Part shown: one piece after another, positions 1 to 64,000 of the stretch
Position numbering within the stretch: position 1 is the first letter of the stretch
Layout of the letters: every line of letters begins with the position of its first letter
Assembly: GCF_003018255.1 (NCBI RefSeq)
Contig: NZ_CP027440.1
Reading direction: 5' to 3' (one strand)
DNA length: 64,000 bases
Origin: Escherichia coli
GTDB lineage: Bacteria; Pseudomonadota; Gammaproteobacteria; Enterobacterales; Enterobacteriaceae
The notes under the pieces: model-generated
Databases searched by the model: none
What the model was told of the DNA's origin: nothing
Seen by the model: the letters and a program-made list of their open reading frames with translations, nothing else
Translations under genes and position numbers: made by a program

Positions 1-118
1 GGCCTCAACAGCATTGAATATGTTCACCAGCGCCAGTAACGCGGGTTACGGGAAAGAAGACGATAGCGCAGTTATCAAGATTTTCTCTGGCATCACCCTA
101 CCGGGAGCGAAATCATGA
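1..118 (+). CDS. 3' end of an upstream dehydrogenase gene (ygbJ-like), partial; start lies outside the window
   Basis: Open frame from the window edge ending at TGA 116-118, overlapping the ATG of the next gene (ATGA), which suggests operon coupling. Identity is inferred from conserved gene order only. Confidence 0.5.
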   Translation, partial: ASTALNMFTSASNAGYGKEDDSAVIKIFSGITLPGAKS

Positions 119-1377
119 TCAAGATTGGCGTTATCGCCGATGATTTTACCGGCGCGACGGATATCGCCAGTTTTCTGGTGGAAAACGGTCTACCAACGGT
201 ACAAATTAACGGTGTTCCAACAGGTAAAATGCCGGAAGCAATCGACGCACTGGTGATCAGCCTGAAAACGCGCTCCTGTCCGGTGGTTGAAGCCACACAG
301 CAATCGCTGGCGGCTCTGAGCTGGTTGCAACAGCAAGGTTGCAAACAGATCTATTTCAAATACTGCTCTACTTTCGACAGTTCGGCGAAAGGTAATATCG
401 GCCCGGTTACCGATGCATTAATGGATGCTCTCGACACGCCGTTTACGGTCTTCTCTCCGGCCCTGCCGGTCAACGGACGTACGGTTTATCAGGGGTATTT
501 GTTCGTAATGAATCAACTGCTGGCCGAATCCGGGATGCGCCATCACCCGGTAAATCCCATGACCGACAGCTATCTTCCCCGTCTGGTTGAAGCGCAATCC
601 ACAGGGCGCTGCGGCGTCGTTTCGGCACATGTTTTCGAACAAGGTGTGGATGCCGTTCGTCAGGAGCTGGCTCGCTTACAGCAAGAGGGCTACCGCTACG
701 CGGTGCTTGATGCGCTGACCGAACACCATCTGGAAATTCAGGGAGAAGCCTTGCGCGATACCCCACTGGTAACGGGCGGTTCTGGTCTGGCGATTGGCCT
801 TGCCCGGCAGTGGGCGCAAGAAAACGGTAACCAGGCTCGCGAAGCAGGGCGTCCGCTCGCTGGGCGCGGCGTAGTGCTCTCCGGTTCATGCTCTCAAATG
901 ACCAACCGCCAGGTGGCACATTACCGTCAAATTGCACCAGCCCGTGAGGTTGATGTGGCACGCTGCCTCTCAACCGAAACTCTGGCCGCTTATGCACACG
1001 AGCTGGCAGAGTGGGTTCTGGGCCAGGAAAGTGTACTTGCTCCACTGGTTTTTGCCACCGCCAGCACTGACGCATTGGCAGCAATTCAACAGCAATACGG
1101 TGCACAAAAAGCCAGTCAGGCAGTGGAAACACTGTTTTCTCAACTAGCGGCGCGGTTAGCAGCGGAAGGCGTGACACGCTTTATTGTCGCAGGCGGTGAG
1201 ACCTCCGGCGTAGTCACACAGAGCCTGGGCATAAAAGGTTTTCATATTGGCCCAACCATTTCCCCCGGCGTGCCGTGGGTAAACGCACTGGATAAGCCTG
1301 TCTCACTCGCCCTTAAATCTGGCAACTTCGGTGATGAAGCCTTTTTTTCACGAGCCCAAAGAGAGTTTTTATCATGA
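115..1377 (+). CDS. ygbK: YgbK-type four-carbon acid-sugar kinase (3-oxo-tetronate kinase, OtnK; DUF1537 family)
   Basis: 420-aa ORF with N-terminus MIKIGVIADDFTGATD typical of this family; stop overlaps the next start. Confidence 0.85.
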   Translation: MIKIGVIADDFTGATDIASFLVENGLPTVQINGVPTGKMPEAIDALVISLKTRSCPVVEATQQSLAALSWLQQQGCKQIYFKYCSTFDSSAKGNIGPVTDALMDALDTPFTVFSPALPVNGRTVYQGYLFVMNQLLAESGMRHHPVNPMTDSYLPRLVEAQSTGRCGVVSAHVFEQGVDAVRQELARLQQEGYRYAVLDALTEHHLEIQGEALRDTPLVTGGSGLAIGLARQWAQENGNQAREAGRPLAGRGVVLSGSCSQMTNRQVAHYRQIAPAREVDVARCLSTETLAAYAHELAEWVLGQESVLAPLVFATASTDALAAIQQQYGAQKASQAVETLFSQLAARLAAEGVTRFIVAGGETSGVVTQSLGIKGFHIGPTISPGVPWVNALDKPVSLALKSGNFGDEAFFSRAQREFLS

Positions 1378-2012
1378 GCGATTTCGCAAAAGTAGAGCAG
1401 TCTTTGCGAGAGGAGATGACGCGGATTGCCAGTTCATTCTTTCAGCGCGGATATGCAACTGGTTCGGCTGGCAATCTGTCGCTGCTTTTACCTGACGGGA
1501 ATTTACTGGCGACACCGACAGGTTCATGCCTGGGCAATCTCGATCCGCAGCGGCTTTCCAAAGTCACCGCGGATGGCGAATGGTTAAGTGGTGACAAACC
1601 CTCGAAAGAGGTGCTCTTTCATCTGGCGCTGTATCGCAACAATCCGCGCTGTAAAGCGGTAGTGCATTTGCACAGTACGTGGTCGACGGCGCTTTCCTGC
1701 CTGGAAGGGCTGGACAGCAATAACGTTATTCGGCCGTTCACACCATACGTGGTGATGCGGATGGGAAACGTCCCGCTGGTGCCCTATTACCGACCGGGCG
1801 ATAAACGCATCGCACAGGATCTGGCGGAACTGGCAGCAGACAATCAGGCTTTTTTACTGGCAAATCATGGCCCAGTGGTTTGCGGTGAAAGCCTGCAAGA
1901 AGCCGCCAACAATATGGAAGAGCTAGAGGAAACGGCAAAGCTGATTTTTATTCTCGGTGACCGCCCGATCCGTTATCTGACCGCAGGTGAAATTGCGGAA
2001 TTAAGGAGTTAA
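1374..2012 (+). CDS. ygbL: class II aldolase/adducin-family decarboxylase (3-oxo-tetronate 4-phosphate decarboxylase, OtnC)
   Basis: 212-aa ORF; ATGA overlap with ygbK; position in the ygb operon. Confidence 0.85.
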
Positions 2013-2016
2013 TGCA

Positions 2017-2793
2017 ATGCCTCGTTTTGCAGCTAATTTATCCATGATGTTCACCGAAGTGCCTTTTATTGAACGCTTCGCCGCAGCGCGAAAAGCCGGG
2101 TTCGATGCTGTGGAGTTTCTGTTTCCCTATGACTACTCCCCCCAGCAAATCCAGCAGCAACTGGCGCAAAACCACCTGACGCTGGCGCTGTTCAATACCG
2201 CTCCCGGAGATATTAATGCGGGAGAATGGGGATTATCCGCCCTTCCCGGACGTGAGCACGAAGCACGTGCAGACATCGACCTGGCACTGGAATATGCATT
2301 GGCGCTCAATTGTGAACAAGTCCATGTGATGGCAGGCGTCGTGCCCGCTGGCGAAGATGCTGAACGGTACCGGGCAGTATTTATTGATAATCTCCGCTAC
2401 GCTGCCGACCACTTTGCGCCACACGGCAAGCGAATATTGGTTGAAGCACTCAGCCCCGGCGTTAAGCCTCATTATCTCTTCTCCAGCCAGTATCAGGCAC
2501 TGGCTATTGTTGAAGAGGTTGCGCGAGATAACGTTTTTATTCAACTAGATACTTTCCATGCGCAAAAAGTAGATGGCAACCTGACGCATTTAATCCGCGA
2601 CTACGCCGGGAAATATGCGCACGTACAAATTGCCGGACTACCTGATCGACATGAACCGGACGATGGAGAAATCAACTATCCGTGGCTGTTCCGCCTGTTC
2701 GATGAAGTGGGATATCAGGGCTGGATCGGTTGTGAATACAAACCTCGTGGCCTCACCGAAGAAGGACTTGGCTGGTTTGACGCCTGGCGCTAA
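2017..2793 (+). CDS. ygbM: hydroxypyruvate isomerase-like TIM-barrel protein (2-oxo-tetronate isomerase, OtnI)
   Basis: 258-aa ORF starting 4 nt after the ygbL stop; xylose-isomerase-like fold signature. Confidence 0.85.
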
Positions 2794-2881
2794 TTCGTTA
2801 AATCCCCAATTACAACGTACCCATACATCCCCCCATCTACGGATGGGGTAGGTTAACTATAACTTTCAGACAGGGTTTCCC

Positions 2882-4246
2882 ATGTCCACAATTACATTGT
2901 TATGCATTGCGTTAACTGGCGTAATCATGCTGTTGCTGCTGGTCATCAAGGCAAAGGTACAACCATTCGTTGCTCTGCTCCTCGTCAGCCTGTTAGTCGC
3001 ACTTGCGGCGGGTATACCGGCGGGCGAAGTGGGTAAAGTGATGATCGCCGGGATGGGCGGTGTGCTTGGTTCCGTCACTATTATTATTGGTCTGGGCGCT
3101 ATGCTGGGGCGTATGATCGAACACTCTGGTGGTGCAGAGTCACTGGCTAATTATTTCAGTCGCAAGTTAGGCGACAAACGAACTATCGCTGCGCTGACTC
3201 TGGCAGCGTTCTTCCTCGGTATTCCCGTCTTCTTTGATGTCGGCTTTATTATTCTTGCGCCAATCATTTACGGTTTTGCCAAGGTTGCCAAAATATCACC
3301 ACTCAAATTTGGTCTGCCTGTCGCTGGGATCATGCTCACTGTTCACGTGGCGGTACCGCCTCATCCAGGCCCTGTCGCCGCAGCGGGGTTACTCCACGCA
3401 GACATCGGCTGGCTAACCATCATCGGTATTGCGATTTCTATTCCCGTAGGGATTGTTGGCTACTTTGCAGCGAAAATAATCAATAAGCGCCAATATGCGA
3501 TGTCGGTCGAGGTACTGGAACAGATGCAACTGGCTCCGGCCAGTGAGGAAGGCGCGACAAAATTAAGCGATAAAATAAATCCACCGGGCGTCGCGCTGGT
3601 CACCTCGCTAATTGTTATTCCTATCGCGATTATCATGGCGGGTACGGTTTCCGCAACACTGATGCCGCCTTCGCATCCCCTGCTTGGTACGCTACAGCTG
3701 ATCGGCTCACCAATGGTAGCTCTAATGATTGCGCTGGTGCTGGCATTCTGGTTATTGGCTTTACGTCGCGGCTGGAGCTTACAACACACCAGCGACATTA
3801 TGGGCTCAGCCCTTCCCACTGCGGCGGTAGTGATTTTGGTTACTGGTGCTGGAGGGGTATTTGGCAAAGTGCTGGTGGAATCGGGCGTCGGTAAAGCCCT
3901 TGCCAACATGTTACAAATGATTGACCTGCCTCTGTTACCAGCCGCATTTATTATTTCACTGGCGCTGCGTGCATCGCAGGGGTCAGCAACCGTAGCAATC
4001 CTGACAACCGGCGGGTTACTCTCAGAAGCGGTGATGGGATTGAATCCAATTCAGTGCGTATTGGTGACGCTGGCAGCCTGCTTTGGTGGGCTTGGCGCGT
4101 CACATATTAATGACTCAGGGTTCTGGATTGTGACCAAATATCTGGGGTTGTCGGTAGCAGACGGGCTGAAAACCTGGACAGTGTTAACGACCATTCTCGG
4201 TTTTACCGGATTCTTAATTACCTGGTGCATATGGGCGGTAATTTGA
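2882..4246 (+). CDS. ygbN: GntP-family acid-sugar:H+ permease
   Basis: 454-aa highly hydrophobic ORF of GntP transporter length and pattern. Confidence 0.85.
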   Translation: MSTITLLCIALTGVIMLLLLVIKAKVQPFVALLLVSLLVALAAGIPAGEVGKVMIAGMGGVLGSVTIIIGLGAMLGRMIEHSGGAESLANYFSRKLGDKRTIAALTLAAFFLGIPVFFDVGFIILAPIIYGFAKVAKISPLKFGLPVAGIMLTVHVAVPPHPGPVAAAGLLHADIGWLTIIGIAISIPVGIVGYFAAKIINKRQYAMSVEVLEQMQLAPASEEGATKLSDKINPPGVALVTSLIVIPIAIIMAGTVSATLMPPSHPLLGTLQLIGSPMVALMIALVLAFWLLALRRGWSLQHTSDIMGSALPTAAVVILVTGAGGVFGKVLVESGVGKALANMLQMIDLPLLPAAFIISLALRASQGSATVAILTTGGLLSEAVMGLNPIQCVLVTLAACFGGLGASHINDSGFWIVTKYLGLSVADGLKTWTVLTTILGFTGFLITWCIWAVI

Positions 4247-4253
4247 CCTTAAT

Positions 4254-4281
4254 AAAAGGTCCGATGGGCATCGGACCTTTT
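4254..4281. terminator. bidirectional intrinsic terminator between ygbN (+) and the decarboxylase operon (-)
   Basis: Perfect inverted repeat AAAAGGTCCGATG/CATCGGACCTTTT, A-run before and T-run after, directly flanked by two convergent stop codons. Confidence 0.7.
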
Positions 4282-4283
4282 AT

Positions 4284-4520
4284 TTAGCGCTTACCTTCCG
4301 CCAGCAGCGGCGGGATGCTCGGCACCATCGGCGCGTCATCAATATCTTTCTGCGTCATGCGGAACGCTTCGGGATAATGTTCGCGGCTGGTGCGGCGTAG
4401 CGGTTCGGTATCGCGCCAGGTATAGAGGCAATGCTGGCACTGGTAGACCATCCAGACATCTTTTACCGGCGATTTCGCCATCACTTCAATCTGTTCATCG
4501 GCACAACGTGGACAAATCAT
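4284..4520 (-). CDS. ecdD: small zinc-ribbon subunit of a UbiD-type hydroxyarylic acid decarboxylase (EcdD/KpdD/BsdD-like)
   Basis: 78-aa ORF with CPRC...CQHC; immediately downstream of and co-oriented with the UbiD-like gene. Confidence 0.75.
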   Translation of the reverse strand: MICPRCADEQIEVMAKSPVKDVWMVYQCQHCLYTWRDTEPLRRTSREHYPEAFRMTQKDIDDAPMVPSIPPLLAEGKR

Positions 4521-4530
4521 CTTGTTCTCC

Positions 4531-5958
4531 TTATTGACGTGCGGCCAGCATAGCGGTCAGTTTTTCAGCCCAGGCTTTGGTTTCCGGTAAGTCCACCACC
4601 GGCTGGCTGTAGTGACCACGGTTGTCCGGGGCGACAGGCGTGGTGGCGTCGATAATCAGCTTGTCGGTGATCCCCGCCGGACTTGAGCCAGGGTCGAGTT
4701 CCAGCACGGACATATTCGGCAACTGTACCAAATCCCCTGCCGGGTTCACTTTCGAGGAGAGCGCCCACATCACCTGCGGCAGGTTGAACGGATCAACGTC
4801 TTCATCGACCATAATCACCATCTTCACGTAGCCCAGACCGTGCGGCGTGGTCATCGCACGCAGGCCCACCGCGCGGGCAAAGCCGCCGTAGCGTTTTTTG
4901 GTGGAGATAATCGCCAGCAGGCCGTGGGTGTACATGGCGTTTACCGCCTGCACTTCCGGGAACTCGGCTTTCAGTTGTTGATACAGCGGCACGCAGGTGG
5001 CAGGCCCCATCAGGTAGTCGATTTCGGTCCACGGCATACCAAGATAGAGCGATTCGAAAATCGGTTTGGTACGGTAAGAGACTTTATCGATACGCACCAC
5101 GGTCATGTTACGCCCGCCGGAGTAGTGGCCGGTAAACTCACCGAACGGCCCTTCAATCTCACGTTTACGACTTTCGATAACCCCTTCGAGGATCACTTCC
5201 GAGCCCCACGGCACATCAAAACCGGTCAGCGGGGCGGTGGCGATCGGGTACGGGCTTTCGCGCAGCGCGCCTGCCATTTCGTACTCAGACTGATCGTATT
5301 TCAGCGGCGTGGCCCCCATTAGGGTGATGATCGGATCGTTACCGAGTGTGATGGCAATCGGCAGATCTTCACCGCGCTCTTCTGCTTTATGCAGATGCAG
5401 GGCGATATCGTGCATCGGCACCGGTTGCAGGCCGAGCTTACGCTTGCCCTTCACTTCCATGCGGTAGATGCCGACGTTCTGCTTGCCGAAGTTATCCGGG
5501 TCGAGCGGATCGCGGGAAACCACGCACGCTTTATCGAGATAGAAACCGCCATCACCGTCGTTTAAACGAAACAGCGGCAGAATATTGAACAGGTTGATCT
5601 CGTCGCCATCGACGGTGTTCTGCGCCCAGGCTGGATTGGCGCGGCGCTCCGGGGCAATGGGGAAGTTATCCCAGCGGCGGATAAACTCATCAATCTGTTT
5701 TTTAACCGGGGTGTTTGGCGGCAGGCCGAGGGAAATCGCGTGGTTCTGCCAGGAACCGATGGTGTTCATTGCCACGCGGGCATCGATAAAGCCGCGAATA
5801 TTATCAAACCAAAGCGCGGGCGCGCCGTCGCCGATACGCCCGGTGGCGTTGGCTGCGGCTGCCAGATCCGGTTCCGCGTTCACCTCTTCGCTGATTTTCA
5901 GTAACTGGCCGTGGTCATCAAGCGCCTGTAAAAAGCTGCGTAAATCATCAAATGCCAT
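4531..5958 (-). CDS. ecdC: UbiD-family non-oxidative aromatic acid decarboxylase (EcdC/KpdC-like)
   Basis: 475-aa ORF with UbiD-like N-terminus MAFDDLRSFLQALDDHGQLLKI; start overlaps the upstream stop. Confidence 0.85.
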   Translation of the reverse strand: MAFDDLRSFLQALDDHGQLLKISEEVNAEPDLAAAANATGRIGDGAPALWFDNIRGFIDARVAMNTIGSWQNHAISLGLPPNTPVKKQIDEFIRRWDNFPIAPERRANPAWAQNTVDGDEINLFNILPLFRLNDGDGGFYLDKACVVSRDPLDPDNFGKQNVGIYRMEVKGKRKLGLQPVPMHDIALHLHKAEERGEDLPIAITLGNDPIITLMGATPLKYDQSEYEMAGALRESPYPIATAPLTGFDVPWGSEVILEGVIESRKREIEGPFGEFTGHYSGGRNMTVVRIDKVSYRTKPIFESLYLGMPWTEIDYLMGPATCVPLYQQLKAEFPEVQAVNAMYTHGLLAIISTKKRYGGFARAVGLRAMTTPHGLGYVKMVIMVDEDVDPFNLPQVMWALSSKVNPAGDLVQLPNMSVLELDPGSSPAGITDKLIIDATTPVAPDNRGHYSQPVVDLPETKAWAEKLTAMLAARQ

Positions 5959-6551
5959 TATTCATTCTCCTGAGAAAAATTCCGGGCCTGCGGCAATCCT
6001 TGCCAGCGCCTGGCGTGAGGATGTTCGAGGCCAAATTGATCCAGCACGCGGGCTACCACGTGGTGGACAATGTCATCTACCGTTTCGGGATGGTTATAAA
6101 AGGCAGGCATCGGCGGCACCATCGCCACGCCCATGCGCGAAAGTGCGAGCATATTTTCGAGATGGATTGTGCTAAGCGGCATTTCACGCGGCACCAGCAC
6201 CAGTTTGCGGCCTTCTTTGAGCACGACGTCCGCCGCGCGCCCCACCAGGCCATCGGCGTAACCAGCGCGGATACCGGCGAGCGTTTTCATACTGCATGGA
6301 ATAACGATCATGCCGTCGGTACGAAAGGAGCCGGAAGAGATAGTCGCCGCCTGATCCGCCGGGTTATGGCTGAAGTCTGCGAGGGCGGCAACATCGCGAG
6401 CGCTGTAAGGCGTTTCCAGTTCAATCGTGATTTTCGCCCACTTCGACATCACTAGATGAGTCTCGACATTCGGCATCTCCCGCAGCGCTTGCAGTAATGC
6501 CACACCAAGAGGCGCACCGGTAGCCCCTGTCATCCCGACGATCAGTTTCAT
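5958..6551 (-). CDS. ecdB: UbiX/Pad1-family flavin prenyltransferase (EcdB/KpdB-like)
   Basis: 197-aa ORF with MKLIVGMTGATGA flavoprotein motif; first gene of the three-gene minus-strand operon. Confidence 0.85.
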   Translation of the reverse strand: MKLIVGMTGATGAPLGVALLQALREMPNVETHLVMSKWAKITIELETPYSARDVAALADFSHNPADQAATISSGSFRTDGMIVIPCSMKTLAGIRAGYADGLVGRAADVVLKEGRKLVLVPREMPLSTIHLENMLALSRMGVAMVPPMPAFYNHPETVDDIVHHVVARVLDQFGLEHPHARRWQGLPQARNFSQENE

Positions 6552-6568
6552 TGCTTACTCTCTTAATT

Positions 6569-6582
6569 GTTCGTATACGAAC
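6569..6582. promoter_or_regulatory. 14-bp perfect palindrome GTTCGTATACGAAC in the divergent promoter region (candidate MarR-type operator)
   Basis: Perfect dyad about 18 nt upstream of the ecdB start codon, between the divergent MarR gene and the decarboxylase operon. Confidence 0.35.
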
Positions 6583-6697
6583 GTTATTATTAACATACTC
6601 CTTCATTTCCACAGCGGCAAGGATTGAAAAGTAACAACATCTTCTTCGTCACTGAAAAACCGCTATGATAGCGACAGAGAATTAGCCCGGAGTTTAC

Positions 6698-7105
6698 ATG
6701 GCGTTACGAAATAAAGCGTTCCATCAGTTACGACAGCTTTTTCAGCAGCATACAGCTCGCTGGCAGCACGAGTTACCTGACCTGACCAAACCACAGTACG
6801 CGGTGATGCGCGCCATTGCTGATAAGCCTGGTATCGAACAGGTGGCACTGATAGAAGCAGCAGTCAGCACCAAAGCAACGCTGGCAGAAATGTTGGCAAG
6901 AATGGAAAATCGTGGCTTAGTCAGACGTGAACATGACGCCGCTGACAAGCGGCGACGCTTTGTCTGGCTGACTGCCGAAGGAGAAAAGGTACTTGCTGCG
7001 GCGATCCCCATTGGTGACAGTGTGGATGAGGAATTTTTGGGGCGTTTGAGTGCAGAAGAGCAGGAGCTGTTTATGCAGTTGGTGCGCAAGATGATGAGCA
7101 AATAG
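6698..7105 (+). CDS. MarR/SlyA-family transcriptional regulator
   Basis: 135-aa ORF with winged-helix MarR pattern, divergent from the decarboxylase operon. Confidence 0.8.
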   Translation: MALRNKAFHQLRQLFQQHTARWQHELPDLTKPQYAVMRAIADKPGIEQVALIEAAVSTKATLAEMLARMENRGLVRREHDAADKRRRFVWLTAEGEKVLAAAIPIGDSVDEEFLGRLSAEEQELFMQLVRKMMSK

Positions 7106-7182
7106 GATGCTGATTGCCGGGTAGGACGCTGACGAGTCTTATCCAGGCGACAAAACACACCGACTTCCCAAACAAAAGAAAA

Positions 7183-7208
7183 AGGCCAGCCTCGCTTGAG
7201 ACTGGCCT
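7183..7208 (-). terminator. rpoS intrinsic terminator
   Basis: 11-bp stem (AGGCCAGCCTC/GAGACTGGCCT, one mismatch) followed on the minus strand by a U-rich tract, about 20 nt downstream of the rpoS stop. Confidence 0.65.
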
Positions 7209-7225
7209 TTCTGACAGATGCTTAC

Positions 7226-8218
7226 TTATTCGCGGAACAGCGCTTCGATATTCAGCCCCTGCGTTTGCAGGATTTCGCGCAAACGGCGCAGGCCTTCAAC
7301 CTGAATCTGGCGAACACGTTCACGGGTGAGGCCAATTTCACGACCTACATCTTCCAGTGTTGCCGCTTCGTACCCCAGCAAACCGAATCGACGTGCCAGT
7401 ACTTCACGCTGTTTGGCGTTCAGCTCGAACAGCCATTTGACGATGCTCTGCTTCATATCGTCATCTTGCGTGGTATCTTCCGGACCGTTCTCTTTTTCAT
7501 CGGCCAGGATGTCCAGCAACGCTTTTTCGGAATCACCACCCAGCGGGGTGTCTACCGAGGTAATGCGCTCGTTAAGACGAAGCATACGGCTGACGTCATC
7601 AACTGGCTTATCCAGTTGCTCTGCGATCTCTTCCGCACTTGGTTCGTGGTCCAGTTTATGGGACAACTCGCGTGCGGTTCGCAGGTAAACGTTCAGCTCC
7701 TTTACGATGTGAATAGGCAAACGAATAGTACGGGTTTGGTTCATAATCGCCCGTTCGATCGTCTGGCGAATCCACCAGGTTGCGTATGTTGAGAAGCGGA
7801 AACCACGTTCCGGGTCAAACTTCTCTACCGCGCGGATCAGCCCCAGGTTGCCCTCTTCGATCAGGTCCAGCAACGCCAGACCACGATTGCCATAACGGCG
7901 GGCAATTTTTACCACCAGACGCAAGTTACTCTCGATCATCCGGCGGCGGGAGGCAACATCTCCACGCAGTGCGCGACGCGCAAAATAAACTTCTTCTTCG
8001 GCCGTTAACAGTGGTGAATAACCAATCTCACCAAGGTAAAGCTGAGTCGCGTCCAGCACACGCTGTGTGGCTCCCTGCGATAACAGTTCCTCTTCGGCCA
8101 AATCGTTATCACTGGGTTCCTCTTCTACTAAGGCCTTTTCGTCAAAAACCTCAACTCCGTTCTCATCAAATTCCGCATCTTCATTTAAATCATGAACTTT
8201 CAGCGTATTCTGACTCAT
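7226..8218 (-). CDS. rpoS: RNA polymerase sigma factor sigma-S (sigma-38)
   Basis: ORF extends to 8254 but the start is placed at [17 protein letters not shown], giving 330 aa; sigma-70 family regions present; codon 33 is Glu, so no amber or truncating allele. Confidence 0.95.
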
Positions 8219-8280
8219 AAGGTGGCTCCTACCCGTGATCCCTTGACGGAACATTCAAGCAAAAGCCTGGTTCCGCCGAT

Positions 8281-9420
8281 TTATCGCTGCGGCAAATAAC
8301 GCAGCGGGTTTACGGATTTCCCCTTGTAACGAATTTCAAAATGCAAGCGTGTTGAACTGGTTCCGGTGCTACCCATGGTTGCTATTTTTTGCCCCGCCTT
8401 CACTTCTTGTTGTTCCCGGACCAGCATTGTGTCGTTATGGGCGTAGGCACTCAGGTAATCATCATTATGTTTGATGATAATCAGATTACCGTAGCCGCGC
8501 AGCGCGTTACCGGCATAAACAACGCGGCCATCTGCGGTCGCGATAATTGCCTGTCCTTTGCTGCCTGCGATATCAATCCCCTTGTTGCCCCCCTCAGAAG
8601 CGCCAAAGGTTTCGATCACTTTGCCCTCAGTCGGCCAGCGCCAGGTGGAGATAGGCGTACTGGTTGATGTACTGCTGACAGTCGGCTCGGTTGTGCTTGC
8701 TGTTGGTACCGTTACAGGCGCTGTGACCGTGGTCGCAGTTGGCTTGTTGTTCGGCAACATTTTGTTAGCACTCTGTTCACCCGAAGACTCAGAATACGTA
8801 ATTGTCGGTTGCGACGCAACAGCAACGGTGGAATTTTGTGCAGGCTTGATCACAACTCCTTGCTCTGCTGCGTCGGCCTGGGTAATGGCATTTCCGCCAG
8901 TGATTGGCGTACCGGAAGCATTACCCACCTGTAAGGTCTGACCGACGTTCAGCGCGTATGGTGCCTGAATATTGTTGCGCTGAGCAAGGTCACGGAAATC
9001 GTTGCCAGTAATCCAGGCGATATAGAAAAGTGTGTCGCCTTTTTTCACGGTATAGGTACTGCCGCTATAACTGCCTTTCGGAATGTTCCCATACTGACGG
9101 TTGTAGACGATGCGTCCGTTTTCCATCTGTACCGGCTGCTGAGCTACTGGCTGTACTGGCTGGATTTGCGGTTGTTGAGTAGCCTGAATTTGTGGCTGCT
9201 GTACCGGCTGAATTTGCGGTTGCTGCGCTGTAGACGTCGTCCCCATTTTCGGCGGCGGCGTAATCAACATACCAGAATTGGTATTTGCAGGCGCATTGCC
9301 ATTAACGGAGCTGACCGGTGCCGGTGGATTTGAAGTGTCAGAACAGCCTGCCAGCCATAGCGAAACCAGTGACAAAGCCGCAATGCGGCGAACGGTGAAT
9401 TTTGGGCTTCCCGCGCTCAT
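8281..9420 (-). CDS. nlpD: murein hydrolase activator lipoprotein NlpD (LysM plus M23 peptidase-like domains)
   Basis: 379-aa ORF with lipoprotein signal (LAGC), Q/P-rich repeats and a C-terminal M23 domain. From established knowledge, the main rpoS promoter lies inside this gene. Confidence 0.95.
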
Positions 9421-9559
9421 TTATCCCCCAGGAAAAATTGGTTAATAACCAGTGACATAATTACCGTGCAAGGCACCATACTGAACACTGGAAAAGATGT
9501 TCACGATACGCTGACCTGCGGCAAAATAACCAGGAAAAATCCAGGTATTTCCTCACGTT

Positions 9560-10921
<1,362 letters not shown>

Positions 10922-10941
<20 letters not shown>

Positions 10942-11971
10942 AATCACCTGTTGTGTTGATAAGTTCCCTGACAACGCTGGTTGCAAAACTTCCCGCCGGA
11001 AGCCAGAAACGGATTTCTACGGTGACGTCATCCCACCAGTTCCAGCTTAATTGTTGCGGATACAGCAGCATCGCTCTGCGCGCGGCTTCAACTTTTTCGC
11101 GCACCAGTAAGGTTTGTAATTCAGTTTCTTCGGCGACAGCTGCTTGTTCGAATGCCAGCGCTTCACGCTGAGTTCCCCATTCGCCACTGCCCGGCAATGC
11201 GGCGGTTATCATCAGCTCTTTATCGTTGACGCGACGCTGTAATTCCGCCAGTTCTTCGGTGGTTGCAACAAACCAGCTACCACGTCCGGCTAATTGTAGC
11301 GCATCGCCGTCAACAACTTGATTAACGTCTGCTTTTTTGAGGCGCTCAGCAACAATCTGATTAAACAACGCACTGCGGGCTGCCGACAACCAAAAACTCC
11401 GTTTATTGCGATCGCGCACCGGAGTATTGGTTTGCGCCCAACGCAGCGCGCCCTGCAAGTTGCTACCGCCAATCCCAAAACGTTGGGCACCGAAGTAGTT
11501 CGGTACACCTTTTACGCAAATATCGATCAGACGTTGTTCAACGTCATCGCGATTGCTCACTTCGCGTAGTACCAGGGTAAAGGCGTTACCTTTCAGCGCC
11601 CCTAAACGCAGCTTGCGCTTGTGCCGCGCATACTCCAGCACCTGGCAGCCTTCCAGTTGAAAGGCGCTCAGATCGGGCATCTCTTTGCCCGGCACGCGAG
11701 CGCATAACCACTGTTCCGTAACAGCATGTTTATCTTTTTGCCCAGCGAAGCTGACTTCACGGGCATGAATTTTCAGGAATTTCGCCAGTGCATCCGCCAC
11801 AAAACGGGTATTGCAGCCGTTTTTGAGGATTCTAACCAGAATATGCTCACCTTCACCATCAGGCTCAAAGCCCAAATCTTCCACCACCACAAAGTCTTCC
11901 GGATTGGCTTTCAGCAGCCCGGTGCCTTGCGGTTTACCGTGGAGGTAAGTGAGATTATCAAACTCAATCAT
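10922..11971 (-). CDS. truD: tRNA pseudouridine(13) synthase TruD
   Basis: 349-aa ORF; overlaps ispF stop and surE start (operon). Confidence 0.9.
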
Positions 11972-12447
11972 TTTGTTGCCTTAATGAGTAGCGCCACCGC
12001 TTCACAGGCAATCCCTTCCCCACGTCCGGTAAATCCCAGTTTTTCCGTAGTAGTGGCTTTCACGTTAACATCATCCATATGGCAGCCGAGATCTTCGGCA
12101 ATAAACACGCGCATTTGTGGAATGTGCGGCAACATCTTCGGTGCCTGAGCGATGATAGTGACATCGACGTTGCCGAGGGCATAACCTTTCGCCTGAATAC
12201 GACGCCAGGCTTCGCGCAACAGCTCGCGGCTGTCGGCACCTTTAAATGCCGGATCGGTATCCGGGAACAGCTTGCCTATATCTCCCAGCGCCGCCGCGCC
12301 AAGCAATGCATCGGTCAACGCATGGAGCGCCACGTCGCCATCAGAATGCGCCAGCAGCCCTTTTTCGTAAGGAATGCGTACGCCACCAATGATAATTGGG
12401 CCTTCACCGCCAAAGGCGTGTACGTCAAAACCGTGTCCAATTCGCAT
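11968..12447 (-). CDS. ispF: 2-C-methyl-D-erythritol 2,4-cyclodiphosphate synthase
   Basis: 159-aa ORF with N-terminus [12 protein letters not shown]. Confidence 0.95.
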
Positions 12448-13157
12448 TATGTATTCTCCTGATGGATGGTTCGGGTGAGGTAAAATTCGGCCAGCGCCAA
12501 ATCCTCCGGGCGCGTTACCTTGATGTTATCCGCGCGGCCTTCAACAAGTTGCGGATGAAAACCGCAATATTCCAGCGCCGAGGCCTCATCGGTAATGGTA
12601 GCGCCTTCATTTAGAGCGCGCGTCAGGCAGTCATGTAACAGCTCACGAGGGAAAAATTGCGGCGTCAGCGCGTGCCATAAGCCGTTGCGATCAACGGTAT
12701 GAGCAATGGCATTTTTGCCCGGTTCGGCACGTTTCATCGTATCGCGCACCGGCGCAGCGAGGATCCCCCCCGTGCGGCTGGTTTCGCTCAACGCCAACAA
12801 TCGCGCGAGGTCATCCTGATGCAGACAAGGACGAGCGGCGTCATGCACCAATACCCACTGCGCGTCGCCAGCGGCTTTCAGACCTGCCAGCACGGAATCG
12901 GCACGCTCTTCACCACCATCAACAACCGTGATTCGTGGATGATTCGCCAGAGGAAGTTGTGCAAAGCGGCTATCGCCAGGACTTATGGCAATGACGACAC
13001 GTTTCACCCTGGGATGCGCCAGCAGCGCATACACCGAGTGTTCAAGAATGGTTTGATTACCGATTGAGAGATATTGCTTAGGACATTCCGTTTGCATTCG
13101 GCGGCCAAATCCGGCCGCCGGAACCACGGCGCAAACATCCAAATGAGTGGTTGCCAT
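12447..13157 (-). CDS. ispD: 2-C-methyl-D-erythritol 4-phosphate cytidylyltransferase
   Basis: 236-aa ORF with [11 protein letters not shown] motif; 1-nt overlap with ispF. Confidence 0.95.
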
Positions 13158-13175
13158 GTTAATTCCCGGGCTGAT

Positions 13176-13487
13176 TTATCGATTATTTTGCCCCGCAGAC
13201 TGTGCGCGCTTTGACGCGTCAGGCACCAGACGATAAAACGTTTCGCCCGGCCTGGTCATGCTGAGTTCATTACGCGCACGCTCTTCGAGCGCCTCCTGGC
13301 CGCCATTGAGATCGTCAATTTCGGCAAAAAGCTGATCGTTTCGCGCTTTAAGTTTCGCGTTTGTAGCTTGCTGTGCCGCCACATCATTATTGACGCGAGT
13401 ATAGTCATGTATACCGTTCTTACCGAACCACAGCGAATACTGTAGCCAGACCAGAATAGCCAGCAACAGCAGCGTTAGTTTACCCAT
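13176..13487 (-). CDS. ftsB: cell division protein FtsB
   Basis: 103-aa ORF with N-terminal transmembrane segment and coiled coil. Confidence 0.9.
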
Positions 13488-13679
13488 CCTGCCCCCTGAA
13501 AAACGGCATCTTCATCCCATGCATCCGAAGACGACTCTACATCCTCTGTTGGGGATACCGCGACAACGCGGGCAAATGTACCACATTTGTCCATTGTTAC
13601 GTATACCCAGGGCGTGCAGAACATAATCTCATTATTAGTTACGGATTGAATTATGAACAGAATAGAGAGGAAAGAACAA

Positions 13680-14003
13680 TTAACCCAGTAGCCACATAAA
13701 CAGCGCACCAAACATAATGCCAACCGTCGCCAGAGTGAAAACAATACTGTAGCGTAGCTTTCCGTCCATCAATGAATGCAGTGCAATCCCCACCACTACA
13801 GCGACGGGCATCAGCGCCAGAAAGAAAGGCCAGGTGTAGATAAAAAAGAGCAGCGTGTTAGAGCCATAAATCAACATCGGAATTGCCAACGCGCACAGCC
13901 ACGATAAAAAACCAACCACAGCGCCTGGCAGCGACCATGTGGTGTCTTCAACCTCAGTAAGGCTGTCGTTATTTGTTAATGTAATGTTGTGGCTGTTACG
14001 CAT
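13680..14003 (-). CDS. ygbE: small inner-membrane protein YgbE (DUF3561)
   Basis: 107-aa hydrophobic ORF between cysC and ftsB. Confidence 0.8.
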   Translation of the reverse strand: MRNSHNITLTNNDSLTEVEDTTWSLPGAVVGFLSWLCALAIPMLIYGSNTLLFFIYTWPFFLALMPVAVVVGIALHSLMDGKLRYSIVFTLATVGIMFGALFMWLLG

Positions 14004-14052
14004 ATCTGATCCTGTTACTTTGACGAACCGGGCATGGAAACCCGGCGGTGTC

Positions 14053-14658
14053 TCAGGATCTGATAATATCGTTCTGTCTCAACAGATCTAATAATTGCTG
14101 TACCAAATTTGTTACTAATTGTTCACCATTGAGATGAATTTCTGCCGATTCAGGCGCTTCGTAAACGGAATCTATTCCCGTAAAGTTGCGCAGTTCACCG
14201 GCACGCGCTTTCTTATATAAACCTTTTGGATCGCGGGCTTCGCAAATCGCCAGCGGCGTATCGACAAACACTTCGATAAAGCGCCCTTCTCCTACGCGTT
14301 CGCGAACCATCTGGCGTTCGGCGCGGTGTGGCGAGATAAATGCGGTCAGCACCACCAGTCCGGCTTCAACCATCAAATTCGCCACTTCACCAACCCGACG
14401 GATATTCTCTTTACGGTCGGCATCGCTAAAACCGAGATCGCTGCATAATCCGTGGCGAACGTTGTCGCCATCCAGCAGATACGTACTGACGCCAAGTTTA
14501 TGTAACGCCTCCTCCAGCGCCCCCGCGACGGTTGATTTACCGGAACCAGAGAGGCCGGTAAACCACAGCACAACACCACGATGACCGTGGTGCTGTTCGC
14601 GTTGTTGCGGAGTTACTGGGTGGCTATGCCAGACGACGTTTTCGTCATGCAGCGCCAT
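14053..14658 (-). CDS. cysC: adenylylsulfate (APS) kinase
   Basis: 201-aa ORF with P-loop GLSGSGKST. Confidence 0.95.
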
Positions 14659-16085
14659 TATTTATCTCCCAGTAAATCGCGCGCACCCCAATGCGGGAAA
14701 TGGCGGCGAACCAGGGCATTCAATTCCAGTTCGAATGCACTGAATTCAGATGGCGCAGCAGTTGCCTGGCTAACTGGTTCGTGCACCATACCGGCACCTA
14801 CGGTCACATTACTCAGGCGATCGATAAAAATCAGCCCACCGGTAACCGGGTTTTGCTGATAACGATCTAACACCAGTGGCTCGTCAAAGGTGAGATCTAC
14901 CAGGCCGATGCCGTTCAGCGGCAGGTTTTCAACTTCGCGTTGGGTAAGGTTATTGATATCAACCTGATAACGAATGCCATCAACACGAGCACGCGTCTTC
15001 TTACCGGCAATTTTGATGTCATAACTCTGGCCCGGGGAAAGCGGCTGTTCCGCCATCCATACCACATCCACCGACGCGCTCTGCACAGCCGGTAACGCTT
15101 CGTCTGCCGCCAGCAGCAGATCGCCACGGCTGATGTCGATCTCATCCGTCAGCACCAGGGTGATCGCTTCTCCGGCAAAGGCTTCTTCGCGATCGCCATC
15201 AAAAGTCACGATCCGCGCGACGTTTGATTCCACACCAGAGGGCAGCACTTTGACACGTTGCCCGACTTCCACGCGACCGGATGCCAGCGTTCCGGCGTAG
15301 CCACGAAAATCGAGATTCGGACGGTTAACGTACTGCACCGGGAAGCGCATTGGCTGAGCATCCACCACTCGCTGGATCTCCACGGTTTCCAGCACTTCGA
15401 GCAGTGTCGGACCGCTGTACCACGGCATACTTTCACTTTGCGAAGCCACATTGTCGCCTTCCAGTGCAGAGAGCGGCACAAAGCGGATATCCAGATTACC
15501 CGGCAGCTGCCCGGCAAACGTCAGATAATCTTCGCGAATACGGGTGAACGTCTCTTCACTGTAACCCACCAGATCCATTTTGTTGATCGCCACGACCAGA
15601 TGTTTGATCCCCAACAGTGTGGAGATAAAACTGTGACGACGGGTTTGATCGAGCACGCCTTTACGGGCATCGATCAGTAAGATCGCCAGTTCACATGTCG
15701 ATGCGCCAGTCGCCATATTGCGGGTGTACTGCTCGTGCCCTGGGGTATCGGCGATAATAAATTTACGCTTCTCGGTAGAGAAATAACGGTAAGCCACGTC
15801 AATGGTGATGCCCTGTTCGCGCTCAGCTTGCAGGCCGTCCACCAGCAGAGCCAGATCCAGCTTTTCGCCCTGGGTGCCGTGACGTTTACTGTCGTTATGC
15901 AGCGATGAGAGCTGATCTTCGTAGATTTGGCGGGTATCGTGCAGCAGGCGACCAATCAGGGTACTTTTGCCGTCATCGACGCTACCACAGGTCAGAAAAC
16001 GCAGCAGGCTTTTATGTTGTTGCGCAATCATCCATGCTTCGACGCCGCCTTCATTGGCGATTTGTTGTGCAAGTGCGGTGTTCAT
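14658..16085 (-). CDS. cysN: sulfate adenylyltransferase subunit 1 (GTPase)
   Basis: 475-aa ORF with translation-factor-type GTPase motifs; 1-nt overlap with cysC. Confidence 0.95.
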
Positions 16086-16086
16086 C

Positions 16087-16995
16087 TTAAAAATACCCCT
16101 GACGTTTTTTCAGCTCCATAGACCCCGCCTGGTCGCGGTCAATTACGCGGCCCTGACGTTCACTGGTGGTGGAAACCAGCATCTCTTCGATGATCTCCGG
16201 CAGTGTTTGCGCATTTGACTCCACCGCGCCGGTCAGCGGCCAACAGCCCAGTGTGCGGAAACGCACCATCCGTTTTTTAATCACTTCGCCCGGTTGCAGG
16301 TCGATACGGTTGTCATCAATCATCATCAACATACCGTCGCGTTCCAGAACCGGACGTTCCGCAGCAAGATACAGCGGAACAATGTCGATATTTTCCAGCC
16401 AGATGTATTGCCAGATATCCTGCTCGGTCCAGTTAGAGAGCGGGAAGACGCGGATGCTTTCGCCTTTGTTAATTTGCCCGTTGTAGTTGTGCCACAGCTC
16501 CGGGCGCTGATTTTTCGGATCCCAGCGATGGAAGCGGTCACGGAAAGAGTAGATTCGCTCTTTAGCGCGGGATTTCTCTTCGTCACGGCGCGCACCACCG
16601 AAGGCGGCATCAAAACCGTATTTGTTCAGCGCCTGTTTCAGGCCTTCAGTTTTCATAATATCGGTATGTTTCGCGCTGCCGTGTACGAATGGATTAATCC
16701 CCATCGCCACGCCTTCCGGGTTTTTATGCACCAGCAGCTCGCAGCCGTAGGCTTTCGCCGTACGATCGCGGAACTCATACATCTCGCGGAATTTCCAGCC
16801 GGTATCGACATGCAGCAACGGGAAAGGCAGCGTACCTGGATAAAACGCCTTGCGCGCCAGATGCAGCATGACGCTGGAATCTTTACCGATAGAGTAGAGC
16901 ATCACCGGATTTGAGAATTCTGCAGCCACCTCGCGAATAATGTGGATGCTTTCCGCCTCCAGTTGCCGCAGGTGGGTAAGTCGTTTTTGATCCAT
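16087..16995 (-). CDS. cysD: sulfate adenylyltransferase subunit 2
   Basis: 302-aa ORF of the PAPS-reductase-like fold, immediately upstream of cysN. Confidence 0.95.
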
Positions 16996-17130
16996 AACCG
17001 TTCCTTTGCAATACCGCTATTTTCTTGCCATCAGATGTTTCGACTATAGGGAGCGTAAGAGAACGAATGAAATTACCAATTAGAATGAGTAGTTCCTTAA
17101 CGGAATAACGATTTGGCAAAGCTAATATCA
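16996..17130 (-). promoter_or_regulatory. cysDNC promoter region (expected CysB-activated)
   Basis: AT-rich region upstream of cysD; assignment rests on established cys regulon knowledge, and no precise sites were called. Confidence 0.35.
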
Positions 17131-17246
17131 AAAAGTGCTTAAGGCACCGGATTTCGGGCGTTTAGGAAGATTTGAAATTGTTTTAGCGCAGCGGCAGTTT
17201 CATACTATGACGGTAAAAAAATTTGCATGGTATTTAAGGACTCACT

Positions 17247-18284
17247 ATGTTTTCCGCATTGCGCCACCGTACCGCTGCCCTGGCGCTCGGCGTATGCTTT
17301 ATCCTCCCCGTACACGCCTCGTCACCTAAACCTGGCGATTTTGCTAATACCCAGGCACGACATATTGCTACTTTCTTTCCGGGACGCATGACCGGAACTC
17401 CTGCAGAAATGTTATCTGCCGATTATATTCGCCAACAGTTTCAGCAAATGGGTTATCGCAGTGATATTCGGACATTTAATAGTCGGTATATTTATACCGC
17501 CCGCGATAATCGCAAGAGCTGGCATAACGTGACGGGAAGTACGGTGATTGCCGCTCATGAAGGCAAAGCTCCGCAGCAGATCATCATTATGGCGCATCTG
17601 GATACTTACGCTCCGCTGAGCGATGCTGACGCCGATGCCAATCTCGGCGGGCTGACGTTACAAGGAATAGATGATAACGCCGCAGGTTTAGGTGTCATGC
17701 TGGAACTGGCAGAACGCCTGAAAAATACGCCTACCGAGTATGGTATTCGATTTGTGGCGACCAGTGGTGAAGAGGAAGGGAAATTAGGTGCTGAGAATTT
17801 ACTCAAGCGGATGAGTGACACCGAAAAGAAAAATACGCTGCTGGTGATTAATCTCGATAACTTAATTGTTGGCGATAAATTGTATTTCAATAGTGGTGTA
17901 AAAACCCCTGAAGCAGTAAGGAAATTAACGCGCGACAGGGCGCTGGCAATTGCGCGTAGTCATGGAATTGCCGCAACGACCAATCCGGGTTTGAATAAAA
18001 ATTATCCGAAAGGCACTGGGTGTTGTAATGACGCAGAAATATTCGACAAAGCCGGTATTGCTGTACTTTCGGTGGAAGCGACTAACTGGAATCTTGGGAA
18101 TAAGGATGGTTATCAGCAACGCGCAAAAACAGCCGCATTCCCTGCGGGAAATAGCTGGCATGACGTAAGACTGGATAATCAACAACATATTGATAAGGCG
18201 CTTCCTGGAAGAATAGAACGTCGCTGCCGTGATGTTATGCGGATAATGCTACCTCTGGTGAAGGAGTTGGCGAAGGCGTCTTGA
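17247..18284 (+). CDS. iap: alkaline phosphatase isozyme conversion aminopeptidase (M28 family)
   Basis: 345-aa ORF with signal peptide and M28 peptidase pattern; conserved position beside the CRISPR array. Confidence 0.9.
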   Translation: MFSALRHRTAALALGVCFILPVHASSPKPGDFANTQARHIATFFPGRMTGTPAEMLSADYIRQQFQQMGYRSDIRTFNSRYIYTARDNRKSWHNVTGSTVIAAHEGKAPQQIIIMAHLDTYAPLSDADADANLGGLTLQGIDDNAAGLGVMLELAERLKNTPTEYGIRFVATSGEEEGKLGAENLLKRMSDTEKKNTLLVINLDNLIVGDKLYFNSGVKTPEAVRKLTRDRALAIARSHGIAATTNPGLNKNYPKGTGCCNDAEIFDKAGIAVLSVEATNWNLGNKDGYQQRAKTAAFPAGNSWHDVRLDNQQHIDKALPGRIERRCRDVMRIMLPLVKELAKAS

Positions 18285-18304
18285 TGGGTTTGAAAATGGG
18301 AGTT

Positions 18305-19188
18305 GGGAGTTCTACCGCAGGGGCGGGGAATTCTAAGTGATATCCATCATCGCATCCAGTGCGCCCGGTTTATCCCCGCTGACGCGGGGAACACACATGA
18401 ATGTCGGTTCAGACCGTGTTTTTACCCGGTTTATCCCCGCTGGCGCGGGGAACACGAGGCTGAACAGGGAGGGGGCTACCGGCACAGCGGTTTATCCCCG
18501 CTGGCGCGGGGAACACTTGCCAACCGCCAAAGACTGGAAAACCAATCTCGGTTTATCCCCGCTGGCGCGGGGAACACTTAAACTTGCCGCCGGTATGGGG
18601 GGAACGGGCCGGTTTATCCCCGCTGGCGCGGGGAACTCGTTTCGCGTCGATCGCCTTTTGCGCAATCGCGCCGGTTTATCCCCGCTGGCGCGGGGAACTC
18701 TTTCTTTTTCCATTTAAGTTATTCTAATACCCCGGTTTATCCCCGCTGGCGCGGGGAACTCGATCATGCCTTACTAAAAGGTCCGCTGACGGGCGGTTTA
18801 TCCCCGCTGGCGCGGGGAACTCATCATGACAAAAAGTTACGCTCATCTATTCAACGGTTTATCCCCGCTGGCGCGGGGAACTCTCCATATGTTGCCCCGC
18901 TCGGGACAACACCCCCGGTTTATCCCCGCTGGCGCGGGGAACTCTTAGCGCCGACAAAAGAAGTTGCGGATAACAGCGGTTTATCCCCGCTGGCGCGGGG
19001 AACTCGCCCGTTCCCAGGGAGTGCGGCTCCACCCCCGCGGTTTATCCCCGCTGACGCGGGGAACTCTTCAGTTTCACACTCGGTAATGCCGTTATTTACG
19101 GTTTATCCCCGCTGGCGCGGGGAACTCCTCGGGGCCAGCCTCCCCCATTAACCCGGCACCGGTTTATCCCCGCTGGCGCGGGGAACTC
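18305..19188 (-). CRISPR. type I-E CRISPR array: 14 intact or near-intact 29-nt repeats plus one degenerate terminal repeat (18305-18333), 14 spacers
   Basis: Plus-strand repeat CGGTTTATCCCCGCTGGCGCGGGGAACTC at a 61-nt period (reverse complement of the canonical E. coli repeat GAGTTCCCCGCGCCAGCGGGGATAAACCG). Spacers are 32 nt, one is 33 nt. The four leader-distal repeats end in CAC rather than CTC. Confidence 0.98.
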
Positions 19189-19293
19189 TCTAAAAGTATA
19201 CATTTGTTCTTAAAGCATTTTTTCCCATAAAAACAACCCACCAACCTTAATGTAACATTTCCTTATTATTAAAGATCAGCTAATTCTTTGTTT
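19189..19293 (-). promoter_or_regulatory. CRISPR leader and promoter region
   Basis: AT-rich about 105 bp between the cas2 stop and the first repeat; shares motifs with the leader of the second array. Confidence 0.7.
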
Positions 19294-20497
<1,204 letters not shown>

Positions 20498-20512
20498 TTT
20501 ATTACACCTCAA

Positions 20513-21112
20513 TCACAGTGGAGCCAAAGATAGCAAGCCACATCCCATCGATTTAGCTGGCCCAATACCTTGCTGTACAAGATCTATTAACGCTGGCGCG
20601 TCGTTGATGGTGATCACCCCTTCAAAGCAAACCGTTTGGATCTTTCCACTTTTACCATCACCAGAAAAATACTGTGGCCGTTCCGATATGGGATGCACAT
20701 CTTCAACGCGCGCCGCATTGCCCAATTTACGTTGCAACCACGCGATTTGTTCTGCTTCTTTTATTAACGGAACCCGACAGCGTTTAATATTCCCTTTACT
20801 GTCCAGGCGCTTTTGATTGTCGAGAATAGTTTTGATCGGATTTGCCCGAAGCCGAAAATAGAGTGGAACACCAACCTGAAGTTGAAATTCAACCTGTTTA
20901 GTTTTAATGACTGTCGCAACGGCAGTAGAAACAGGCATTTGCGCTGACTGCAATAAAACATGACAGCCTTCTGGTGTGTTTCGCTTCTCAACATGAAAAA
21001 GAAAATCACGAGCAGCATCCGGTCTGTTTGGAAATAAATGCCATAATCCCTGGTGAAGTTGGTAAAGATCCCTGCTCCAGGCCCTGGCAATGATGACTTT
21101 ACTGAGATACAT
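20513..21112 (-). CDS. casE: Cas6e (CasE/Cse3) pre-crRNA endoribonuclease
   Basis: 199-aa ORF with N-terminus MYLSKVIIARAWSRDLYQLHQGLW; position in the operon. Confidence 0.95.
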   Translation of the reverse strand: MYLSKVIIARAWSRDLYQLHQGLWHLFPNRPDAARDFLFHVEKRNTPEGCHVLLQSAQMPVSTAVATVIKTKQVEFQLQVGVPLYFRLRANPIKTILDNQKRLDSKGNIKRCRVPLIKEAEQIAWLQRKLGNAARVEDVHPISERPQYFSGDGKSGKIQTVCFEGVITINDAPALIDLVQQGIGPAKSMGCGLLSLAPL

Positions 21113-21773
21113 CCATACCTCCTTTAATCACATACCATTCTCGGGAAGCAAATTGTCGAGGTAAGGTGATCATCGGTTCGTCGCGCACCGTAAATTTTAA
21201 ATGATGCCCGTCAACTGATTCCTCACTATAAATATCGCCGCCAACGGGCTCATAATTTAATAGCGCCTTCTGAGGATCCGACGCCTGACATGTCCCGAGA
21301 AAAAGCGGTTGTGTTAGCGGACAACTCCTCCGCCCCAGATACGGTGTATACCGAGGCTTTAATACTGCTTTTTCAAGTTCTGACATAACCATCGTTGCCT
21401 GTGGTGTTAACCAGATAGCGACGGTAAAGGAGGCATCACATAAATATTCGCGCCATGTTTGAATCGTTTCATGACTTTTCAAACCACGGTAATCTTCTCG
21501 CGCTCCAAGGACTGTATGGTAATCACGCAACCCCGTTACAGACACACGACGATCGTCAAGAATGAGTTCATCGCAGCGCACTGCAAATTGCACACTCTCT
21601 GATAACGCCTGTAATGAAGAAGTATCATCACGTTGGATCCCAAGACAAGCCCCGAGTAGCCCTAATAACCCGCTTCGGGTCGGAAATCTTCCGGTAGGTC
21701 GCGTTCCTTCAAAGGTCGGCTGCCCCCAGGCTTGCATTGGCCCAGCAAGCCGCAAGATCAAATAAGATCTCAT
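21099..21773 (-). CDS. casD: Cas5e (CasD) Cascade subunit
   Basis: Start at MRSYLILRLAGPMQAWGQ, giving 224 aa; 14-nt overlap with casE. Confidence 0.95.
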   Translation of the reverse strand: MRSYLILRLAGPMQAWGQPTFEGTRPTGRFPTRSGLLGLLGACLGIQRDDTSSLQALSESVQFAVRCDELILDDRRVSVTGLRDYHTVLGAREDYRGLKSHETIQTWREYLCDASFTVAIWLTPQATMVMSELEKAVLKPRYTPYLGRRSCPLTQPLFLGTCQASDPQKALLNYEPVGGDIYSEESVDGHHLKFTVRDEPMITLPRQFASREWYVIKGGMDVSQ

Positions 21774-21775
21774 GT

Positions 21776-22867
21776 TCACGCCTCGCCATTATTACGAACC
21801 CAGGATTTTAACTGTTCTAAAGTAGGCATTTGTTTAACTTGAGCAGTAATTGGGTCTACATCAGATAAGCTGAATTGCGCAGCAGCTCCGTTCAGACCAT
21901 ATCCATTGGCAACGCGATCCCAATATTGATTAAACGCCTGTATAGACGGTTGCAAAAAGCCATCTTTCGCTTTAACCGCTTTTTCAAAAGCATTTGCCAT
22001 AGAAAGTGGCATATCGGAGAAATTAACCATTACCATATCCGCAGGGTTAAAAGCGGCATAAGTACGCTGTTTTGCTCCAGGGACCTCTGTTGCCAGCATA
22101 TGAACAACATGGGTTGCAATTTCCAGAGCCTGCTCCCTGGAGGCACCACCTAAATTTTCCTGAAGTTGAGCGAGGTTAATGTTGGCATAACGATAAAAAA
22201 CACCCGATGAAAATTCCTGAGTTCCCAGATGTGCAGAACCTTGTTCCTGTAAATCATCTACAGCGGTGAACCAGTCAATATCAGAATCAACCTGATGAGT
22301 AGTGATCGCATGCGCAATGGACATTGCACCATCAACTTTTCCCAACTCACTCATCATGCCGCTGGTTGCCATTCTTCCACTAAGCGCAATATCAACACCC
22401 TGCTGTAAATTCACACGTATGGCGGCAATATCTTCCTTAAGAACTTTGAGCAGCTTTTTATCATCCAGATTATCAGCCTCTGCTTTTGCAACCTGCTCAC
22501 AGAACCAGGCTATTTCTCCCACAACCCAGGGAGTAACCGCATCGGCAGAAATCTTTTCGGCTTCATCAACTAATTTACCGGAGAGCAGCGCTAATGTCTT
22601 ATCGATGATTTTTTGGTCAAAACGTTCACCAAGTTTTTGCCGAAGAACATCACGTAATTGTGCAAGATGAATTGTTCTGAGACTGGATTCACCAATATTT
22701 TGTGCGTAATAATCACTTTTACGCATCGCATGTTTAAGGCTTTGACTTGAAATTCTTACTCGTCTTTTCCCGCCGAAAATAGCGTCTTTCTGCATGTTCA
22801 TATCGTCGCGGTTCAGACATGAAGGGCTGTGAGAGATCAGAACATGAATATTGATAAAGTTAGACAT
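21776..22867 (-). CDS. casC: Cas7e (CasC/Cse4) Cascade backbone subunit
   Basis: 363-aa ORF with N-terminus [24 protein letters not shown]. Confidence 0.95.
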
Positions 22868-22879
22868 AGAAAGGTTTCC

Positions 22880-23362
22880 TTACGCATTTTTGTTTGTGGT
22901 CAATACAAAATCTTCCAGAAGTTGCTGGCGTTCGCGCTTTCCCCACCAGGTCAACATCCTGGCCATTAATGGCCAGTCAAGTACGGGTTCGGCGTGAGTA
23001 AGTAATCGACGTAACTGGACCATATCGGCTGTTCTGTCAGCCCGAATTAATTGAAAGATACGGCGCTCGTTAATTCTTCCACTATTGGCTAAAGCTCTTC
23101 CCAACGAGATACCTGTTGTTTGCTCCGTTTTTTTGTCCTGATGTCGGATGACATTCTTTCCTGCGCTCAGGCAAAACACCATGCGCAAAAGAGCCTGCTG
23201 GTGACGTGGGTTTTCCCAACCAAAAGATTGCACCAGCCTATAAAACGCAGGGATATCGCGTAATTCATCAGGTTCTGAAACACGTCTAATTTGCGCACAT
23301 GCTCCATTATCCAGTTGTTGCCAGGCTCGATATAAAGCCATTGCATCAATTTCATCAGCCAT
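22880..23362 (-). CDS. casB: Cse2 (CasB) Cascade small subunit
   Basis: 160-aa ORF; 8-nt overlap with the casA 3' end. Confidence 0.95.
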   Translation of the reverse strand: MADEIDAMALYRAWQQLDNGACAQIRRVSEPDELRDIPAFYRLVQSFGWENPRHQQALLRMVFCLSAGKNVIRHQDKKTEQTTGISLGRALANSGRINERRIFQLIRADRTADMVQLRRLLTHAEPVLDWPLMARMLTWWGKRERQQLLEDFVLTTNKNA

Positions 23363-24863
23363 TTGATGGCCCTCCTTGAGGTTTTAACTCCCGTAAATGT
23401 TTGTATAGCGTGGCGCGGGCAAGCGCTAATGTGCTTATTAATTTAGGATGATGTGCATAGGGAGCTACAGATTGATTAAATAGCATTTCACACAATTGAT
23501 GAAGTTTGTCTCGTAAATCAGCTATTACCTCATCAGCTTGGGAAAAATTAATATTCGCCAATACATCGGGAATTAATAATTCACTCTGTCGATAGAAATG
23601 CCTTTCTGCAGTCTCATGAACAGAAACTCCGGCCCCTTTGAAGTCTTTATTTTTAAACCCTTCTGCAAAGGTATATAACGCCTTGCGTAAGGCTGTTTTA
23701 TATCCCAAACCAACAGTCACTATTTCGTTTATCACATTGCCGTATTGTTGCCACCCCTGATTAAACATCAACACATCATGACGCCGTTCAAGAATAGATG
23801 CTTGATTATTACGATATCCCCCCATAATCAATTCAAGAGGACTTTGCGGCGCAATATTTCTGAATTGATTCACAACCGCCGCCACGCGATTTCCATTTTC
23901 ATTTTGAATAATCTTATCTACCACAACTCGGCTGATTTGTGTCCATGATGGTGCGGAGGTGGTGAAAGCAAGAAATTTTTCCTCAACCTCCCCTTTCTTG
24001 ACTGTTACCAGACAAGGGGAATGCGGATGGGGCCATAGCCCATTAACTGTAAAGGTAAATTTTTCCTTAAGAAAACCGGTATAACGCAAATTGCTTTCCT
24101 GACCACAGCAAGAACATTTACCAATCCCAATGGGATCGCATAGTTCAATATGCGCTGGTTGCCAGAATAAACCACGGACAAACCCAATTGAAGAAGCAGG
24201 CACCGATTCATTCGGCTTGACAGGCTTAACCCAGGTAGGTTGGTTTTCCGTATGTAATTCATTGGGAAATTGTTTTTGAAGACGAGGTATTGTGAGGACA
24301 TTGAGTAATACCGTCGAGCGAAGATCGATCCCACATACGAAGGTGGTTATAGGTGTTCCTCCACGTAAACCGCTTTTAAAGCCACCACCAAAACCAGGTG
24401 CCTGATTCGCCTGGTTGAATAACGCAATCGCAGTGCATCCACCACATAATGCTTCACCCTGCCCCGGTTGATTGACAAATGCACAATTCGTCGCGCCGCT
24501 TACCCCAGCCAACAGTTTTTCCATTGGAGTCACATCATTTGCTTTGACACCTTTGGTCTGCATAAAGGGATGTTCTGCGTGATTAAGGTAGAACATATCT
24601 ATCCACGGCGCGATGAGTTGTTGAAACTCATCTTCAGTGAGCGGATTCATTATGCGATGTCGAAATTCAACGTCATCTTTTGCCGGGGCGATAATTTGCC
24701 CAATGCAAACCAGCAGTGCTAAAGTGGCCAGTTCCATATCGTCACGGGGCAAACTTAATCGCCACTGATCTCTACTGCAGTATAGCGATTGCAGATTTAT
24801 GATTTGGACTTTCCCCCCGTTTCGCGGGCGTACAGGGATCCAGTTATCAATAAGCAAATTCAT
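23355..24863 (-). CDS. casA: Cse1 (CasA) Cascade large subunit
   Basis: 502-aa ORF with N-terminus MNLLIDNWIPVRPRNGGKVQIINLQSLY. Confidence 0.95.
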   Translation of the reverse strand: MNLLIDNWIPVRPRNGGKVQIINLQSLYCSRDQWRLSLPRDDMELATLALLVCIGQIIAPAKDDVEFRHRIMNPLTEDEFQQLIAPWIDMFYLNHAEHPFMQTKGVKANDVTPMEKLLAGVSGATNCAFVNQPGQGEALCGGCTAIALFNQANQAPGFGGGFKSGLRGGTPITTFVCGIDLRSTVLLNVLTIPRLQKQFPNELHTENQPTWVKPVKPNESVPASSIGFVRGLFWQPAHIELCDPIGIGKCSCCGQESNLRYTGFLKEKFTFTVNGLWPHPHSPCLVTVKKGEVEEKFLAFTTSAPSWTQISRVVVDKIIQNENGNRVAAVVNQFRNIAPQSPLELIMGGYRNNQASILERRHDVLMFNQGWQQYGNVINEIVTVGLGYKTALRKALYTFAEGFKNKDFKGAGVSVHETAERHFYRQSELLIPDVLANINFSQADEVIADLRDKLHQLCEMLFNQSVAPYAHHPKLISTLALARATLYKHLRELKPQGGPSNG

Positions 24864-25205
24864 TTGTTCTCCTTCATATGCTCCGACATTTCTCCTGCAT
24901 TTCTATGCGTCGGCACACTTCCGTTATCGGTAAAAACAAAGAAAAAATACGGCGTAATTAATTCAATAATCACATTCACTGCAAAAATATATTCATTGGT
25001 TTAATACAATTAACCTATACATATATTAAGATGTGTTGAATTGTTTAAAGACAATAATGCATGCATTTCAAATCTGCAAGTTATTCGTTTTATTATCAAA
25101 GAAATTTTTAGTTATAATAATTACCATAAATTTTATTACATAAAATATTCATACTGTGAATATAAAATCTCATACCGGGAAATTAAAAGAAGATGTACAT
25201 TGTGC
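24864..25205 (-). promoter_or_regulatory. cas3-casA intergenic region holding the cascade operon promoter (Pcas); expected H-NS-bound AT-rich DNA
   Basis: About 340 bp of very AT-rich sequence upstream of casA; promoter and H-NS/LeuO control are taken from established knowledge of the E. coli I-E locus, and no exact -10/-35 was called. Confidence 0.55.
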
Positions 25206-25234
25206 ACTTTCCCTACTTAAGTAGGGATAAACCG
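25206..25234 (+). repeat. solitary degenerate CRISPR-repeat-like hairpin, sense on the plus strand (antisense to cas genes and arrays)
   Basis: ACTTTCCCTACTTAAGTAGGGATAAACCG against the canonical sense repeat GAGTTCCCCGCGCCAGCGGGGATAAACCG: same length, 19/29 identical, terminal GGGATAAACCG identical, 6-bp stem and 4-nt loop kept by compensatory changes. Confidence 0.6.
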
Positions 25235-25277
25235 TTATTGGTCTTGTTATCGTCATTGATACCAATCATTCCCGAAG

Positions 25278-27944
25278 TTATTTGGGATTTGCAGGGATGA
25301 CTCTGGTCATCCCTTCATCCCGAGTGTAGGTAATAACAATATTATTACCCTGCCAGATCCATCCATCCTGATTCTGTTTCCCTTCCAGCCAAAGTAACCC
25401 ATCTTCATCTACTACTTCAGAAAAATTACGTTTCCAGGTGAAGGGTACATTGACGCGATTAAGTGCTAACGCCTCATACTGCTGTTCATGACTTAGGTCC
25501 TCGTAGACCTGGCCATCGAGCAGTTGTTTACCTGAAGACGTTTGTAAATAAGGCAATAATGGCAGGCTCATTTCCCCATCCCTCGTTACCGCAAGAATTG
25601 TTTCATCGTTATCCTGCAAGCTATATTCTTCAGCCCACTGCAGAACCTTGCGAGCCTTGAACCTCTTTTCACACTCAGCGCTTTCAAACTTATCCATGCC
25701 TTTGATGACCCATTCTGGCTCATCCATTTCAGCATCATCGTAAATGCTATCCAGCCATTGCCGGTAGGCATCGGGGAAAAATAAGGATGCTCCATTAAGT
25801 TCCTCAATATGTTGCTGCGTCCGCCACATGACTCTAACGTTGCTATAAATATGCTCATGTCGTCCGTAACCTTCGCCATCAGGCAGCAAAACGGTGGCAA
25901 GAGGAACCTCAAAACCAGCGGGACGATATTTGCGATGATGGCGATGTAAACGGCCCAATCGTTGGAAAAGTAAATCTGCGGGGCAATGCTGAGTAATTAA
26001 CCAATCAAAATCAACGTCGAGTGATTGTTCCACGACCTGGGTGGCGACAAGTATCCGTCCAACATTTCGCTTCCCATTTTTGCCGAAATTGCTAATAACT
26101 CGATTCTCTTTTTCACGACGATCGTTCAGCGTAAAGCGCGCATGAAACAAATCTATATCTACTTGCGTGTTATTTAGTTCCTTTAACCGTTGGTGGCATA
26201 GCTGTGCAACATCAACCAAATTGCAGATAAGACAGACTTGTGCACCCGCATTTGCCGCTACGATCATTCGCTCTAACATCCTAAGGTCAGGTAACATGTC
26301 AGCTAAATAAATAGGTTCTGGCCGAATCGAAAAGCGGGGCGGGAGTTGTTCTGAATGAGCTAACAGATCAAAACGTTGTGCACCATTCACACCTCGCCAG
26401 TTAATGAGTGGATATGCGGAGTTATTTTCCTCTGGATCTGTATGCAGACCATAAGTATCCAGAAGTTTCTGTTTTTGTTTCATTGGTAGAGTTGCGGAAA
26501 GAAGAATAACACTCCCCCCCACATCAGCCTGAGCCTTGAGCACAGCCTCCAGCAAGCCGTTCATATACGTGTCGTAAGCATGAACTTCATCAACAATTAA
26601 AACACTTCGACCAATTCCCAAACCACGGATAAAGCGGTGTTTAACTGGCAATACCGATATCAACACCTGATCAATCGTGCAAACGCCGATTTGCCCAAGA
26701 AACACTTTCTTATTGCTTTGTGACAACCACTGACAACACTGAACCCATGCTTCTTCTTGCCCCTGCTCAGTAAATGCGCGTGATTTTATTGATTGAAAAA
26801 GGTGGTTAAAACGTGAATTACCATGAGCAAGAATAAGATTTGGGGAGGTAAATAAACGGCTCGCGTTCGCTTCCATTCTGCTGAGCATTGCATTTGCAGT
26901 AGCTTGTGTAGGGAGGGCAAAAATAACACTATCCGCAAGTTGTTGGTCAATAAGTTTCCAGGCATAGGCCAGCGCAGTTTCAGTTTTACCTGAACCCGTA
27001 GGTGCCTCTATTACCGTCAGCCCGGGCGCTACTGGAAGAGCATCAACTAACACTTGTAATTGTCTGGGTTGATAGCCATTGTCCAGTAGAGCATGAACAC
27101 CTTCATAACATCGCTTATTTGATACAAGGCCGCTCAACTCCAATACCCGGCTCGCATCCTGCTGTCGGTCCTGGAAATACGTTCTTAGAGCATTTATGTT
27201 GGAAGGTGCATCCTCTTTAAACAGAAAGGTATTCGTTGTAGTCCAGGAGCCTAACCAGTCAGCAAGCGAGCAAAAACCTGCTAACAGTGATGAACAATCA
27301 GGTGGTATATCGTTTATAGATAACCCGGCTGGCGTTAAAAATAATGCTTCGAGTACAGATATCCACTCCTCACGAGCCTGTTTATCTTGCGCAGCATAAG
27401 ATGCCAGAGAAGCTGGCATTTCCCAACGCGACTTATCTTGATCCTGGGAATGTAATATAAAACCATGATGTCCTGTAACAGCCTCTACCCATGGAAACCA
27501 GGACTCATAAGGATGAGGAGCGGCATCAAAAAAACTGAAAAAATCCCCGGGAGATTGCTCTGAAAGTGAATCCTGGTTAAACCAATACAGACCGGCTGCA
27601 CCATGATTAAATTTACGGCACATTTGTGTTGATGGACCATTAAGTGATGGCGTTGCAGGATTTAATTTCAGCCAACTTTCTGCTGATTTATATTGGAATC
27701 GTATATCAAACTTTCCGATATCATGAAGGGCAATGAAAAATAACAGCCAGGCTTTCACCTTCTGTTTTGATAGCATTTCATTTCGGCAAAAAGCATTTTG
27801 TAGTACGACTGATTGATCCCACCAGCAATCTGCAACAGCTGCAACATCCAGGCAATGATAAATCAACAGATGAATATCATTTCCTTTCGTCAGGCTTTTT
27901 GAGGATTTCCCCCAGTAATGACATATATATTTAAAAGGTTCCAT
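25278..27944 (-). CDS. cas3: Cas3 HD nuclease / SF2 helicase (type I signature protein)
   Basis: 888-aa ORF with HD-domain N-terminus (HCLDVAAVADCWW...) and helicase motifs (GSGKTE, DEVH). Confidence 0.95.
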   Translation of the reverse strand: MEPFKYICHYWGKSSKSLTKGNDIHLLIYHCLDVAAVADCWWDQSVVLQNAFCRNEMLSKQKVKAWLLFFIALHDIGKFDIRFQYKSAESWLKLNPATPSLNGPSTQMCRKFNHGAAGLYWFNQDSLSEQSPGDFFSFFDAAPHPYESWFPWVEAVTGHHGFILHSQDQDKSRWEMPASLASYAAQDKQAREEWISVLEALFLTPAGLSINDIPPDCSSLLAGFCSLADWLGSWTTTNTFLFKEDAPSNINALRTYFQDRQQDASRVLELSGLVSNKRCYEGVHALLDNGYQPRQLQVLVDALPVAPGLTVIEAPTGSGKTETALAYAWKLIDQQLADSVIFALPTQATANAMLSRMEANASRLFTSPNLILAHGNSRFNHLFQSIKSRAFTEQGQEEAWVQCCQWLSQSNKKVFLGQIGVCTIDQVLISVLPVKHRFIRGLGIGRSVLIVDEVHAYDTYMNGLLEAVLKAQADVGGSVILLSATLPMKQKQKLLDTYGLHTDPEENNSAYPLINWRGVNGAQRFDLLAHSEQLPPRFSIRPEPIYLADMLPDLRMLERMIVAANAGAQVCLICNLVDVAQLCHQRLKELNNTQVDIDLFHARFTLNDRREKENRVISNFGKNGKRNVGRILVATQVVEQSLDVDFDWLITQHCPADLLFQRLGRLHRHHRKYRPAGFEVPLATVLLPDGEGYGRHEHIYSNVRVMWRTQQHIEELNGASLFFPDAYRQWLDSIYDDAEMDEPEWVIKGMDKFESAECEKRFKARKVLQWAEEYSLQDNDETILAVTRDGEMSLPLLPYLQTSSGKQLLDGQVYEDLSHEQQYEALALNRVNVPFTWKRNFSEVVDEDGLLWLEGKQNQDGWIWQGNNIVITYTRDEGMTRVIPANPK

Positions 27945-28246
27945 TAATAGCCTCCCTGTTTTTTTAGTATTATCGATGATATCAGTGGACTATTTTTCGA
28001 TGCTGCTCATAAATATCGAATTACAGTGATATACACATGTCTTGCCTCCCTGCAAAGAAGAGACTAACATTCGAATTGCTTAGGTTCGAACGCAGGCCTC
28101 AGGTTGATAGAAATATCGCCTGGGGCTTTTGTCCATCTGGAACCTCGCGAATGCTTAACGCCAGACAGCCTCAAGCACCCAACTCCATTCTATACCTGTT
28201 AATTCTCCCTGCGATGTTCACCTTTAAATGCCGGAATGCTGCTCGC

Positions 28247-28283
28247 AAAATAAAAACGCCCCCATCATTTCTGACAGAGGCGT
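28247..28283 (-). terminator. cysH (cysJIH operon) intrinsic terminator
   Basis: On the minus strand, stem ACGCCUC/GGGGCGU followed by UUUUUAUUUU, about 20 nt downstream of the cysH stop. Confidence 0.6.
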
Positions 28284-28302
28284 TTAATTTATCCGGCAAT
28301 AT

Positions 28303-29037
28303 TTACCCTTCGTGTAACCCACATTCCCTTTTTAAGCCAAAGAAACGCGTTTCTTCTTCCGCCATGCCGGGTTCCCATTTACGGGTTGTATGGGTATCAC
28401 CGACCGATAAATATCCTTCGTCCCATAATGGGTGATATTTCAGGCCATGTTTTTGCAGGTACTGATAAATAGTTCGGTTATCCCAGTCGATAATCGGCAG
28501 CACTTTAAATACGCCACGCTGAATTGCCAGCACCGGTAAATTGGCGCGGCTGCCGGATTGTTCACGGCGCAGGCCAGCAAACCAGGTTTGCGCATTCAGT
28601 TCTTTCAGCGCCCGGTTCATCGGTTCGACTTTGTTGATCTCGTTGTACTTCTCAATCCCCTCAACACCCTGCTCCCACAGTTTACCGTAGCGCGCTTCCT
28701 GCCAGGCGGCGCTTTCGGTAGCGCGGTACACTTTCAGGTTGAGCTTGAGTTTGTCCGTTAACTCGTCAATAAAGCGGTAGGTTTCTGGGAACAGATAGCC
28801 GGTATCGGTGAGGATCACCGGAATATCCGGGCGAATCTGATTCACCAGATGCAGGCTCACCGCCGCCTGAATGCCAAAGCTGGAAGAAAGTACATATTCA
28901 CCGGGCAGATTATCCAGCGCCCAGGCAACGCGGCCTTCAGCGTCCAGTTTTTCCAGTTCGGCGTTAGTTTCCGCCAGCGCCAGAATGCGATCTACCTTCG
29001 GCAGTTCGTTCAGGGCGTTTAGATCGAGTTTGGACAT
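28303..29037 (-). CDS. cysH: phosphoadenosine phosphosulfate (PAPS) reductase
   Basis: Start at [14 protein letters not shown], giving 244 aa; C-terminal ECGLH motif. Confidence 0.95.
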
Positions 29038-29058
29038 AGATTCCTCACTGTTTGCCTT

Positions 29059-29094
29059 GCCTGATGCGACGCTCACGCGTCTTATCAGGCCTAC
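29059..29094. repeat. REP (repetitive extragenic palindromic) element between cysH and cysI
   Basis: GCCTGATGCGACGCTCACGCGTCTTATCAGGCCTAC matches the enterobacterial REP consensus. Confidence 0.8.
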
Positions 29095-29110
29095 AAGACC
29101 GGGCTAATGG

Positions 29111-30823
29111 TTAATCCCACAAATCGCGCGCCGGATCGAGCACCGGGCGAATGATGCCCGCACGCACCGTAAAGTCGCCGAAGCCTTCACCCGCTTCGCG
29201 CTCTTTCGCCCAGCGCCCTATCAGTTCATCAAGCGACGCCAGGATTTCCGGCTCGGTGATGTTTTCTTTATACATCCGTGGGATACGTGTCCCAATGCGG
29301 TTGCCGCCAAGATGCAAGTTGTAGCGACCTGGCGCTTTACCCACCAGGCCCACTTCCGCCAGCATCGCGCGACCACAACCGTTCGGGCAGCCTGTTACAC
29401 GCATCACGATATGCTCATCGCTGACACCATGTTTCGCCATTAAATTATCGATGTTGTCGATAAAAGACGGCAGGAAACGCTCGGCTTCGGCCATCGCCAG
29501 CGGGCAAGTCGGGAATGACACGCAGGCCATTGAGTTTTCACGCTGCGGCGTGACGGCATTCATTAACCCGCTCTCTTTGGCGATCTTCTCGATCTTCGCT
29601 TTCTCGCTTTCCGGCACACCGGCGATGATCAGATTCTGGTTCGCCGTAATGCGGAAATCGCCTTTGTGGATCTTCGCGATCTCCAGCAGGCCGGTTTTCA
29701 GCGGACGCCCAGGATAATCAAGGATGCGACCATTTTCGATAAACAGCGTCAGATGCCAGTTATCATCAATGCCCTTAACCCAGCCAATACGATCGCCGCG
29801 TCCGGTAAACTCATACGGACGGATCGGTTCAAATTTGATCCCCGCGCGACGCTCCACTTCCGCTTTAAACGTCTCAACCCCCACGCGCTCCAGCGTGTAT
29901 TTGGTTTTGGCATTTTTACGATCGGTTCGGTTACCCCAGTCACGCTGAGTTGTCACGACGGCTTCCGCCACTGCCAACGTATGCTCCAGCGGCAGATAGC
30001 CAAACTCACTCGCGGTGCGGGCGTAGGTTTTCTTGTTGCCGTGTTCGGTGGAAAGCCCACCGCCCACCAACAGGTTAAAGCCCACCAGCTTGCCGTTTTC
30101 GGCGATTGCCACGAAGTTCATGTCGTTGGCGTGCAGATCGATATCGTTCTGCGGCGGGATCACTACCGTGGTTTTGAACTTACGCGGCAGGTAGGTCTGA
30201 CCAAGGATCGGCTCTTCATCAGTAGTGGCGACTTTTTCCTGATCGAGCCAGATCTCCGCATACGCGCGGGTACGAGGCAGCAGATGTTCAGAGATTTTCT
30301 TCGCCCATTCATATGCTTCCGCGTGCAGTTGCGACTCGTAAGGGTTCGAGGTGCAGAGTACGTTACGGTTCATGTCGTTAGCAGTCGCCAGCGCATCAAG
30401 GCCGACCGAGTGCAGCATCTGGTGCACCGGTTTGACGTTCTTTTTCAGAATGCCGTGGAACTGAAACGTCTGGCGGTTGGTCAGGCGAATGCTGCCATAG
30501 ATGGTGTTTTCACCGGCAAATTTGTCTATCGCCTGCCACTGTTTGGTGGTGATCACGCCACCCGGCAGACGGCAGCGCAACAGCATCGCGTGGCGCGGCT
30601 CCAGCTTCTGTTCAGCACGTTCGGCGCGGATGTCGCGGTCATCCTGCTGATACATGCCGTGGAAGCGGATCAGCAGGAAGTTGTCGCCCTTAAAGCCGCC
30701 GGTCAGACCGTCGTTTAAATCTTCCGCAATGGTGCCGCGCAGGTAGTTGCTTTCAAGCTTCATGCGCTCGGCGTCTGTCAGTTTTCCTTCGACCACTAAA
30801 GGCCCTGGATGTTTTTCGCTCAT
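29111..30823 (-). CDS. cysI: sulfite reductase hemoprotein beta subunit
   Basis: 570-aa ORF with N-terminus [22 protein letters not shown]. Confidence 0.95.
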
Positions 30824-32622
30824 TAGTAGACATCTCGCTGATAACGGCGCTCTACGCGCAGCTCACTTAAAAATTCATCCGCCGCTTCGGTGTCCATGCC
30901 ACCAAATTCGGCAATCACTTCCAGAAGTGCCTGCTCAACGTCTTTCGCCATGCGATTAGCGTCGCCGCAGACATAAATGTGGGCACCGTCATTGATCCAG
31001 CGCCACAGCTCCGCGCCCTGTTCGCGCAGTTTGTCTTGTACGTAAATTTTTTCTTTTTGATCGCGCGACCAGGCAAGATCGATACGCGTCAGCACGCCCT
31101 CTTTGACGTAGCGCTGCCATTCCACCTGGTAGAGGAAATCTTCCGTAAAGTGCGGGTTGCCAAAGAACAGCCAGTTTTTCCCCGGCGCCTCGTCGGCGGC
31201 GCGTTGCTGCATAAAGGCGCGGAACGGCGCGATGCCGGTGCCTGGGCCAATCATAATCACCGACGTTTCCGGATTGGCTGGCAGGCGGAAGTTGTCGTTA
31301 TGTTCGATAAAGACGCGGACTTCACCATCTTCTTCCACACGATCTGCGAGGAAGCTGGAGGCACCACCGGCACGGGCGCGGCCTTCCACGTCGTAACGCA
31401 CCACACCAACGGTAACGTGCACTTCGTTCTCGACTTCCGCCTGCGAGGAGGCGATGGAATACAGGCGCGGGGTCAGCGGGCGCAGCAGGTTAATCAGCGC
31501 TTCGGCATCCAGTTGCGCCGGAGAGAAACGCACCATGTCAACAATCGGCGTGGTCGCGGCGTAATGCTGTAACTTCGCTTTATCGCCCACCAGCGGCAGC
31601 AGCGTTTCGCTGCGGGTAAGCGTGGCGTAGTTCTCAACAATATTCGCGGTGTTGACGGTCAGTTCAAAGTGCCACTGTAGCGCTTCGCTCAGGGTCAGCG
31701 TTTTGCCGTCAACGGTGACAGGTTCATCGCCTTTCAGCCACAGCAGTTCGACAAGTTCTTTCACCAGTGCCGGATCGTTCTGATACCAGACGCCCAGCGC
31801 GTCACCCGGCTGGTAACGCAGGCCAGAGTCACCTAAGTCAATTTCGATATGGCGAACGTCTTTTTCAGAGTTACGCCCGGTAATTTTCTGGTTAACAGAG
31901 AGGCTCGCCACCAGCGGCGCGTCTTTGCTGTACGGGCTGGTGTGGATTTCATTTACCGCGCCAGTAGCGACGGATTGCGAAGGTGCCGCGACAGGCGCAC
32001 GCGATTTAAGCGCATCAACCACGCGGGCGCGCCACTCGATGGCAGCAGCCTGGTATTCAACGTCGGCATCGACACGGTCGAGCAGGCGTTCACCGCCCAG
32101 TTCCGCCAGCTTACTGTCAAAATCTTTCCCGGACTGGCAGAAAAATTCATAAGAACTATCGCCGAGGCTAAACACGGCAAAAGCGGTATTTTCCAGCTTC
32201 GGCGCTTTTTTGGAGAACAGGAACTTATGCAGCGCGACGGCTTCTTCCGGCGGCTCCCCTTCCCCTTGCGTTGACGTCACTACGATGAGCAGTTTTTCGC
32301 TGGCGATTTGTTTGAATTTATAGTCGCCCGCGTTCACCAGCTTAACGTTCAGTTTTGCTGCTAATAAATCATCGCGTAATGCTTCAGCAACCCGGCGCGC
32401 ATTGCCGGTTTGCGAGGCGGAGATAATAGTTATACCCGGCATTTCTGCGGCTGGCGCTGGCGTCGCTGCAAGCGCAGCAGGCTGCTGATTGAGTACGCCC
32501 CAGAAATAGCCAGAAACCCAGGCAAGCTGGGTAGGAGTTAAATCGGTCGTGGCCGCCTGAAGGCGTGCCAGTTGCTCCGGGTTCAACGGAAGCAACGCGG
32601 AAGGTGGGACCTGTGTCGTCAT
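30823..32622 (-). CDS. cysJ: sulfite reductase flavoprotein alpha subunit
   Basis: 599-aa ORF with flavodoxin and FNR-like domains; 1-nt overlap with cysI. Confidence 0.95.
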
Positions 32623-32800
32623 GCGTCGTTATGTTCCAGTAAGCAAAGCTGTTTCTGCGCCCTGTCAGCGCCCATAAAACAGAAGAGGAGGTAAGGTTAA
32701 CGGGGTGAACGGTGTGGATTAAAGACGGGATAGCGATAACTAATAACCAAATCGACTAACCTGTTTTAGCAATAGTCTTTAACAACAAAACAGATTAACC
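32623..32800 (-). promoter_or_regulatory. cysJIH promoter region (expected CysB-activated)
   Basis: Upstream AT-rich region divergent from queD; assignment from established regulon knowledge. Confidence 0.35.
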
Positions 32801-32937
32801 AACCCAATGAAAAACAAATGAATTTAGCCAATCATTAAGATAAATCAGCGATTTTGCGCAACAAAGTCGTTTTAGATAATGCGAAAAAACAGCCTTTCCG
32901 GTACTCTACGGCGGTTTTATCGTCCTGTAGAGAAATT

Positions 32938-33303
32938 ATGATGTCCACCACGTTATTTAAAGATTTCACCTTCGAAGCCGCTCACCGCTTACCACACGTC
33001 CCGGAAGGGCATAAATGTGGTCGCCTGCACGGGCATTCCTTTATGGTGCGACTGGAAATTACCGGGGAAGTCGATCCGCATACGGGCTGGATTATCGATT
33101 TCGCTGAACTGAAAGCGGCGTTTAAGCCAACCTACGAGCGCCTCGATCACTATTATCTCAATGATATTCCAGGTCTGGAAAACCCGACCAGCGAGGTTTT
33201 AGCAAAATGGATTTGGGATCAAGTTAAACCCGTTGTGCCGCTGTTAAGTGCGGTGATGGTAAAAGAAACCTGCACCGCAGGTTGCATCTATCGCGGCGAA
33301 TGA
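32938..33303 (+). CDS. queD: 6-carboxy-5,6,7,8-tetrahydropterin synthase (queuosine biosynthesis)
   Basis: Start at [33 protein letters not shown], giving 121 aa; the longer ORF upstream was rejected. Confidence 0.9.
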
Positions 33304-33380
33304 TAAGAGTGTGTCGGCGGTCAATTTCCCTTAAGTAACGCTATGTTAGGGTGTTGTGTTCTGGATATCTGGGGCATGAC

Positions 33381-34652
33381 ATGGAAGACGACTGCGACAT
33401 TATTATTATTGGTGCCGGTATTGCAGGCACCGCTTGCGCGTTACGCTGCGCGCGAGCGGGTTTATCCGTTTTGTTACTGGAACGCGCTGAAATCCCCGGC
33501 AGCAAAAATCTTTCCGGCGGGCGGTTATATACCCATGCACTCGCGGAACTCCTCCCTCAGTTTCACCTGACCGCGCCTCTTGAACGACGCATCACTCACG
33601 AAAGCCTTTCCCTGTTAACGCCGGATGGCGCAACGACGTTTTCCAGCTTACAGCCCGGCGGTGAATCCTGGAGTGTATTACGTGCACGGTTCGATCCGTG
33701 GCTGGTTGCCGAAGCCGAAAAAGAAGGTGTCGAATGCATCCCCGGTGCGACGGTGGATGCGCTGTATGAAGAAAACGGCAGGGTGTGTGGTGTCATTTGT
33801 GGTGACGATATTCTCCGCGCCCGTTATGTGGTGCTGGCAGAAGGTGCCAACAGCGTCCTGGCTGAACGTCACGGGTTAGTGACTCGTCCTGCTGGCGAAG
33901 CGATGGCGTTGGGGATCAAAGAAGTGCTGTCGCTGGAAACATCCGCTATTGAAGAACGTTTTCATCTGGAGAATAACGAAGGCGCAGCGTTGCTGTTCAG
34001 CGGCGGGATCTGTGATGACTTACCCGGCGGCGCATTTCTTTATACTAATCAACAAACGCTCTCGTTAGGGATTGTTTGCCCGCTCTCTTCCCTTACGCAA
34101 AGTCGTGTTCCGGCAAGCGAGCTGCTGGCTCGCTTTAAAACGCATCCGGCAGTGCGCCCGCTTATCAAAAACACGGAATCACTGGAGTATGGTGCGCATC
34201 TGGTGCCAGAAGGTGGCTTGCACAGTATGCCGGTGCAATACGCCGGTAACGGCTGGCTGCTGCTGGGCGATGCGTTGCGCAGTTGCGTCAATACCGGAAT
34301 TTCCGTGCGCGGCATGGATATGGCGCTGACTGGCACGCAGGCGGCGGCACAAACGCTGATAAGCGCCTGCCAGCACCGCGAGCCGCAAAATCTGTTTGCG
34401 CTTTATCATCACAACGTAGAGCGCAGCCTGCTATGGGATGTTCTACAACGTTATCAGCATGTTCCGGCGCTTTTGCAACGCCCTGGATGGTACCGTGCGT
34501 GGCCTGCGTTAATGCAGGATATTTCCCGCGATTTATGGGATCAGGGTGATAAACCTGTTCCACCGCTGCGCCAGTTATTCTGGCGTCATTTACGTCGTCA
34601 CGGCCTGTGGCATCTGGCGGGCGATGTTATCAGGAGTCTGCGATGTCTGTAA
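33381..34652 (+). CDS. ygcN: FixC-like FAD-dependent oxidoreductase (electron-transfer-flavoprotein:quinone oxidoreductase family)
   Basis: Start at MEDDCDIIIIGAGIAGTA (FAD-binding GxGxxG), giving 423 aa. Confidence 0.85.
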   Translation: MEDDCDIIIIGAGIAGTACALRCARAGLSVLLLERAEIPGSKNLSGGRLYTHALAELLPQFHLTAPLERRITHESLSLLTPDGATTFSSLQPGGESWSVLRARFDPWLVAEAEKEGVECIPGATVDALYEENGRVCGVICGDDILRARYVVLAEGANSVLAERHGLVTRPAGEAMALGIKEVLSLETSAIEERFHLENNEGAALLFSGGICDDLPGGAFLYTNQQTLSLGIVCPLSSLTQSRVPASELLARFKTHPAVRPLIKNTESLEYGAHLVPEGGLHSMPVQYAGNGWLLLGDALRSCVNTGISVRGMDMALTGTQAAAQTLISACQHREPQNLFALYHHNVERSLLWDVLQRYQHVPALLQRPGWYRAWPALMQDISRDLWDQGDKPVPPLRQLFWRHLRRHGLWHLAGDVIRSLRCL

Positions 34653-34903
34653 CCCGTAATCTCTGGCGCGTTGCCGATGCGCCGCACATTGTACCGGCTG
34701 ACTCCGTTGAGCGTCAGACGGTACAACGGTTGATTAACGCTTGTCCGGCTGGTCTTTTTTCGCTCACACCGGAAGGTGACTTACGCGTTGATTATCGCGG
34801 CTGCCTGGAGTGTGGCACCTGCCGTTTGCTGTGCGATGAAAAAACACTACAACAGTGGCGCTATCCGCCTTCCGGATTCGGCATCACCTACCGTTTTGGA
34901 TAA
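34643..34903 (+). CDS. ygcO: FixX-like ferredoxin
   Basis: Start at MSVTRNLWRV, giving 86 aa; Cys cluster CLECGTCRLLC; overlaps the ygcN 3' end. Confidence 0.8.
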   Translation: MSVTRNLWRVADAPHIVPADSVERQTVQRLINACPAGLFSLTPEGDLRVDYRGCLECGTCRLLCDEKTLQQWRYPPSGFGITYRFG

Positions 34904-34919
34904 ATAATAAGGATAATTT

Positions 34920-35495
34920 ATGCCCCTCTTACACCTGCTCCGCCAGAATCCGGTGATTGCTGCCGTTAAAGATAATGCCAGCCTGCAACTGGCAATCGAC
35001 TCTGAATGCCAGTTTATTTCCGTGTTGTACGGCAATATCTGCACCATTAGTCAAATCGTTAAAAAGATTAAAAATGCCGGAAAATATGCTTTTATTCATG
35101 TTGATTTGCTGGAAGGCGCGTCAAATAAAGAAGTGGTGATTCAGTTTTTGAAACTGGTGACTGAGGCGGACGGCATTATCAGTACCAAAGCCTCAATGTT
35201 GAAAGCGGCAAGAGCGGAAGGTTTTTTCTGTATTCATCGCCTGTTTATTGTTGATTCGATTTCGTTTCACAACATTGATAAGCAAGTTGCGCAATCGAAT
35301 CCGGATTGTATTGAGATCCTGCCAGGCTGTATGCCTAAAGTGCTGGGCTGGGTGACGGAGAAAATCCGCCAACCGCTGATTGCCGGCGGGCTGGTGTGCG
35401 ATGAAGAAGATGCGCGTAATGCGATTAACGCGGGTGTTGTGGCGCTTTCCACCACGAATACCGGGGTCTGGACGTTAGCGAAAAAATTGCTTTGA
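34920..35495 (+). CDS. ygcP: GlpP-like glycerol-3-phosphate-responsive antiterminator family protein
   Basis: 191-aa ORF following ygcO with a short spacer. Confidence 0.8.
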   Translation: MPLLHLLRQNPVIAAVKDNASLQLAIDSECQFISVLYGNICTISQIVKKIKNAGKYAFIHVDLLEGASNKEVVIQFLKLVTEADGIISTKASMLKAARAEGFFCIHRLFIVDSISFHNIDKQVAQSNPDCIEILPGCMPKVLGWVTEKIRQPLIAGGLVCDEEDARNAINAGVVALSTTNTGVWTLAKKLL

Positions 35496-35519
35496 CGGGA
35501 TACTCGTAACGAGTTGAAT

Positions 35520-35640
35520 TTGTGTGATTTGTAGGCTGCACGCCACATCCGACATTCAGCGCCTGATACGACGCTTGACGCGTCTTATCAGGCTTACAAG
35601 TCCCCAGCCCAGAACCGTAGGCAGGATCATCCGGCAGCAC
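35520..35640. repeat. cluster of REP-type palindromic units (BIME-like)
   Basis: Contains CGCCTGATACGACGCTTGACGCGTCTTATCAGGCTTAC plus flanking imperfect REP-like palindromes between convergent ygcP and ygcQ. Confidence 0.7.
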
Positions 35641-35641
35641 G

Positions 35642-36502
35642 TTATTGGCAATCTGCGTGAATGGTTGTCACCAGTGCCTCCAGCACCGCTTTCCAGTCAT
35701 CAACCACGCCAACATCTGCCTGTGAAAATACCGCCGCGCTGGCGTCATGATTAATCGCCACCACAAACTTGCTATTGCGTACGCCCGCCATTAACGCTGC
35801 TGCGCCGGAAGCGCCAACAACAATGCACACCTCAGGCGCCAGCAGATGTCCGGAAATACCAATCACTTTTTCAGCATCAACGCCACCGTTCATCACTCGC
35901 GCCCGACTGTAGCCCACTTCGGCTCCCAGCTTTTCTACCAGCATAGCGATTTCCTGGTTATCTGCCTCTCCGCCCTGCCCCACCACCAGCACCCGTCTGG
36001 CTTCAGCTAATGGATCGCGGGTAACATTTTTCAGGTTTTCTATGCTAATCAGCCAGTCGGGAAGCGCACCGGGGACAATGTTCAGTTGCAGCATACCAGA
36101 GGGCAACATGGTGTTTATCTCTGCTCCCGCCTGACGCGCCAGGGAAAGACATAGCGGGCGTTTTTCTGTTTGCAGCGTCGCCGTTAGCGCATTTCCCCAG
36201 TGGGATTTGCGCACGCTTACGGTTGGAATATCTAACGAAGTCACCTGGCAGATGCTTGCACCATGTAAACGCCAGGCCAGCCGGATCGACAGTTCATCGC
36301 CAAACGCGCCCGGAGGAAAAAGGACAACCTCCGCAGGCGTTCGTTGCCACTGTTCCACCAGCGCATCCAGCACCTGTTCCGCAACCATCGGCTGTGGTTC
36401 TATTTGCCAATGCGTTAGTGTGCTGCCGCTGAAATCCTGCGCCGCCAGCCAGCCCGCCATTGCGGCATGTTCCTGATTTATTGTCACAATTGCGATATTC
36501 AT
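35642..36502 (-). CDS. ygcQ: electron transfer flavoprotein alpha-subunit homolog (FixB-like)
   Basis: Start at MNIAIVTINQEH, giving 286 aa; overlaps the ygcR 3' end. Confidence 0.85.
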   Translation of the reverse strand: MNIAIVTINQEHAAMAGWLAAQDFSGSTLTHWQIEPQPMVAEQVLDALVEQWQRTPAEVVLFPPGAFGDELSIRLAWRLHGASICQVTSLDIPTVSVRKSHWGNALTATLQTEKRPLCLSLARQAGAEINTMLPSGMLQLNIVPGALPDWLISIENLKNVTRDPLAEARRVLVVGQGGEADNQEIAMLVEKLGAEVGYSRARVMNGGVDAEKVIGISGHLLAPEVCIVVGASGAAALMAGVRNSKFVVAINHDASAAVFSQADVGVVDDWKAVLEALVTTIHADCQ

Positions 36503-37278
36503 GGCTGCATCCTTTGGCGTAAATAGTCCTGCCATAGCTTTTGCGCTTTTTCTGCTACCGTTTGCCCATCAATCAGCGCCGCTCTGCGTCGTTGCTCTGG
36601 CCTTGCCAGTTGCAGGCACTGTATCGCTGGCGCTTCCGCGGCAACAGTTTCGCGGGTAATCTCCGCTTTCCCCGCTGCCATTCGCTGGCGCATTCCCGGT
36701 ACTGGCAAGGCCACTTCACCACACTGACGCACGGCAATCACCGCAGGCAAGCGAACCCGGCAACAGCGCAACCCATGTTCAGTACGCTGTTCGAGGGTGA
36801 TAAACGGCGCGTCGAGAGTAAAACGCTCCACCTGGGTGAAACAGGGCCAGCCCAGCATTTCCGCCAGCAAAAATGGCGTTTGTCCATTCTGCCCTTCGCT
36901 GCTTTGGCAGCCGGTAATGATCAGATCCAGCGGATTCTGACGCTGCCATTCGGCAATATGGCGAGCGACAAATTCCGGCGCAAAGCGCAGATCTGCCGCC
37001 GTCTCCAGCAATACAGCGTCCTCAAACCCAAGAGCCATGAGATAGCGCAGCCAGTGCAACGCCCGTTCATCCCCCATGCTCAACGCGGTTAAAGACATCG
37101 GCGTACCGTTTTTTCTCTGCGCCAACAGCAGCGCGGCGGCAGCCTGTTCATCGGCACCGAGTAAACTTCGCAGAAGCGAAACATCCGGTCCGATATTACC
37201 CTGAGCCGCCGCCTGCCACTCTTTTTCCGCCAGCATTCCGGCATCCGGTTCGGCTTTAAACGCTAACAGAATGTTCAT
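36499..37278 (-). CDS. ygcR: electron transfer flavoprotein beta-subunit homolog (FixA-like)
   Basis: Start at MNILLAFKAEPDAG, giving 259 aa. Confidence 0.85.
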   Translation of the reverse strand: MNILLAFKAEPDAGMLAEKEWQAAAQGNIGPDVSLLRSLLGADEQAAAALLLAQRKNGTPMSLTALSMGDERALHWLRYLMALGFEDAVLLETAADLRFAPEFVARHIAEWQRQNPLDLIITGCQSSEGQNGQTPFLLAEMLGWPCFTQVERFTLDAPFITLEQRTEHGLRCCRVRLPAVIAVRQCGEVALPVPGMRQRMAAGKAEITRETVAAEAPAIQCLQLARPEQRRRAALIDGQTVAEKAQKLWQDYLRQRMQP

Positions 37279-38593
37279 TCGCACCTCCTACATTTCCCGC
37301 CGCCACCAGCGGGAGTGCTTTGGTTTCTGGTGCCCATAGCCAGGTCACAACAAAACCAACCAACAACACTACCGCCAGGAGCAATAAGGTGGCTTGCATT
37401 CCCCACTGCGCCAGCACCCACGGCAGCAGGCCAGTACTTACCGCCGCCCCCAACCGACTCATGGCGGTGGCAAAACCGACGCCCAGCGAGCGAATGTCAG
37501 TAGGAAAACTTTCCGCAGGCAAAATGCCCACCAGATTACTGACTGCCGAAATGGTGGTGCTGAAGAGAACAAAAAGCAGCAGCGTTAATGAACTGCCGGA
37601 AGGCAAACAGGCCATCACGACCAGCGTTGCCGCCAGCAGCAAAAAACTTCCCAGTAAAAATCTGCGATGCGCTAACAAGTGGGTCAACACTAACCCTAAT
37701 AACGCGCCAACAATTAACAACGCATTAAGCATCAGGCTGGCAGTCAGCGCATCTTCCAGACCAATAGTTTGGGCGATGGTCGGCAGCCAGGTATAAATCA
37801 CAAACCATGGGATTACGAGGCAGACAAAGAAGACGCTGTTAAACGCTGTGCGCCGCCAGTAGCGCGAAGAGAACAAGGTTTTGATGTGTTTATGGGTCGC
37901 CGTTGCCACTTCATCGCCCAGTAAAACATGGGGACCAAAATAGCGATGCACGATAGCGTGAGCTTCTGCAAAACGCCCCTGGCGCAGTAGCCAGCGTGGC
38001 GATTCTGGCGTTCCCCAGCGTAATAACGTAATCAACAATGCGGGCAGAGCTGCCGATGCCAGTAGCCAGCGCCAGGCCTCCGGGCTTTCGCTAATAAAGT
38101 GATGTCCGGCAATACTTGCCAGCACATAGCCTACGGTCCACACCACGCTGAATGCGCCCAGCAAAACACCGCGATGGCGGCGCGGAGAAAATTCAGCCAG
38201 CAAAGTGTGACCGACTGAGTAATCGCCTCCCAGACCAATGCCGATCAAAATGCGCAGTCCAATAAGATGCTCTGGCGTGGTGGCAAAAAATTGTAAGAAC
38301 GAAGCGAGCGTAATCAGCAAAAAGCTGAAGGTGAAGATTTTTTGCCGACCAATATGGTCGGAGATCCACCCCAAAACCAGGCTACCGATAAACAGGCCAA
38401 GTAGCGCCGAGCCGCCGATCATTCCCGCCATAAACGGCGTCAGTTGCATGGCGGGTGTAAGCTGAATAATGGCGTAACCAATGACGCCGAGGACATAACC
38501 GTCGGTCAGGTGTGCGCCGAAAGTGAGCGCAGCAATGCGGCAGTGAAAACGGTTAAGTGGTAAATCATCCATTCGCACCGGTGAAGTGTTCAT
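37256..38593 (-). CDS. ygcS: MFS transporter (sugar/metabolite:H+ symporter family)
   Basis: Start at MNTSPVRMDDLPLNRFHCRIAAL, giving 445 aa; 12-TM hydrophobic pattern. Confidence 0.85.
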   Translation of the reverse strand: MNTSPVRMDDLPLNRFHCRIAALTFGAHLTDGYVLGVIGYAIIQLTPAMQLTPFMAGMIGGSALLGLFIGSLVLGWISDHIGRQKIFTFSFLLITLASFLQFFATTPEHLIGLRILIGIGLGGDYSVGHTLLAEFSPRRHRGVLLGAFSVVWTVGYVLASIAGHHFISESPEAWRWLLASAALPALLITLLRWGTPESPRWLLRQGRFAEAHAIVHRYFGPHVLLGDEVATATHKHIKTLFSSRYWRRTAFNSVFFVCLVIPWFVIYTWLPTIAQTIGLEDALTASLMLNALLIVGALLGLVLTHLLAHRRFLLGSFLLLAATLVVMACLPSGSSLTLLLFVLFSTTISAVSNLVGILPAESFPTDIRSLGVGFATAMSRLGAAVSTGLLPWVLAQWGMQATLLLLAVVLLVGFVVTWLWAPETKALPLVAAGNVGGANEHSVSV

Positions 38594-38686
38594 CTTTACC
38601 CCTTCATTGTCCGGTAATAAGAACGGCTTCTCGCCTGAGAAGCCGAAAAGGCAACGCCCCGTCATCGCGGAACGCTGCCTGACACA

Positions 38687-40141
38687 TTATTTTTCAATCG
38701 GATAGATAGTACCCGTATTCATAATGCCGTTAGGATCGAACTGCTTTTTCAGCCCTTCCAGCAACGCCCACGCGCTGCCGTGTTCCAGTTTGCTCCAGTG
38801 AACGCGATGTTTACCGATACCGTGGTGGTGCACCATCGAACCACCGAGGCGAATGGTTTCTTCGCAGATGATTTTGTTGAGCGGATTGTGGTACTTGTCG
38901 ATTTCCTCTTCCGGCTTACAGTCAACGACGTTGTAGTCGTAGACGAAGTACATGTTGGTGCCGTTCTGATAGCTATGAGAGGAGTGACCGCCCAGCATGG
39001 TGATGTCGTCGGCATGCGGGAACTCGGTACGAATACGGTTAATAACGCTTTCGTAGATTTCGTGGATGCAGCTCCAGCAGCCGGACACTTCGGTGGTAAA
39101 GCCCATGTTGCCGGTTTTGAGGATCTGCACACGTTCAGCGGCCACTTTATCCGGCCCCCAGTTCAGGTGATTAAACCAGGTTTCGATCAGCTTGCTGTCC
39201 ACTCGCTGGCATTGCGGGTAACGTGCCACGATTTCAGCAATCCCTTCGCCTGTCGCCTTCGCAATGCGAGGGTTACCTTCAGCCATAAAGATCAGCACAC
39301 ATTTACCATCGGCAAAATGGGTGAAGTGTTGGGTGCCATCTTCAGCGTCATACAAACGAGCGATCGACGGACGATACCCTTCCACCATGATTTCACGCAG
39401 GATGTTGAAGCCGGTTTTCATGTCTTCCAGCACATAGCCATAGAAGAGATTGTTTTCCGGCGTAAATTTGAAGATTTTCACTGTGACTTCAGTGATATAG
39501 CACAATGCACCTTCGTTGCCGATGATAATGTGACGAATGTCCGGGCCTGCCGCGCGGCGTGGTACGTTTTTAATACGTGTGACGGTGCCATCAGCCAATA
39601 CTGCTTCCAGACCAACGACCATATCTTCGATTGCGCCGTAGAGTGTGGAGAACTGCCCGATACTGCGGGTTGCTACCAGGCCGCCCATCTGCGCCAGCGG
39701 TTTTGATTGCGGTGAATGCCCCGTGGTGTAACCTTTTTCACGCAACGTGTTTTCCAGCACCTCCAGCGGAACACCACATTGCGCCGTGACCTGCATATTC
39801 TCAATATCAATATTAATGATTTGATTCATGGCAGAGCCGTCGAGCACCACCGAGTTTTCCACAACGGTTTCCAGTCCACCCTCGGTAGCGGAAGCACCGG
39901 TACGCGGCACACCGTTAATTTTGTGTGCATTCATAAAATTCAGTACACGAGAGACTTGTTCTGTGGAACCGAGTTTTACGACCGCTGCCGGAATCGGCAA
40001 AGTATAAATGCCATGAATATCCGGAAATTTGCGAAAACGGTCAATACTGTTTTTCTTTAATACTGTTTCATCGGTAATTACGCGATCTGCACCAACAATT
40101 TCCTTTAGCTGGTCGACAATCGCTGCGCGAGATAAAGACAT
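38687..40141 (-). CDS. ygcU: FAD-linked oxidase (alkyl-DHAP-synthase/glycolate-oxidase-like)
   Basis: 484-aa ORF with N-terminus MSLSRAAIVDQLKEIVGADRVITDE (FAD-binding PCMH type). Confidence 0.85.
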   Translation of the reverse strand: MSLSRAAIVDQLKEIVGADRVITDETVLKKNSIDRFRKFPDIHGIYTLPIPAAVVKLGSTEQVSRVLNFMNAHKINGVPRTGASATEGGLETVVENSVVLDGSAMNQIINIDIENMQVTAQCGVPLEVLENTLREKGYTTGHSPQSKPLAQMGGLVATRSIGQFSTLYGAIEDMVVGLEAVLADGTVTRIKNVPRRAAGPDIRHIIIGNEGALCYITEVTVKIFKFTPENNLFYGYVLEDMKTGFNILREIMVEGYRPSIARLYDAEDGTQHFTHFADGKCVLIFMAEGNPRIAKATGEGIAEIVARYPQCQRVDSKLIETWFNHLNWGPDKVAAERVQILKTGNMGFTTEVSGCWSCIHEIYESVINRIRTEFPHADDITMLGGHSSHSYQNGTNMYFVYDYNVVDCKPEEEIDKYHNPLNKIICEETIRLGGSMVHHHGIGKHRVHWSKLEHGSAWALLEGLKKQFDPNGIMNTGTIYPIEK

Positions 40142-40210
40142 AGTAATTCCTTCCTGATAATAAAAATGGAATAATCATTAATAAGAGAAAACAGAAACCA
40201 CCGTTATGGA

Positions 40211-40996
40211 TTAGCGCACTAAATAACCGCCATCGACCACTAATAAATGCCCGTTGACATAATTCGATGCCTGACTTGCGAGAAACACGGCTGCGCCCAT
40301 TAAATCCTGAGTATCGCCCCAACGGTTTGCCGGAATATGATCAAGAACGCGCTGATTGGTTTCTGGATTACTGCGTGTCGCCAGCGTAATATCTGTTGCA
40401 TAATAGCCAGGGGCAATACCATTTACCTGAATATTATATTGACCTAGTTCATCACAATAAGCTTTGGTGAACCCGGCAAGAGCATGTTTAGTGGCAGAAT
40501 ATGCAGGTGACCATTGTCCACCTAAGTAAGAGAACAATGAACAGATATTAATAATTTTACCGCTTTTCTGCGGGATCATAATTTTTGCCGCTTCATAGCT
40601 TAACTCGAATGCGGCGGTCAGGTTCACATCAATCATCGGGTCCCAGTCGGCACGACCGAAATCCAGCACCTTATTCAGCTTACAAATACCGGCATTGTTA
40701 ACCAGAATATCAACTGTTCCGAAACGCTCACAGCAAGCAGCGATAATCTTCTGCGGCGCGCCTTCTGCGGTGATATCCACCTGCATGAAGTCCATCTCAA
40801 CACCCTGTTTTTCAATCATTTCCTTTGTTTTGCCGTTATCTTTAACGAAGCTTGGAATAAAGATATTTGCACCAGCTTTGGCCAGCGCCATGGCAAATGC
40901 CTGGCCTAAACCGCTATTCCCGCCGGTAACAATTGCGGTTTTACCTTTCAGGGAGAAAAAATCCATTGAGAACGCATTGAGAGATTCGATTGACAT
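40211..40996 (-). CDS. ygcW: short-chain dehydrogenase/reductase (SDR)
   Basis: Start at MSIESLNAF with GGAG ribosome-binding site, giving 261 aa; TGxxxGxG motif (IVTGGNSGLG). The longer ORF to 41071 is just the translated terminator hairpin. Confidence 0.9.
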   Translation of the reverse strand: MSIESLNAFSMDFFSLKGKTAIVTGGNSGLGQAFAMALAKAGANIFIPSFVKDNGKTKEMIEKQGVEMDFMQVDITAEGAPQKIIAACCERFGTVDILVNNAGICKLNKVLDFGRADWDPMIDVNLTAAFELSYEAAKIMIPQKSGKIINICSLFSYLGGQWSPAYSATKHALAGFTKAYCDELGQYNIQVNGIAPGYYATDITLATRSNPETNQRVLDHIPANRWGDTQDLMGAAVFLASQASNYVNGHLLVVDGGYLVR

Positions 40997-41020
40997 AGTT
41001 AGCTCCAATTTCCGTAAGGC

Positions 41021-41067
41021 AAAAAAAAAGAAAGGTAACTTCCCCCGCGAGAGGGAAGTTACCTTTC
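41021..41067 (-). terminator. strong intrinsic terminator-like hairpin about 30 nt upstream of the ygcW start codon
   Basis: Perfect 15-bp stem GAAAGGTAACTTCCC/GGGAAGTTACCTTTC with an 8-nt loop, followed on the minus strand by T9. Confidence 0.6.
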
Positions 41068-41314
41068 TCATTATCTCTGGTAACTGGAGATAATTTTTAT
41101 CATAAGGGCATAATCGCTAATGTGATCGTAATCACAGTGTTATATTCGAATTGTCAAATAATTTTAAAAAGCAGAAGCGTGATTACTCTCACACAACACC
41201 ACTGCTTTCCATGTTATTTCTTATTGCAATTACTAGAGACCTGAGAAAAGTAATCCACCTGAAAGGGCGGCTTACTTTTCTCTTTTTTTTGTCTATTACA
41301 AATGGGAATACGAT

Positions 41315-42592
41315 ATGCAACACAACTCATATCGCCGTTGGATAACCCTCGCGATAATTAGTTTTAGCGGCGGCGTTAGTTTCGATCTGGCTTATTTACG
41401 TTATATTTATCAAATTCCCATGGCGAAATTTATGGGATTCAGCAATACCGAGATAGGTTTAATAATGAGTACCTTTGGTATTGCGGCTATTATTCTTTAT
41501 GCCCCCAGCGGCGTTATTGCCGATAAATTTTCACACCGCAAAATGATTACTTCCGCGATGATCATTACCGGATTACTGGGTCTGTTAATGGCAACATATC
41601 CACCGCTGTGGGTAATGCTCTGTATTCAGGTCGCCTTTGCGATAACGACGATTTTAATGCTGTGGTCGGTGTCGATTAAAGCCGCCTCATTGCTGGGCGA
41701 TCATAGTGAGCAAGGGAAAATTATGGGCTGGATGGAAGGGCTGCGCGGCGTCGGTGTAATGTCGCTGGCGGTGTTTACCATGTGGGTCTTTTCTCGCTTT
41801 GCGCCGGATGACAGCGCCAGCCTGAAAACAGTCATTATTATCTACAGTGTGGTTTACATCTTGTTGGGGATTCTGTGCTGGTTTTTTGTTAGCGATAACA
41901 ACAACCTGCGCAGTACCAATAACGAAGAAAAACAGTCATTCCAGCTTAGCGATATCCTGGCCGTTTTGCGTATCAGTACCACCTGGTATTGCAGCATGGT
42001 GATTTTTGGTGTCTTCACCATCTACGCCATTCTGAGTTACTCCACCAACTATCTGACCGAAATGTACGGCATGTCGCTGGTGGCGGCGAGCTACATGGGG
42101 ATTGTGATCAACAAAATCTTCCGCGCGCTGTGCGGCCCACTTGGCGGCATTATCACCACCTACAGTAAAGTGAAATCCCCTACCCGCGTGATCCAAATCC
42201 TTTCCGTACTCGGCCTGCTGGCGTTAACTGCCCTGCTCGTCACGAACTCTAACCCGCAATCGGTCGCGATGGGGATTGGCCTGATTTTACTGCTGGGATT
42301 CACCTGTTACGCCTCACGCGGGCTGTACTGGGCCTGCCCAGGCGAAGCGAGAACACCGTCTTACATTATGGGCACCACGGTAGGTATTTGTTCGGTGATT
42401 GGATTCCTGCCGGATGTCTTCGTTTACCCAATTATCGGCCACTGGCAAGACACCCTGCCCGCAGCAGAAGCCTACCGCAATATGTGGCTGATGGGCATGG
42501 CGGCGCTTGGCATGGTGATTGTCTTTACCTTTTTGCTGTTCCAAAAAATTCGTACTGCTGATAGCGCCCCCGCAATGGCTAGCAGCAAGTAA
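41315..42592 (+). CDS. yqcE: MFS transporter
   Basis: 425-aa hydrophobic ORF divergent from ygcW. Confidence 0.85.
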   Translation: MQHNSYRRWITLAIISFSGGVSFDLAYLRYIYQIPMAKFMGFSNTEIGLIMSTFGIAAIILYAPSGVIADKFSHRKMITSAMIITGLLGLLMATYPPLWVMLCIQVAFAITTILMLWSVSIKAASLLGDHSEQGKIMGWMEGLRGVGVMSLAVFTMWVFSRFAPDDSASLKTVIIIYSVVYILLGILCWFFVSDNNNLRSTNNEEKQSFQLSDILAVLRISTTWYCSMVIFGVFTIYAILSYSTNYLTEMYGMSLVAASYMGIVINKIFRALCGPLGGIITTYSKVKSPTRVIQILSVLGLLALTALLVTNSNPQSVAMGIGLILLLGFTCYASRGLYWACPGEARTPSYIMGTTVGICSVIGFLPDVFVYPIIGHWQDTLPAAEAYRNMWLMGMAALGMVIVFTFLLFQKIRTADSAPAMASSK

Positions 42593-42618
42593 GCCAGGAA
42601 AATTACAGGAGAAAAATC

Positions 42619-44097
42619 ATGTCGAAAAAATACATCATAGGGATTGATGGCGGAAGTCAGAGCACAAAAGTGGTGATGTACGATCTGGAAGGTAATGTGG
42701 TTTGCGAAGGTAAAGGCTTATTGCAGCCGATGCATACGCCAGATGCCGATACTGCCGAACATCCTGACGACGATTTATGGACATCGTTATGCTTTGCCGG
42801 TCACGATTTGATGAGCCAGTTTGCCGGAAATAAAGAAGATATTGTCGGTATTGGTCTGGGCTCCATCCGTTGCTGTCGTGCGTTATTGAAAGCCGATGGC
42901 ACGCCCGCTGCGCCATTGATTAGCTGGCAGGATGCACGTGTAACACGTCCCTACGATCATACCAATCCAGATGTGGCCTATGTCACCTCTTTTTCGGGTT
43001 ATCTGACGCATCGCTTAACCGGCGAGTTTAAAGATAATATCGCCAACTATTTTGGTCAGTGGCCGGTGGATTATAAGAGCTGGACATGGAGTGAAGATGC
43101 TGCGGTAATGGATAAGTTTAATATCCCCCGTCATATGCTGTTTGATGTGCAAATGCCTGGCACCATTCTTGGGCATATCACACCACAAGCTGCGCTGGCG
43201 ACACATTTCCCGGCTGGGCTGTCGGTTGTTTGTACCACCAGTGATAAACCGGTAGAAGCTCTGGGAGCCGGGTTACTGGATGATGAAACTGCGGTAATTT
43301 CTCTTGGCACTTACATCGCATTGATGATGAACGGCAAAGCCTTGCCGAAAGATCCGGTGGCGTACTGGCCGATTATGTCTTCTATTCCGCAAACATTGCT
43401 GTATGAAGGTTACGGTATTCGCAAAGGCATGTGGACGGTGAGCTGGCTGCGCGACATGTTAGGCGAGTCGTTAATTCAGGATGCCAGGGCGCAGGATCTT
43501 TCACCGGAAGATTTACTCAACAAGAAAGCCTCTAGTGTGCCACCTGGCTGTAATGGGCTGATGACGGTGCTGGACTGGCTGACCAATCCGTGGGAACCGT
43601 ACAAACGCGGGATTATGATCGGCTTTGATTCCAGTATGGATTACGCATGGATATATCGTTCGATACTGGAAAGCGTGGCGCTGACGCTGAAGAACAATTA
43701 CGACAATATGTGTAATGAAATGAATCACTTTGCGAAGCATGTAATCATTACTGGCGGCGGTTCGAACAGCGATCTGTTTATGCAGATTTTTGCCGACGTG
43801 TTCAACCTTCCGGCACGACGTAACGCCATTAACGGTTGTGCAAGTCTGGGGGCAGCGATTAATACCGCGGTAGGTCTGGGGCTATACCCGGATTACGCAA
43901 CGGCTGTCGACAAAATGATTCGCGTGAAAGATATCTTTATACCGATTGAGAGCAATGCCAAACGCTACGACGCGATGAATAAAGGCATTTTCAAAGACCT
44001 AACCAAACATACTGATGTGATCCTGAAAAAATCGTATGAAGTGATGCATGGGGAATTGGGGAATGCGGATTCGATCCAGAGCTGGTCGAATGCGTAA
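42619..44097 (+). CDS. ygcE: FGGY-family carbohydrate kinase
   Basis: 492-aa ORF with N-terminus MSKKYIIGIDGGSQSTKVVMYD (sugar kinase ATPase fold). Confidence 0.85.
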   Translation: MSKKYIIGIDGGSQSTKVVMYDLEGNVVCEGKGLLQPMHTPDADTAEHPDDDLWTSLCFAGHDLMSQFAGNKEDIVGIGLGSIRCCRALLKADGTPAAPLISWQDARVTRPYDHTNPDVAYVTSFSGYLTHRLTGEFKDNIANYFGQWPVDYKSWTWSEDAAVMDKFNIPRHMLFDVQMPGTILGHITPQAALATHFPAGLSVVCTTSDKPVEALGAGLLDDETAVISLGTYIALMMNGKALPKDPVAYWPIMSSIPQTLLYEGYGIRKGMWTVSWLRDMLGESLIQDARAQDLSPEDLLNKKASSVPPGCNGLMTVLDWLTNPWEPYKRGIMIGFDSSMDYAWIYRSILESVALTLKNNYDNMCNEMNHFAKHVIITGGGSNSDLFMQIFADVFNLPARRNAINGCASLGAAINTAVGLGLYPDYATAVDKMIRVKDIFIPIESNAKRYDAMNKGIFKDLTKHTDVILKKSYEVMHGELGNADSIQSWSNA

Positions 44098-44132
44098 GTG
44101 AGGAAGGCCGGGCGGGAAACTGCCCGGCCTGA

Positions 44133-44271
44133 ACATACCTGAATGGTTATCCCCGCTGACGCGGGGAACATAAGTTCGACAACTTAAAAAATGATAACAA
44201 GTCCGGTTTATCCCCGCTGATGCAGGGAACATAATAAAAACTTTAACTAGTTCGGTTTATCCCTGTTTTTA
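44133..44271 (-). CRISPR. degenerate CRISPR remnant: three decayed repeats with AT-rich spacer-length intervals
   Basis: GGTTATCCCCGCTGACGCGGGGAACA, CGGTTTATCCCCGCTGATGCAGGGAACAT and CGGTTTATCCCTGTTTTTACAAGGAATAT at about 60-nt spacing, just downstream of ygcE. Confidence 0.8.
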
Positions 44272-44735
44272 CAAGGAATATTAACTACACTCGATGTCTT
44301 TAGAATAAAAGACAATACGAATCGTACTTTATCAATTTTCATTTAAAGTATGAACTGGATATCTTTATTCATAAGAACAATTCATCAACAGCGTATAGAG
44401 GCGGTTATGTAAAACCGCTCATTAGCCTCAAAACAAAGACAAATTTCCAGATTTATTACTTAATCAATGAATAACAAGCTTAAAAAATACACTGTAATTC
44501 TAAAGAAAAAATTAACAGGCATTAATTCAATATTAAAAAAATAATAGATTAAAATTTCTTAACGATTTAAGTATCATACAAATAACACTTTGATTAAATT
44601 TAATTTTTTGTATCGATAATTGTGAACTTCTCTGGCATGGAGAACTATTTTGAACATGAGGTGTTACGTGGATATGTTGCTTATTACAAGTACAGCTAAT
44701 ATAAAAACTTGAGAAAGAGATAACGGGTTATATGG

Positions 44736-45069
44736 TGGTTTATCCCCGCAGGCGCGGGGAACTCATAGAGAAAAGAAACGGCAGCTTTGCCACTTCCGGT
44801 TTATCCCCGCTGGCGCGGGGAACTCCGCGTTTCTAATCTCACCGCCACGGCGATCAACGGTTTATCCCCGCTGGCGCGGGGAACTCACCCCTTTAACGTC
44901 ACCAGACCGCTAACGACGCGGTTTATCCCCGCTGGCGCGGGGAACTCGCGTAACCATTTTGATGGCGCTACCGAAATGGCGGTTTATCCCCGCTGGCGCG
45001 GGGAACTCGATCAACGGCCTGGCGGCTGCCTCTGAAATCTCGGTTTATCCCCGCTGGCGCGGGGAACTC
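44736..45069 (-). CRISPR. orphan type I-E CRISPR array: 6 repeats, 5 spacers of 32 nt
   Basis: Same repeat as the cas-adjacent array at a 61-nt period; the leader-distal repeat is a variant (TGGTTTATCCCCGCAGGCGCGGGGAACTC). Confidence 0.97.
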
Positions 45070-45250
45070 TCTAAACATAACCTATTATTAATTAATGATT
45101 TTTTAAGCCAGTCACAATCTACCAACTTTACAGTATCACACAAACAACACATCCATTATGTTAAAGAGCACTTAATCCATTGATTAAAAAGCTAAATATT
45201 TAAAATAACTCTATACAAACTAAAATCTACCAAACTTCGCCGCAATAATT
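45070..45250 (-). promoter_or_regulatory. leader of the orphan CRISPR array
   Basis: AT-rich sequence abutting the last repeat, beginning TCTAAACATAACC, which parallels the TCTAAAAGTATAC start of the cas-adjacent leader. Confidence 0.6.
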
Positions 45251-45408
45251 TTCACTCCAGCGAAAAATTAACGCCACAGAATTTGTAGAGAATGATAATG
45301 ATTAGTCCGGGATGGGCAAGATGGATGAGTTTTCAGAGGCGACAAACAATATAAATGAGTAGAAGTCTTTACAGGTTCCACCCATTTATAACGCTTATAA
45401 ATGTTTAA

Positions 45409-46080
45409 TCAGGCAATATTTAGATATTTATGTGTTTGCATCGACAAACGCCAATTACGCGCAATGCAGGTTTCAATGCACAAACGTGTGGCATCATCCT
45501 TTTGGCTAATCGGCTGCAGTGCAATGACTCGCGGTTTATCATCGGTCAGCGTTGCCAGTAGTTCATCCAGTGCTTCAATATCACGTACGCGCCCCACTGG
45601 ATGCTTGATTTCGTTGGCTCGCTCCAGTGCCTGTGACAACACTTCATAGCCGCCGCGCATGTTCAGCTTTGGTGATACGGTAACCCAGGTATTCGGTGTG
45701 CAGCGTACCTCATGAGTACCACTGGTTTCAATCTGGCAGCTAAAACCATTCTTTTCGAGCAGATCAGTCAGTGGTAGCAAATCATGAATGCAAGGCTCAC
45801 CACCCGTAATCACCACATGCCGCGCGGTGTATCCCTGGCGACCAATGACAGCCAGCAAGTCTTCACTGCTCGCCGCCCCCCACTTATCACTCTCTTTGGT
45901 CTTCGCCAGAATGCTGAAAAGGGAGACTTCCCGATCCTCAAGCTTTTCCCAGGTGTGTTTGGTGTCGCACCAGGCACAGCCAACCGGGCATCCCTGTAAA
46001 CGAATAAAAATGGCGGGGACGCCGGTAAAGTAACCCTCACCTTGCAGGGTCTGGAACATCTCGTTAATCGGGTACTGCAT
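45409..46080 (-). CDS. queE: 7-carboxy-7-deazaguanine synthase (radical SAM)
   Basis: 223-aa ORF with radical-SAM Cys motif CPVGCAWC. Confidence 0.9.
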   Translation of the reverse strand: MQYPINEMFQTLQGEGYFTGVPAIFIRLQGCPVGCAWCDTKHTWEKLEDREVSLFSILAKTKESDKWGAASSEDLLAVIGRQGYTARHVVITGGEPCIHDLLPLTDLLEKNGFSCQIETSGTHEVRCTPNTWVTVSPKLNMRGGYEVLSQALERANEIKHPVGRVRDIEALDELLATLTDDKPRVIALQPISQKDDATRLCIETCIARNWRLSMQTHKYLNIA

Positions 46081-46374
46081 AGCATTCTCTGTGAAGTGGA
46101 TAATTGTTAATTATTGCAGATCCTGCCACAACAATCATGTCTTATTAACATTCTGTTACAGGCAGGTTTAAAGAAAAATGAGAAACAGATCGTTAATAAT
46201 AAAAGGGAGTAACGTATTATGTCAGAAATAAATAAAGTAAAGGGATTTAATCATGTCAAAAACATTCACCAAAATTATACTTATTTTTTTCTGTGTTCGT
46301 TTTTAATTATAACGAATCTCAAATTACCGATGCCGCCGTCAATTTATTTATCCAGCTTTAATGGGACATTTATA

Positions 46375-47244
46375 ATGCGCTATTTCATACTAATATTCAC
46401 ATTCGTGTGTTCCTTTGTTGCAGCCCAACCAACTATTGTCCCACAATTACAGCAACAAGTTACGGATCTTACGAGTAGCTTAAACTCACAAGAAAAGAAA
46501 GAACTGACGCGGAAGTTAGAATCTATTTTCAATAATACCCAAGTACAAATTGCTGTATTAATTATTCCCACAACCAAAGACGAGACAATTGAACAATATG
46601 CTACAAGGGTTTTTAACAATTGGCGTTTAGGAGATGCCAAACGCAATGATGGGATACTGATCATTGTTGCCTGGTCGGATCGCACTGTCCGCATCCAGGT
46701 AGGTTATGGGCTGGAAGAAAAGGTAACCGATGCTCTGGCTGGAGATATCATCCGTAGCAACATGATACCCGCATTTAAACAACAAAAATTAGCTAAGGGA
46801 TTAGAGTTAGCTATAATCGCTTTGAATAACCAACTCACTTCACAACACCAATATTCGGCTAATCCTTCAGAAAGTGAATCAGCGTCTTCCAGCGATCATT
46901 ACTACTTTGCTATTTTTTGGGTATTTGCAGTGATGTTCTTCCCTTTCTGGTTTTTTCATCAAGGCAGTAATTTTTGTCGCGCATGTAAAAGCAGTGTCTG
47001 TATTTCAGCAATCTATCTTTTAGATTTATTCCTGTTCTCCGATAAAACTTTTTCCATTGCTGTATTTTCCTTCTTTTTTACTTTCACCATATTTATGGTC
47101 TTTACCTGTTTATGTGTACTTCAGAAAAGAGCATCAGGTAGAAGTTATCATTCAGACAACAGCGGTTCCGCTGGAGGCTCAGGCGGCGGGTTTAGCGGCG
47201 GTGGCGGTTCTTCTGGCGGTGGCGGCGCATCCGGCCGCTGGTAA
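46375..47244 (+). CDS. ygcG: TPM-domain membrane protein with glycine-rich C-terminal tail
   Basis: Start at [17 protein letters not shown] (signal peptide) with a GGGA ribosome-binding site; C-terminal [18 protein letters not shown] tail. The longer upstream ORF was rejected. Confidence 0.75.
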
Positions 47245-47253
47245 CTCAACCAT

Positions 47254-47286
47254 AAAAAACGCCAGCCCGAAGGCTGGCATTTTTAA
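47254..47286. terminator. bidirectional intrinsic terminator between ygcG (+) and eno (-)
   Basis: Stem GCCAGCC/GGCTGGC with loop CGAA, flanked by an A-run upstream and a T-run downstream. Confidence 0.7.
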
Positions 47287-47303
47287 ATCAGATAAAGTCA
47301 GGC

Positions 47304-48617
<1,314 letters not shown>

Positions 48618-48647
48618 TCACTAGTTAAACTGAAACTCCAGACAAAC

Positions 48648-48670
48648 AACGCGTACCCAGGGTACGCGTT
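48648..48670 (-). other. 10-bp stem-loop in the pyrG-eno intergenic region (possible partial terminator or processing site)
   Basis: AACGCGTACC-CAG-GGTACGCGTT perfect inverted repeat. Confidence 0.4.
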
Positions 48671-48689
48671 GCCGTTCTAACTTTTTTAC

Positions 48690-50342
<1,653 letters not shown>

Positions 50343-50554
50343 TTAGGTTGAAAAGACGATGGAATAACCAGGACGGGAAAGCAGTATACCCGAACATGAC
50401 CTGTGCCACAAACTTTCATTATCCCTCCTCTTCGCCAGCGCACTATTGAAATCAGGAGTGAGAAAATAGCCCCTTTGGGGTAAATGTTTTTGACGCAAAT
50501 CAAGCGCTTGTCATTTAAAAAATGACACAAATCGCGCTTGACCACGTAATTCCC

Positions 50555-51346
50555 TTAGAGATCAATTTCCTGCCGTTTTACCTGTTGCCAGACTTCTTCC
50601 ATTGTTTCGAGGTCAACACCTGTCATTTCCAGTCCACGCGCGGCAACAATACGCTCCACTTCGCGAAAACGACGCTCGAATTTTTCGTTCGCTTTTTGCA
50701 ATGCGATTTCCGCTTTTGTCCCTAAATGACGAGCCAGATTGACTGTGGCAAACAGCAGGTCACCCATTTCCTCCTCCAGTTTAGCCTGGTCGACAACAAC
50801 CTGCCGCGCTTCGTACATCACCTCATCGATCTCTTCGTAGACTTTATCGACTACCGGGCCAAGCGTCGTCCAGTCGAAGCCAACGTTGGCGCAACGTTTC
50901 TGGATTTTTTGTGCGCGCATTAAGGCGGGTAAACTACTAGGGATATCGTCCAGCGCCGAATGCTGCGCTTTTTGCGCGCGCTCTTCAGTTTTGATTTGCT
51001 CCCAACGAGCAAGAACTTCGCGGCTGTTTCCGGCAGAACCGTCAGCAAAAACATGTGGATGACGGCGTTCTAATTTATCGCTAATCGCAGCGCAAATATC
51101 ATTAAAATCAAAGCGCCCTTCTTCCTGGGCCATTTGTGCGTAAAACACCACCTGGAACAGCAGATCGCCCAGTTCACCGCGCAGATCGTCAAAATCTTCA
51201 CGGGCGATGGCGTCCAGCACCTCGTAGGTTTCTTCAAGGGTGTAAGGCGCAATGGTGGCAAATGTCTGCTCTTTATCCCACGGGCAGCCGTTTTCCGGGT
51301 CACGCAGGCGCTGCATGATGGTGAGCAAACGGTCGATTTGATTCAT
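50555..51346 (-). CDS. mazG: nucleoside triphosphate pyrophosphohydrolase MazG
   Basis: 263-aa ORF with N-terminus MNQIDRLLTIMQRLRDPENGCPWD. Confidence 0.95.
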   Translation of the reverse strand: MNQIDRLLTIMQRLRDPENGCPWDKEQTFATIAPYTLEETYEVLDAIAREDFDDLRGELGDLLFQVVFYAQMAQEEGRFDFNDICAAISDKLERRHPHVFADGSAGNSREVLARWEQIKTEERAQKAQHSALDDIPSSLPALMRAQKIQKRCANVGFDWTTLGPVVDKVYEEIDEVMYEARQVVVDQAKLEEEMGDLLFATVNLARHLGTKAEIALQKANEKFERRFREVERIVAARGLEMTGVDLETMEEVWQQVKRQEIDL

Positions 51347-51404
51347 TAGAATGTCCTGAAAATTGCGGGTCCGTCAGGTGTAATACCTTCGAGTAAAAGA
51401 TATC

Positions 51405-51432
51405 GCTGGATACGGCTGACGCCATATCCAGC
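51405..51432 (-). terminator. relA intrinsic terminator (candidate)
   Basis: Stem GCTGGATA/TATCCAGC with a 12-nt loop, followed on the minus strand by a U-rich stretch, about 10 nt after the relA stop. Confidence 0.45.
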
Positions 51433-51441
51433 TATGTAAGA

Positions 51442-53676
51442 CTAACTCCCGTGCAACCGACGCGCGTCGATAACATCCGGCACCTGGTTGAGTTTACCCA
51501 GCACGCGCCCCAGCACTTGCAGGTTGTAAATCTCAATGGTCATGTCGATGGTCGCCAGTTGCTGTTTGGTGTCGCTACGGCTGGCAACGCCAAGTACGTT
51601 CACCTTCTCGTTGGCGAGAATGGTCGTGATATCACGTAACAACCCACTACGATCATTAGCCACCACGCGGACCACCAGCGAATATCCGGCGGAGTAGCTC
51701 TCGCCCCATACCGCGTCAACAATGCGTTCTGGCGCATGGGAGCGCAGTTCCGCCAATTGTTCGCAATCGGCGCGGTGTACTGAAATACCGCGCCCCTGGG
51801 TAATGAAGCCGACAATCTCATCTCCAGGAATCGGCTGGCAGCAGCGCGCGATGTGGTGCATCAGGTTACCGACCCCTTCTACCACCACACGACCGTTATC
51901 TTTACTGCGGTTTTGCGGCGTGTAGCTTTTTTGCTGAAGCTGTTTCAGCGCGGCGGCGTCCTGCTCTTCGGCACTCGGCTTATTAAATTGCGATTGCAGG
52001 AAGTTCACCATCTGATTGAGACGGATATCCCCGCCACCAATCGCCGCCAGCAACTCGTCGACATCATTGAAGTTGTAACGCGGCAGCAGATGTTTTTCTG
52101 CTTCTTTCAGGCTGATCCCCAGATGTTCCAGCTCGTCGTCAAGAATTTGCCGCCCAGCCAGAATGTTTTTGTCACGGTCCTGTTTACGGAACCAGGCGTG
52201 AATTTTCGAACGCCCACGGCTGGTTGTGACGTAACCGAGGTTTGGGTTTAACCAGTCACGGCTGGGGTTCGGCTGTTTCTGGGTGATAATTTCAATCTGG
52301 TCGCCCATCTGCAGCTGGTAGGTGAACGGCACAATGCGCCCGCCAATTTTTGCCCCGATGCAGCGGTGTCCGACATCACTGTGGATGTGGTAAGCGAAGT
52401 CCAGCGGCGTTGATCCCGCAGGCAAATCAACGACATCACCTTTCGGCGTAAAGACGTACACTCGGTCGTCAAAGACCTGACTACGTACTTCGTCGAGCAT
52501 TTCGCCGGAATCAGCCATCTCTTCCTGCCACGCAATCAGTTTACGCAGCCAGGCAATCCGGTCTTCATGTCCCGAACGTGCGCCGCCAGCAGCCGCGCCC
52601 TCTTTATATTTCCAGTGCGCAGCAACACCCAACTCTGCATCTTCATGCATCTGTTTGGTGCGGATTTGGATCTCAACGGTTTTGCCACCCGGCCCCAGAA
52701 CCACGGTATGAATGGACTGATAACCGTTTGGTTTCGGGTTAGCGACGTAATCGTCAAACTCATCCGGCAGGTGGCGATAGTGAGTGTGCACTATCCCCAG
52801 TGCGGCATAACAATCCTGTAAACGCTCGGCGACAATACGTACCGCACGCACATCAAACAGCTCATCGAAGGCGAGGTTCTTTTTCTGCATTTTGCGCCAG
52901 ATACTGTAGATGTGTTTCGGACGGCCATACACTTCAGCTTTAACGCCTTCAGCTTTCATCTCAGCGCGCAGATGGCCGACAAACTCTTCGATATAGTGTT
53001 CGCGGTCGAGACGGCGTTCATGCAGCAGTTTTGCGATGCGTTTGTATTCGGTCGGGTGGAGATAACGGAAGCAGTAATCTTCCAGCTCCCATTTCAGTTG
53101 CCCAATCCCAAGACGGTTCGCCAACGGCGCGTAGATATTGGTGCACTCTTTTGCCGCCAGTACGCGTTCATCTTCCGGCGCATCTTTTACTTCGCGCAGG
53201 TGAGCAATACGCTCCGCCAGTTTGATGACCACGCAGCGAAAATCATCGACCATCGCCAATAACATCCGGCGAACGTTATCGACCTGTTCGGAGGAAACAG
53301 AATCAGTGTGCGTCGCTTTCAGCTGGCGGATCGCCGCCATATCACGCACGCCGTGAATAAGGTTAACGACCGACTTACCGACGCTCTCACGCAGCACATC
53401 TTCGCTGACTACGTTGGCATCAGCCAGAGGGAACAGCAGCGCCGCCCGCAGCGTGTCAATGTCCATACTTAATGTCGAGAGGATCTCCACCATCTCAACA
53501 CCACGCCACAATAACAGACTGGCATCCGGATGCCCCTGCGTCTGTTGCAGACAATACGCCCAGGTTTCGGCTAAGCACTCACACGACTTCTGGCTGGTAA
53601 TACCCAGACTTGCGATCCATTTTTCCGGATCAAATTCACCAGCCTTATTGATATGTGCACTTCTTACCGCAACCAT
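51442..53676 (-). CDS. relA: GTP pyrophosphokinase, (p)ppGpp synthetase I
   Basis: 744-aa ORF with N-terminus MVAVRSAHINKAGEFDPEKWIASLGI. Confidence 0.98.
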   Translation of the reverse strand: MVAVRSAHINKAGEFDPEKWIASLGITSQKSCECLAETWAYCLQQTQGHPDASLLLWRGVEMVEILSTLSMDIDTLRAALLFPLADANVVSEDVLRESVGKSVVNLIHGVRDMAAIRQLKATHTDSVSSEQVDNVRRMLLAMVDDFRCVVIKLAERIAHLREVKDAPEDERVLAAKECTNIYAPLANRLGIGQLKWELEDYCFRYLHPTEYKRIAKLLHERRLDREHYIEEFVGHLRAEMKAEGVKAEVYGRPKHIYSIWRKMQKKNLAFDELFDVRAVRIVAERLQDCYAALGIVHTHYRHLPDEFDDYVANPKPNGYQSIHTVVLGPGGKTVEIQIRTKQMHEDAELGVAAHWKYKEGAAAGGARSGHEDRIAWLRKLIAWQEEMADSGEMLDEVRSQVFDDRVYVFTPKGDVVDLPAGSTPLDFAYHIHSDVGHRCIGAKIGGRIVPFTYQLQMGDQIEIITQKQPNPSRDWLNPNLGYVTTSRGRSKIHAWFRKQDRDKNILAGRQILDDELEHLGISLKEAEKHLLPRYNFNDVDELLAAIGGGDIRLNQMVNFLQSQFNKPSAEEQDAAALKQLQQKSYTPQNRSKDNGRVVVEGVGNLMHHIARCCQPIPGDEIVGFITQGRGISVHRADCEQLAELRSHAPERIVDAVWGESYSAGYSLVVRVVANDRSGLLRDITTILANEKVNVLGVASRSDTKQQLATIDMTIEIYNLQVLGRVLGKLNQVPDVIDARRLHGS

Positions 53677-53723
53677 CGTCCTCTCCTTTAGGGACCAGAC
53701 CTGCCGAAATCGGCAAATCGTAA

Positions 53724-55025
53724 CTATTTAACGCGCGAGAAAAGTACCATCGATTCCAGATGTCCCGTGTGTGGGAACATATCCAGCATCGCCAGTCGCG
53801 CAATGGTATATCCTGCTTTTAATAACGCTTCGCTATCCCGAGCCAGCGTTGCAGGGTTACAGGATACATAAACTATACGAATAGGTTCCAGTTTTATAAT
53901 TTGCTGCATAACACCTGCGGCACCTGCTCGCGCCGGGTCCAGCAACACTTTATCGAAGCCGTTTTTCGCCCACGGCTGCTTTGTGACATCTTCTTCAAGA
54001 TTTTCGTGATAAAACGTCACATTCTGTAAGCCATTAAGACGCGCATTCTGCTGGCCTTTTTCCACCAGCGCCGGAACACCTTCTACACCCACCACACTGG
54101 CAGCTTGTGTCGCCAATGGCAGTGTAAAGTTGCCCATACCGCAGAACAGATCCAGTACGCAATCTTCAGGTTCCACATCCAGCCATTCCAACGCACGCGC
54201 TACCATTTTCTGGTTCACACCCGCATTGACCTGAATAAAATCGCGCGGGCTAAAAGTTAAGCGCAACCCATTTGAGTCATACCAGGGCATCTCACCAGAG
54301 ACGGTTTCGAGTATCTCACTATCGGGGGCGAGATACAGATCCAGGCCTTCAGAATGCGAAAAGCATTCCAGTTTTTCGCGATCTGCCGAACTTAGCGGTG
54401 CGGTATGGCGCAAAATCATTAGCGTGCCGCTGGTTGCCTGTACCAGTTCAACATGACCAAGATGGCGCATAGCTTGTAAGCTGCCCAGGCATGCCCTGAC
54501 TTTGGGCAGCAATGCTTCAAGTTGGGGCACTAAAATGGGGCATTGTTTAACGTCGACAATGTCACTGGAGCCCGCTTTGCGAAACCCCATCTGAAGTTGC
54601 TGTGTTTTCGGTAAGTAGTTCAGACTTAAACGCGCGCGACGGCGATAGCCCCAGGGAACATCGGCGATCACTTCAGAGACTTCGTGTTTCATTAATCGGG
54701 CGAGTGCCGCACTTTTGCTTCGCTGCTGTAAATCCACACTGGCGTGTTGTTGCTGACAGCCGCCGCATACGCCAAAATGAGGACAGCGTGGCGTTTCGCG
54801 TTCCGGGCTATCGCTTAATCGGCGTACGACTTTAGCGCGGGCATACTGTTTTTTATCTTCAGTAACAGTAACTTCCGCGTTTTCCTGCGGCAATAATCCG
54901 GGGATAAATAATGTTTTGCCGTTATGTCGCGCCACACCCTGACCAAAAGAGTCGAGGTCGTTGACTGAAACGGTTATGATCTGACGCGTCGTCGTGCGTC
55001 GTTTTGCAGAGTAGAATTGCGCCAT
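53724..55025 (-). CDS. rlmD: 23S rRNA (uracil1939-C5)-methyltransferase
   Basis: 433-aa ORF with TRAM domain and Fe-S Cys motif [11 protein letters not shown]. Confidence 0.95.
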
Positions 55026-55081
55026 TGGCGAGACTTTCTCAATTTAACAGTGTGACCTTAATTGTCCCATAACGGAACTCC

Positions 55082-57838
55082 ATGACCAACTACAGCCTGC
55101 GCGCACGCATGATGATTCTGATCCTGGCACCGACCGTCCTTATTGGTTTATTGCTGAGTATCTTTTTCGTCGTGCATCGCTATAACGACTTGCAGCGTCA
55201 ACTGGAAGATGCCGGTGCCAGCATTATTGAGCCGCTTGCAGTTTCTACTGAATATGGCATGAGTCTGCAAAATCGCGAATCTATCGGTCAGTTAATAAGC
55301 GTACTGCATCGTCGCCATTCTGATATTGTTCGCGCGATTTCGGTTTATGATGAAAATAACCGACTCTTTGTCACCTCCAATTTTCATCTTGATCCCTCAT
55401 CAATGCAGCTCGGCAGCAACGTGCCGTTTCCTCGCCAGCTCACTGTCACTCGTGACGGCGATATAATGATCCTCCGCACGCCGATTATTTCTGAAAGTTA
55501 CTCCCCCGACGAATCGCCCAGTAGCGATGCCAAAAATAGTCAAAATATGCTGGGATATATTGCGCTGGAGCTGGATCTTAAATCGGTTCGCTTGCAGCAA
55601 TATAAAGAGATCTTTATTTCCAGCGTGATGATGCTGTTTTGTATCGGTATTGCGCTTATTTTTGGCTGGCGCTTAATGCGCGATGTAACCGGTCCGATTC
55701 GCAACATGGTGAATACCGTCGACCGCATCCGTCGCGGGCAACTCGACAGCCGGGTGGAAGGTTTTATGCTCGGCGAACTGGATATGCTGAAAAACGGTAT
55801 CAACTCGATGGCAATGTCGCTGGCGGCTTATCACGAAGAGATGCAACACAATATCGACCAGGCGACGTCCGATCTGCGTGAGACGCTGGAGCAAATGGAG
55901 ATTCAGAACGTTGAGTTGGATCTGGCGAAAAAGCGCGCCCAGGAAGCGGCGCGTATTAAATCCGAGTTTCTGGCAAATATGTCACACGAGCTGCGTACAC
56001 CACTGAATGGTGTTATTGGCTTTACCCGCCTGACGCTGAAAACAGAATTAACACCAACGCAGCGCGATCACCTGAATACGATTGAACGTTCGGCAAATAA
56101 TTTGCTGGCAATTATTAATGATGTTCTCGACTTCTCGAAACTGGAAGCCGGTAAGCTGATTCTGGAAAGTATTCCATTCCCACTACGCAGCACGCTGGAT
56201 GAAGTCGTTACCCTGCTGGCACATTCTTCTCACGATAAAGGGCTGGAACTGACGCTCAATATTAAAAGCGACGTGCCTGATAACGTGATCGGCGACCCAC
56301 TACGATTACAGCAAATCATCACTAACCTGGTAGGGAATGCAATTAAATTCACCGAGAATGGCAACATTGATATTCTGGTAGAAAAACGTGCGCTGAGTAA
56401 TACCAAAGTGCAAATTGAAGTGCAGATTCGGGATACCGGCATTGGTATTCCTGAACGCGATCAATCGCGCTTATTCCAGGCCTTCAGACAGGCTGATGCC
56501 AGTATTTCCCGCCGTCATGGTGGCACCGGGCTGGGGCTGGTGATTACACAAAAACTGGTTAATGAAATGGGCGGCGATATTTCGTTCCATAGCCTGCCGA
56601 ATCGTGGTTCAACTTTCTGGTTCCACATTAATCTCGATCTGAACCCGAACATTATTATCGAAGGGCCATCCACCCAGTGCCTCGCTGGTAAGCGCCTGGC
56701 CTATGTCGAACCAAACTCCGCAGCAGCACAATGCACGCTGGATATTTTAAGTGAAACGCCGCTGGAAGTGGTTTATAGCCCAACGTTCTCCGCGCTGCCT
56801 CCCGCGCATTACGACATGATGTTATTAGGCATAGCGGTGACCTTCCGCGAGCCGCTAACAATGCAACATGAGCGATTAGCGAAAGCAGTATCGATGACCG
56901 ATTTCCTGATGCTGGCACTTCCTTGCCATGCACAAGTCAATGCTGAAAAACTTAAGCAAGATGGTATCGGCGCGTGTCTGCTGAAACCATTAACACCTAC
57001 GCGCCTGTTGCCTGCCCTGACGGAATTTTGTCATCACAAACAAAACACGCTTTTGCCTGTAACCGATGAAAGTAAGCTGGCAATGACAGTCATGGCGGTT
57101 GATGACAACCCCGCTAACCTGAAACTTATCGGCGCATTGCTGGAAGATATGGTGCAACATGTGGAACTTTGCGATAGCGGGCATCAGGCGGTTGAACGGG
57201 CGAAACAGATGCCGTTCGATTTAATCTTAATGGATATTCAAATGCCGGACATGGACGGCATTCGGGCATGTGAGCTCATCCACCAGCTCCCGCATCAGCA
57301 GCAAACGCCGGTTATCGCGGTAACGGCGCATGCGATGGCCGGGCAAAAAGAGAAACTGCTTGGCGCGGGGATGAGTGATTATCTGGCCAAACCGATCGAA
57401 GAAGAGCGATTGCATAATTTGCTGTTGCGCTACAAGCCTGGCAGCGGTATTTCCTCTCGCGTCGTGACGCCCGAAGTCAACGAAATTGTGGTCAACCCGA
57501 ATGCGACCCTCGACTGGCAACTGGCACTACGCCAGGCAGCAGGAAAAACCGATTTAGCGCGCGATATGCTGCAAATGTTACTCGATTTCCTGCCTGAAGT
57601 TCGCAACAAAGTTGAGGAACAGCTGGTTGGAGAAAACCCGGAAGGCCTGGTTGATTTGATTCATAAACTGCATGGCAGTTGCGGCTATAGCGGTGTACCG
57701 CGTATGAAGAATCTCTGCCAACTGATCGAACAACAGCTACGTAGCGGTACTAAAGAAGAAGATTTAGAGCCGGAGCTGCTGGAACTGTTGGACGAGATGG
57801 ATAATGTAGCGCGCGAAGCCAGCAAAATTCTCGGGTAA
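55082..57838 (+). CDS. barA: hybrid sensor histidine kinase BarA (HAMP, HisKA, HATPase, receiver, HPt)
   Basis: 918-aa ORF with H-box [10 protein letters not shown] and receiver and HPt domains. Confidence 0.98.
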
Positions 57839-57911
57839 TGGACGTCTTGTCGAGTAGCAACCGGATTTTTATGACGCTGGTTTCAGATTGGTGACAAGTG
57901 CCTGTGTTTAT

Positions 57912-57944
57912 GCCGGATGCGGCGTTAACGCCTTATCCGGCCTG
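57912..57944. repeat. REP element downstream of barA
   Basis: GCCGGATGCGGCGTTAACGCCTTATCCGGCCTG matches the REP consensus. Confidence 0.75.
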
Positions 57945-58030
57945 CAAAACCAATTAAATTCAATGAATTAAAAAATGATGTAGCCCTGATACGTAGCGCA
58001 ACAGGCAATTTTGCGTTTGGCATCAGTCTC

Positions 58031-58066
58031 AAACCGGCTCCAGATAGAGCCGGTTTTGGTTTTCTG
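58031..58066 (+). terminator. intrinsic terminator between barA and the gudD 3' end
   Basis: Stem AAACCGGCTC/GAGCCGGTTT with loop CAGATA, followed by TTTTGGTTTTCTGTCTT. Confidence 0.6.
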
Positions 58067-58068
58067 TC

Positions 58069-59409
58069 TTAACGCACCATGCACGGACGCTTGTTATCGA
58101 ACGTCCAGCCGGGGATCAGGTACTGCATTCCCATCGCATCGTCACGCGCGCCAAGCCCGTGTTTCTGATACAGCTCGTGCGCTTTCATCACTTGATCCAT
58201 ATCGATTTCTACACCCAGCCCCGGTTTTTCTGGCACCTGAACCAGACCGCCTTTGATCTCTAACGGTTCTTTGGTCAGGCGCTGATTACCTTCCTGCCAG
58301 ATCCAGTGCGTATCAATCGCGGTGATTTTACCCGGTGCGGCAGCGGCAACATGGGTAAACATCGCCAGGGAAATATCGAAGTGGTTGTTGGAGTGTGAAC
58401 CCCAGGTCAGGCCAAATTCATGACACATTTGCGCCACACGTACCGAACCTTGCATCGTCCAGAAATGCGGATCCGCAAGCGGGATATCAACGGATTGCAA
58501 CGAGAGCGTATGGCCCATCTGCCGCCAGTCGGTGGCGATCATATTGGTTGCGGTCGGCAGGCCAGTTGCGCGACGGAACTCTGCCATCACTTCACGCCCG
58601 GAGAAACCTTGCTCCGCACCACACGGATCTTCTGCATAAGCCAGCGAACCTTTCAGGTATGTACCGATTTTAATCGCTTCTTTCAGCGACCAGGCACCGT
58701 TAGGATCGAGCGTAATACGCGCCTGCGGGAAACGTTGCGCCAGTGCCACAATAGATTCGGCTTCTTCTTCCCCGGCCAGTACACCGCCTTTCAGTTTGAA
58801 ATCGTTGAAGCCATATTTTTCATACGCCGCTTCCGCCAGGCGCACCACCGCATCCGGCGTCATCGCTTCTTCATGACGCAGGCGATACCAGTCGCATGAG
58901 TCATCCGGCTGGCTTTGATACGGCAGCGGTGTAGCTTTGCGATTGCCGACGAAGAACAGATAACCGAGCATTTCGACTTCGCTACGCTGTTGACCATCGC
59001 CCAGCAGCGATGCCACGTTTACCCCCAGATGCTGCCCCAGCAGATCCAGCATTGCCGCTTCTATCCCGGTAACTACATGAATAGTGGTACGCAAATCAAA
59101 TGTCTGCAAACCGCGCCCACCGGCATCACGATCGGCAAAAGTATTACGCACCAGCGTCAGAACGTTTTTGTATTCACCCAGCGTTTTACCCACCACCAGC
59201 GGAATCGCATCTTCCAGCGTTTTACGGATTTTCTCGCCGCCGGGAATTTCCCCTACGCCAGTGTGACCGGAATTATCTTTGATAATCACAATATTACGCG
59301 TGAAGAACGGTGCATGTGCACCACTCAGATTCATCAGCATACTGTCATGACCCGCCACCGGGATGACCTGCATTTCAGTAACAACAGGCGTCGTAAATTG
59401 AGAACTCAT
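58069..59409 (-). CDS. gudD: glucarate dehydratase
   Basis: Start at [23 protein letters not shown], giving 446 aa; enolase superfamily; paralogous to the upstream gene. Confidence 0.95.
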
Positions 59410-59429
59410 ATTTATGTCCTTTTTCAGAA

Positions 59430-60770
59430 TCAATGACGGCCGAAAACGGGACGTTTACGGTCAAAGGTCCAGCCGGGGATCAGGTACTGCATCGGGCCTG
59501 CGTCGTTACGCGCACCGCCAGGCAGACGTTTATAGGCCTCATGTGCCTTTTGTACCTGTTCCCAGTCCAGTTCCACGCCCAGACCGGGCGCATCAGGAAC
59601 GGCAATTTTTCCGTTTTTAATCTCCAGCGGATTTTTGGTCAGACGACAATCGCCCTCCTGCCAAATCCAGTGGGTATCGATAGCGGTAGGATTACCCGGT
59701 GCCGCCGCGCCCACATGGGTAAACATCGCCAGAGAGATATCAAAGTGGTTATTAGAATGGCAGCCCCAGGTCAGCCCCCAGTCGTCGCAAAGTTGTGCCA
59801 CGCGGACTGCACCGGAAAGCGTCCAGAAGTGCGGATCGGCAAGTGGAATATCTACCGCATTGAGCATCACCGCATGACCCATTTCGCGCCAGTTGGTGGC
59901 GATCATGTTGGTCGCGACGGGCAAGCCGGTCGCCCGTCGAAACTCCGCCATCACTTCACGACCGGAGAAACCCTGCTCAGCGCCGCACGGGTCTTCCGCA
60001 TAGGTAAGAACATCATTCAGCCCTTTGCACAGAGAAATGGCTTCATCAAGCAGCCAGGCACCATTGGGATCAACGGTAATCCGCGCATCAGGGAAGCGTT
60101 TCTTCAATGCACGAACAGTGTCGATTTCTTGCTCGCCAGGTAACACGCCACCCTTAAGTTTGAAATCTTTAAAGCCATAGCGATCCTGTGAGGCTTCCGC
60201 CAGACGCACAACGGCTTCGCTGTTCATCGCTTTCTGATGCCGCAACTGATACCACTCATGGTTGCCCGGCGTATTTTCCAGATAAGGAAGATCGGTTTTG
60301 GTCCGATCACCGATATAAAACAGATAACCGAGAACGGTAATAGCATCACGTTGCTTGCCTGGCCCTAACAGTTCGCAGACCGGAACATTCAGCGCCTGAC
60401 CTAACAGGTCAAGCAAAGCGGCTTCCAGCGCCGCCACGGCATTAACGCGCAATTCAAAAGTCCAGGCACCTTTGCCGAAGGTATCAAAATCGGCTGCCTG
60501 ATTACCTTTATGCACCTGCTGAACCACTTTATTCAGGCGCGCAACTTCCTGGCCCAGCACCATCGGAATAGCCTCGACCAGTGTTTGATAAATCACCTCT
60601 CCGCCCGGCGCTTCACCAATGCCGGTATGCCCGGCGTTATCGGTGAGTACCACAATATTGCGGGTGAAATATGCGTTATGTGCACCACCAATATTAAGCA
60701 ACATGCTGTCATGTCCGGCGACCGGAATGACTTTCATATCAGTAATAACAGGACTGGATTGTGTCGTCAT
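59430..60770 (-). CDS. gudX: glucarate dehydratase-related protein
   Basis: 446-aa paralog with N-terminus [22 protein letters not shown]. Confidence 0.95.
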
Positions 60771-60771
60771 C

Positions 60772-62124
60772 TTATTGCCCCGCGACAGGTTTCAGCTCAA
60801 TACGCTTGATATCGCCCACCAGCACCAGGTAGCTGAGTACCGCGATTAAGGCATGAACACCAACATAAATCAGCGCCCCATTAAAGGAGCCAGTCGTGCC
60901 AACGATATAACCAATTGCGATTGGCGTGACGATGCCAGAAATGTTACCAAACATGTTGAACAGGCCACCGGAAAGACCGCTGATCTCTTTTGGCGCAGTA
61001 TCAGCCATTACAGCCCAACCCAGCGCCCCGATCCCCTTACCGAAGAAGGCCAGCGCCATAAAGCCGATGATCATCCACTCAACGTTGACGTAGTTGCAGA
61101 ACACCATCACCATCGACAACAACATGCCCATCACGATCGGTGTTTTACGCGCAATGTTCAGTGAACCCGTGCGACGCATCAGCCAGTCGGAAATAATCCC
61201 ACCCAGCACACCGCCGATAAAACCGCAAACCGCCGGAACGGAAGCCACAAAGCCCGCTTTCAGAATCGACATCCCGCGCGCCTGCACCAGATAAACCGGG
61301 AACCAGGTAATGAAAAAGTAAGTCAGGGCGTTGATACAGTACTGACCGATATAAACGCCGATCATCATCCGTGACCCGAGCAGCTGTTTGATCTGCCCCC
61401 ACTTCACGCTGAACGGCACTTTAACTTTGGTGTTTTGCTGATCCATATTGATCAGCGCGCCACCCGCGGCGATGTACTCCAGCTCTTTCTGATTTACGCC
61501 CGGATGTTGATTTGGCTCGTGGATGACTTTCAACCAGATAAAGCTGATGACAATGCCCAGACCGCCCATAAAGAAGAAGACGTGTGACCAGCCCACTTCA
61601 TGAGTTAGCCAGCCCATAATCGGCGCGAAGATAACCGTTGCGAAGTATTGGGCGGAGTTAAAAATCGACACCGCCGTTCCCCTTTCCTGCGCCGGAAACC
61701 AGGCCGCAACAATGCGGCTGTTGCCAGGGAAAGATGGCGCTTCAGCAAGCCCGACCAGGAAGCGCAGTGTAAACAGGGCAACGATAATGCCGAATCCACT
61801 AAAGATATCGACGAAGCCTTGCAGCAAGGTAAACATCGACCAGATAAAGATCGACCAGAAGTAGACGCGTTTTGAACCAAAACGATCCAGCAACCAGCCA
61901 CCAGGGATCTGCCCGATAACATACGCCCATGAGAAGGCAGAGAACACATAGCCCATTCCCACGGGATCAAGGCCGATATCTTTGGCCATTTCCGAACCGG
62001 CAATAGAAAGCGTAGCGCGGTCGCCGTAGTTGAAGGATGTGACGATAAACAACATCACCACTATCCAGTAACGAGCATTCGTGCGTTTTTCCACACTGCT
62101 CGCAGCCTGACTTAAAGAACTCAT
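60772..62124 (-). CDS. gudP: glucarate/galactarate MFS transporter
   Basis: 450-aa hydrophobic ORF, first gene of the gudPXD operon. Confidence 0.95.
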
Positions 62125-62449
62125 TGTTGCACTCCTGAAAATTCGCGTTAGCCACGCTCACTCTGGACTGCGACATCGCCAGGAAATCAGAGGTGACGTA
62201 GGGTGTTTTTTGCCGTTTTTATAGGTCGTTCGCCGAATACGGCGCGTGTTTATATCTGGCAATAGCAGTATAAAAAGCGCGCCATAGCGGCTCACCGTGC
62301 AACAACACAACATTAATGCGTTCAATGAGGCCCGATTTTGGCATTAGCCCTGGACGGTGGAATCCACTTCACGGAAATGAAAACAAGAACAAGAAAGGAA
62401 GGGTTAAAACGAAGAAATAAAGAAGAGTATGAAATGGATCGCTTGACTC

Positions 62450-62506
62450 CAGGCAAACGCCAGTAAAAATCCGCGCTATGAAGCAGTTTTTACTGGCATT
62501 TGCCTG
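62450..62506. other. 20-nt imperfect inverted repeat in the gudP-yqcA intergenic region
   Basis: CAGGCAAACGCCAGTAAAAA ... TTTTTACTGGCATTTGCCTG separated by 17 nt; no U-tract on either side. Confidence 0.4.
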
Positions 62507-62558
62507 AAAAGATTCGATTCAGCACCGCTAAAACGGCATTTACCGCTCGCTGAACATA

Positions 62559-63008
62559 TCAGGACAACATCGTGCCCCAATGTTCGACCCACGGATTTGA
62601 TTCCGTTTCCGGTTCCGGGTTCTCACTGGCGTCAATCAACAGCATTTCGCCAACCCGCTGAGCGCTCTGTTCCTGCAACAAGGCATCGAACTGTTTGCCA
62701 CTATTGCAGAAATTCACATAACTACTGTCGCCGAGCGCAATCACGCCATAACGCAGATTCGGCTGGAAGCCCAGGGTATCTTTAATTCCCTGAAAGAGCG
62801 GCACAATGCTATCAGGAAGGTCGCCCTGCCCGGTCGTGGACGTAACCACCAGAACATACTTATCCTGATAGGGCAGCCAGTCGCTTAATTCAGGATCTTC
62901 AAATACCGTTGCTTTGTGGCCCTGCGCGGTCAGAATTGCTTCCGCTTCTTCCGCCACTAACAGCGAATTTCCGTACATAGTGCCGACAAAAATACCAATT
63001 TCCGCCAT
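62559..63008 (-). CDS. yqcA: flavodoxin
   Basis: 149-aa ORF with N-terminus [15 protein letters not shown]. Confidence 0.9.
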
Positions 63009-63025
63009 ACCGTTTTCTCCCTGGA

Positions 63026-63808
63026 TTAGGAACTTATCTCTCCATCCTGACCCGATGGCGCACTGAACTCAACCCTTTCATTTTCAGGAAGCAGACCCCG
63101 CCAGCCAAATTGTGATAACGCCTGCATCCAGGTGTCGTCCAGGCCCGCGTGAATAGTCAGTGGCTCGCCAGTAAAAGGATGCGTCAATGACAACTGACTG
63201 GCATGCAGCATTAACCGCTGAAGGCCAAAATGTTCAGCACCGCTGCGATTCTGGCGTAAATCACCATGTTTGCTGTCGCCAATAATCGGGTGGCGCAAAT
63301 GGGCAAGATGGCGACGGAGCTGGTGCTTACGTCCGGTTTTCGGCTCCAGTTCCACCAGGCCGTAGCGCGTGGTCGGGTAACGTCCGGTCGCTACCAGCAT
63401 TTCTACGGTCGCCAGACCGCGATAATGCGTCACTGCTGGCTGCGGGCCTTTATCTTCGCGGGCAAATTTATCAGCGATTTTGTCCAGTTCTTCCACCAGT
63501 GGATAATCCAGCACCGCTTCTTCCATCAACCAGCCGCGCACAATCGCATGGTAACGTTTCTGGATTTGGTGCTGTTCAAACTGTTGTGCCAGCAGCCGTC
63601 CGGCCTCGCTGGATAATCCCATCAACAACACACCAGAAGTGGGTCGGTCCAGACGATGAGCAGTAAACACATGCTGGCCTATCAGGTCACGCACGGTTTG
63701 CATGACCACTACTTTCTCGTCGCGATCCAGCCAGCTGCGGTGAACCAGCCAGCCGGAGGGTTTATTTACCGCAACCAGCCATTCATCCTGATAGAGTATT
63801 TCCAGCAT
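63026..63808 (-). CDS. truC: tRNA pseudouridine(65) synthase TruC (RluA family)
   Basis: 260-aa ORF with RluA-family catalytic region HRLDRPTSG. Confidence 0.95.
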
Positions 63809-64000
63809 TAGCTCGCATCATCCGCAAAAAGAGCATCCAGTTTTTCCAGCTCAGCCAGAATAAGCGCGCGTTGCGGATGATCAGTCGCCAGCGCCATTTC
63901 ATAATAGGGTGCAACGGCAAAAGCGCCCGGTAACGGCTGGTTGTTATCTAACAAATCGTGCATTCGCGGGATCAGCACCCACTGCAACCACTCCAGTGGT
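63808..64000 (-). CDS. 3' part of the gene upstream of truC (yqcC-like, DUF446), partial; start beyond the window end
   Basis: Minus-strand frame open to the window end, ending ...LEKLDALFADDAS, with the stop overlapping the truC start (TAATG). Identity is inferred from gene order. Confidence 0.5.
   Translation of the reverse strand, partial: PLEWLQWVLIPRMHDLLDNNQPLPGAFAVAPYYEMALATDHPQRALILAELEKLDALFADDAS

What the first reader, a model, noticed from the sequence alone, without database searches (positions are those of the whole stretch)
25206..25234. Solitary CRISPR-repeat-like hairpin in the cas3-casA intergenic region, antisense to the cas operon
The plus strand carries ACTTTCCCTACTTAAGTAGGGATAAACCG, which aligns with the crRNA-sense I-E repeat GAGTTCCCCGCGCCAGCGGGGATAAACCG. 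Length is identical at 29 nt, the 3' eleven bases GGGATAAACCG (stem base plus the 8-nt crRNA 5' handle) are identical, and the Cas6e-type hairpin (6-bp stem, 4-nt loop) is kept by compensatory substitutions (CCCCGC/GCGGGG becomes CCCTAC/GTAGGG). Compensatory change points to selection on RNA structure rather than decay of an old repeat. Both arrays are sense on the minus strand, so this element is inverted relative to them and would sit in a transcript antisense to cas3/casA. No convincing second repeat follows it. Hypotheses: a Cas6e- or Cascade-binding regulatory RNA (comparable in concept to repeat-like cas-regulating RNAs reported in other CRISPR types), or a fossil of an inverted array. 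I could not identify a target for the 32 nt that follow (TTATTGGTCTTGTTATCGTCATTGATACCAAT).
Basis: partly seen in the sequence, partly recalled or inferred. Interest (0 to 1): 0.7.

Follow-up and report, generated by a model that had tools for sequence, protein, structure and literature searches.

The report
Self-regulating mini-CRISPR beside E. coli cas3
The hairpin is the first repeat of a degenerate two-repeat mini-CRISPR whose guide-like RNA most likely steers the cell's own Cascade complex onto the cas operon promoter to hold Cas production in check; this class of element, and very probably this E. coli copy, was already predicted in 2023.

Summary
The 29-nt sequence is at 25206-25234 (+) as described, but it is not solitary and it does have a target. 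A second repeat-like hairpin of the same geometry lies 60 nt downstream (25266-25294), across the cas3 stop codon. This gives a psiR1-psiS-psiR2 mini-array antisense to cas3. The best match to the 31-nt psiS in the whole 64-kb window lies 154 nt upstream in the same intergenic region. It has a canonical AAG PAM and a perfect seed. Mismatches are at positions 6, 9, 12 and 18; positions 6, 12 and 18 do not pair in Cascade. Shuffles reach this score in 1 of 200,000 trials. Five other lineages (Xenorhabdus x2, Pokkaliibacter, Marinomonas, one metagenome; CasA 57-72% identical) have the same layout. Their guides differ, yet each matches an AAG-flanked site upstream of its own casA. The hairpins are kept by double-sided changes. 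The site overlaps the -35 of Pcas (start inferred near 25045) and the -35 of a plus-strand promoter that fits the published 150-200 nt anti-Pcas RNA. This is a CreR-type Cas-autoregulating RNA. Shmakov et al. 2023 predicted it for the E. coli I-E locus, and Liu et al. 2023 validated a Salmonella I-E analogue with E. coli Cascade. It is real and functional-looking, but already known. I found no experimental test of the native E. coli copy.

The parts
25206..25234 (+). psiR1, the first repeat-like unit: 7-bp stem TCCCTAC/GTAGGGA (25210-25227), loop TTAA, and an exact 8-nt crRNA 5' handle ATAAACCG (25227-25234)
   Evidence: The hairpin forms in the MFE fold of the putative transcript. Stem, loop and handle are invariant in 8 E. 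coli alleles.
25235..25265 (+). psiS, the 31-nt spacer-like guide TTATTGGTCTTGTTATCGTCATTGATACCAA
   Evidence: Within E. coli it varies only at position 12 (non-pairing) and position 28 (PAM-distal).
25266..25294 (+). psiR2, a degenerate second repeat with hairpin TCCCGAA-GTTA-TTTGGGA (25270-25287). The loop holds the cas3 stop codon (25278-25280, minus strand), and the 3' arm is the last cas3 codons (N-P-K).
   Evidence: The non-coding 5' arm varies between lineages but stays complementary.
25078..25080 (+). AAG, the canonical type I-E PAM of the predicted target. Its complement CTT overlaps the -35 hexamer of the cas-sense promoter.
   Evidence: Invariant in 8 E. coli alleles.
25081..25112 (+). 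Protospacer-like target (non-target strand shown). Positions 1-17 (25081-25097) match psiS except at 6, 9 and 12. PAM-distal positions do not match.
   Evidence: rank 1 of about 128,000 positions; shuffle P = 5e-6 and 0/100,000.
25051..25079 (-). Inferred Pcas core promoter: -35 TTGCAG (25079-25074), 17-nt spacer, -10 TATTGT (25056-25051), transcription start near 25045 +/- 2
   Evidence: The layout is conserved relative to the PAM in four lineages. The start is placed by mapping published LBS II (-116..-101) and LBS I (+40..+55) positions onto the TATTCAT..AAT motifs at 25146 and 24990. This is an inference, not a measurement.
25090..25118 (+). Candidate promoter of the mini-array (anti-Pcas): -35 TTATTA/TTATCA (25090-25098, inside the protospacer), perfect -10 TATAAT (25113-25118), start near 25125
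   Evidence: consensus scans only. Fits the published 150-200 nt anti-Pcas RNA.
25293..25314 (+). 9-bp hairpin AGGGATGAC-TCTG-GTCATCCCT inside the last cas3 codons; a possible 3' end or stabiliser of the roughly 190-nt antisense RNA
   Evidence: Kept by codon swaps in other lineages. Its role is not established.
25145..25163 (.). Palindrome ATATTCA-N5-TGAATAT, inferred to be LeuO/LrhA binding site II. It lies between the mini-array promoter and psiR1.

Best explanation
This is a CreR-type (Cas-regulating RNA) mini-CRISPR.

Proposed mechanism. A plus-strand promoter in the cas3-casA intergenic region (the published anti-Pcas; -10 TATAAT at 25113-25118) makes a roughly 190-nt RNA. This RNA runs through psiR1, psiS and psiR2 into the end of cas3. 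Cas6e binds the psiR1 hairpin and cuts at its 3' base, leaving the normal AUAAACCG handle. The 3' end comes from cleavage at the psiR2 hairpin or from trimming. The resulting crRNA-like RNA of about 60 nt (25227-25286) is loaded into Cascade. Guided by the AAG PAM (25078-25080) and pairing over about 17 PAM-proximal nucleotides, Cascade binds 25081-25112. The PAM-distal half cannot pair, so the R-loop is incomplete, Cas3 is not recruited, and the chromosome is not cut. The bound complex covers about -33 to -67 of Pcas, including its -35, and also the -35 of the mini-array's own promoter. It therefore represses casABCDE-cas1-cas2 and itself. The loop should relax when Cascade is titrated by abundant crRNAs or blocked by anti-CRISPRs.

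Shown here: the anatomy, the statistics, the conservation and the guide-target covariation. Taken from the literature: the antisense transcript; that PAM plus seed is enough for Cascade binding and partial matches do not cause interference; and repression by a Salmonella I-E CreR using E. coli Cascade. Inferred: processing, loading, and which promoter is repressed in E. coli.
For: 1. Mini-array anatomy. There is an exact 8-nt handle, and two hairpins of canonical 7-bp/4-nt geometry lie 60 nt apart. They are two of only three such hairpins outside the arrays in 64 kb.

2. Target. The best psiS match in the window has AAG, seed 7/7 and 14/15 pairing positions. A shuffled psiS gives AAG plus a perfect seed in the 342-bp region with P=0.0015, and a score at least as high as observed with P=5e-6.

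3. Covariation. In E. coli, metagenome L083, X. ehlersii L085, X. bovienii L089, Pokkaliibacter L091 and Marinomonas L003, the top non-self hit of each psiS in its 5.5-7.6 kb locus is on the same strand. It lies 84-154 nt upstream, is AAG-flanked and seed-perfect, and is mismatched at positions 6 and 12. The guide sequences differ between lineages. Each lineage gives P<=1.2e-4.

4. Hairpins. 76 of 77 cells pair and 14 cells have changes on both sides. No shuffle of 500 reaches either value, and slid controls pair at 32-64%.

5. Constraint within E. coli. The region is present at >95% identity in about 1,100 of 5,426 complete genomes. Across 8 alleles the 89-nt array varies only at psiR1 position 3, psiS position 12 and psiS position 28. 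PAM, seed, handle and stems are invariant in loci with intact cas genes.

6. Promoter context. The PAM complement runs into a -35-like hexamer with a -10 at 16-17 nt in four lineages. A Pcas start near 25045 follows from the published LBS positions.

7. Literature. Shmakov 2023 predicted a mini-array in the E. coli I-E locus with an AAG target at the H-NS site upstream of Pcas, transcribed opposite to cas3. Liu 2023 showed 8.6-fold repression by a Salmonella I-E CreR with E. coli MG1655 Cascade. The anti-Pcas RNA is 150-200 nt. AAG plus seed is sufficient for Cascade binding in vivo, and partial matches give no interference or priming.
Against: In K-12 both promoters are silenced by H-NS.

Cooper et al. 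argue that partial R-loops bind unstably, and that promoter occlusion drops sharply with PAM-distal mismatches. Repression could therefore be weak.

The E. coli pairing has an extra mismatch at position 9.

psiR2 is very degenerate and its 3' arm is also constrained by cas3 coding, so Cas6e cleavage there is uncertain. In the MFE fold psiR2 is not a simple hairpin.

The element is dispensable in evolution. Relatives with short or no cas3-casA gap lack it (L004, L084, L086-L088, L090). A K-12-type Salmonella locus has a decayed psiR1 and no PAM-flanked target.

Promoter assignments rest on consensus scans in AT-rich DNA and on indirect mapping. The hairpin cores used were picked with a hairpin finder, which inflates the percentage paired.
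Confidence: 0.8

Rival explanations
1. A Cascade-independent antisense RNA. The anti-Pcas transcript acts only by base-pairing with, or by transcriptional interference at, the 3' end of cas3 (the original proposal of Pul et al.). On this view the repeat-like features are incidental.
For: The RNA overlaps the last 35-40 nt of cas3 and its stop codon. A 2023 review records this as the suggested role. A strong hairpin conserved by codon swaps lies in this overlap.
Against: It does not explain the exact Cas6e handle, the canonical hairpin geometry, the AAG-flanked seed match, or the guide-target covariation in six lineages. It could coexist with the CreR role.
Confidence: 0.08
2. A fossil of an old inverted CRISPR array or an ectopic repeat insertion that is decaying neutrally and has no function.
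For: psiR2 is highly degenerate. Identity of psiR1 to the repeat is only 19/29. The Salmonella K-12-type copy does look decayed. Many relatives lack the element.
Against: The unit persists across lineages whose CasA proteins are only 57-72% identical. Stems change but stay paired, and the handle is identical in five of six lineages (ATAATCCG in X. bovienii). Neutral decay would not keep an AAG-flanked seed match at the promoter in six lineages with different guides. E. coli polymorphisms avoid the stems, handle, seed and PAM.
Confidence: 0.06
3. A CreTA-like addiction module. The guide represses a toxin gene, so that loss or inhibition of Cascade kills or arrests the cell.
For: In Xenorhabdus, Pokkaliibacter and Marinomonas a conserved hydrophobic peptide gene of about 38-46 aa lies between the targeted promoter and casA. 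CreA/CreT pairs are known in I-B and I-F systems.
Against: The E. coli window has no homologue of that peptide. The peptide also occurs in Citrobacter, which has no mini-array. It matches no known toxin or defence family. Toxicity is untested. RNA toxins cannot be excluded by sequence.
Confidence: 0.04
4. An intrinsic terminator or mRNA 3' stabiliser for cas3, read on the minus strand.
For: psiR1 is a perfect palindrome, so it also folds on the cas3-sense strand, 44 nt after the stop codon.
Against: No T-run follows it on the minus strand (AAAGTGCA), and the terminator scan reports nothing there. A terminator would not need the ATAAACCG handle on the opposite strand, a second hairpin at the array period, or a PAM-flanked match.
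Confidence: 0.02

Closest known systems
Mini-array of 'the E. coli I-E locus' predicted by Shmakov et al. 2023 (PMC10120712, section 22 and Fig. 4B)
   Same: It lies between cas3 and cas8e/casA and is transcribed opposite to cas3. The upstream repeat is well preserved and the downstream one degraded. The target has an AAG PAM at the H-NS site just upstream of Pcas, with sixth-position mismatches. The mini-array start region lies at the LeuO/CRP sites. All of this matches what I find.
   Different: It is very probably the same element. I could not see their figure or supplements to compare sequences. They made no experimental test for E. coli and do not use the name anti-Pcas. The window allele differs from K-12 at psiR1 position 3, psiS positions 12 and 28, and target positions 17 and 25.
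Salmonella enterica I-E CreR (Liu et al. 2023, bioRxiv 10.1101/2023.03.10.532045)
   Same: It is a type I-E degenerate mini-CRISPR. psiR1 keeps the 5'-handle nucleotides and psiR2 keeps the 3'-handle part. It has an AAG PAM, a match of about 15 nt, and a target upstream of casA. It works with E. coli MG1655 Cascade. It has no associated toxin.
   Different: The guide is unrelated (it starts with TAG). Its target is about 140 bp upstream of casA, against 215 bp here. It comes from a different I-E sub-lineage. It is experimentally validated, and the E. coli element is not.
CreA of CreTA modules (Haloarcula I-B; also I-F)
   Same: It is a degenerate mini-CRISPR RNA that turns Cascade into a repressor through a partial, PAM-proximal match without cleavage.
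   Different: CreA's defining target is a toxin promoter. No toxin is evident in the E. coli region.
anti-Pcas transcript of E. coli K-12 (Pul et al. 2010, seen through reviews PMC7074321 and PMC10011333)
   Same: It is a plus-strand, H-NS-repressed RNA of 150-200 nt that starts in this intergenic region and overlaps the 3' end of cas3. That fits a start near 25125 and an end near 25314.
   Different: It was described as a structured RNA of unknown role. The identification with the pre-CreR is my inference, and I could not read the primary paper.
Racr and solitary repeat units of phages
   Same: These are repeat mimics that bind Cas proteins. This is what a truly solitary hairpin would resemble.
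   Different: They are carried by phages or plasmids and act by sequestration. This element is chromosomal, has a guide and a target, and has no phage or plasmid copies.
tracr-L (II-A) and scaRNA (II-B)
   Same: They show the same logic: a natural guide with a partial match makes the effector repress a promoter, including its own.
   Different: They use Cas9 effectors and a different RNA architecture.

Membership tests
CreR / regulatory mini-array (crRNA-like RNA) | Lies inside the cas locus but outside the CRISPR array, in a long intergenic region | tested here: met
   It is in the 414-bp cas3-casA gap, and the arrays are 6 kb and 19 kb away.
CreR / regulatory mini-array (crRNA-like RNA) | Two repeat-like units flank one spacer-like sequence; psiR1 keeps the 5'-handle nucleotides and psiR2 keeps the hairpin | tested here: met
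   psiR1 has the exact ATAAACCG handle. The psiR2 hairpin is TCCCGAA/TTTGGGA. The period is 60 nt against 61 nt in the arrays.
CreR / regulatory mini-array (crRNA-like RNA) | The spacer has a partial, PAM-proximal match (at least 10 nt) to a site with the cognate PAM at or next to a cas promoter | tested here: met
   AAG, seed 7/7 and 14/15 pairing positions, with shuffle P=5e-6. The site is at about -33 to -67 of the inferred Pcas.
CreR / regulatory mini-array (crRNA-like RNA) | Conserved in related loci, with guide and target changing together | tested here: met
   Six lineages show this. Hairpin covariation is shown.
CreR / regulatory mini-array (crRNA-like RNA) | Transcribed on the strand that gives the crRNA sense | not testable with these tools
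   The literature reports the anti-Pcas RNA on this strand. Promoter-like sites are found.
CreR / regulatory mini-array (crRNA-like RNA) | Processed by Cas6e and loaded into Cascade | not testable with these tools
   This is inferred from the intact handle and the lower stem. A prophage-borne I-E mimic (Cracr) array was shown to mature in a Cas-dependent way.
CreR / regulatory mini-array (crRNA-like RNA) | Cascade-dependent repression of the targeted promoter without DNA cleavage | not testable with these tools
   This was shown for the Salmonella CreR with E. coli Cascade. Partial matches give no interference.
CreTA (toxin-antitoxin form) | A toxin gene sits under the targeted promoter | tested here: inconclusive
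   No conserved ORF or homologue of the relatives' small peptide is found in E. coli. An RNA toxin cannot be excluded.
Canonical CRISPR array | Near-identical repeats, a leader that supports spacer acquisition, and spacer turnover between strains | tested here: not met
   The repeats are 19/29 identical to the consensus or worse. The single psiS is the same, apart from two point changes, in the 8 alleles compared, and the region is more than 95% identical in about 1,100 genomes. Shmakov et al. report no IHF site.
Intrinsic terminator of cas3 | A GC-rich hairpin followed by a T-run on the cas3-sense strand | tested here: not met
   The scan finds none, and the tail is AAAGTGCA.
Any Rfam family | A match to a curated covariance model | tested here: not met
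   There was no hit at 25050-25320 even at E<=1.

The most novel reading that the evidence does not exclude
In this Cas3/CasA clade the CreR-controlled promoter may originally have driven a small membrane peptide gene together with the Cascade operon. That would make it a type I-E CreTA-like safeguard in which blocking Cascade releases a toxic or abortive-infection peptide. E. coli would then have lost the peptide and kept only the regulator. In E. coli, one Cascade-CreR complex would sit on both back-to-back promoters, making the long-unexplained anti-Pcas RNA a self-limiting sensor of free Cascade.
Probability: 0.1. Interest if true: 0.6.

Novelty: already known. Interest (0 to 1): 0.3.

Why it matters
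E. coli K-12 is the reference organism for type I-E CRISPR. Its cas operon is usually described as controlled by H-NS, LeuO, CRP and related proteins. An RNA-guided autorepression loop built into the locus would add a layer that senses free Cascade, crRNA load and anti-CRISPR attack. It would also give a function to the anti-Pcas RNA, which reviews still list as unexplained.

There is a practical consequence. Many engineered strains replace cas3 and this intergenic region with a constitutive promoter, which removes the loop. Experiments in strains with the native region carry an extra guide that competes for Cascade.

The concept and the E. coli prediction are already published, so what this work adds is modest. 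It supplies independent statistics, six-lineage guide-target covariation, and an inferred placement of the site on the -35 elements of both promoters.

Tried and rejected
1. Rfam, at E<=1 over 17000-30000, found nothing at the element. It found only a sok-like RNA near 28100 and weak chance hits.

2. Plain identity to the repeat (19/29) is not significant on its own, so I used motif and geometry tests instead.

Only the two Marinomonas loci were useful. CasA homologues and their contigs gave the informative lineages.

4. Phage and plasmid collections hold no copy or mimic of the mini-array at blastn sensitivity.

5. Pul 2010 and Westra 2010 are not held, and the Shmakov supplements are not held. 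The Pcas start therefore had to be inferred indirectly.

6. O157:H7 carries the other I-E variant with cas3 deleted and no remnant of a mini-array, so it is uninformative. I did not examine a complete copy of that variant.

7. A 35-aa ORF overlapping the mini-array (25194-25301, +) has no counterpart start codon in L083 (read by eye), so I judged it probably spurious.

8. Consensus promoter scans in this AT-rich region give many weak candidates on both strands. I kept only those supported by cross-lineage layout or by the published transcript size.

9. The small peptide found in relatives matches no NCBIfam or PADLOC family and has one database homologue.

10. Cooper et al.'s ChIP-seq strains are cas3 deletions with the other cas genes expressed constitutively. 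They probably lack this region, so they give no direct evidence.

Full report
**1. The observation**

The window carries a type I-E cas operon on the minus strand. cas3 is 25278-27944 and casA is 23355-24863. casB-E, cas1 and cas2 follow, then a 14-repeat array at 18366-19188. A second array lies at 44736-45069. Both arrays read in crRNA sense on the minus strand.

The reported 29-mer ACTTTCCCTACTTAAGTAGGGATAAACCG is at 25206-25234 on the plus strand. Its identity to the repeat is only 19/29, which several chance sites in the window also reach. What is unusual is the detail. GGGATAAACCG occurs once on the plus strand, and all 21 other copies are array repeats. It is preceded by a stem-loop of the canonical geometry, with two compensated base pairs.

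**2.

- The hairpin is not solitary. TCCCGAA-GTTA-TTTGGGA lies at 25270-25287, 60 nt after the first hairpin, against an array period of 61 nt. It is in the register of a second repeat (25266-25294). Its loop contains the cas3 stop codon, and its 3' arm is the last cas3 codons. Outside the arrays the whole 64 kb holds only three hairpins of this type. Two of them are this pair.
- The 31 nt between the hairpins do have a target. I scored every position on both strands, ignoring every sixth base because those bases are flipped out in Cascade. The best non-self site is 25081-25098, 154 nt upstream in the same intergenic region. It is preceded by AAG, the canonical I-E PAM. The seed is perfect, and mismatches fall at positions 6, 9, 12 and 18.
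- A shuffled psiS finds an AAG-flanked perfect seed in the 342-bp region in 0.15% of trials. It reaches the observed score in 1 of 200,000 trials.

**3. Comparative evidence**

The K-12-type intergenic region is present at more than 95% identity in about 1,100 of 5,426 complete E. coli genomes. It is unannotated in every record inspected. Among eight alleles, 23 of 457 columns vary. Within the 89-nt mini-array only three positions vary:

- psiR1 position 3, which lies outside the stem;
- psiS position 12, which does not pair;
- psiS position 28, which is PAM-distal.

The PAM is invariant. The single change at a target seed position is in a strain whose cas3 is a pseudogene.

This Cas3 is phylogenetically isolated, so I used CasA homologues and their contigs to find informative relatives. 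Loci with a long cas3-casA gap all carry an antisense psiR1-psiS-psiR2 unit abutting the end of cas3. These are metagenome L083, Xenorhabdus ehlersii L085, X. bovienii L089, Pokkaliibacter L091 and Marinomonas shanghaiensis L003.

Their guides differ, for example TTATTGGTCTT, TTATTTTGTAT, TTACTGTGTAT and TCTGTTTTTTA. In every case the top non-self hit of the guide in the whole 5.5-7.6 kb locus has the same properties, with no PAM imposed in the scan:

- it is on the same strand;
- it lies 84-154 nt upstream;
- it is flanked by AAG;
- it has a perfect seed;
- it is mismatched at positions 6 and 12.

Each lineage gives P<=1.2e-4 by shuffling. Loci with a short or absent gap lack the unit (L004, L084, L086-L088, L090). 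A K-12-type Salmonella locus (L082) has a broken psiR1 and no PAM-flanked target, so the element can be lost.

Across eleven hairpin cores, 76 of 77 cells pair and 14 cells have changes on both sides. No shuffle of 500 reaches either value, and slid controls pair at 32-64%. One caveat applies: the cores were chosen with a hairpin finder, which inflates the percentage paired.

**4. Promoter context**

When the loci are anchored on the PAM, the cas-sense strand shows the same layout in four lineages. The complement of the PAM runs into a -35-like hexamer (cTTGCAG, cTTGAAT). A TATTGT or TATTAT -10 follows after 16-17 nt.

For E. coli this predicts -35 at 25079-25074, -10 at 25056-25051, and a transcription start near 25044-25046.

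Published data give an independent check. The LrhA study places LeuO/LrhA site II mutations at -116/-114/-102/-101 in a palindrome, and site I mutations at +40/+42/+54/+55 in a nearly identical motif. The window has TATTCAT...AAT motifs at 25146 and 24990, 156 bp apart. The first lies within the palindrome ATATTCA-N5-TGAATAT at 25145-25163. Mapping the published positions onto these motifs puts the start at 25045 +/- 2.

On this placement the Cascade site spans about -33 to -67 of Pcas and overlaps its -35. This agrees with Shmakov et al., who put the target at the H-NS site immediately upstream of Pcas.

On the plus strand, the protospacer contains the -35 (25090-25098) of a promoter-like site with a perfect TATAAT at 25113-25118. 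A start near 25125 and an end at the 9-bp hairpin 25293-25314 would give an RNA of about 190 nt. That matches the 150-200 nt anti-Pcas RNA of Pul et al. as reported in two reviews, one of which still calls its role unknown.

**5. Mechanism**

The best-supported reading is a CreR-type autoregulatory guide.

- The antisense RNA is processed at psiR1, and at psiR2 or by trimming.
- It is loaded into Cascade, which binds the AAG-flanked site by about 17 nt of PAM-proximal pairing.
- This represses Pcas, and probably the mini-array's own promoter, without recruiting Cas3.

Three published results support individual steps. AAG plus a seed match is enough for Cascade binding in vivo, and partial matches cause neither interference nor priming. 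A Salmonella I-E CreR with a 15-nt match repressed its casA promoter 8.6-fold using native E. coli MG1655 Cascade, and the repression was relieved by over-expressing crRNAs. A prophage-borne I-E mimic (Cracr) array that matches Salmonella CreR elements matures in a Cas-dependent way, with 3' trimming.

Processing, loading and repression by the native E. coli element are inferred, not shown. The main counter-argument is that partial R-loops may be too unstable for strong repression.

**6. Rival readings**

- A purely antisense role against cas3 does not explain the handle, the PAM or the covariation.
- A decaying fossil array is contradicted by the conservation and by the constraint pattern within E. 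coli.
- A cas3 terminator lacks a T-run.
- A CreTA-like toxin module has no candidate toxin in E. coli.

**7. Comparison with what is known, and novelty**

Shmakov et al. 2023 describe a mini-array for 'the E. coli I-E locus'. It lies between cas3 and cas8e, is transcribed opposite to cas3, and has a degraded distal repeat. Its target has an AAG PAM, shows sixth-position mismatches, and overlaps the H-NS site upstream of Pcas. Its start region lies at the LeuO/CRP sites. This is very probably the same element, although I could not view their figure or supplements. They tested an I-F1 example, not the E. coli one.

Liu et al. named the class CreR and validated a Salmonella I-E member in E. coli cells, without mentioning the host's own copy. 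Later papers I could search do not test the native E. coli element.

The finding is therefore real and biologically meaningful but already known as a prediction.

- quantitative support for the target;
- six-lineage guide-target covariation;
- the overlap of psiR2 with the cas3 stop codon;
- an inferred placement on the -35 elements of both back-to-back promoters;
- an explicit link to the anti-Pcas RNA.

**8. Verdict**

The regulatory-RNA interpretation is supported. Novelty is 'already known'. Interest is 0.3.

Noticed in passing
L085 1853-1969; L089 about 1848-1988; L091 1858-1983; L003 5356-5472; L086 about 1899-1979 (all cas-sense strand): A small hydrophobic peptide gene (about 26-46 aa, motif ..SPMGI..L.V.LAL.L) lies between the CreR-targeted promoter and casA in Xenorhabdus, Pokkaliibacter and Marinomonas. 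It also occurs in Citrobacter, which has no mini-array. It matches no NCBIfam or PADLOC family and has one database homologue (a hypothetical protein). It is absent from the E. coli window. It could be a leader peptide or a CreT-like cargo gene.
   Followed up: partly
window 25293-25314 (also L083, L084, L086, L089, L003 at the end of cas3): A 9-bp hairpin inside the last cas3 codons is kept by codon swaps: G-M-T-x-V-I-P with GGGATGAC/GTCATCCC, against G-M-V-x-T-I-P with GGGATGGT/ACCATCCC. It is present in loci with a gap after cas3, including ones without a mini-array, and absent where cas3 overlaps casA. This suggests selection on nucleic-acid structure at the 3' end of cas3.
   Followed up: partly
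window 28024-28180 (-): There is a strong Rfam match to the sok antitoxin RNA (104 bits, E=2.6e-23) between cas3 and cysH. This indicates a hok/sok-type toxin-antitoxin locus next to the cas operon.
   Followed up: no
window 44143-44281 (-): Three degenerate repeat copies (23/29, 24/29 and 18/29; two keep GGGATAAACCG) lie about 450 bp from the second array. They form a small decayed array in the same orientation as the main arrays.
   Followed up: no
L093 (E. coli 13C1065T) and L092 (E. coli RM9872-C1), aligned to window 25052-25087: Two strains with pseudogenised cas genes carry changes at otherwise invariant functional positions. One has target seed position 7 changed G>T together with a truncated cas3. 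The other has two changes in the inferred Pcas -10 together with a truncated casA. This fits relaxed constraint once the system is broken, but it is anecdotal.
   Followed up: partly
L082 (Salmonella enterica, K-12-type I-E locus), cas3-casA gap 1600-2000: This locus keeps the psiR2 hairpin, but psiR1 is broken (handle GTAAACCA, stem not paired). Its spacer-like stretch has no PAM-flanked match. It looks like a decayed copy of the mini-array.
   Followed up: partly
window 24860-24979 (-): A 39-codon GTG-initiated ORF in the inferred casA 5' leader ends in TGA overlapping the casA ATG (ATGA). It is not homologous to the small peptides of the relatives. Its conservation and translation were not tested.
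   Followed up: no
L098 (E. coli O157:H7 strain 9234), 6251-6500: This strain carries the other E. coli I-E variant with cas3 deleted. casA lies 250 bp from cysH, with only a fragment of a hypothetical gene between them and no repeat-like unit.
   Followed up: partly
window 25078-25112, compared with K-12 (L001): The window is not K-12. Its intergenic region and cysH are 100% identical to strain JNE23-011. Relative to K-12, psiS position 12 and target position 17 differ, so the two alleles pair slightly differently: K-12 matches at position 12 but not at 17, and the window does the reverse.
   Followed up: yes

Follow-up and report, generated by a model that had tools for sequence, protein, structure and literature searches.

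In this analysis, we report that the ygc cluster of Escherichia coli carries a conserved leader RNA before each of two divergent operons and encodes an FAD enzyme, YgcU, with catalytic residues of the alkyl-DHAP synthase (ADPS) type. The cluster itself is already known and the leader RNA is previously undescribed. With moderate confidence, we read ygc as a glp-like catabolic regulon with its own Fix-like electron-transfer branch, devoted to a glycerol-like compound that bears an organic cation. The leader RNA and the ADPS-like YgcU provide concrete experimental routes to the substrate.

The window analysed was a stretch of 64,000 nucleotides from contig NZ_CP027440.1 (assembly GCF_003018255.1). 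Ten open reading frames, all intact, were found between positions 33381 and 44097: ygcNOP, ygcQRSUW on the minus strand and yqcE-ygcE (Table 1), in agreement with the RefSeq annotation (ygcN, ygcO, ygcP, ygcQ, ygcR, ygcS, ygcU, ygcW, yqcE and ygcE). Its neighbours are cysJ and queD at one end and queE with a CRISPR array at the other. Of 5426 complete E. coli genomes, 5417 contained the cluster, 5060 of them at a coverage of at least 80%; identity to the window was 95-99% in nearly all, and about 360 genomes lacked full coverage or the leader. The gene inventory of the first-pass annotation held, and all of its family labels were confirmed by Pfam and NCBIfam. The curated cut-off of a function-naming NCBIfam family was reached by none of the ten proteins, so annotation yields no specific function. 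That annotation had also called the substrate undefined, and indeed no paper assigning one was found in the searchable literature; a paper of March 2026 describes ygcU simply as an FAD-binding oxidoreductase. No aldolase, lyase or phosphatase that would complete a pathway is encoded in the E. coli cluster. Among 88 loci from several phyla, the core of ygcW, ygcE and ygcU was kept in 76-86, with ygcW adjoining ygcU in 80 and ygcE found in 76.

Table 1. Features of the ygc cluster (positions in the window)
Feature	Position	Strand	Length (aa)	Description
ygcN	33381..34652	+	423	FixC-like FAD-dependent ETF:quinone oxidoreductase
ygcO	34643..34903	+	86	FixX-like ferredoxin; 10 nt overlap with ygcN
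ygcP	34920..35495	+	191	GlpP-family (PF04309) putative RNA-binding antiterminator
ygcQ	35642..36502	-	286	ETF alpha subunit; last gene of ygcWUSRQ; 4 nt overlap with ygcR
ygcR	36499..37278	-	259	ETF beta subunit
ygcS	37256..38665	-	469	MFS transporter nearest SLC22 organic-cation/carnitine carriers
ygcU	38687..40141	-	484	FAD enzyme, alkyl-DHAP-synthase-type active site
ygcW	40211..40996	-	261	SDR oxidoreductase like KduD/gluconate 5-dehydrogenase; first gene of the operon
ygcW leader RNA	41021..41087	-		Terminator stem 41069..41028
CRP site TGTGATCGTAATCACA	41121..41136			Between the divergent promoters; consensus palindrome
Second CRP-like site CGTGATTACTCTCACA	41178..41193			yqcE side; one mismatch
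yqcE leader RNA	41226..41290	+		
yqcE	41315..42592	+	425	MFS_1 transporter
ygcE	42619..44097	+	492	FGGY-family kinase

The leaders of ygcW and yqcE follow one order, namely a box (GTTACC and ATTACT, respectively), a GA-rich linker, an intrinsic terminator and a U-run, and both end about 25 nt before the ATG, with the terminators 25-35 nt upstream of the start codons. A terminator scan of the ygcW leader identified 19 base pairs with a T-run behind them. The folds were calculated at -35.2 kcal/mol (z-score -7.3) for the ygcW leader and -22.3 kcal/mol (z-score -4.0) for the yqcE leader; a strong intrinsic terminator is well supported by sequence as the predicted default fold. The covariance model R1 scored the two leaders at 74.7 bits (E 3e-12) and 66.1 bits (E 2e-10) and found exactly these two full copies in the window. 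No match to the RNA was present in Rfam, and no annotated feature lies at the yqcE leader, which is at least 99% identical across 5000 E. coli genomes. Across loci, leader copies stand before ygcW, yqcE, BCCT, ygcU and MttB genes.

The AGTAAY part of the terminator 5' arm can alternatively pair with the upstream RTTACY box. In an alignment of 57 leaders this antiterminator helix was 95.7% paired; one of its pairs was G-C in 40, A-U in 17 and unpaired in none, and column 30 formed U-A (45) or C-G (8) with its antiterminator partner and A-U (48) or G-C (9) with its terminator partner, counts that are inflated by shared ancestry and come from only two or three variable positions. A column that covaries with both partners is what mutually exclusive helices are expected to leave. 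The antiterminator helix of the yqcE leader alone amounts to only -1.4 kcal/mol.

YgcP matched Pfam G3P_antiterm at 210.6 bits, and its PDB relatives, 3kts and 1vkf, are titled glycerol uptake operon antiterminator proteins. Among 45 non-enterobacterial loci, the leader motif occurred in all 21 that bear ygcP and in none of the 24 that lack it (Fisher 2.6e-13). This association points to GlpP-type antitermination as the probable control of both divergent operons, in addition to two CRP sites. In B. subtilis, the terminators in the glpD, glpFK and glpTQ leaders are overcome by GlpP in complex with glycerol-3-phosphate (PMC9604022, PMC10573289). The site TGTGATCGTAATCACA matches the CRP palindrome exactly and had been predicted by PhyloScan (PMC1794230); CRP footprints it in vitro, at a Kd estimated as 1.7 nM (PMC12871828). 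The yqcE-ygcE pair is included in a list of Crp-activated genes (PMC8085971). The predicted sharing of cAMP-CRP sites by the two divergent promoters is well supported. Co-regulation of the genes, implied in the first-pass annotation, stood for two operons: ygcWUSRQ and yqcE-ygcE have common CRP sites and the leader RNA, whereas the ygcNOP operon has no such leader.

In the PDB, YgcU scored highest against ADPS (140 bits), with lower scores for glycolate oxidase (96 bits) and LctD (84 bits). Its residues R262, Y398 and H438-H440 align with Arg419/352, Tyr578/508 and the HHH loop of ADPS, which are essential by mutagenesis (PMC3509576). No variation was seen at these residues in an alignment of 12 sequences, and 85-87 of 87 orthologs retain them; the orthologs of other phyla were 65-73% identical. 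The AlphaFold model of YgcU, with a mean pLDDT of 66, was too poor for use. YgcE matched both FGGY_N and FGGY_C in Pfam; its best NCBIfam scores, to XylB (141 bits) and LsrK (136 bits), were far under the cut-offs, and LsrK was also its best PDB match (104 bits). Given the ADPS-type catalytic residues, YgcU probably acts on a DHAP-like ketone in phosphorylated form, supplied by the SDR YgcW together with the kinase YgcE.

An FAD oxidoreductase of the FixC type and a dedicated branch from ETF to an ETF:quinone oxidoreductase, both proposed at first pass, were borne out by Pfam and NCBIfam. YgcN passed Pfam ETFQO_UQ-bd (PF21162, the ubiquinone-binding domain of ETF-QO) at 30.6 bits (cut-off 27.7); in NCBIfam it scored 380 bits to NF007450 and 366 bits to the FixC model NF007542, both under cut-off. 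YgcO had no Pfam match and reached 82.5 bits to the FixX model NF011993 (cut-off 166). YgcQ matched Pfam ETF_alpha (61 bits) and YgcR matched Pfam ETF (62 bits). ETF beta and alpha genes follow ygcU in 59-64 of the 88 loci, across phyla, and are missing at halophilic Bacillaceae loci and at some Serratia and Erwinia loci; ygcN is a neighbour of the core in Enterobacterales alone. The clusters of strict anaerobes contain a further oxidase of the GlcD type, accompanied by a separate ETF that is fused to a ferredoxin. The sequence by itself does not set which way electrons flow.

The best PDB relatives of YgcS were OCT1, OCTN2 and OCT2 (80-84 bits), above the sugar porters GlcP and XylE, and it scored 135 bits to the NCBIfam organic-cation transporter family TIGR00898. 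The likeness of YgcS to SLC22 is modest (84 bits), and aromatic-acid and sugar porters are resembled too. The ygcS gene was found only in Enterobacterales, where the BCCT gene is absent. YqcE had no PDB relative by sequence; its gene forms a pair with ygcE in Enterobacterales, as an MFS_1 gene does with the FGGY kinase gene in Photobacterium. Of 45 loci outside Enterobacterales, 16 carried BCCT genes and 8 an OpuC-type ABC system whose binding protein is nearest ProX and OpuCC; MttB-family genes occurred in 9 loci, and one of these genes matched the glycine betaine methyltransferase MtgB at 414 bits. Some of these BCCT and MttB genes lie directly behind a ygc-type leader. None of the three kinds of gene occurs within the E. 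coli ygc cluster. The best reading of the substrate is a glycerol-like compound with an organic cation rather than a plain sugar acid.

From these features we infer the following scheme. A small glycerol-like diol, probably bearing an organic cation, for instance a group that contains trimethylammonium, would enter via YgcS and/or YqcE. Its secondary alcohol would be oxidised by YgcW and the neighbouring primary alcohol phosphorylated by YgcE, in either order, giving a C1-substituted compound that resembles dihydroxyacetone phosphate. YgcU would deprotonate C1, and flavin N5 chemistry would remove or transform the substituent. Since ADPS chemistry is redox-neutral (PMC3509576), linking YgcU to ETF needs an extra assumption, for example that a flavin adduct breaks down to give an oxidised product, in the manner of nitroalkane oxidase. 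Electrons would pass from YgcU to ETF (YgcRQ), YgcN/YgcO and the quinone pool, and flow towards quinone is plausible. YgcP, loaded with the phosphorylated intermediate made by YgcE, would bind the GA-rich stretch of the leader and hold the antiterminator helix, itself too weak to form unaided, so that RNA polymerase could transcribe onward into ygcWUSRQ and yqcE-ygcE.

Oxidation of an ordinary neutral or acidic carbohydrate (a sugar acid or an alditol), with YgcU as a GlcD-like dehydrogenase delivering electrons through ETF to quinone, corresponds to the "sugar-acid or polyol" proposal of the first-pass annotation. YgcW nearly qualifies as KduD (348.9 bits to NF005390, cut-off 369) or gluconate 5-dehydrogenase, YgcE falls among the FGGY sugar kinases, YqcE has weak similarity to the D-galactonate transporter family TIGR00893, YgcS matches Pfam Sugar_tr, and sugar catabolism is typically under CRP control. 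We nevertheless consider it unlikely and the proposal not well supported: YgcU bears the ADPS HHHG, Tyr398 and Arg262 without the EHG motif of GlcD-type hydroxy-acid dehydrogenases, and reached only 143 bits to the NCBIfam GlcD model (cut-off 568); YgcS is nearer to organic-cation and carnitine carriers than to sugar porters; and in other phyla the core is linked to quaternary-amine transporters (BCCT, OpuC) and MttB methyltransferases, some of them behind the same leader, with no sugar transporters.

The electron flow of ygc could also be reversed, because the paralogous FixABCX is reported to feed carnitine reduction: FixABC rise on carnitine and are the predicted electron donors (PMC12482172). 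In such a cai/fix-like anaerobic electron sink, quinol or NADH would supply YgcN/O and YgcRQ, and YgcU would reduce or reductively cleave the DHAP-like intermediate, for example freeing an amine; the second GlcD-type oxidase-ETF of anaerobes, which is LctBCD-like (PDB 7qh2), could be a donor. We regard this as doubtful, as aerobic halophilic Bacillaceae retain ygcW, ygcE and ygcU without ETF genes, and the kinase and CRP activation suggest carbon catabolism. That ygc is a decaying, functionless remnant in E. coli, with ordinary terminators as leaders, would accord with the lack of any phenotype or inducing condition reported in the searchable literature and with the roughly 360 incomplete or leaderless genomes. 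Such decay is very improbable given ten intact reading frames, the presence and identity of cluster and leader across thousands of genomes as given above, and a leader motif and ygcP link kept across phyla.

The preferred reading, a regulon for a cationic glycerol-like compound, resembles the glp regulon of B. subtilis (glpP, glpFK, glpD, glpTQ) in combining a PF04309 regulator with a transporter, an FGGY kinase with a phosphorylated product and a flavin enzyme that acts on that product. In both, leader terminators lie just past the promoters and a GA-rich stretch abuts the terminator 5' arm; the glpD 5' UTR used for this comparison, which was also folded, was taken from PMC9604022 (Table S4). 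Unlike GlpP, the YgcP orthologs form their own clade, 54-62% identical across phyla yet scoring no more than about 100 bits against the GlpP-like protein of the PDB. The ygc leader sequence, RTTACY...GAGAAAAGTAAY, differs from the glp leaders, the ygc flavin enzyme is ADPS-like and ETF-linked rather than GlpD, and an SDR is added; the ygc system occurs also in Proteobacteria, and its RNA and ligand binding by YgcP are putative. In the erythritol pathway of Brucella, the FGGY kinase EryA is followed by an FAD dehydrogenase, EryB, which acts on the polyol phosphate and passes electrons to the respiratory chain. EryB belongs to the GlpD family, the transporters are sugar-type and, to our knowledge, the pathway has no ETF, GlpP-type regulator or SDR first step.

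YgcU belongs to the same fold family (FAD_binding_4 and FAD-oxidase_C) as ADPS/AGPS (PDB 4bby, 2uuu), and they have in common a TGH(S/E)P(Q/D)S motif, the catalytic Arg, the catalytic Tyr and the HHHG loop. YgcU is shorter (484 aa against 584-658) and lacks the first ~85 to 155 ADPS residues, the alignment starting at YgcU residue 51-60, so a long-chain lipid substrate seems unlikely. Unlike the redox-neutral ADPS, it is genetically tied to ETF in a catabolic operon. The lactate dehydrogenase-ETF complex LctBCD of Acetobacterium woodii, in which a GlcD-family flavoenzyme stands beside its own EtfB and EtfA, is closely resembled by the second oxidase-ETF module of non-enterobacterial clusters, whose oxidase has an ordinary GlcD-type EHG motif; E. 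coli lacks that module and YgcU that motif. As with E. coli FixABCX, whose pathway (with caiTABCDE) handles the quaternary amine carnitine, ygc dedicates paralogous ETF beta, ETF alpha, FixC-like oxidoreductase and FixX-like ferredoxin to one pathway. Unlike FixABCX, it scores well under the FixC and FixX cut-offs, has an ADPS-like flavoprotein as partner instead of an acyl-CoA dehydrogenase, and splits its electron-transfer genes across two operons.

The stretch at 33381-44097 comprises three transcription units, delimited from the ORF listing, 5,426 complete E. coli genomes and their annotation, and is flanked by cysJ and queD on one side and by a CRISPR array and queE on the other. Each of the ten reading frames is intact and of the annotated length. 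The stretch was present in 5417 of the 5426 complete E. coli genomes, chromosomal every time, and the window shared 98.6% identity with one E. coli strain, as against 92-94% with divergent Escherichia loci. The CRISPR array between ygcE and queE is of type I-E, as in annotated E. coli genomes, and holds about five copies of the repeat CGGTTTATCCCCGCTGGCGCGGGGAACTC with a 61-bp period. The convergent gap between ygcP and ygcQ gave a weak Rfam naRNA4 match (29.5 bits, E 0.057, below the gathering score) and is probably a REP-type repeat. Coordinates are collected in the table.

Features of the ygc cluster and its surroundings in the window
Feature	Position	Strand	Remarks
ygcN-ygcO-ygcP	within 33381-44097	+	transcription unit
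ygcW-ygcU-ygcS-ygcR-ygcQ	within 33381-44097	-	transcription unit
yqcE-ygcE	within 33381-44097	+	transcription unit
ygcP/ygcQ gap	35512-35594		probable REP-type repeat
ygcW leader	41021..41087	-	RNA element
ygcW terminator	41069..41028	-	19-bp hairpin, nine U; -35.2 kcal/mol, z -7.3
Extra 5' hairpin of ygcW leader	41050-41092	-	6 bp, UAUCUC/GAGAUA
CRP palindrome	41121-41136		perfect
Second CRP site	41178-41193		one mismatch
yqcE leader	41226-41290	+	RNA element
yqcE terminator	about 41243..41282	+	11-bp-plus hairpin, eight U; -22.3 kcal/mol, z -4.0
ygcE	42619-44097	+	FGGY kinase
CRISPR array	44797-45077		type I-E

Every family label assigned in the first-pass annotation was borne out by Pfam and NCBIfam, and none of the ten proteins reached the curated cut-off of any function-naming family in these collections. 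The nearest of the ten was YgcW, which fell short of the KduD cut-offs (NF005390, 348.9 against 369; TIGR01832, 275.5 against 338.85). The cluster is already known as a set of genes lacking assignment; its ten genes belong to the E. coli core and, to our knowledge, have been without a function for almost thirty years. The substrate had been called undefined; in agreement, a search by gene name of bioRxiv and the full text of 7.7 million PubMed Central papers found neither an assignment nor a published function for any of the ten names. Literature searches on the family names of related clusters found no paper describing such a cluster, and one on the catabolism of betaine-lipid head groups yielded no relevant paper; a Citrobacter paper on quaternary amines deals with cai/fix, not ygc. 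Previous reports include a CRP site predicted between ygcW and yqcE (PMC1794230) and bound in vitro with a Kd of ~1.7 nM (PMC12871828), a listing of yqcE-ygcE as Crp-activated (PMC8085971), promoter screens, and higher NMN titres on overexpression of YgcS, which had been picked as a distant NiaP homolog (PMC8601175). In a March 2026 paper ygcU was still an unassigned 'FAD-binding oxidoreductase', and a D-serine test of ygcU was negative (PMC13012123). New here are a leader RNA that is linked to YgcP, the ADPS-type (alkyl-DHAP synthase-type) character of YgcU, and a cross-phylum association with genes for quaternary-amine uptake and demethylation.

The ygcW-yqcE intergenic region (318 bp) carries two CRP sites and, in each of the two operons that diverge from it, an intrinsic terminator between promoter and first gene, an arrangement of the GlpP type; both terminators stop about 25 nt 5' of the start codons. 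The ygcW and yqcE leaders are alike (GAGAAAGGTAAC and GAGAAAAGTAAT), and the same element was found 5' of the ygcW homolog in Photobacterium, Halobacillus, Thalassobacillus, Virgibacillus, Geosporobacter, Sporomusa, Cohnella and several Clostridia. The consensus consists of RTTACY, AGAG, 3-4 nt, GAGAAAAGTAAY, an inner hairpin, TGCTTTTCTC and a U-run. Because the RTTACY box is the reverse complement of AGTAAY in the 5' arm of the terminator, the antiterminator and terminator helices are mutually exclusive. The alignment of 57 leaders bears out this terminator-excluding, GlpP-type alternative. The antiterminator helix, formed by columns 3-9 with columns 30-36, was 95.7% paired, and one of its pairs shows a compensatory change, being G-C in 40 sequences, A-U in 17 and unpaired in none. 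Column 30 covaries in both helices: against its antiterminator partner the pairs are U-A (45) and C-G (8), against its terminator partner A-U (48) and G-C (9). Shifting the partners by one to three columns lowered the pairing to 15-70%. Since the antiterminator helix by itself is worth only ~-1.4 kcal/mol, termination is predicted to be the default and antitermination to require a factor. The ygcW leader has an additional 5' hairpin with the GUUACC antiterminator box in its loop, which might tune the switch.

The stretch 41021-41290, which includes both leaders, had no match in Rfam 15 at E values up to 1, and RefSeq carries no annotation at the leaders. In 5000 E. coli genomes the yqcE leader was at least 99% identical to the window, whereas the cluster as a whole reached only 95-99% in nearly all genomes, so the leader is under stronger constraint than the genes; in about 360 genomes there was no leader or coverage of the cluster was incomplete. 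A covariance model built from the leader alignment and searched against 87 loci detected two copies in each enterobacterial locus, and in the 64-kb window the full copies number exactly two. Neither this model nor the pattern search placed a leader 5' of ygcN, and BLAST, which has low sensitivity for a 65-nt query, placed the leader at one place per E. coli genome.

The candidate factor is YgcP, which matches PF04309 (G3P_antiterm) over the full profile length with 210.6 bits and has PDB relatives 3kts and 1vkf. Among the 45 non-enterobacterial loci, the leader was present in 21/21 that encode YgcP and in 0/24 that lack it (Fisher 2.6e-13), as in a GlpP-type pairing of RNA and regulator. A role for YgcP as an enzyme instead of a regulator was considered and rejected in view of this perfect co-occurrence. 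By pattern search, the genes downstream of leader copies were ygcW (50), yqcE (38), BCCT transporter genes (6), ygcU (5) and an MttB-family gene (1); betaine-type transporters and a methyltransferase operon therefore appear to belong to the same regulon. In L070, one of the loci fetched from other genomes for their YgcU homologs, the motif lies immediately 5' of an operon (12425-14030) whose products are an MttB-family methyltransferase, a ketopantoate-hydroxymethyltransferase-like protein, an OpuC-type ABC transporter and a proline-racemase-family protein. The same operon occurs in L068 and L072, and the motif was not found 5' of it there. The three loci come from metagenome-assembled Bacillota and Syntrophomonadaceae genomes. 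At the level of sequence, then, the gene content, CRP sites, leader terminators, covarying alternative pairing and co-occurrence of the RNA with YgcP are all supported.

YgcU resembles ADPS more closely than it resembles GlcD. Its nearest solved relatives are ADPS entries (140 bits), followed by glycolate oxidase (96 bits) and LctD (84 bits), and its score on the GlcD model TIGR00387 was 142.6 bits against a cut-off of 567.9. Within an FAD_binding_4 plus FAD-oxidase_C scaffold, sequence alignment places the catalytic residues of ADPS in YgcU. R262 aligns with Arg419/352, the arginine that is His in PDB 4bc7, Y398 aligns with Tyr578/508, the tyrosine that is Phe in PDB 4bca, H438-H440 align with the HHH loop, and the YgcU motif TGHSPQS faces TGHEPDS of ADPS. 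The arginine, tyrosine and HHH-loop residues are invariant in a 12-sequence alignment and kept in 85-87 of 87 orthologs; HHHG occurs in 87/87, and the adjoining second oxidase usually has (T/G/S)EHG. Arg352 and Tyr508 (Dictyostelium numbering) are required for catalysis by ADPS according to a review (PMC3509576), whose residues correspond to the aligned YgcU positions once a three-residue numbering offset is allowed for. There, the tyrosine is the likely base taking the pro-R hydrogen from C1 of the DHAP moiety, and the carbanion then adds to flavin N5 (PMC3509576).

YgcU lacks the N-terminal region found in ADPS ahead of the FAD-binding domain common to both. The two proteins align from YgcU residue 51-60 onwards, opposite residue 138 of the Dictyostelium and 215 of the guinea pig enzyme, so that roughly the first 85 to 155 residues of ADPS have no counterpart (484 aa against 584-658). 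We infer from this that YgcU would be ADPS-like in mechanism and not an ADPS proper, and that a long-chain lipid is an unlikely substrate. YgcU is unusually conserved: the E. coli protein is 65-73% identical to its counterparts in Bacillota, Desulfobacterota, SAR324 and Actinomycetota. In L009, a locus on contig JADFMM010000147.1 of a metagenome-assembled genome labelled Planctomycetota, YgcU is 99% identical to that of E. coli, and this most likely reflects E. coli contamination of the assembled genome. An AlphaFold model of YgcU from the 12-sequence alignment was set aside (mean pLDDT 66, FAD-binding segments below 50).

For comparison across phyla, 80 fetched loci (one genome per species) and six annotated contigs were used, in which ORFs were called and then clustered. 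A core was found to travel together, comprising the FAD enzyme (86/88 loci), the SDR (80/88), the FGGY kinase (76/88), ETF beta and alpha (59-64 of 88) and YgcP (57-59 of 88). Among the 88 loci, ygcN, ygcO and ygcS were confined to Enterobacterales. A second oxidase stands straight after the ETF genes in 23/45 non-enterobacterial loci, often followed by a second ETF pair; the second ETF alpha of Photobacterium, the sole Pfam-annotated example, has a faint ferredoxin-domain match. The ETF genes are absent from some Serratia, Erwinia, Pantoea and SAR324 loci, and these gain an aldehyde dehydrogenase-like protein (a family whose identification as Pfam Aldedh comes from its member in L002), an aldo-keto reductase and a Fae-family protein. 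The Erwinia, Serratia and SAR324 variant without the ETF, ygcN and ygcO genes is seen in L032, L043, L044, L046, L047 and L048 (about 1-9000 in each); its enterobacterial loci have a LysR regulator, and the SAR324 locus, L048, lacks the aldehyde dehydrogenase-like protein. The Fae-family protein has the formaldehyde-activating enzyme fold, and Fae homologs are unexpected in Enterobacterales.

The neighbours of this core outside Enterobacterales are of another kind than the sugar-acid or polyol reading of the first-pass annotation would suggest. One or two BCCT transporters lie beside the core in 16 of the 45 non-enterobacterial loci and an OpuC-type ABC system in 8, with a binding protein nearest to ProX, OpuCC, OpuBC and related quaternary-amine binders. 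Among species whose cluster includes BCCT genes are Halobacillus halophilus, Photobacterium gaetbulicola and Geosporobacter ferrireducens. MttB-family methyltransferases occur in 9 of the 45, one scoring 414 bits to the glycine betaine methyltransferase MtgB, and the Desulfobacula MttB gene is grouped with a corrinoid protein and a pterin methyltransferase. For E. coli YgcS, sequence comparison with solved structures ranks OCT1, OCTN2 (the carnitine carrier) and OCT2 first and sugar porters after them. The transporters thus point to organic cations and, together with the MttB context, are a misfit for a plain sugar-acid pathway, although neighbourhood evidence of this kind is not proof. In the Alkalihalobacillus oceani locus L002 (600-11443), the core is preceded by genes for an OpuAC binding protein, an aspartase/fumarase-family lyase, an aldehyde dehydrogenase, a Zn-alcohol dehydrogenase and a BCCT transporter, a set which, on a speculative reading, might serve to oxidise a betaine alcohol once it is released and to remove its amine by elimination.

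The electron-transfer part of the cluster is of FixABCX type, with EtfB, EtfA, a quinone-domain FixC-like flavoprotein and a FixX-like ferredoxin all found. YgcR and YgcQ have ETF and ETF_alpha domains, and YgcN matches ETFQO_UQ-bd (30.6 bits, cut-off 27.7). YgcN scored 366-380 bits on FixC-like models and YgcO 82.5 bits on the FixX model. The cut-offs for Fix proper were missed throughout (FixC, 365.6 against 610; FixX, 82.5 against 166; ETF alpha, about 61-68 against 528-549), and the ygc proteins are therefore paralogs and not Fix itself. In YgcE, the FGGY_N profile matched only at positions 1-104 of 245 and other kinase models aligned only from residue about 120 on, so that the N-terminal domain appears to lack, or to have remodelled, about 35-50 residues.

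Sequence comparison shows that YgcU has ADPS-type residues and that, in other phyla, the core is linked to betaine-type transporters, and these findings suggest a scheme in which the substrate would be a glycerol-like diol bearing an organic cation. YgcW and YgcE would turn it into a C1-substituted DHAP, an intermediate suggested because the SDR is of the penultimate-alcohol type, the kinase of the ketose/glycerol type and the YgcU site built for X-CH2-CO-CH2-O-phosphate. YgcU would act at C1 and reduce the ETF (YgcRQ), with electrons passing via YgcN and YgcO to quinone, while YgcP, loaded with the phosphorylated product of YgcE, would bind the leader and prevent termination. Since ADPS is redox-neutral (PMC3509576), the tight linkage of YgcU to an ETF requires an extra assumption, such as that the flavin adduct collapses oxidatively or that YgcU is a dehydrogenase acting on the matching glycerol-3-phosphate analogue.

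We tentatively propose, as a possibility still short of an even chance, that ygc is the E. coli member of a widespread, unrecognised pathway degrading glycerol-linked quaternary-ammonium compounds. In it, an ADPS-like flavoenzyme would cut a DHAP-like intermediate at its C1 bond, with a dedicated ETF as electron acceptor, and the regulon would be under a new class of GlpP-type protein-dependent riboregulator that includes Gram-negatives. Such a pathway would range over Enterobacterales, Desulfobacterales, SAR324, halophilic Bacillaceae, Clostridia and Actinomycetota, and candidate substrates are glycerophosphocholine-like molecules, a deacylated betaine-lipid head group or a trimethylammonio-propanediol. 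A plain sugar-acid or alditol pathway seems unlikely, as it leaves both the ADPS-type site and the transporter context unexplained. We consider it similarly doubtful that the cluster works in the reductive direction, as a cai/fix-like electron sink, a reading that fits the FixABCX paralogy and the extra oxidase-ETF donor module in anaerobes. That ygc is a decaying remnant is very improbable, because it is contradicted by the conservation of the cluster.

An uncharacterised ygc cluster will not surprise the specialist, but the leads obtained here open the question to direct tests and carry a hint of unusual flavin chemistry. An 'unknown sugar pathway' is narrowed to a defined RNA element with its regulator, a C1-substituted DHAP for YgcU and diol-bearing organic cations as substrates. 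If confirmed, these leads would provide the first catabolic role of ADPS-type flavin chemistry in bacteria, and Enterobacteria would have their first demonstrated case of GlpP-type antitermination. A further outcome would be a new route of quaternary-amine turnover in gut, marine and hypersaline microbes, with a bearing on choline, betaine and trimethylamine metabolism.

Among known systems, we file ygc as a glp-like antitermination regulon with a Fix-like ETF branch. In B. subtilis, GlpP with glycerol-3-phosphate relieves the leader terminators of glpD, glpFK and glpTQ (PMC9604022, PMC10573289). The published glpD 5' UTR has a layout similar to that of the ygc leaders, as judged by eye and by folding, and its GA-rich stretch runs into the 5' arm of the terminator. 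Outside Enterobacterales, the second oxidase and ETF pair have the layout of the lactate dehydrogenase-ETF complex LctBCD.

Follow-up and report, generated by a model that had tools for sequence, protein, structure and literature searches.

Why should a strong transcription terminator stand directly in front of a gene, on the very strand from which that gene is read, when no other gene lies upstream of it on that strand? The question is raised by the spacer between the divergent genes ygcW and yqcE of Escherichia coli, which we analysed within a stretch of 64,000 nucleotides from NZ_CP027440.1 (GCF_003018255.1), referred to below as the window; here the window is about 98% identical to E. coli K-12. 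RefSeq annotation contains no feature in the ygcW-yqcE spacer. The original prediction, made from sequence, had noticed a hairpin with a U-tract in front of ygcW on the minus strand, and had offered either a leader attenuator or riboregulatory element controlling ygcW, or the 3' end of a small RNA starting in the interval 41070-41310. The evidence supports the attenuator option. In the reading that we prefer, to which we assign a probability of roughly three in four, the ygcW and yqcE-ygcE operons, two divergent units for sugar utilisation, are preceded by twin leader attenuators that are activated by CRP and antiterminated by the YgcP protein.

Two intrinsic terminators in the ygcW-yqcE spacer

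Inspection of the minus strand gives GAGAAAGGUAACUUCCCUCU-CGC-GGGGGAAGUUACCUUUCUU, followed by a U-run and then by GCC. The perfect 15-bp stem (GAAAGGTAACTTCCC/GGGAAGTTACCTTTC) and the nine U residues are present just as had been described, the latter corresponding to nine T at 41029-41021 (U9 on the minus-strand RNA). When the flanking G.U and A.U pairs are included, the stem reaches 19 pairs, eight of them G:C, closed by a 4-nt loop (window 41069..41028). This hairpin folds with -31 kcal/mol, whereas 200 dinucleotide shuffles give -13.3 +/- 2.8 kcal/mol (z = -6.4), not one of them (0/200) being as stable. A stem-loop with G:C pairs that passes directly into a U-tract is what defines an intrinsic (Rho-independent) terminator. 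A mirror-image hairpin was found on the plus strand in front of yqcE, so that the spacer and its flanks hold the following units:

40211..40996, minus strand: ygcW (SDR, KduD-like), first gene of ygcW-ygcU-ygcS-ygcR-ygcQ, the unit proposed to be controlled by the ygcW leader hairpin
41021..41069, minus strand: ygcW leader intrinsic terminator, stem-loop 41069..41028 (19 pairs, loop UCGC) and U9 41029..41021; evidence from sequence, fold, covariation and Term-seq
41243..41290, plus strand: yqcE leader intrinsic terminator, stem-loop 41243-41282 and U8 41283-41290; evidence from sequence and from a Term-seq 3' end at window position 41279
41315..44097, plus strand: yqcE (MFS transporter) and ygcE (FGGY-family kinase), the unit proposed to be controlled by the twin leader

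The position of the ygcW hairpin before the GGAG Shine-Dalgarno sequence (41006-41003) agrees with the original prediction, while the distance of roughly 30 nt to the ygcW ATG (40996) has to be corrected to 24-25 nt, measured from the end of the U-tract. It is also correct that no minus-strand gene lies upstream of the hairpin, as yqcE begins at 41315 on the plus strand. The longest ygcW ORF (40211..41071, 286 aa) begins at an AUG within the leader and runs through the hairpin. This N-terminal extension had been called spurious, and rightly so: in our alignment of the elements the column of the AUG at 41071 varies between T, A, C and G, and the start given in RefSeq yields a 261-aa form.

The yqcE terminator, which ends 25 nt before the ATG at 41315, has a stem of 15 pairs that is interrupted, and folds with -21 kcal/mol. 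Both hairpins have the same stem base, GAGAAARGUAA...UUACYUUUCUC, apart from a compensatory exchange of G:C for A:U, and about 22 nt preceding the stem base are common to both as well. A bidirectional terminator was considered and rejected, as each hairpin is followed by non-U sequence on the opposite strand.

Both hairpins coincide with RNA 3' ends in published Term-seq data for E. coli K-12 (Adams et al. 2021, PMC7815308). One of these ends, at K-12 position 2900311 on the minus strand, is represented by 40,640 reads and lies 38 nt upstream of ygcW; the other, at 2900556 on the plus strand, is represented by 1,557 reads and lies 36 nt upstream of yqcE (PMC7815308). On the K-12 sequence they read ...GUUACC and ...CUUACUUUU, which places them at window positions 41034 and 41279. 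Rho dependence can be judged from the published Term-seq and bicyclomycin data: the Rho scores are 0.50 for the ygcW end and 0.61 for the yqcE end (both 'No'), both ends fall outside Rho termination regions, and their intrinsic-terminator scores are 15.8 and 11.4, respectively, where a score of at least 3 denotes intrinsic termination (PMC7815308). Each hairpin is thus accompanied by a Rho-independent 3' end in vivo. In that study both ends were classed as 'orphan, upstream ORF', with the regulatory-element column empty, and were left uninterpreted (PMC7815308); among its 5' UTR premature-termination products both are listed with a high intrinsic-terminator score, the element itself being unassigned.

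The mapped ends are located not in the U-tracts, but 3-4 nt within the lower, A.U-rich part of the 3' arms, which presumably reflects exonucleolytic trimming of the terminated leaders. Both are present solely in the LB OD 0.4 sheet. Their absence from M63-glucose fits CRP-dependent promoters; they are also not listed at LB OD 2.0, where CRP should be active. The original prediction had named one observation that would speak against it, namely that ygcW mRNA starts downstream of the hairpin, at a promoter contained in it, and that terminated short transcripts are lacking. This is contradicted by the Term-seq data. As to the suggestion that a short RNA ends at the hairpin, it holds in a trivial sense only, for the 40,640 reads ending at window position 41034 can be accounted for by the terminated leader itself.

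Promoters and a 5' element that competes with the terminator

The spacer contains two back-to-back extended -10 promoters, predicted from sequence, and between them two CRP sites:

41094..41102, minus strand: predicted ygcW promoter, extended -10 with TG at 41102-41101 and TAAAAA at 41099-41094; TGnTA conserved; predicted transcription start site (TSS) at about 41085-41087
41121..41136, no strand assigned: CRP site 1, TGTGATTACGATCACA, a perfect consensus palindrome, with its centre 41.5 nt upstream of the predicted ygcW TSS
41178..41193, no strand assigned: CRP site 2, CGTGATTACTCTCACA, agreeing with 9/10 consensus positions, with its centre 41.5 nt upstream of the predicted yqcE TSS
41212..41220, plus strand: predicted yqcE promoter, extended -10 with TG at 41212-41213 and TATTTC at 41215-41220 (TATTTA in K-12); predicted TSS at about 41226-41228

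The predicted ygcW start, near 41086, falls within the interval 41070-41310 in which an RNA start had been expected. On the K-12 sequence the predicted starts correspond to 2900362-2900364 (minus strand, ygcW) and 2900504-2900506 (plus strand, yqcE). Binding of CRP to site 1 has been documented by ChIP in ETEC and by Footprint-seq, with a Kd of 1.7 nM, and the site had been predicted earlier by PhyloScan. The yqcE-ygcE operon has been assigned to CRP activation from expression data, and a SELEX peak of the RpoD (sigma-70) holoenzyme lies within the spacer. With sites at -41.5 of the predicted TSSs, and with binding documented for site 1, both predicted promoters fit the class II CRP-dependent type, in which the CRP site overlaps the -35 region. 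A second hairpin, ATTATCTC...GAGATAAT at 41070-41094, was rejected as a leader structure, because its 5' arm belongs to the -10/discriminator region ahead of the predicted TSS, and because its conservation breaks down already among other E. coli strains.

When the extended -10 elements are used to place the starts, each leader would begin 1-2 nt ahead of a conserved element, which in both leaders follows the form AGUUACY-AGAGA-N3-4-GAGAAA-RGUAAC. In the ygcW leader it reads AGUUACC-AGAGAUAAU-GAGAAA-GGUAAC, and in the yqcE leader AAUUACU-AGAGACCU-GAGAAA-AGUAAU. Its parts can be assigned as follows:

41079..41085, minus strand: ygcW strand X, AGUUACC, 5' strand of the proposed antiterminator helix, at the predicted extreme 5' end of the transcript
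41064..41078, minus strand: ygcW loop AGAGAUAAUGAGAAA with two GAGA-type repeats, the proposed YgcP recognition sequence; GAG and GAGAAA invariant across species
41057..41063, minus strand: ygcW strand Y, GGUAACU, which pairs either with X (antiterminator) or with the 3' arm (terminator), the two pairings being mutually exclusive
41228..41255, plus strand: yqcE antiterminator element, with X' AAUUACU at 41228-41234, loop AGAGACCUGAGAAA at 41235-41248 and Y' AGUAAUC at 41249-41255

The G:C to A:U compensatory change by which the yqcE leader differs from the ygcW leader is located at the pair X2:Y6. Taken alone, the X:Y helix has a predicted stability of -6.7 kcal/mol in the ygcW leader and -1.4 kcal/mol in the yqcE leader, as against -31 and -21 kcal/mol for the respective terminators. 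In eight of nine lineages the nascent RNA, taken as far as the terminator loop, has the X:Y helix as its minimum free energy fold, while the full leader folds into the terminator instead. As the X:Y helix is so much weaker than the terminators, termination is expected to be the default, and a protein would be needed to tip the balance.

Conservation of the leader pair and its genomic association with YgcP

To compare the leaders across species we collected YgcP homologues, one genome per species, which gave 65 loci. A motif search returned 101 matches in these loci, of which 100 are elements and one is a chance match that was excluded later. Two copies are found in nearly every enterobacterial locus, and the pair is kept in about 50 species of Enterobacterales. 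All enterobacterial elements with an identifiable downstream ORF precede an orthologue of ygcW or yqcE, nearly always as a divergent pair, and the distance from element to start codon is always 25-35 nt, ahead of two different operons per genome. The promoter region is conserved as well: nearly all Enterobacterales leaders have their best CRP-like site (8-10/10 positions) centred 42-43 nt upstream of X1, and TGnTA 16-17 nt upstream of X1. A covariance model built from the elements (R1) detects exactly two copies within the window, at 83.4 and 83.0 bits; its matches on the opposite strand (27-35 bits) involve a partial model and correspond to the palindromic stems only.

In the alignment of 93 elements (A1), GAG, GAGAAA and GU are invariant in the 5' half, while the upper stem and the loop vary freely. 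The 5' arm of the terminator is invariant and the 3' arm accepts transitions that give G.U pairs. This asymmetry between an invariant 5' arm and a tolerant 3' arm indicates that the 5' half may be recognised in a sequence-specific manner. Both helices are supported by pairing statistics. For the terminator helix, 97.7% of cells are paired, as compared to 60-68% when the partner is slid, and six pairs show double compensatory changes. For the antiterminator helix, X (AGUUACY) with Y (RGUAACU), 84.5% are paired on A1 against 16-54% when slid. A further alignment (A2) misregistered the long-loop yqcE leaders of Serratia and Pantoea, and a count based on pairing-independent anchors was used in its place; on 59 distinct sequences it gave 93.2% paired, against 16-55% slid. 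Compensatory changes in the X:Y helix occur at X2:Y6 (G:C in 45, A:U in 13), X5:Y3 (A:U in 56, G:C in 3) and X7:Y1 (U:A in 46, C:G in 9); the helix is short, and since the sequences are mostly orthologues, these counts are not numbers of independent events.

The element is not confined to Enterobacterales. In Firmicutes, R1 finds copies that are full-length but weak (23-34 bits). Those in Listeria, Bacillus and Thalassobacillus stand ahead of operons for a YgcU-like oxidase with ETF and of separate operons for a YgcW-like SDR, MFS transporter and kinase, and those in Lachnoclostridium and Faecalibacterium ahead of operons for GlpA/GlpD-type glycerol-3-phosphate dehydrogenases adjoining glpP; Bacillus sp. 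DNRA2 has two copies. The Firmicute helices change in sequence and keep their pairing (GUUGC/GCGAC, GUUUC/GAAAC, AUUGC/GCAAU). In Limnobaculum eriocheiris, on the other hand, the element has decayed, and the promoters are lost too.

These observations bear on two rival explanations of the hairpins. The first is that the ygcW hairpin is the 3' end of an independent, CRP-induced, trans-acting sRNA with a length of about 55-65 nt, which would influence ygcW only incidentally, if at all. The abundance of the terminated 'orphan' species, with its 40,640 Term-seq reads, would agree with this idea, and Hfq typically binds such a combination of a strong hairpin and a long U tail. We nevertheless consider it unlikely, as the element precedes two operons per genome, invariably 25-35 nt ahead of the start codon, and has been kept with these genes across phyla; moreover, the conserved part is a 5' element competing with the terminator rather than a free seed region, and neither RNA is listed in the RIL-seq-derived sRNA tables that we searched. 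The second explanation assumes a passive or constitutive hairpin, such as a relic terminator, an insulator against the divergent promoter, or a 5' hairpin that stabilises the mRNA. It is true that termination is what was seen in the sole condition in which the RNA was detected, and that no induced state was observed. However, if termination 25 nt ahead of the start codon were constitutive, two conserved operons, comprising up to five genes, would be shut off. A passive role predicts neither the conservation of strand X and the GAGA loop nor the covariation between X and the terminator's 5' arm, and the decay of the element in L. eriocheiris was accompanied by promoter loss. As the architecture is also shared with a proven conditional terminator, that of glpD (see below), a passive hairpin seems to us quite improbable.

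The factor that we propose to decide between the two folds is encoded in the same gene cluster:

34920..35495, plus strand: ygcP, encoding a GlpP-family antiterminator protein of 191 aa (PF04309), the proposed trans-acting factor

YgcP matches PF04309 (G3P_antiterm) over its full length (E = 1.4e-62, 173/173 profile positions) and the GlpP-family structures 3KTS (E = 8.5e-28) and 1VKF (E = 8e-15) in the PDB; its gene lies 5.5 kb away from the hairpin. This uncharacterised protein has long been annotated as a 'putative antiterminator'. Its homology and its genomic association with the element suggest that YgcP is the acting factor. A GlpP-family gene is present in all loci examined, although these had all been retrieved via YgcP, so the co-occurrence is partly circular. 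In a reverse motif scan of metagenomes, 80 of 120 matching stretches were searched as loci; two of these carried true elements, and the only informative contig encodes YgcP 1.5 kb from the element pair (n=1, a test of low power).

Two other possibilities should be considered at this point. Antitermination might depend on a different factor: a ribosome translating a leader peptide, a protein of the BglG/SacY type, or a general factor. What speaks for such a scenario is that YgcP is linked to the leaders by homology and genomic association only. Against a leader peptide, we found no conserved leader ORF: the sole AUG of the ygcW leader (41071) varies between species, is preceded by no Shine-Dalgarno sequence and has no equivalent in the yqcE leaders. 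Against a BglG/SacY-type protein, a Pfam scan of nine cluster proteins revealed no CAT_RBD or PRD domain. Moreover, the element travels with a GlpP-family gene from Enterobacterales to Firmicutes, and we regard the involvement of another factor as very improbable. Alternatively, no protein might be required at all, the GAGA loop and helix acting as a riboswitch that binds a small metabolite directly. The layout of terminator and antiterminator is indeed classic, and the conserved element does occupy the 5' end of the transcript. However, the candidate aptamer comprises only about 30 nt, with a single short helix around a loop of 14-18 nt, and it matches no Rfam family: with Rfam 15 and E-values up to 1, the only overlap in window 38000-44000 was a chance-level match to rliE (25 bits versus a gathering score of 90), and the Firmicute elements gave no match at gathering thresholds. 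In addition, none of the loci examined lacks a GlpP-family gene, and the architecturally equivalent glpD leader of B. subtilis needs GlpP (PMC9604022). We thus give this possibility hardly any credence either.

Likeness to GlpP-controlled leaders and a proposed mechanism

In B. subtilis, GlpP together with glycerol-3-phosphate overrides intrinsic terminators in the 5' UTRs of glpD, glpFK and glpTQ, as outlined in PMC9604022 and PMC10573289, through which the earlier work on GlpP leaders is cited (Holmberg and Rutberg 1991-92; Glatz et al. 1996; review by Rutberg 1997). The glpD 5' UTR is portable and depends on both GlpP and glycerol, and deletion of glpP abolishes induction (PMC9604022). B. 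subtilis GlpP is too distant to rank among the best 120 YgcP homologues listed, and we compared the published glpD 5' UTR instead, which reads ...CGGUC-CUGAGAUGAGGAGA-GACC-ACAGCACCAAAGUG...CACUUUGGCUGUUGUGGUCUC-UUUUU. In this leader a short helix (GGUC-CUGAGAUGAGGAGA-GACC) encloses GAGA-type repeats, just as AGUUACC-AGAGAUAAUGAGAAA-GGUAACU does in E. coli, and in both leaders the 3' strand of this helix begins the 5' arm of the terminator. Primary-sequence similarity is low, the likeness being confined to the GAGA repeats and the layout, and forms intermediate between the two occur in Listeria, Bacillus and Clostridia.

The resemblance extends to the regulon as a whole. In both systems a PF04309 protein is encoded with the regulon (YgcP in E. 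coli); promoter, protein site and intrinsic terminator follow one another in a short 5' UTR (the E. coli TSSs being predicted, and YgcP binding proposed); the leader is repeated ahead of several operons; an FGGY-family kinase belongs to the regulon (GlpK versus YgcE); and catabolite control is layered on top (CcpA versus CRP). On the other hand, the ygc system resides in a Gram-negative host and uses class II CRP-dependent promoters, the E. coli leaders form an inverted pair around shared promoters, and the terminator stem is extended so that it takes in the second GAGA repeat. Furthermore, the ygc genes encode an SDR, an FAD oxidase, ETF subunits, MFS transporters and an uncharacterised kinase. 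As these are not glycerol genes, the ligand is probably not glycerol-3-phosphate.

Other antitermination systems are more distant. In the RAT-terminator systems of BglG, SacY and LicT (E. coli bgl, B. subtilis sacB and lic) a weak 5' antiterminator hairpin also overlaps the 5' arm of the terminator, and a dedicated RNA-binding protein stabilises it when the substrate is present, as we propose for ygc. Those proteins, however, consist of CAT and PRD domains under PTS phosphorylation, and the RAT consensus differs; the ygc element is not a member of this family. In HutP/hut and PyrR/pyr of Bacillus, a ligand-activated protein likewise binds short leader repeats (XAG in the case of HutP) and redirects folding. 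Still, these proteins are unrelated to YgcP, PyrR acts in favour of termination, and HutP recognises two groups of three XAG repeats each, whereas the GAGA repeats of ygc are enclosed in a hairpin loop.

Taken together with the promoter data, the comparison with GlpP suggests the following mechanism. cAMP-CRP bound at two sites, each at -41.5, would activate the two back-to-back promoters, and each transcript would start 1-2 nt before X (AGUUACY), which is followed by a loop of 14-18 nt with two GAGA-type repeats and by Y (RGUAAC). By default, the downstream 3' arm would capture Y and the second GAGA repeat into the stable terminator, RNA polymerase would stop at the U-tract, and a leader RNA of about 55-65 nt would be released. 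When the inducer is available, YgcP would bind the nascent 5' element and stabilise the weak X:Y helix, by which the terminator would be blocked, and read-through into ygcW-ygcU-ygcS-ygcR-ygcQ and yqcE-ygcE would follow. By analogy with glycerol-3-phosphate, which is made by GlpK, the inducer is probably the phosphorylated product of the FGGY kinase YgcE. The outcome would be an AND gate, in which carbon limitation and a specific substrate are both required. As the ygcE operon itself would be under the control of the switch, positive feedback might be expected. It could also be that the abundant terminated ygcW leader has an additional role, either by titrating YgcP as a decoy or by acting in trans.

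GlpP-type leader attenuators are known from Bacillus, and given the old annotation of YgcP, finding one here does not come as a conceptual surprise; we found, however, no description of such an attenuator in E. coli or any other Proteobacterium in the searchable literature. To our knowledge, few catabolic operons of E. coli are controlled by protein-mediated antitermination at intrinsic terminators, bgl being the sole textbook case, and the RNA recognised by GlpP-family proteins is not well defined even in B. subtilis. The ygc leaders would thus be the second such case in E. coli after bgl. The proposed reading would explain two 'orphan' 3' ends of K-12 and provide YgcP with concrete candidate RNA targets, and the cross-species alignment offers a testable consensus for recognition by GlpP-family proteins, for an element that has no Rfam model. 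We tentatively extend this, with somewhat less than even confidence, to a cross-phylum 'GlpP box', that is, a helix of 5-7 bp with two GAGA repeats whose 3' strand is common to the terminator; it would represent a general RNA code of PF04309 proteins, and in E. coli K-12, where it would be second to that of BglG, the switch would gate a cryptic pathway together with CRP through a phosphorylated metabolite made by YgcE.

The ygc pathway thereby becomes experimentally approachable: a fusion of the leader to a reporter would serve as a direct screen for the substrate of the cluster, with its transporters, kinase, SDR and FAD oxidase with ETF, and the leader, with its compact size of about 60 nt, might be combined with its protein into a portable inducible switch, for which the glpD leader in Bacillus sets a precedent. 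Two minor points concern ygcW. The 'YgcW' that appears in the PdhR paper is a slip for YbcW. In addition, inspection by eye showed a 7-codon mini-ORF on the minus strand (about 41211-41188), which lies upstream of the predicted ygcW promoter.

Firmicute clusters carrying the RNA element

The L-numbers denote loci recovered in the search with YgcP, the proposed GlpP-family antiterminator of the ygcW and yqcE leaders. The Firmicute loci concerned are:

L056-L061 and L063: Listeria sensu lato, Thalassobacillus and Bacillus sp. DNRA2; ygc-like cluster together with the RNA element

At these loci YgcP is 55-59% identical and the YgcW homologue of Thalassobacillus about 70% identical; the other cluster products include an oxidase resembling YgcU, the subunits of an ETF, an MFS transporter and a kinase of the FGGY family. 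This content, found together with the RNA element, points to an inter-phylum transfer of the entire regulon, its cis-element included.

Variation and loss of the inverted leaders in enterobacteria

The upper stems and loops of the leaders differ from genus to genus, though within a single genome the two copies may be the same, and this is the case for both L034 (16253-16334 and 16574-16655) and L041 (16308-16389 and 16588-16669). This within-genome identity suggests gene conversion, i.e. concerted evolution, between the inverted copies. In Limnobaculum eriocheiris (L032:13878-13959) the two leaders are collapsed to one hairpin that sits between an A9 and a T9 tract, and the promoters, the CRP sites and the X/GAGA elements—the conserved 5' parts of the leaders—are all lost. 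This looks like a deletion that arose by recombination between the inverted copies, and it would silence both the ygcW and the yqcE operon.

The ygcW/yqcE spacer itself (window 40900-41400) has no match in 359 of the 5,426 complete E. coli genomes, and in strain PK8277 all but 47 nt (window 41159-41205) is missing. The locus is thus dispensable and sometimes deleted.

Promoter geometry also varies, as seen at the following loci:

L036, L037, L039 and L040: short-spacer loci of Ewingella, an uncultured Enterobacterales MAG and two Rahnella

Here the distance between a strong CRP-like site and the first helix base of a leader is often about 80 nt instead of 43 nt, and L037 has just one palindromic site for both leaders, at distances of 44 and 79 nt. 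Such a geometry differs from the two-site arrangement of E. coli. On the yqcE side, Citrobacter youngae (L010:16247-16470) and Klebsiella spallanzanii (L012:12591-12820) carry about 125 extra bases between the leader terminator and the yqcE start, a gap of 150 nt as opposed to 24 nt elsewhere.

Published 3' ends in the window

In the published Term-seq data (Adams et al. 2021), the leader 3' ends fall 3-4 nt within the terminator stems, outside the U-tracts (window 41021-41034 and 41279-41290), which is probably accounted for by trimming through the weak A.U/G.U stem base. The same catalogue places a 3' end about 110 nt inside ygcN (K-12 2892741, + strand, window ~33464; 1,077 reads). The unit ygcN-ygcO-ygcP, which encodes YgcP, begins with ygcN, and this 3' end could be a premature stop affecting ygcP expression.

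A further feature lies between ygcE and queE:

44797-45077: type I-E CRISPR repeats, CGGTTTATCCCCGCTGGCGCGGGGAACTC, period 61

E. coli has a known second CRISPR array, and these repeats belong to it. The repeat sequence is also present at two K-12 Term-seq 3' ends, 2904041 and 2904075.

Follow-up and report, generated by a model that had tools for sequence, protein, structure and literature searches.

The Escherichia coli CRISPR-II locus: a live array, CRISPR2.3, beside a leaderless relic, CRISPR2.2, that is probably under constraint

In the 64-kb stretch of E. coli DNA analyzed here (the window), a short CRISPR array and a group of degenerate repeats lie together at a distance from any cas gene. 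A preliminary description took the array to be an orphan and the degenerate repeats to be an eroding older array or a former leader-proximal region. What, then, is this locus, and is its degenerate part really decaying? We are highly confident that the region is the E. coli CRISPR-II locus, made up of the live array CRISPR2.3 and the leaderless relic CRISPR2.2, the latter probably under constraint. As the second CRISPR locus of the species has been well described, the finding is an ordinary one, save for the unexpectedly good conservation of the relic.

The surroundings of the locus and the cas genes of the window are as follows.

42619–44097, plus strand: ygcE, encoding an FGGY-family sugar kinase, the left flank of CRISPR-II (open reading frame; named after its RefSeq orthologue)
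44105–44130, no strand assigned: G+C-rich hairpin 3′ of the ygcE stop codon with an eleven-pair stem in folds of both strands, a likely terminator between convergent transcription units
45409–46080, minus strand: queE (ygcF), the right flank (TIGR04322, 368 bits against a cut-off of 200)
18366–19188, minus strand: CRISPR2.1, the cas-adjacent array of 14 repeats (repeat search)
19294–27944, minus strand: complete type I-E cas operon, cas2, cas1, cas6e, cas5, cas7, cse2, cse1 and cas3 (NCBIfam)

The NCBIfam matches of ygcE to FGGY kinases all fall under their curated cut-offs, and hairpins equivalent to the one that follows this gene are present between ygcE and queE in genera that have no CRISPR locus. 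All eight I-E Cas proteins exceed the NCBIfam curated cut-offs. The complete operon and CRISPR2.1 lie 17–25 kb from CRISPR2.3, and 16.8 kb separates the end of cas3 from that array. With a full I-E cas operon in the same window, the array is cas-distal, and the term orphan is wrong.

The repeats belong to the I-E family and the flanking genes are ygcE and queE; nothing that we found contradicts the identification with a locus already described. CRISPR-II sits between ygcE and ygcF, with CRISPR2.2 and CRISPR2.3 either 0.5 kb apart or fused (PMC3903273), and only 2.1 and 2.3 have adjoining leaders (PMC3737337). The names of the arrays come from Diez-Villasenor et al. 2010, as cited in later papers. 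Direct comparison with published CRISPR-II (Almendros et al. 2014, PMC3903273; Garcia-Gutierrez et al. 2015, PMC4489801) gave the same flanks (ygcE and queE/ygcF), the same repeat family, an identical 0.5-kb gap between the parts, a CRISPR2.2 with three repeats and two fixed spacers, a leader at CRISPR2.3 alone, and the same distance of ~24 kb from CRISPR-I. The window differs in strain-level detail only. Its CRISPR2.3 holds five spacers versus six in K-12, and its CRISPR2.3 repeats all end in AACTC, whereas those of K-12 mostly end in AACAC; within CRISPR2.1 of the window, the oldest four repeats end in AACAC and the newest ten in AACTC. Between the window and K-12 MG1655, CRISPR2.2 is 100% identical.

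The live part of the locus and the two leaders of the window comprise the following features.

44736–45069, minus strand: CRISPR2.3, six repeats and five 32-nt spacers (repeat searches)
44887–44918, minus strand: CRISPR2.3 spacer 3, present without mismatch in phages P7, D6, RCS47 and SJ46 and in Stx2c phages
45070–45408, minus strand: leader 2.3, whose first ~70 nt share homology with leader 2.1 and hardly vary across Escherichia
19189–19293, minus strand: leader 2.1, by alignment with leader 2.3

Type I-E arrays have 29-nt repeats (28 by some conventions) with a palindromic core, unique spacers of ~32 nt and a 61-nt period. The six copies of the CRISPR2.3 consensus, CGGTTTATCCCCGCTGGCGCGGGGAACTC, start at 44736, 44797, 44858, 44919, 44980 and 45041, a period of 61 nt, and carry 0–2 mismatches each (2 in the leader-distal repeat, 44736–44764); no such match arose by chance in 100 shuffles. 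Unique 32-nt spacers of 44–59% GC, a leader, cognate cas genes and a spacer from a mobile element complete the picture of a type I-E array, and the initial account of six repeats and five spacers with their own leader, running from 45070 up to queE, was correct. The spacer search that it called for traced spacer 3 to P1-family phage-plasmids and Stx2c phages, with matches of 33/33 nt in D6, RCS47 and SJ46, 32/32 in P7 and 31/32 in P1. In phage D6 the protospacer is followed on the plus strand by CAT, which corresponds to an ATG PAM, in line with the AWG-type PAM of I-E arrays. Judged by its sequence, spacer 3 is a genuine anti-phage guide against P1-family phage-plasmids and Stx/lambdoid phages. 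The remaining four spacers had no match in the phage or plasmid sets, and the five-spacer set of the window is absent from all 5426 complete RefSeq E. coli genomes.

The DNA between 45070 and the queE stop codon at 45409 is AT-rich (32% GC). Over their first 70 nt, leaders 2.1 and 2.3 are identical at 43 positions, in register and without gaps; shuffled sequences gave 21.9 ± 3.8 identities, and none of 5000 reached 43. The O157-type leader shares 39/70 positions with leader 2.3 and 46/70 with leader 2.1, and an ACAAyCyACCAAC motif at +45 to +57 is common to all three. Leader 2.3 itself is identical at 69/70 positions in E. albertii and at 119/120 to leader 2.3 of K-12. A scan with the IHF consensus singled out no site in the leader-proximal 35 nt of leader 2.1 or 2.3. 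The alignment thus bears out the earlier suggestion of homologous leaders, and its corollary, that both could use the same Cas1-Cas2, agrees with reports that the leader-CRISPR2.3 pair accepts spacers when Cas1-Cas2 is supplied in trans (PMC3737337, PMC11788318).

CRISPR2.3, which has no adjacent cas genes, would be served in trans by the I-E proteins encoded 17–25 kb away. By established I-E biology, Cas1-Cas2 and IHF would add new spacers at its leader-repeat junction. A promoter in leader 2.3 (promoters have been reported in the literature for leaders 2.1 and 2.3) would drive a minus-strand pre-crRNA, Cas6e would cleave this transcript at every repeat hairpin, and Cascade and Cas3 would attack DNA matching the spacers.

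The relic and the DNA that separates it from CRISPR2.3 have the following parts.

44143–44171, minus strand: CRISPR2.2 repeat R1, ATGGTTATCCCCGCTGACGCGGGGAACAT, 6 mismatches to the consensus
44172–44203, minus strand: pseudo-spacer S1, 32 nt, 28% GC, nearly invariant across strains
44204–44232, minus strand: CRISPR2.2 repeat R2, 5 mismatches to the consensus
44233–44252, minus strand: pseudo-spacer S2, 20 nt, 15% GC, resembling the last 20 nt of S1 at 13/20 positions
44253–44281, minus strand: CRISPR2.2 repeat R3, CGGTTTATCCCTGTTTTTACAAGGAATAT, 13 changes from the consensus in a direct reading
44282–44735, no strand assigned: AT-rich inter-array segment, 454 bp, 27% GC, with no leader-like sequence and no conserved ORF

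CRISPR2.2 is a leaderless three-repeat relic, R1-S1-R2-S2-R3, spanning 44143–44281, with repeat spacings of 61 nt and then 49 nt. As in the published descriptions of CRISPR2.2, it lies between ygcE and CRISPR2.3 across a gap of ~0.5 kb and combines three repeats with two nearly invariant spacers and no leader. In a repeat-family comparison, 44187–44232 and 44236–44281 are 74% identical. Three degenerate repeats in the orientation of CRISPR2.3 had been recognized at the outset, and both points hold, with the range given (44133–44271) offset by ~10 nt. Degeneracy is not strictly progressive, R1 and R2 being alike and R3 far worse, and of the two AT-rich segments said to be of spacer length, only the 32-nt S1 is; S2 is too short.

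R1 keeps its hairpin intact, and the 8 nt of its would-be 5′ handle are degenerate. R2 keeps its hairpin with one G-U pair (in the crRNA sense) and an intact 5′ handle, ATAAACCG. The 5′ handle of R3 is likewise intact, and two double transitions and one G-U pair maintain its hairpin at 7 pairs; hairpin-preserving changes of this kind could arise by chance (estimated p about 0.15 for two double-hit pairs). Folded in the crRNA sense, R1, R2 and R3 each give a 7-pair hairpin, in a fold with z = −5.2, and the two 5′ handles that would be needed, those of R3 and R2, both survive. Decay in the leader-far nucleotides is typical of leader-distal repeats. R1 resembles the degenerate terminal repeats of CRISPR arrays in having decayed mainly in the 8 nt farthest from the leader; unlike them, it has two more degenerate repeats and 454 bp of AT-rich DNA between itself and the live array.

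Does the relic have a leader of its own? The DNA 3′ of R3 matched leader 2.3, leader 2.1 and the O157-type leader at 21/70, 17/70 and 25/70 positions in register, which is chance level. A decayed leader at this position was also rejected on the best sliding match (34/70) and on local alignments with z of 2–2.7 that were not collinear. There is no recognizable leader. Lacking one, CRISPR2.2 would take up no spacers, and its content would be fixed. No protospacer for S1 was found in phage, plasmid or IMG/VR sequences; the sole IMG/VR match is an E. coli chromosomal fragment bearing this same locus. A promoter scan of CRISPR2.2 gave nothing above chance, and no Rfam family reached its gathering score in the region, a sub-threshold hit to Chlorobi-1 (19 bits against a cut-off of 50) being noise.

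Several candidate features of the AT-rich segment were rejected. It has no homologue outside Escherichia chromosomes, and a mobile-element origin for it or for the relic found no phage or true plasmid match, the 'plasmid' matches being mislabelled chromosomes. A weak candidate for a further decayed repeat at 44619–44647 (16/29) was equalled or beaten by 4 of 300 shuffles and is not conserved in O157-type strains. ORFs that might encode CreT-like toxins are all 31 aa or shorter, and frameshifting indels in the segment distinguish the strains. Homology to the cas3-cse1 intergenic region amounts to one repeat-like element and the 9-mer preceding it (Smith-Waterman z = 1.5).

Several features favor a neutrally decaying pseudo-array, the remains of an old array or a former leader-proximal region with no present function: the repeats are 6, 5 and 13 positions off consensus, the pseudo-spacers have 28% and 15% GC versus 44–59% in real spacers, and there is no leader. 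Whole-unit deletions exist as well (a strain variant, L007, the lineage E69, and the fused arrays discussed below). The relic is absent or reduced in ~24% of complete E. coli genomes and is therefore dispensable. Shmakov et al. (2023, bioRxiv 10.1101/2023.03.03.530964) regard array-adjacent mini-arrays without targets as probably degraded repeats, a view stated for type III systems. The pattern of variation argues against neutral decay. Of 5426 complete E. coli genomes, 4123 contain a 638-bp stretch, comprising the relic and the AT-rich segment, that is 94–99% identical. The relic is at least 99% identical to that of the window in 3868 of 4156 genomes (93% of carriers), and the 139 nt that follow it reach this level in 0 of 4150. 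Across 56 haplotypes, nucleotide diversity (pi) was 0.0099 in the relic, 0.035 in the 5′ flank and 0.018–0.047 in the AT-rich segment, so that the relic is 2–5 times less diverse than the non-coding DNA on both sides; it is also less diverse than the last 100 nt of ygcE, and no other non-coding stretch of the region varies so little. In a comparison of six diverse strains, variable sites numbered 1 of 139 for the relic and 55 of 454 for the AT-rich segment (Fisher p = 4e-6, a value that overstates significance because the strain samples are not phylogenetically independent). In E69, a divergent Escherichia lineage, 87 of 90 relic positions are identical and R3 is unaltered (100%), although ygcE differs by 8.6%; the AT-rich segment is 76% identical. 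Common polymorphisms of the relic are confined to the R1 loop or to the dispensable tail of R1.

Together, the low diversity, the kept hairpins and the intact 5′ handles suggest that constraint still acts on the relic, RNA being the most plausible level. The description of the relic as eroding was not borne out, given a pi of 0.010 against 0.035 in the 5′ flank and the retention of the hairpins and needed handles, and we consider neutral decay rather unlikely. That the relic evolves several-fold more slowly than its surroundings while keeping exactly the parts that a crRNA needs is the point of wider interest. Its transcription and processing, and any present-day role, are inferred.

Comparison with other strains located a working counterpart of R1 alone, as the terminal repeat of single 'CRISPR2.2-3' arrays; no intact counterparts of R2 or R3 appeared in the strains examined. 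Such arrays occur in two E. coli variants (L003 and L008), in E. albertii and in E. whittamii, where R1 directly adjoins the array or leader. At its 3′ end, the R1 of fused arrays matches the resident repeat variant, CTC in E. coli and CCC in E. albertii. Among deletion variants, L007 lacks R1-S1 and E69 lacks R2-S2. Recombination between CRISPR2.2 and CRISPR2.3 repeats would repeatedly delete the intervening DNA and yield single 'CRISPR2.2-3' arrays ending in R1, and the relic most likely predates the split of E. coli from at least one other Escherichia lineage.

Because E. albertii and E. whittamii are without the AT-rich segment, the path from deletion to a fused locus has a competitor, in which the split locus is derived: into an ancestral single array with R1 as its terminal repeat, ~590 bp (S1-R2-S2-R3 and the AT-rich DNA) would have been inserted in the E. 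coli lineage. In keeping with insertion, those two species have a single array or a lone repeat starting with R1; the segment is missing as well from Escherichia sp. MOD1-EC7003, which however has a truncated R1 and an interrupted array; and other genera have no CRISPR whatever at the ygcE-queE site. However, the insert would have to start and stop inside repeats and bring two more repeats with it, and no donor sequence was found in phages, plasmids or IMG/VR. Repeat-to-repeat deletions are directly observed (L007, E69), the resident CTC/CCC ends of R1 are as expected of a chimeric repeat made by deletion, and the divergent lineage E69 is already split. The direction of evolution between fused and split locus is not settled, and we judge insertion unlikely.

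A third reading goes further than constraint and takes the relic for a functioning leaderless mini-array, akin to CreA/CreR or crRNA-like elements. Its minus-strand transcript would be cut by Cas6e into S2 (20 nt) and S1 (32 nt) guides, which in Cascade would bind a partly complementary site and regulate without cleavage. Mini-arrays of this type (Shmakov et al. 2023, bioRxiv 10.1101/2023.03.03.530964; Liu et al. 2023, bioRxiv 10.1101/2023.03.10.532045) share with the relic degenerate repeats, conserved pseudo-spacers that acquire nothing, an upstream repeat that preserves the 5′ handle and a downstream repeat that preserves the hairpin, and the lack of a leader or IHF-type integration signal. 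The architecture of CRISPR2.2 fits, with degenerate repeats around invariant pseudo-spacers and a handle upstream and hairpin downstream of them. Handles would come from R3 and R2, both of which have ATAAACCG intact, and 3′ hairpins from R2 and R1, whose hairpins are likewise intact; decay is limited to the unneeded end of R1, and the G-U pairs are valid solely in the crRNA sense. S2 is exactly 12 nt below normal spacer length, which equals two of the 6-nt steps of Cascade. Comparable elements are documented for I-E systems, and the window itself contains one, between cas3 and cse1, with a clear target.

On the other side, S1 and S2 have no convincing target in the window. In CreR/CreA systems the pseudo-spacer pairs in part with a promoter, over the seed plus 10 nt or more, next to a valid PAM. 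Our search of the 64-kb window recovered the known target of the cas3-cse1 mini-array as a positive control, and found for S1 and S2 no PAM-flanked partial match that extends beyond the seed. The sole 7/7 seed matches, at 2291–2322 (S1) and 44643–44662 (S2), have no extension, and bare 7-nt seeds are expected at this frequency by chance (~0.5 per spacer); other strains do not preserve the S2 site. Known CreR/CreA mini-arrays also lie in a cas intergenic region, whereas the relic sits beside an array between housekeeping genes, 16–25 kb from the cas genes. It has three repeats, and mini-arrays with three or more number only 12 (Shmakov et al., bioRxiv 10.1101/2023.03.03.530964). The promoter search gave the relic nothing above chance, it is dispensable, and strains that have no cas genes, BL21 for one, still carry it. 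We therefore consider a working mini-array of this kind quite improbable.

Only very tentatively, then, might CRISPR2.2 be a conserved leaderless mini-array whose two fixed guides, Cascade-loaded or Cas6e-bound, serve a regulatory or housekeeping role at a target beyond the window. If true, such a role would account for a relic that stays nearly constant across E. coli and a sister lineage while the intergenic DNA around it diverges. Were the relic functional, a second crRNA-like element, hitherto unrecognized, would exist in the best-studied type I-E system besides the known cas3-cse1 mini-array, with consequences for how E. coli employs CRISPR machinery that stays mostly silent under laboratory conditions.

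The window holds 20 copies of the consensus repeat CGGTTTATCCCCGCTGGCGCGGGGAACTC at three or fewer mismatches; shuffled sequences held none. Written on the plus strand, the repeat shows the reverse complement of the crRNA sequence; each array therefore reads along the minus strand and has its leader at the high-coordinate end (leader 2.1 from 19189 onward, leader 2.3 from 45070 onward). CRISPR2.3 has a 61-nt period and five unique 32-nt spacers (44–59% GC). The remnant, CRISPR2.2, consists of degenerate repeats (R) and pseudo-spacers (S).

18366-19188, minus-strand reading: CRISPR2.1, the cas-adjacent array, 14 repeat copies
19294-27944, minus strand: cas2, cas1, cas6e, cas5, cas7, cse2, cse1, cas3
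44097: ygcE stop
44105-44130: G+C-rich hairpin between the ygcE stop and the remnant
44143-44171: R1, 6 mismatches to consensus
between R1 and R2: S1, 32 nt, 28% GC
44204-44232: R2, 5 mismatches to consensus
between R2 and R3: S2, 20 nt, 15% GC
44253-44281: R3, 13 mismatches to consensus
44736-45069, minus-strand reading: CRISPR2.3, 6 repeat copies
45409-46080: queE, the right flank

The preliminary description of six array repeats and three degenerate ones (44143-44281) is correct, apart from remnant coordinates about 10 nt too low. The locus is already known: the Mojica group described CRISPR-II, between ygcE and ygcF, as CRISPR2.2 plus CRISPR2.3, either 0.5 kb apart or fused as a single CRISPR2.2-3 array (PMC3903273). 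Of 5426 complete E. coli genomes, 4123 carry the 638-bp stretch between the ygcE stop and the array start (at least 80% of the length covered, 94–99% identity), and the K-12 MG1655 remnant is identical to that of the window. RefSeq annotation of the fetched loci marks only the 2.3 array as CRISPR, leaving the remnant unmarked. The neighboring ygcE (42619-44097) is unusually diverse within E. coli, with pairwise nucleotide identities of 94.7–99.9% among eight strains and all pairs but two at or below 97.4%; queE is 98–99% identical among most of these strains.

CRISPR2.3 had been labeled an orphan. This label is wrong: a complete cas set, with every protein above its NCBIfam cut-off, lies within the window, and the array is therefore cas-distal, 24.5–25 kb from cas1-cas2 and 16.8 kb from the cas3 end. 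Just past cas3, a sok antitoxin RNA (Rfam RF01794, 104 bits; 28024-28180, minus strand) implies a hok/sok module adjoining the cas operon. The four oldest CRISPR2.1 repeats end in AACAC and the ten newest in AACTC, and a very degenerate repeat-like sequence lies nearby at about 18307-18334; both fit the idea of a leader-cas module exchanged beside an older array (PMC3903273). In CRISPR2.3 every repeat of the window ends in AACTC, and all but the terminal repeat of K-12 (L001 2139-2533) end in AACAC.

The proposal that the two leaders are homologous and able to use one Cas1-Cas2 is supported. Counted from the last repeat, 43 of the first 70 nt of leaders 2.1 and 2.3 are identical without gaps (shuffles 21.9 ± 3.8, none of 5000 reaching 43; other offsets at most 31), and this significant similarity favors a shared Cas1-Cas2. 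Moreover, BL21 derivatives without cas genes and leader 2.1 gain spacers once Cas1-Cas2 is supplied (PMC3737337). The other leader type, from an O157:H7 genome, matches leaders 2.1 and 2.3 at 46/70 and 39/70, respectively, and all three share ACAAyCyACCAAC at +45 to +57. Leader 2.3 hardly varies across the genus (in E. albertii, 69/70 and 117/120 identical positions). Within it, AATCTACCAAC and AAAATCTACCAAAC form a direct repeat (45113-45126 and 45222-45234); the E. whittamii leader (L012 7577-7610) has apparently lost the ~100 nt between the copies. Only CRISPR2.1 and CRISPR2.3 are reported to be adjoined by leaders (PMC3737337). The remnant has no recognizable leader: the sequence after R3 shows no such similarity to the three leaders (21/70, 17/70 and 25/70).

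Spacer 3 (44887-44918) plus the first base of the repeat that follows it gives a 33/33-nt match in phages D6, RCS47 and SJ46; the spacer itself matches P7 and Stx2c phages at 32/32, P1 and several lambdoid phages at 31/32, and also several hundred P1-like plasmids. The P1 site is flanked by ban and a tRNA gene, and the D6 protospacer is flanked by CAT on the plus strand, an ATG PAM. Searches of the phage and plasmid sets gave no hit for the other four spacers, S1 and S2 had none among phages, plasmids and IMG/VR, and none of the 5426 complete RefSeq E. coli genomes carries the five-spacer set. In the crRNA sense, the oldest spacer carries a terminator-like hairpin and then a T-run (44774-44797, minus strand; GGAAGTGGCAAAGCTGCCGTTTCT TTTCTCTATG), which is confined to this strain's spacer and probably incidental.

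In the strains compared, R1 is the only remnant repeat that corresponds to a working repeat elsewhere. It is the terminal repeat of a single array in comparison loci L003 and L008, where ordinary spacers and repeats follow it directly up to leader 2.3 (the published CRISPR2.2-3 form), and in E. albertii, which has R1, two repeats and the leader. M7638 and 'E. coli E69' show unit losses: one R1-S1 unit is missing from M7638, and E69, a divergent lineage whose ygcE differs by about 8% from that of E. coli, has R1-S1-R3, the AT-rich segment (44282-44735 in the window) and an array. E. whittamii retains a lone R1 and a shortened leader. R1 ends in CTC, rather than CAT, in L003 and L008 and in CCC in E. 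albertii, like the adjoining repeats. An old split locus that repeatedly lost DNA by repeat-to-repeat deletion is tentatively favored over one insertion event, since the 3' end of R1 agrees with the local repeat variant in every case and loss of units is directly visible. In Citrobacter, Enterobacter, Klebsiella, Raoultella, Cedecea and others, convergent ygcE and queE lie 45–110 bp apart, and the gap contains no CRISPR. Within the AT-rich segment of the window, 117 nt before the array, a weak repeat-like match (44619-44647, plus strand; 16/29 to consensus, equaled or exceeded in 4 of 300 shuffles) could be a fourth, almost erased repeat; its conservation does not extend to O157-type strains.

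The hallmark of CreA/CreR-type elements, regulatory crRNA-like mini-arrays documented for I-E systems (bioRxiv 10.1101/2023.03.03.530964), is a fixed pseudo-spacer bounded by degenerate repeats. In the crRNA sense (z = -5.2), R1, R2 and R3 are each predicted to form a 7-pair hairpin with a 4-nt loop, whereas the opposite-strand fold has C-A mismatches in R2 and R3. Two double transitions and one G-U pair preserve the pairing in R3, a compensatory pattern that alone is not significant (estimated p about 0.15). R3 and R2 keep the 5' handle ATAAACCG intact, and decay in R1 is confined to the unneeded end corresponding to the handle. The window also contains a mini-array matching the E. coli I-E element of Shmakov et al. 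2023 (bioRxiv 10.1101/2023.03.03.530964):

25207-25293, plus strand: CreR-like mini-array, cas3-cse1
25207-25234: its first pseudo-repeat, CTTTCCCTACTTAAGTAGGGATAAACCG
25235-25266: its pseudo-spacer, TTATTGGTCTTGTTATCGTCATTGATACCAAT

Its second pseudo-repeat has a hairpin that overlaps the stop codon of cas3. The target search recovered its AAG-flanked partial target, which serves as a positive control; this target lies at 25081-25112, at a distance of 120 nt within the cas3-cse1 intergenic region (seed 7/7; 16/27 non-flipped positions). The same search of the 64-kb window with S1 and S2 returned only bare 7-nt seeds at chance frequency, and the S2 seed site (44643-44662) lacks conservation across strains; a regulatory role thus finds no support in the window, and we consider it unlikely that the remnant is such a mini-array. 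S1 (at 44192-44203) and the cas3-cse1 pseudo-spacer (at 25241-25252) share the 9-mer CTTGTTATC near the 5' handle, at offsets 0 and 6 (estimated chance probability about 0.01); this is a lead only, and could reflect a shared origin of these degenerate elements.

The view of the remnant as eroding is contradicted by the comparative data. Among six diverse E. coli strains, variable sites number 1/139 in the remnant, 4/48 in the 5' flank, 55/454 in the AT-rich segment and 5/70 in the leader core; in ygcE, 22% of third codon positions vary (remnant versus AT-rich segment, Fisher p = 4e-6, for phylogenetically non-independent strains). At least 99% identity to the window is found for the remnant in 3868 of the 4156 genomes that carry it and for the next 139 nt in 0 of 4150. 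Across 56 phylogenetically non-independent haplotypes, drawn from 95 metagenome contigs (24-mer anchor outside the remnant) and RefSeq loci, the remnant has a pi of 0.0099 (S1 0.007, R2 0.004, S2 0.004), versus 0.033 in the final 100 nt of ygcE, 0.035 in the 5' flank and 0.018–0.047 across the AT-rich segment. Of the four non-singleton remnant substitutions, three fall in the R1 loop or dispensable R1 end and one in the R2 stem. Even E69 keeps 87/90 remnant positions, versus 76% of the AT-rich segment. Across these phylogenetically non-independent samples CRISPR2.2 is well conserved, not eroding.

Follow-up and report, generated by a model that had tools for sequence, protein, structure and literature searches.

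The results of this analysis indicate that the spacer between relA and mazG in the window, i.e., the whole 64-kb stretch of E. coli chromosomal DNA considered here, most probably represents an ancestral-type empty site, one of two common alleles segregating in E. coli; we put the probability of this reading at about 0.85. The spacer comprises 95 bp (51347–51441, minus strand), as defined by the ORF listing, alignment, and a genome search, and contains neither mazE nor mazF. Because about one in five sequenced E. coli have this junction, and because it has already been described, it is an ordinary and frequent allele, though the minority state.

Both flanking genes are intact. The relA gene (51442–53676, minus strand) encodes a GTP diphosphokinase of 744 aa and ends with a TAG stop codon. 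The product was identified with NF008124 (NCBIfam), which aligned over residues 1–744 of 744 (1678 bits), and the RelA protein (WP_000226815.1) is common to all nine strains compared, mazEF-positive, mazEF-free, and the nearest relative. The mazG gene (50555–51346, minus strand) encodes a nucleoside triphosphate pyrophosphohydrolase of 263 aa, identified end to end by TIGR00444 (NCBIfam; 414 bits). The neighbours of the pair, rlmD, barA, pyrG, and eno, are E. coli-like. The preliminary description had the two genes full length and adjacent at 95 bp, with no MazE or MazF in the interval, and both statements hold. Searches with tblastn (E value ≤ 1e-3) employing MazE and MazF from a mazEF-positive strain gave no match across the 64-kb window and, specifically, no ORF for a MazF/PemK-family toxin or a MazE antitoxin in the 95 bp between relA and mazG. 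The palindromic mazEF promoter/operator is also absent after the relA stop; apart from the mazG leader common to the alleles, nothing in the spacer resembles the 77-bp promoter region.

Alignment of the window with two mazEF-positive strains defines the extent of each allele. The sequences are identical up to the relA stop and again from 42 bp before the mazG ATG; between these boundaries the window has 53 bp (51389–51441, minus strand) at the position where the mazEF-positive strains have 690 bp. The arrangement cited earlier as the reference, with mazE and mazF between relA and mazG, is indeed seen in mazEF-positive genomes, where mazE (249 bp) and mazF (336 bp) lie within a 731-bp spacer. 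The 690-bp cassette includes the 77-bp promoter/operator, mazE, mazF, and 29 bp of the 70-bp mazF-mazG spacer, and is without a terminator of its own. These sizes agree with the 77-bp and 70-bp spacers tabulated for the mazEF locus, and the transferable toxin-antitoxin unit has been described as promoter/operator plus ORFs, without a terminator (PMC5120126). With blastn-short, the 53 bp of the window had no similarity to any part of the cassette, and the whole spacer had none outside the shared 29-nt leader; the junction alignment that had been recommended thus reveals no cassette remnant in the window. The 42-bp mazG leader (51347–51388, minus strand) is common to the empty, mazEF-positive, and E. 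albertii alleles by alignment, and carries the mazG Shine-Dalgarno sequence AGGA. A predicted 5-bp stem, CCUGA/UCAGG (51355–51378, minus strand), overlaps this Shine-Dalgarno sequence; since it is kept in all three types of allele, it might modulate mazG translation whatever the allele.

The relA-mazG region was found in 5425 of the 5426 complete E. coli genomes, and the empty junction, counted when a 125-bp junction query was covered to 80% or more, in 1006 of the 5426 (18.5%). Genomes with the empty junction include Nissle 1917, one UPEC strain, and poultry, pig, bat, and wastewater isolates. Identity to the junction is 96.8–100% in the sampled empty-junction genomes and reaches 100% in, e.g., strains 104 and CT282. 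DNA of mazEF is present in 4419 complete E. coli genomes, invariably on the chromosome and, with few exceptions, at one place; as megablast is blind to distant mazEF paralogs (chpBIK, pemIK), the absence of mazEF refers here to the classic locus only. The sum of 1006 and 4419 is exactly the 5425 genomes which bear the locus, and therefore the classic mazEF is absent from the empty-junction genomes, not moved. Mention of this junction is also found in the literature. The relA-mazG pair has been called an ‘undisturbed bicistronic operon’ in many strains without mazEF (Fraikin et al. 2020; PMC7167474), UTI89 is among the mazEF-free strains (PMC7167474), and CFT073 is without the classic mazF (PMC7232551); the mazEF-free junction was thus already known. 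The same source (PMC7167474) cites Fiedoruk 2015 and Ramisetty & Santhosh 2016 on the subject and portrays the relA-mazG site as plastic, with parDE there in Salmonella, while Norton & Mulvey 2012 contains no discussion of mazEF. The unusual character that the preliminary description implied for the junction is not borne out by these data. Its converse, a junction shared by most E. coli and so unremarkable, is correct as to wide sharing and incorrect as to a majority.

The distribution of the spacer outside E. coli bears on polarity. GTDB species representatives were scanned with MazG, and the best 80 loci were considered; the K-12-type E. coli representative and E. fergusonii are not among them. 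Neither MazE nor MazF was found between relA and mazG in these best 80 loci from other Enterobacterales species (Citrobacter, Salmonella, Klebsiella, Enterobacter, Erwinia, Pectobacterium, and others). In most of them the spacer is 50–150 bp long, with REP-like palindromes in Citrobacter and Salmonella. Two genomes titled E. coli, yet serving as separate GTDB species representatives, strains SCPM-O-B-8794 (L005) and E69 (L006), carry the same 95-bp spacer, and their 53-bp segment is nearly identical to that of the window, with pairing-preserving substitutions in the hairpin described below. Their divergence from the window in relA and mazG is 4–9%: L006 differs at 24/600 nt of the relA 3’ end and 53/792 nt of mazG, and L005 at 54/600 and 68/792 nt, respectively. 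The empty allele would be the older form of the site because L005 and L006 share the spacer, the Citrobacter palindromes align with it, and no mazEF occurs among the best 80 loci.

Three other loci of the scan have an unusual relA-mazG interval. Buttiauxella agrestis ATCC 33320 (L040, 841–2428) has a 1.8-kb spacer with a gene for Hcp/TssD of type VI secretion (TIGR03344; E value 3e-56) and, after it, an ORF of 261 aa and a hydrophobic one of 109 aa without a family match; these could constitute an Hcp-effector-immunity module. The 0.95-kb spacer of Superficieibacter electus (L017, 2066–2404) contains a 112-aa hydrophobic ORF weakly similar to the one in B. agrestis (29% identity; E value 0.003). 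The cargo in these two genera indicates that the site collects differing toxin-type cargo across genera. In Klebsiella spallanzanii (L032), unlike the other loci, the RelA C-terminus was not detected within 2.5 kb upstream of mazG, and a larger insertion or rearrangement could be present at the site.

A locus from which mazEF has truly been lost has a different appearance. E. albertii is usually placed outside E. coli. In its type strain, NBRC 107761 (L004, 2237–2500), the relA-mazG spacer has 261 bp and is without mazE or mazF. At its start, 30 nt match the mazEF operator (87%) and are placed at the offset from the relA stop that the operator has in the mazEF-positive allele. The spacer also has 15 nt of the mazF coding sequence (AGGAATTACAACTCA) without a mismatch, linked to the cassette tail through a short AACTCA repeat, and it closes with a 58-nt, 95% match that covers the 29-nt tail specific to the cassette. 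Two REP-like elements separate the cassette remnants, where mazE and mazF would be. By its sequence this spacer is a decayed mazEF locus, i.e., a true loss scar, and E. albertii or an ancestor would thus once have carried mazEF at the relA-mazG site. No such scar of operator, mazF fragment, and tail is present in the spacer of the window. It follows from the E. albertii remnants that the mazEF insertion is either old or has been transferred between Escherichia species, and in that case any one E. coli lineage could owe its empty allele to re-import and not to vertical inheritance.

The 53-bp segment contains a terminator-like hairpin (51405–51432, minus strand) which begins 9 nt past the relA stop, has a 12-bp stem and a GUCA 4-nt loop, and is followed by GAUAUCUUUU. 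Seven of the 12 pairs are G-C, and the tail reads GATATCTTTT. The folded spacer RNA has an energy of −33.3 kcal/mol (z = −4.76), and none of 200 shuffled sequences was as stable. The presence of a terminator-like hairpin in the spacer, as given in the preliminary description, is confirmed by this stem and fold, and the arrangement is that of an intrinsic terminator, a G+C-rich stem-loop directly before a U-tract. It is, however, predicted to be weak as a terminator, because the run of U is only 4 and is able to pair into a second stem. The latter, of 9 bp (51382–51404, minus strand), overlaps the U-tract of the first hairpin; it is a prediction only, with one pair broken in one sequence. All 12 pairs of the first stem are retained in 7/7 spacer haplotypes. 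Five substitutions fall in this stem, one compensatory (U-A to C-G) and four one-sided, all of them preserving pairing, and by this pattern the hairpin of the empty allele is judged to be under structural constraint. A scan of 50400–53900 with Rfam, evaluated by E-value, gave no family.

The hairpin probably derives from a REP element, as judged by comparison with other genera. It aligns, position for position, with the REP-like palindromes GTAGGCCGGATAAGGCG...ATCCGGC at the same site in Citrobacter. Its head is degenerate (ATAG-CTGGATATGGCG) versus the REP consensus GTAG-GCC(G/T)GAT...CG, a ~35-nt imperfect palindrome. A search with the canonical REP head (17-mer, ≤3 mismatches) does not recover the hairpin; three canonical heads are present elsewhere in the window. 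No further copies of the 28-nt hairpin occur in the 64-kb window at ≤3 mismatches. With its head unmatched within 3 mismatches and one copy in the window, the hairpin does not have a canonical REP head, and the label of REP-derived applies to it by position only.

Comparison of whole regions shows how the locus has been exchanged. The window has the gene order ltnD…rpoS, cys genes, type I-E CRISPR-Cas, eno, pyrG, mazG, relA, rlmD, barA, gudD, and is collinear with strain JNE23-011 (NZ_AP045067.1), its nearest relative. The two are 98.8–98.9% identical overall and 100% identical at ~45–53.9 kb; long blocks of 100% identity alternate with blocks at 91–98%, among them blocks of 1–3 kb at 94–98%, e.g., at ~5, 31–34, 36, 39, 41–44, 54, and 58–59 kb. 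This mosaic is consistent with frequent short recombination imports. The nearest matches of the window include APEC O78:H4 and similar strains. These matches, together with the type I-E CRISPR-Cas system and an island next to rpoS, suggest that the lineage belongs to neither phylogroup A nor B1.

The CRISPR-Cas system is complete (cas3, casA-E, cas1, cas2), with the cas genes at ~19.3–27.9 kb. One array (18367–19186; 14 repeats) adjoins iap, and another (44737–45067; 6 repeats) lies between ygcE and queE, with degenerate repeats at 44144–44230. Both were defined by a pattern search, as Tandem Repeats Finder picked them up only partly. The arrays are unlike those of JNE23-011 in length and spacer content, and 1-kb identity bins there fall to 85% and 91.5%. 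The small island adjoining rpoS (~4280–7110) encodes subunits B, C, and D of a non-oxidative hydroxyarylic acid decarboxylase and a MarR-family regulator, according to the annotation of the collinear JNE23-011. We take it to be part of the known variable mutS-rpoS region, and to be absent from K-12.

The two alleles of the relA-mazG site occur on closely similar local backgrounds. The bat isolate A3 (empty) and APEC O2:K1:H4 (mazEF-positive) differ at 0/792 nt of mazG and 11/2235 nt of relA, and the relA of the window differs from that of the same APEC strain at 1 nt of 2235. Homologous recombination through relA and mazG is thus the simplest explanation. The relA-mazG type of the window is present, at ≥99% identity, in about 78 complete genomes. 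Within its mazG a patch (50744–51128, minus strand) has ~30 SNPs in 385 bp (~8%) and is unlike every other E. coli sampled, while the rest of mazG, the spacer, and relA are near-identical to sampled E. coli. The amino acid changes in the patch (window residue, then common residue) are G103S, G106E, R109S, S137R, and V183A. As no match was found in E. albertii, L005, or L006, the patch resembles a short tract imported from an Escherichia lineage outside the sample. We considered whether the divergence of mazG marked a breakpoint of recombination at the spacer and rejected this, since mapping of the SNPs places the patch inside mazG, ~220 bp from the spacer; it is therefore a separate event.

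These backgrounds give some substance to an alternative which we regard as possible, though decidedly the lesser prospect, namely that mazEF was lost secondarily in the lineage of the window when a mazEF-positive ancestor imported a short empty-allele tract from a mazEF-free donor. Recombination in relA and mazG would then have removed the cassette; the allele would still be of the ancestral type, and the history of the lineage would include the loss of a toxin-antitoxin pair. Such an import would account for a relA only 1 nt in 2235 from that of a mazEF-positive APEC strain and ending in the TAG stop typical of mazEF-positive alleles, where Nissle, bat A3, L005, and L006, all with the empty allele, have TAA instead. 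The mosaic of the window versus its nearest relative, the separate imported patch of mazG, and the presence of empty and mazEF-positive alleles on identical mazG backgrounds point the same way. However, the same data fit equally well if the APEC lineage gained mazEF, a TAG stop is also found in the empty alleles of three further strains (T-HYM1, 980-2, and TUM20902), and post-segregational toxicity is expected to disfavour the replacement of an active toxin-antitoxin pair.

The preliminary description had offered three alternatives, of which a natural mazEF-free lineage and an ancestral state before insertion both agree with the data. The third, by which mazEF was cleanly deleted in situ from an arrangement like that of K-12, e.g., via short direct repeats, has in its favour a net size difference of 636 bp, close to that of mazE, mazF, and their spacers. 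It fails because a deletion cannot make 53 bp of new sequence that is unmatched in the cassette and homologous to outgroup spacers; moreover, the real decay product, in E. albertii, looks quite different, and we consider such a deletion extremely improbable. A move of mazEF to another chromosomal or plasmid site in the strain of the window would be compatible with a direct inspection that covered 64 kb of its genome, and is nevertheless very unlikely given the exact sum of the genome counts above and the fact that mazEF is never on a plasmid and is almost always at one place. In a spread sample, moreover, 23/23 intact genomes without the contiguous junction annotate mazE and mazF between relA and mazG; the one remaining genome, H30, is rearranged. 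Finally, the collapse of a mazEF interval during assembly, a concern raised at the outset, is scarcely credible, as 1006 independent finished genomes share the same contiguous junction and its sequence is unique and non-repetitive.

We therefore retain the reading of an ancestral-type empty site and propose the following history. The mazEF module would never have been inserted into the copy of the spacer in the window, and the sequence after the relA stop would be the original spacer. In the other allele, a 690-bp module (77-bp promoter/operator, mazE, mazF, and 29-bp tail) would have replaced 53 bp. Strains may since have swapped empty and mazEF alleles by homologous recombination, with relA and mazG as flanking homology. 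The anatomy of the two alleles, their frequencies, the outgroup homology, and the lack of a cassette remnant are direct results of the analysis; the direction of the original event and this exchange are what we infer from them, as is the co-transcription of relA and mazG that follows.

K-12-type strains co-transcribe mazG from the mazEF promoter, which is autoregulated (PMC5120126). With the empty allele, mazG is without the mazEF promoter in front. It would most likely be transcribed by read-through from relA, as part of a two-gene operon free of autoregulation by MazE/MazF, and translated from its own Shine-Dalgarno sequence in the shared 42-bp leader. A crude consensus scan of 50400–53900, from pyrG to rlmD, found no sigma-70-like promoter, which is weak evidence against a promoter for mazG. 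On the minus strand of the spacer, the hairpin is the one site that resembles a terminator; it may act as a weak terminator or mRNA-end stabiliser, with partial termination or 3’-end stabilisation on the relA-mazG transcript. REP hairpins within ~15 nt of a stop codon reportedly stall terminating ribosomes, and such stalling is said to lower the output of the upstream gene via trans-translation (observations ascribed to Liang, Rudd, and Deutscher, Mol Cell 2015). By analogy, the hairpin of the empty allele, 9 nt past the relA stop, might make the mazEF polymorphism non-neutral in regulation, a suggestion we regard as doubtful. If it were true, the levels of RelA and MazG in mazEF-free strains (~18% of E. 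coli, many ExPEC and Nissle among them) would be set unlike those of K-12-type strains, and the mazEF insertion would have changed how stringent-response genes are expressed.

Whatever its effect on expression, the allele implies that K-12 is not a universal reference, since the classic mazEF is missing from about one in five complete E. coli genomes, probiotic and uropathogenic strains among them. This fraction bears on claims of a core role for mazEF in the stress response or programmed cell death. To what was already known, the present analysis adds the boundaries of the two alleles at base level (53 bp versus 690 bp), the recognition of the empty allele as the probable pre-insertion form, conserved in divergent Escherichia with a structure-preserving hairpin, and the contrasting case of true mazEF decay in E. 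albertii.

Several known systems may be compared with the window. The parDE locus of Salmonella (PMC7167474) and the Hcp island of B. agrestis show the relA-mazG site as a landing place for accessory or toxin-type modules, while the window is without cargo. According to the account of Mine et al. 2009 cited in PMC7167474, the ccdO157 polymorphism at folA-apaH involves a type II toxin-antitoxin system in some E. coli and REP sequences at the same site in others; its locus and toxin-antitoxin family are unlike mazEF, and it is likened to the window by that description only. E. albertii NBRC 107761 is like the window in being without mazE and mazF, and unlike it in keeping remnants of the cassette in its 261-bp spacer. 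The K-12-type arrangement relA-mazE-mazF-mazG has an identical RelA, a near-identical MazG, and the same 42-bp mazG leader as the window. It differs in its 731-bp spacer, with the autoregulated promoter/operator, mazE, mazF, and no hairpin after relA, where the window has 95 bp with the hairpin and no toxin-antitoxin pair. According to the literature, UTI89 (PMC7167474) and CFT073 (PMC7232551) have a mazEF-free junction like that of the window. Nissle 1917, which was compared directly, has the same 95-bp spacer, hairpin, boundaries, and intact flanking genes. From the stop codon through the mazG ATG, the two differ at 5/101 positions, i.e., the relA stop (TAG in the window, TAA in Nissle), a C/T difference within the shared leader, and three bases immediately before the mazG ATG, and the mazG of the window has the internal divergent patch where that of Nissle does not.
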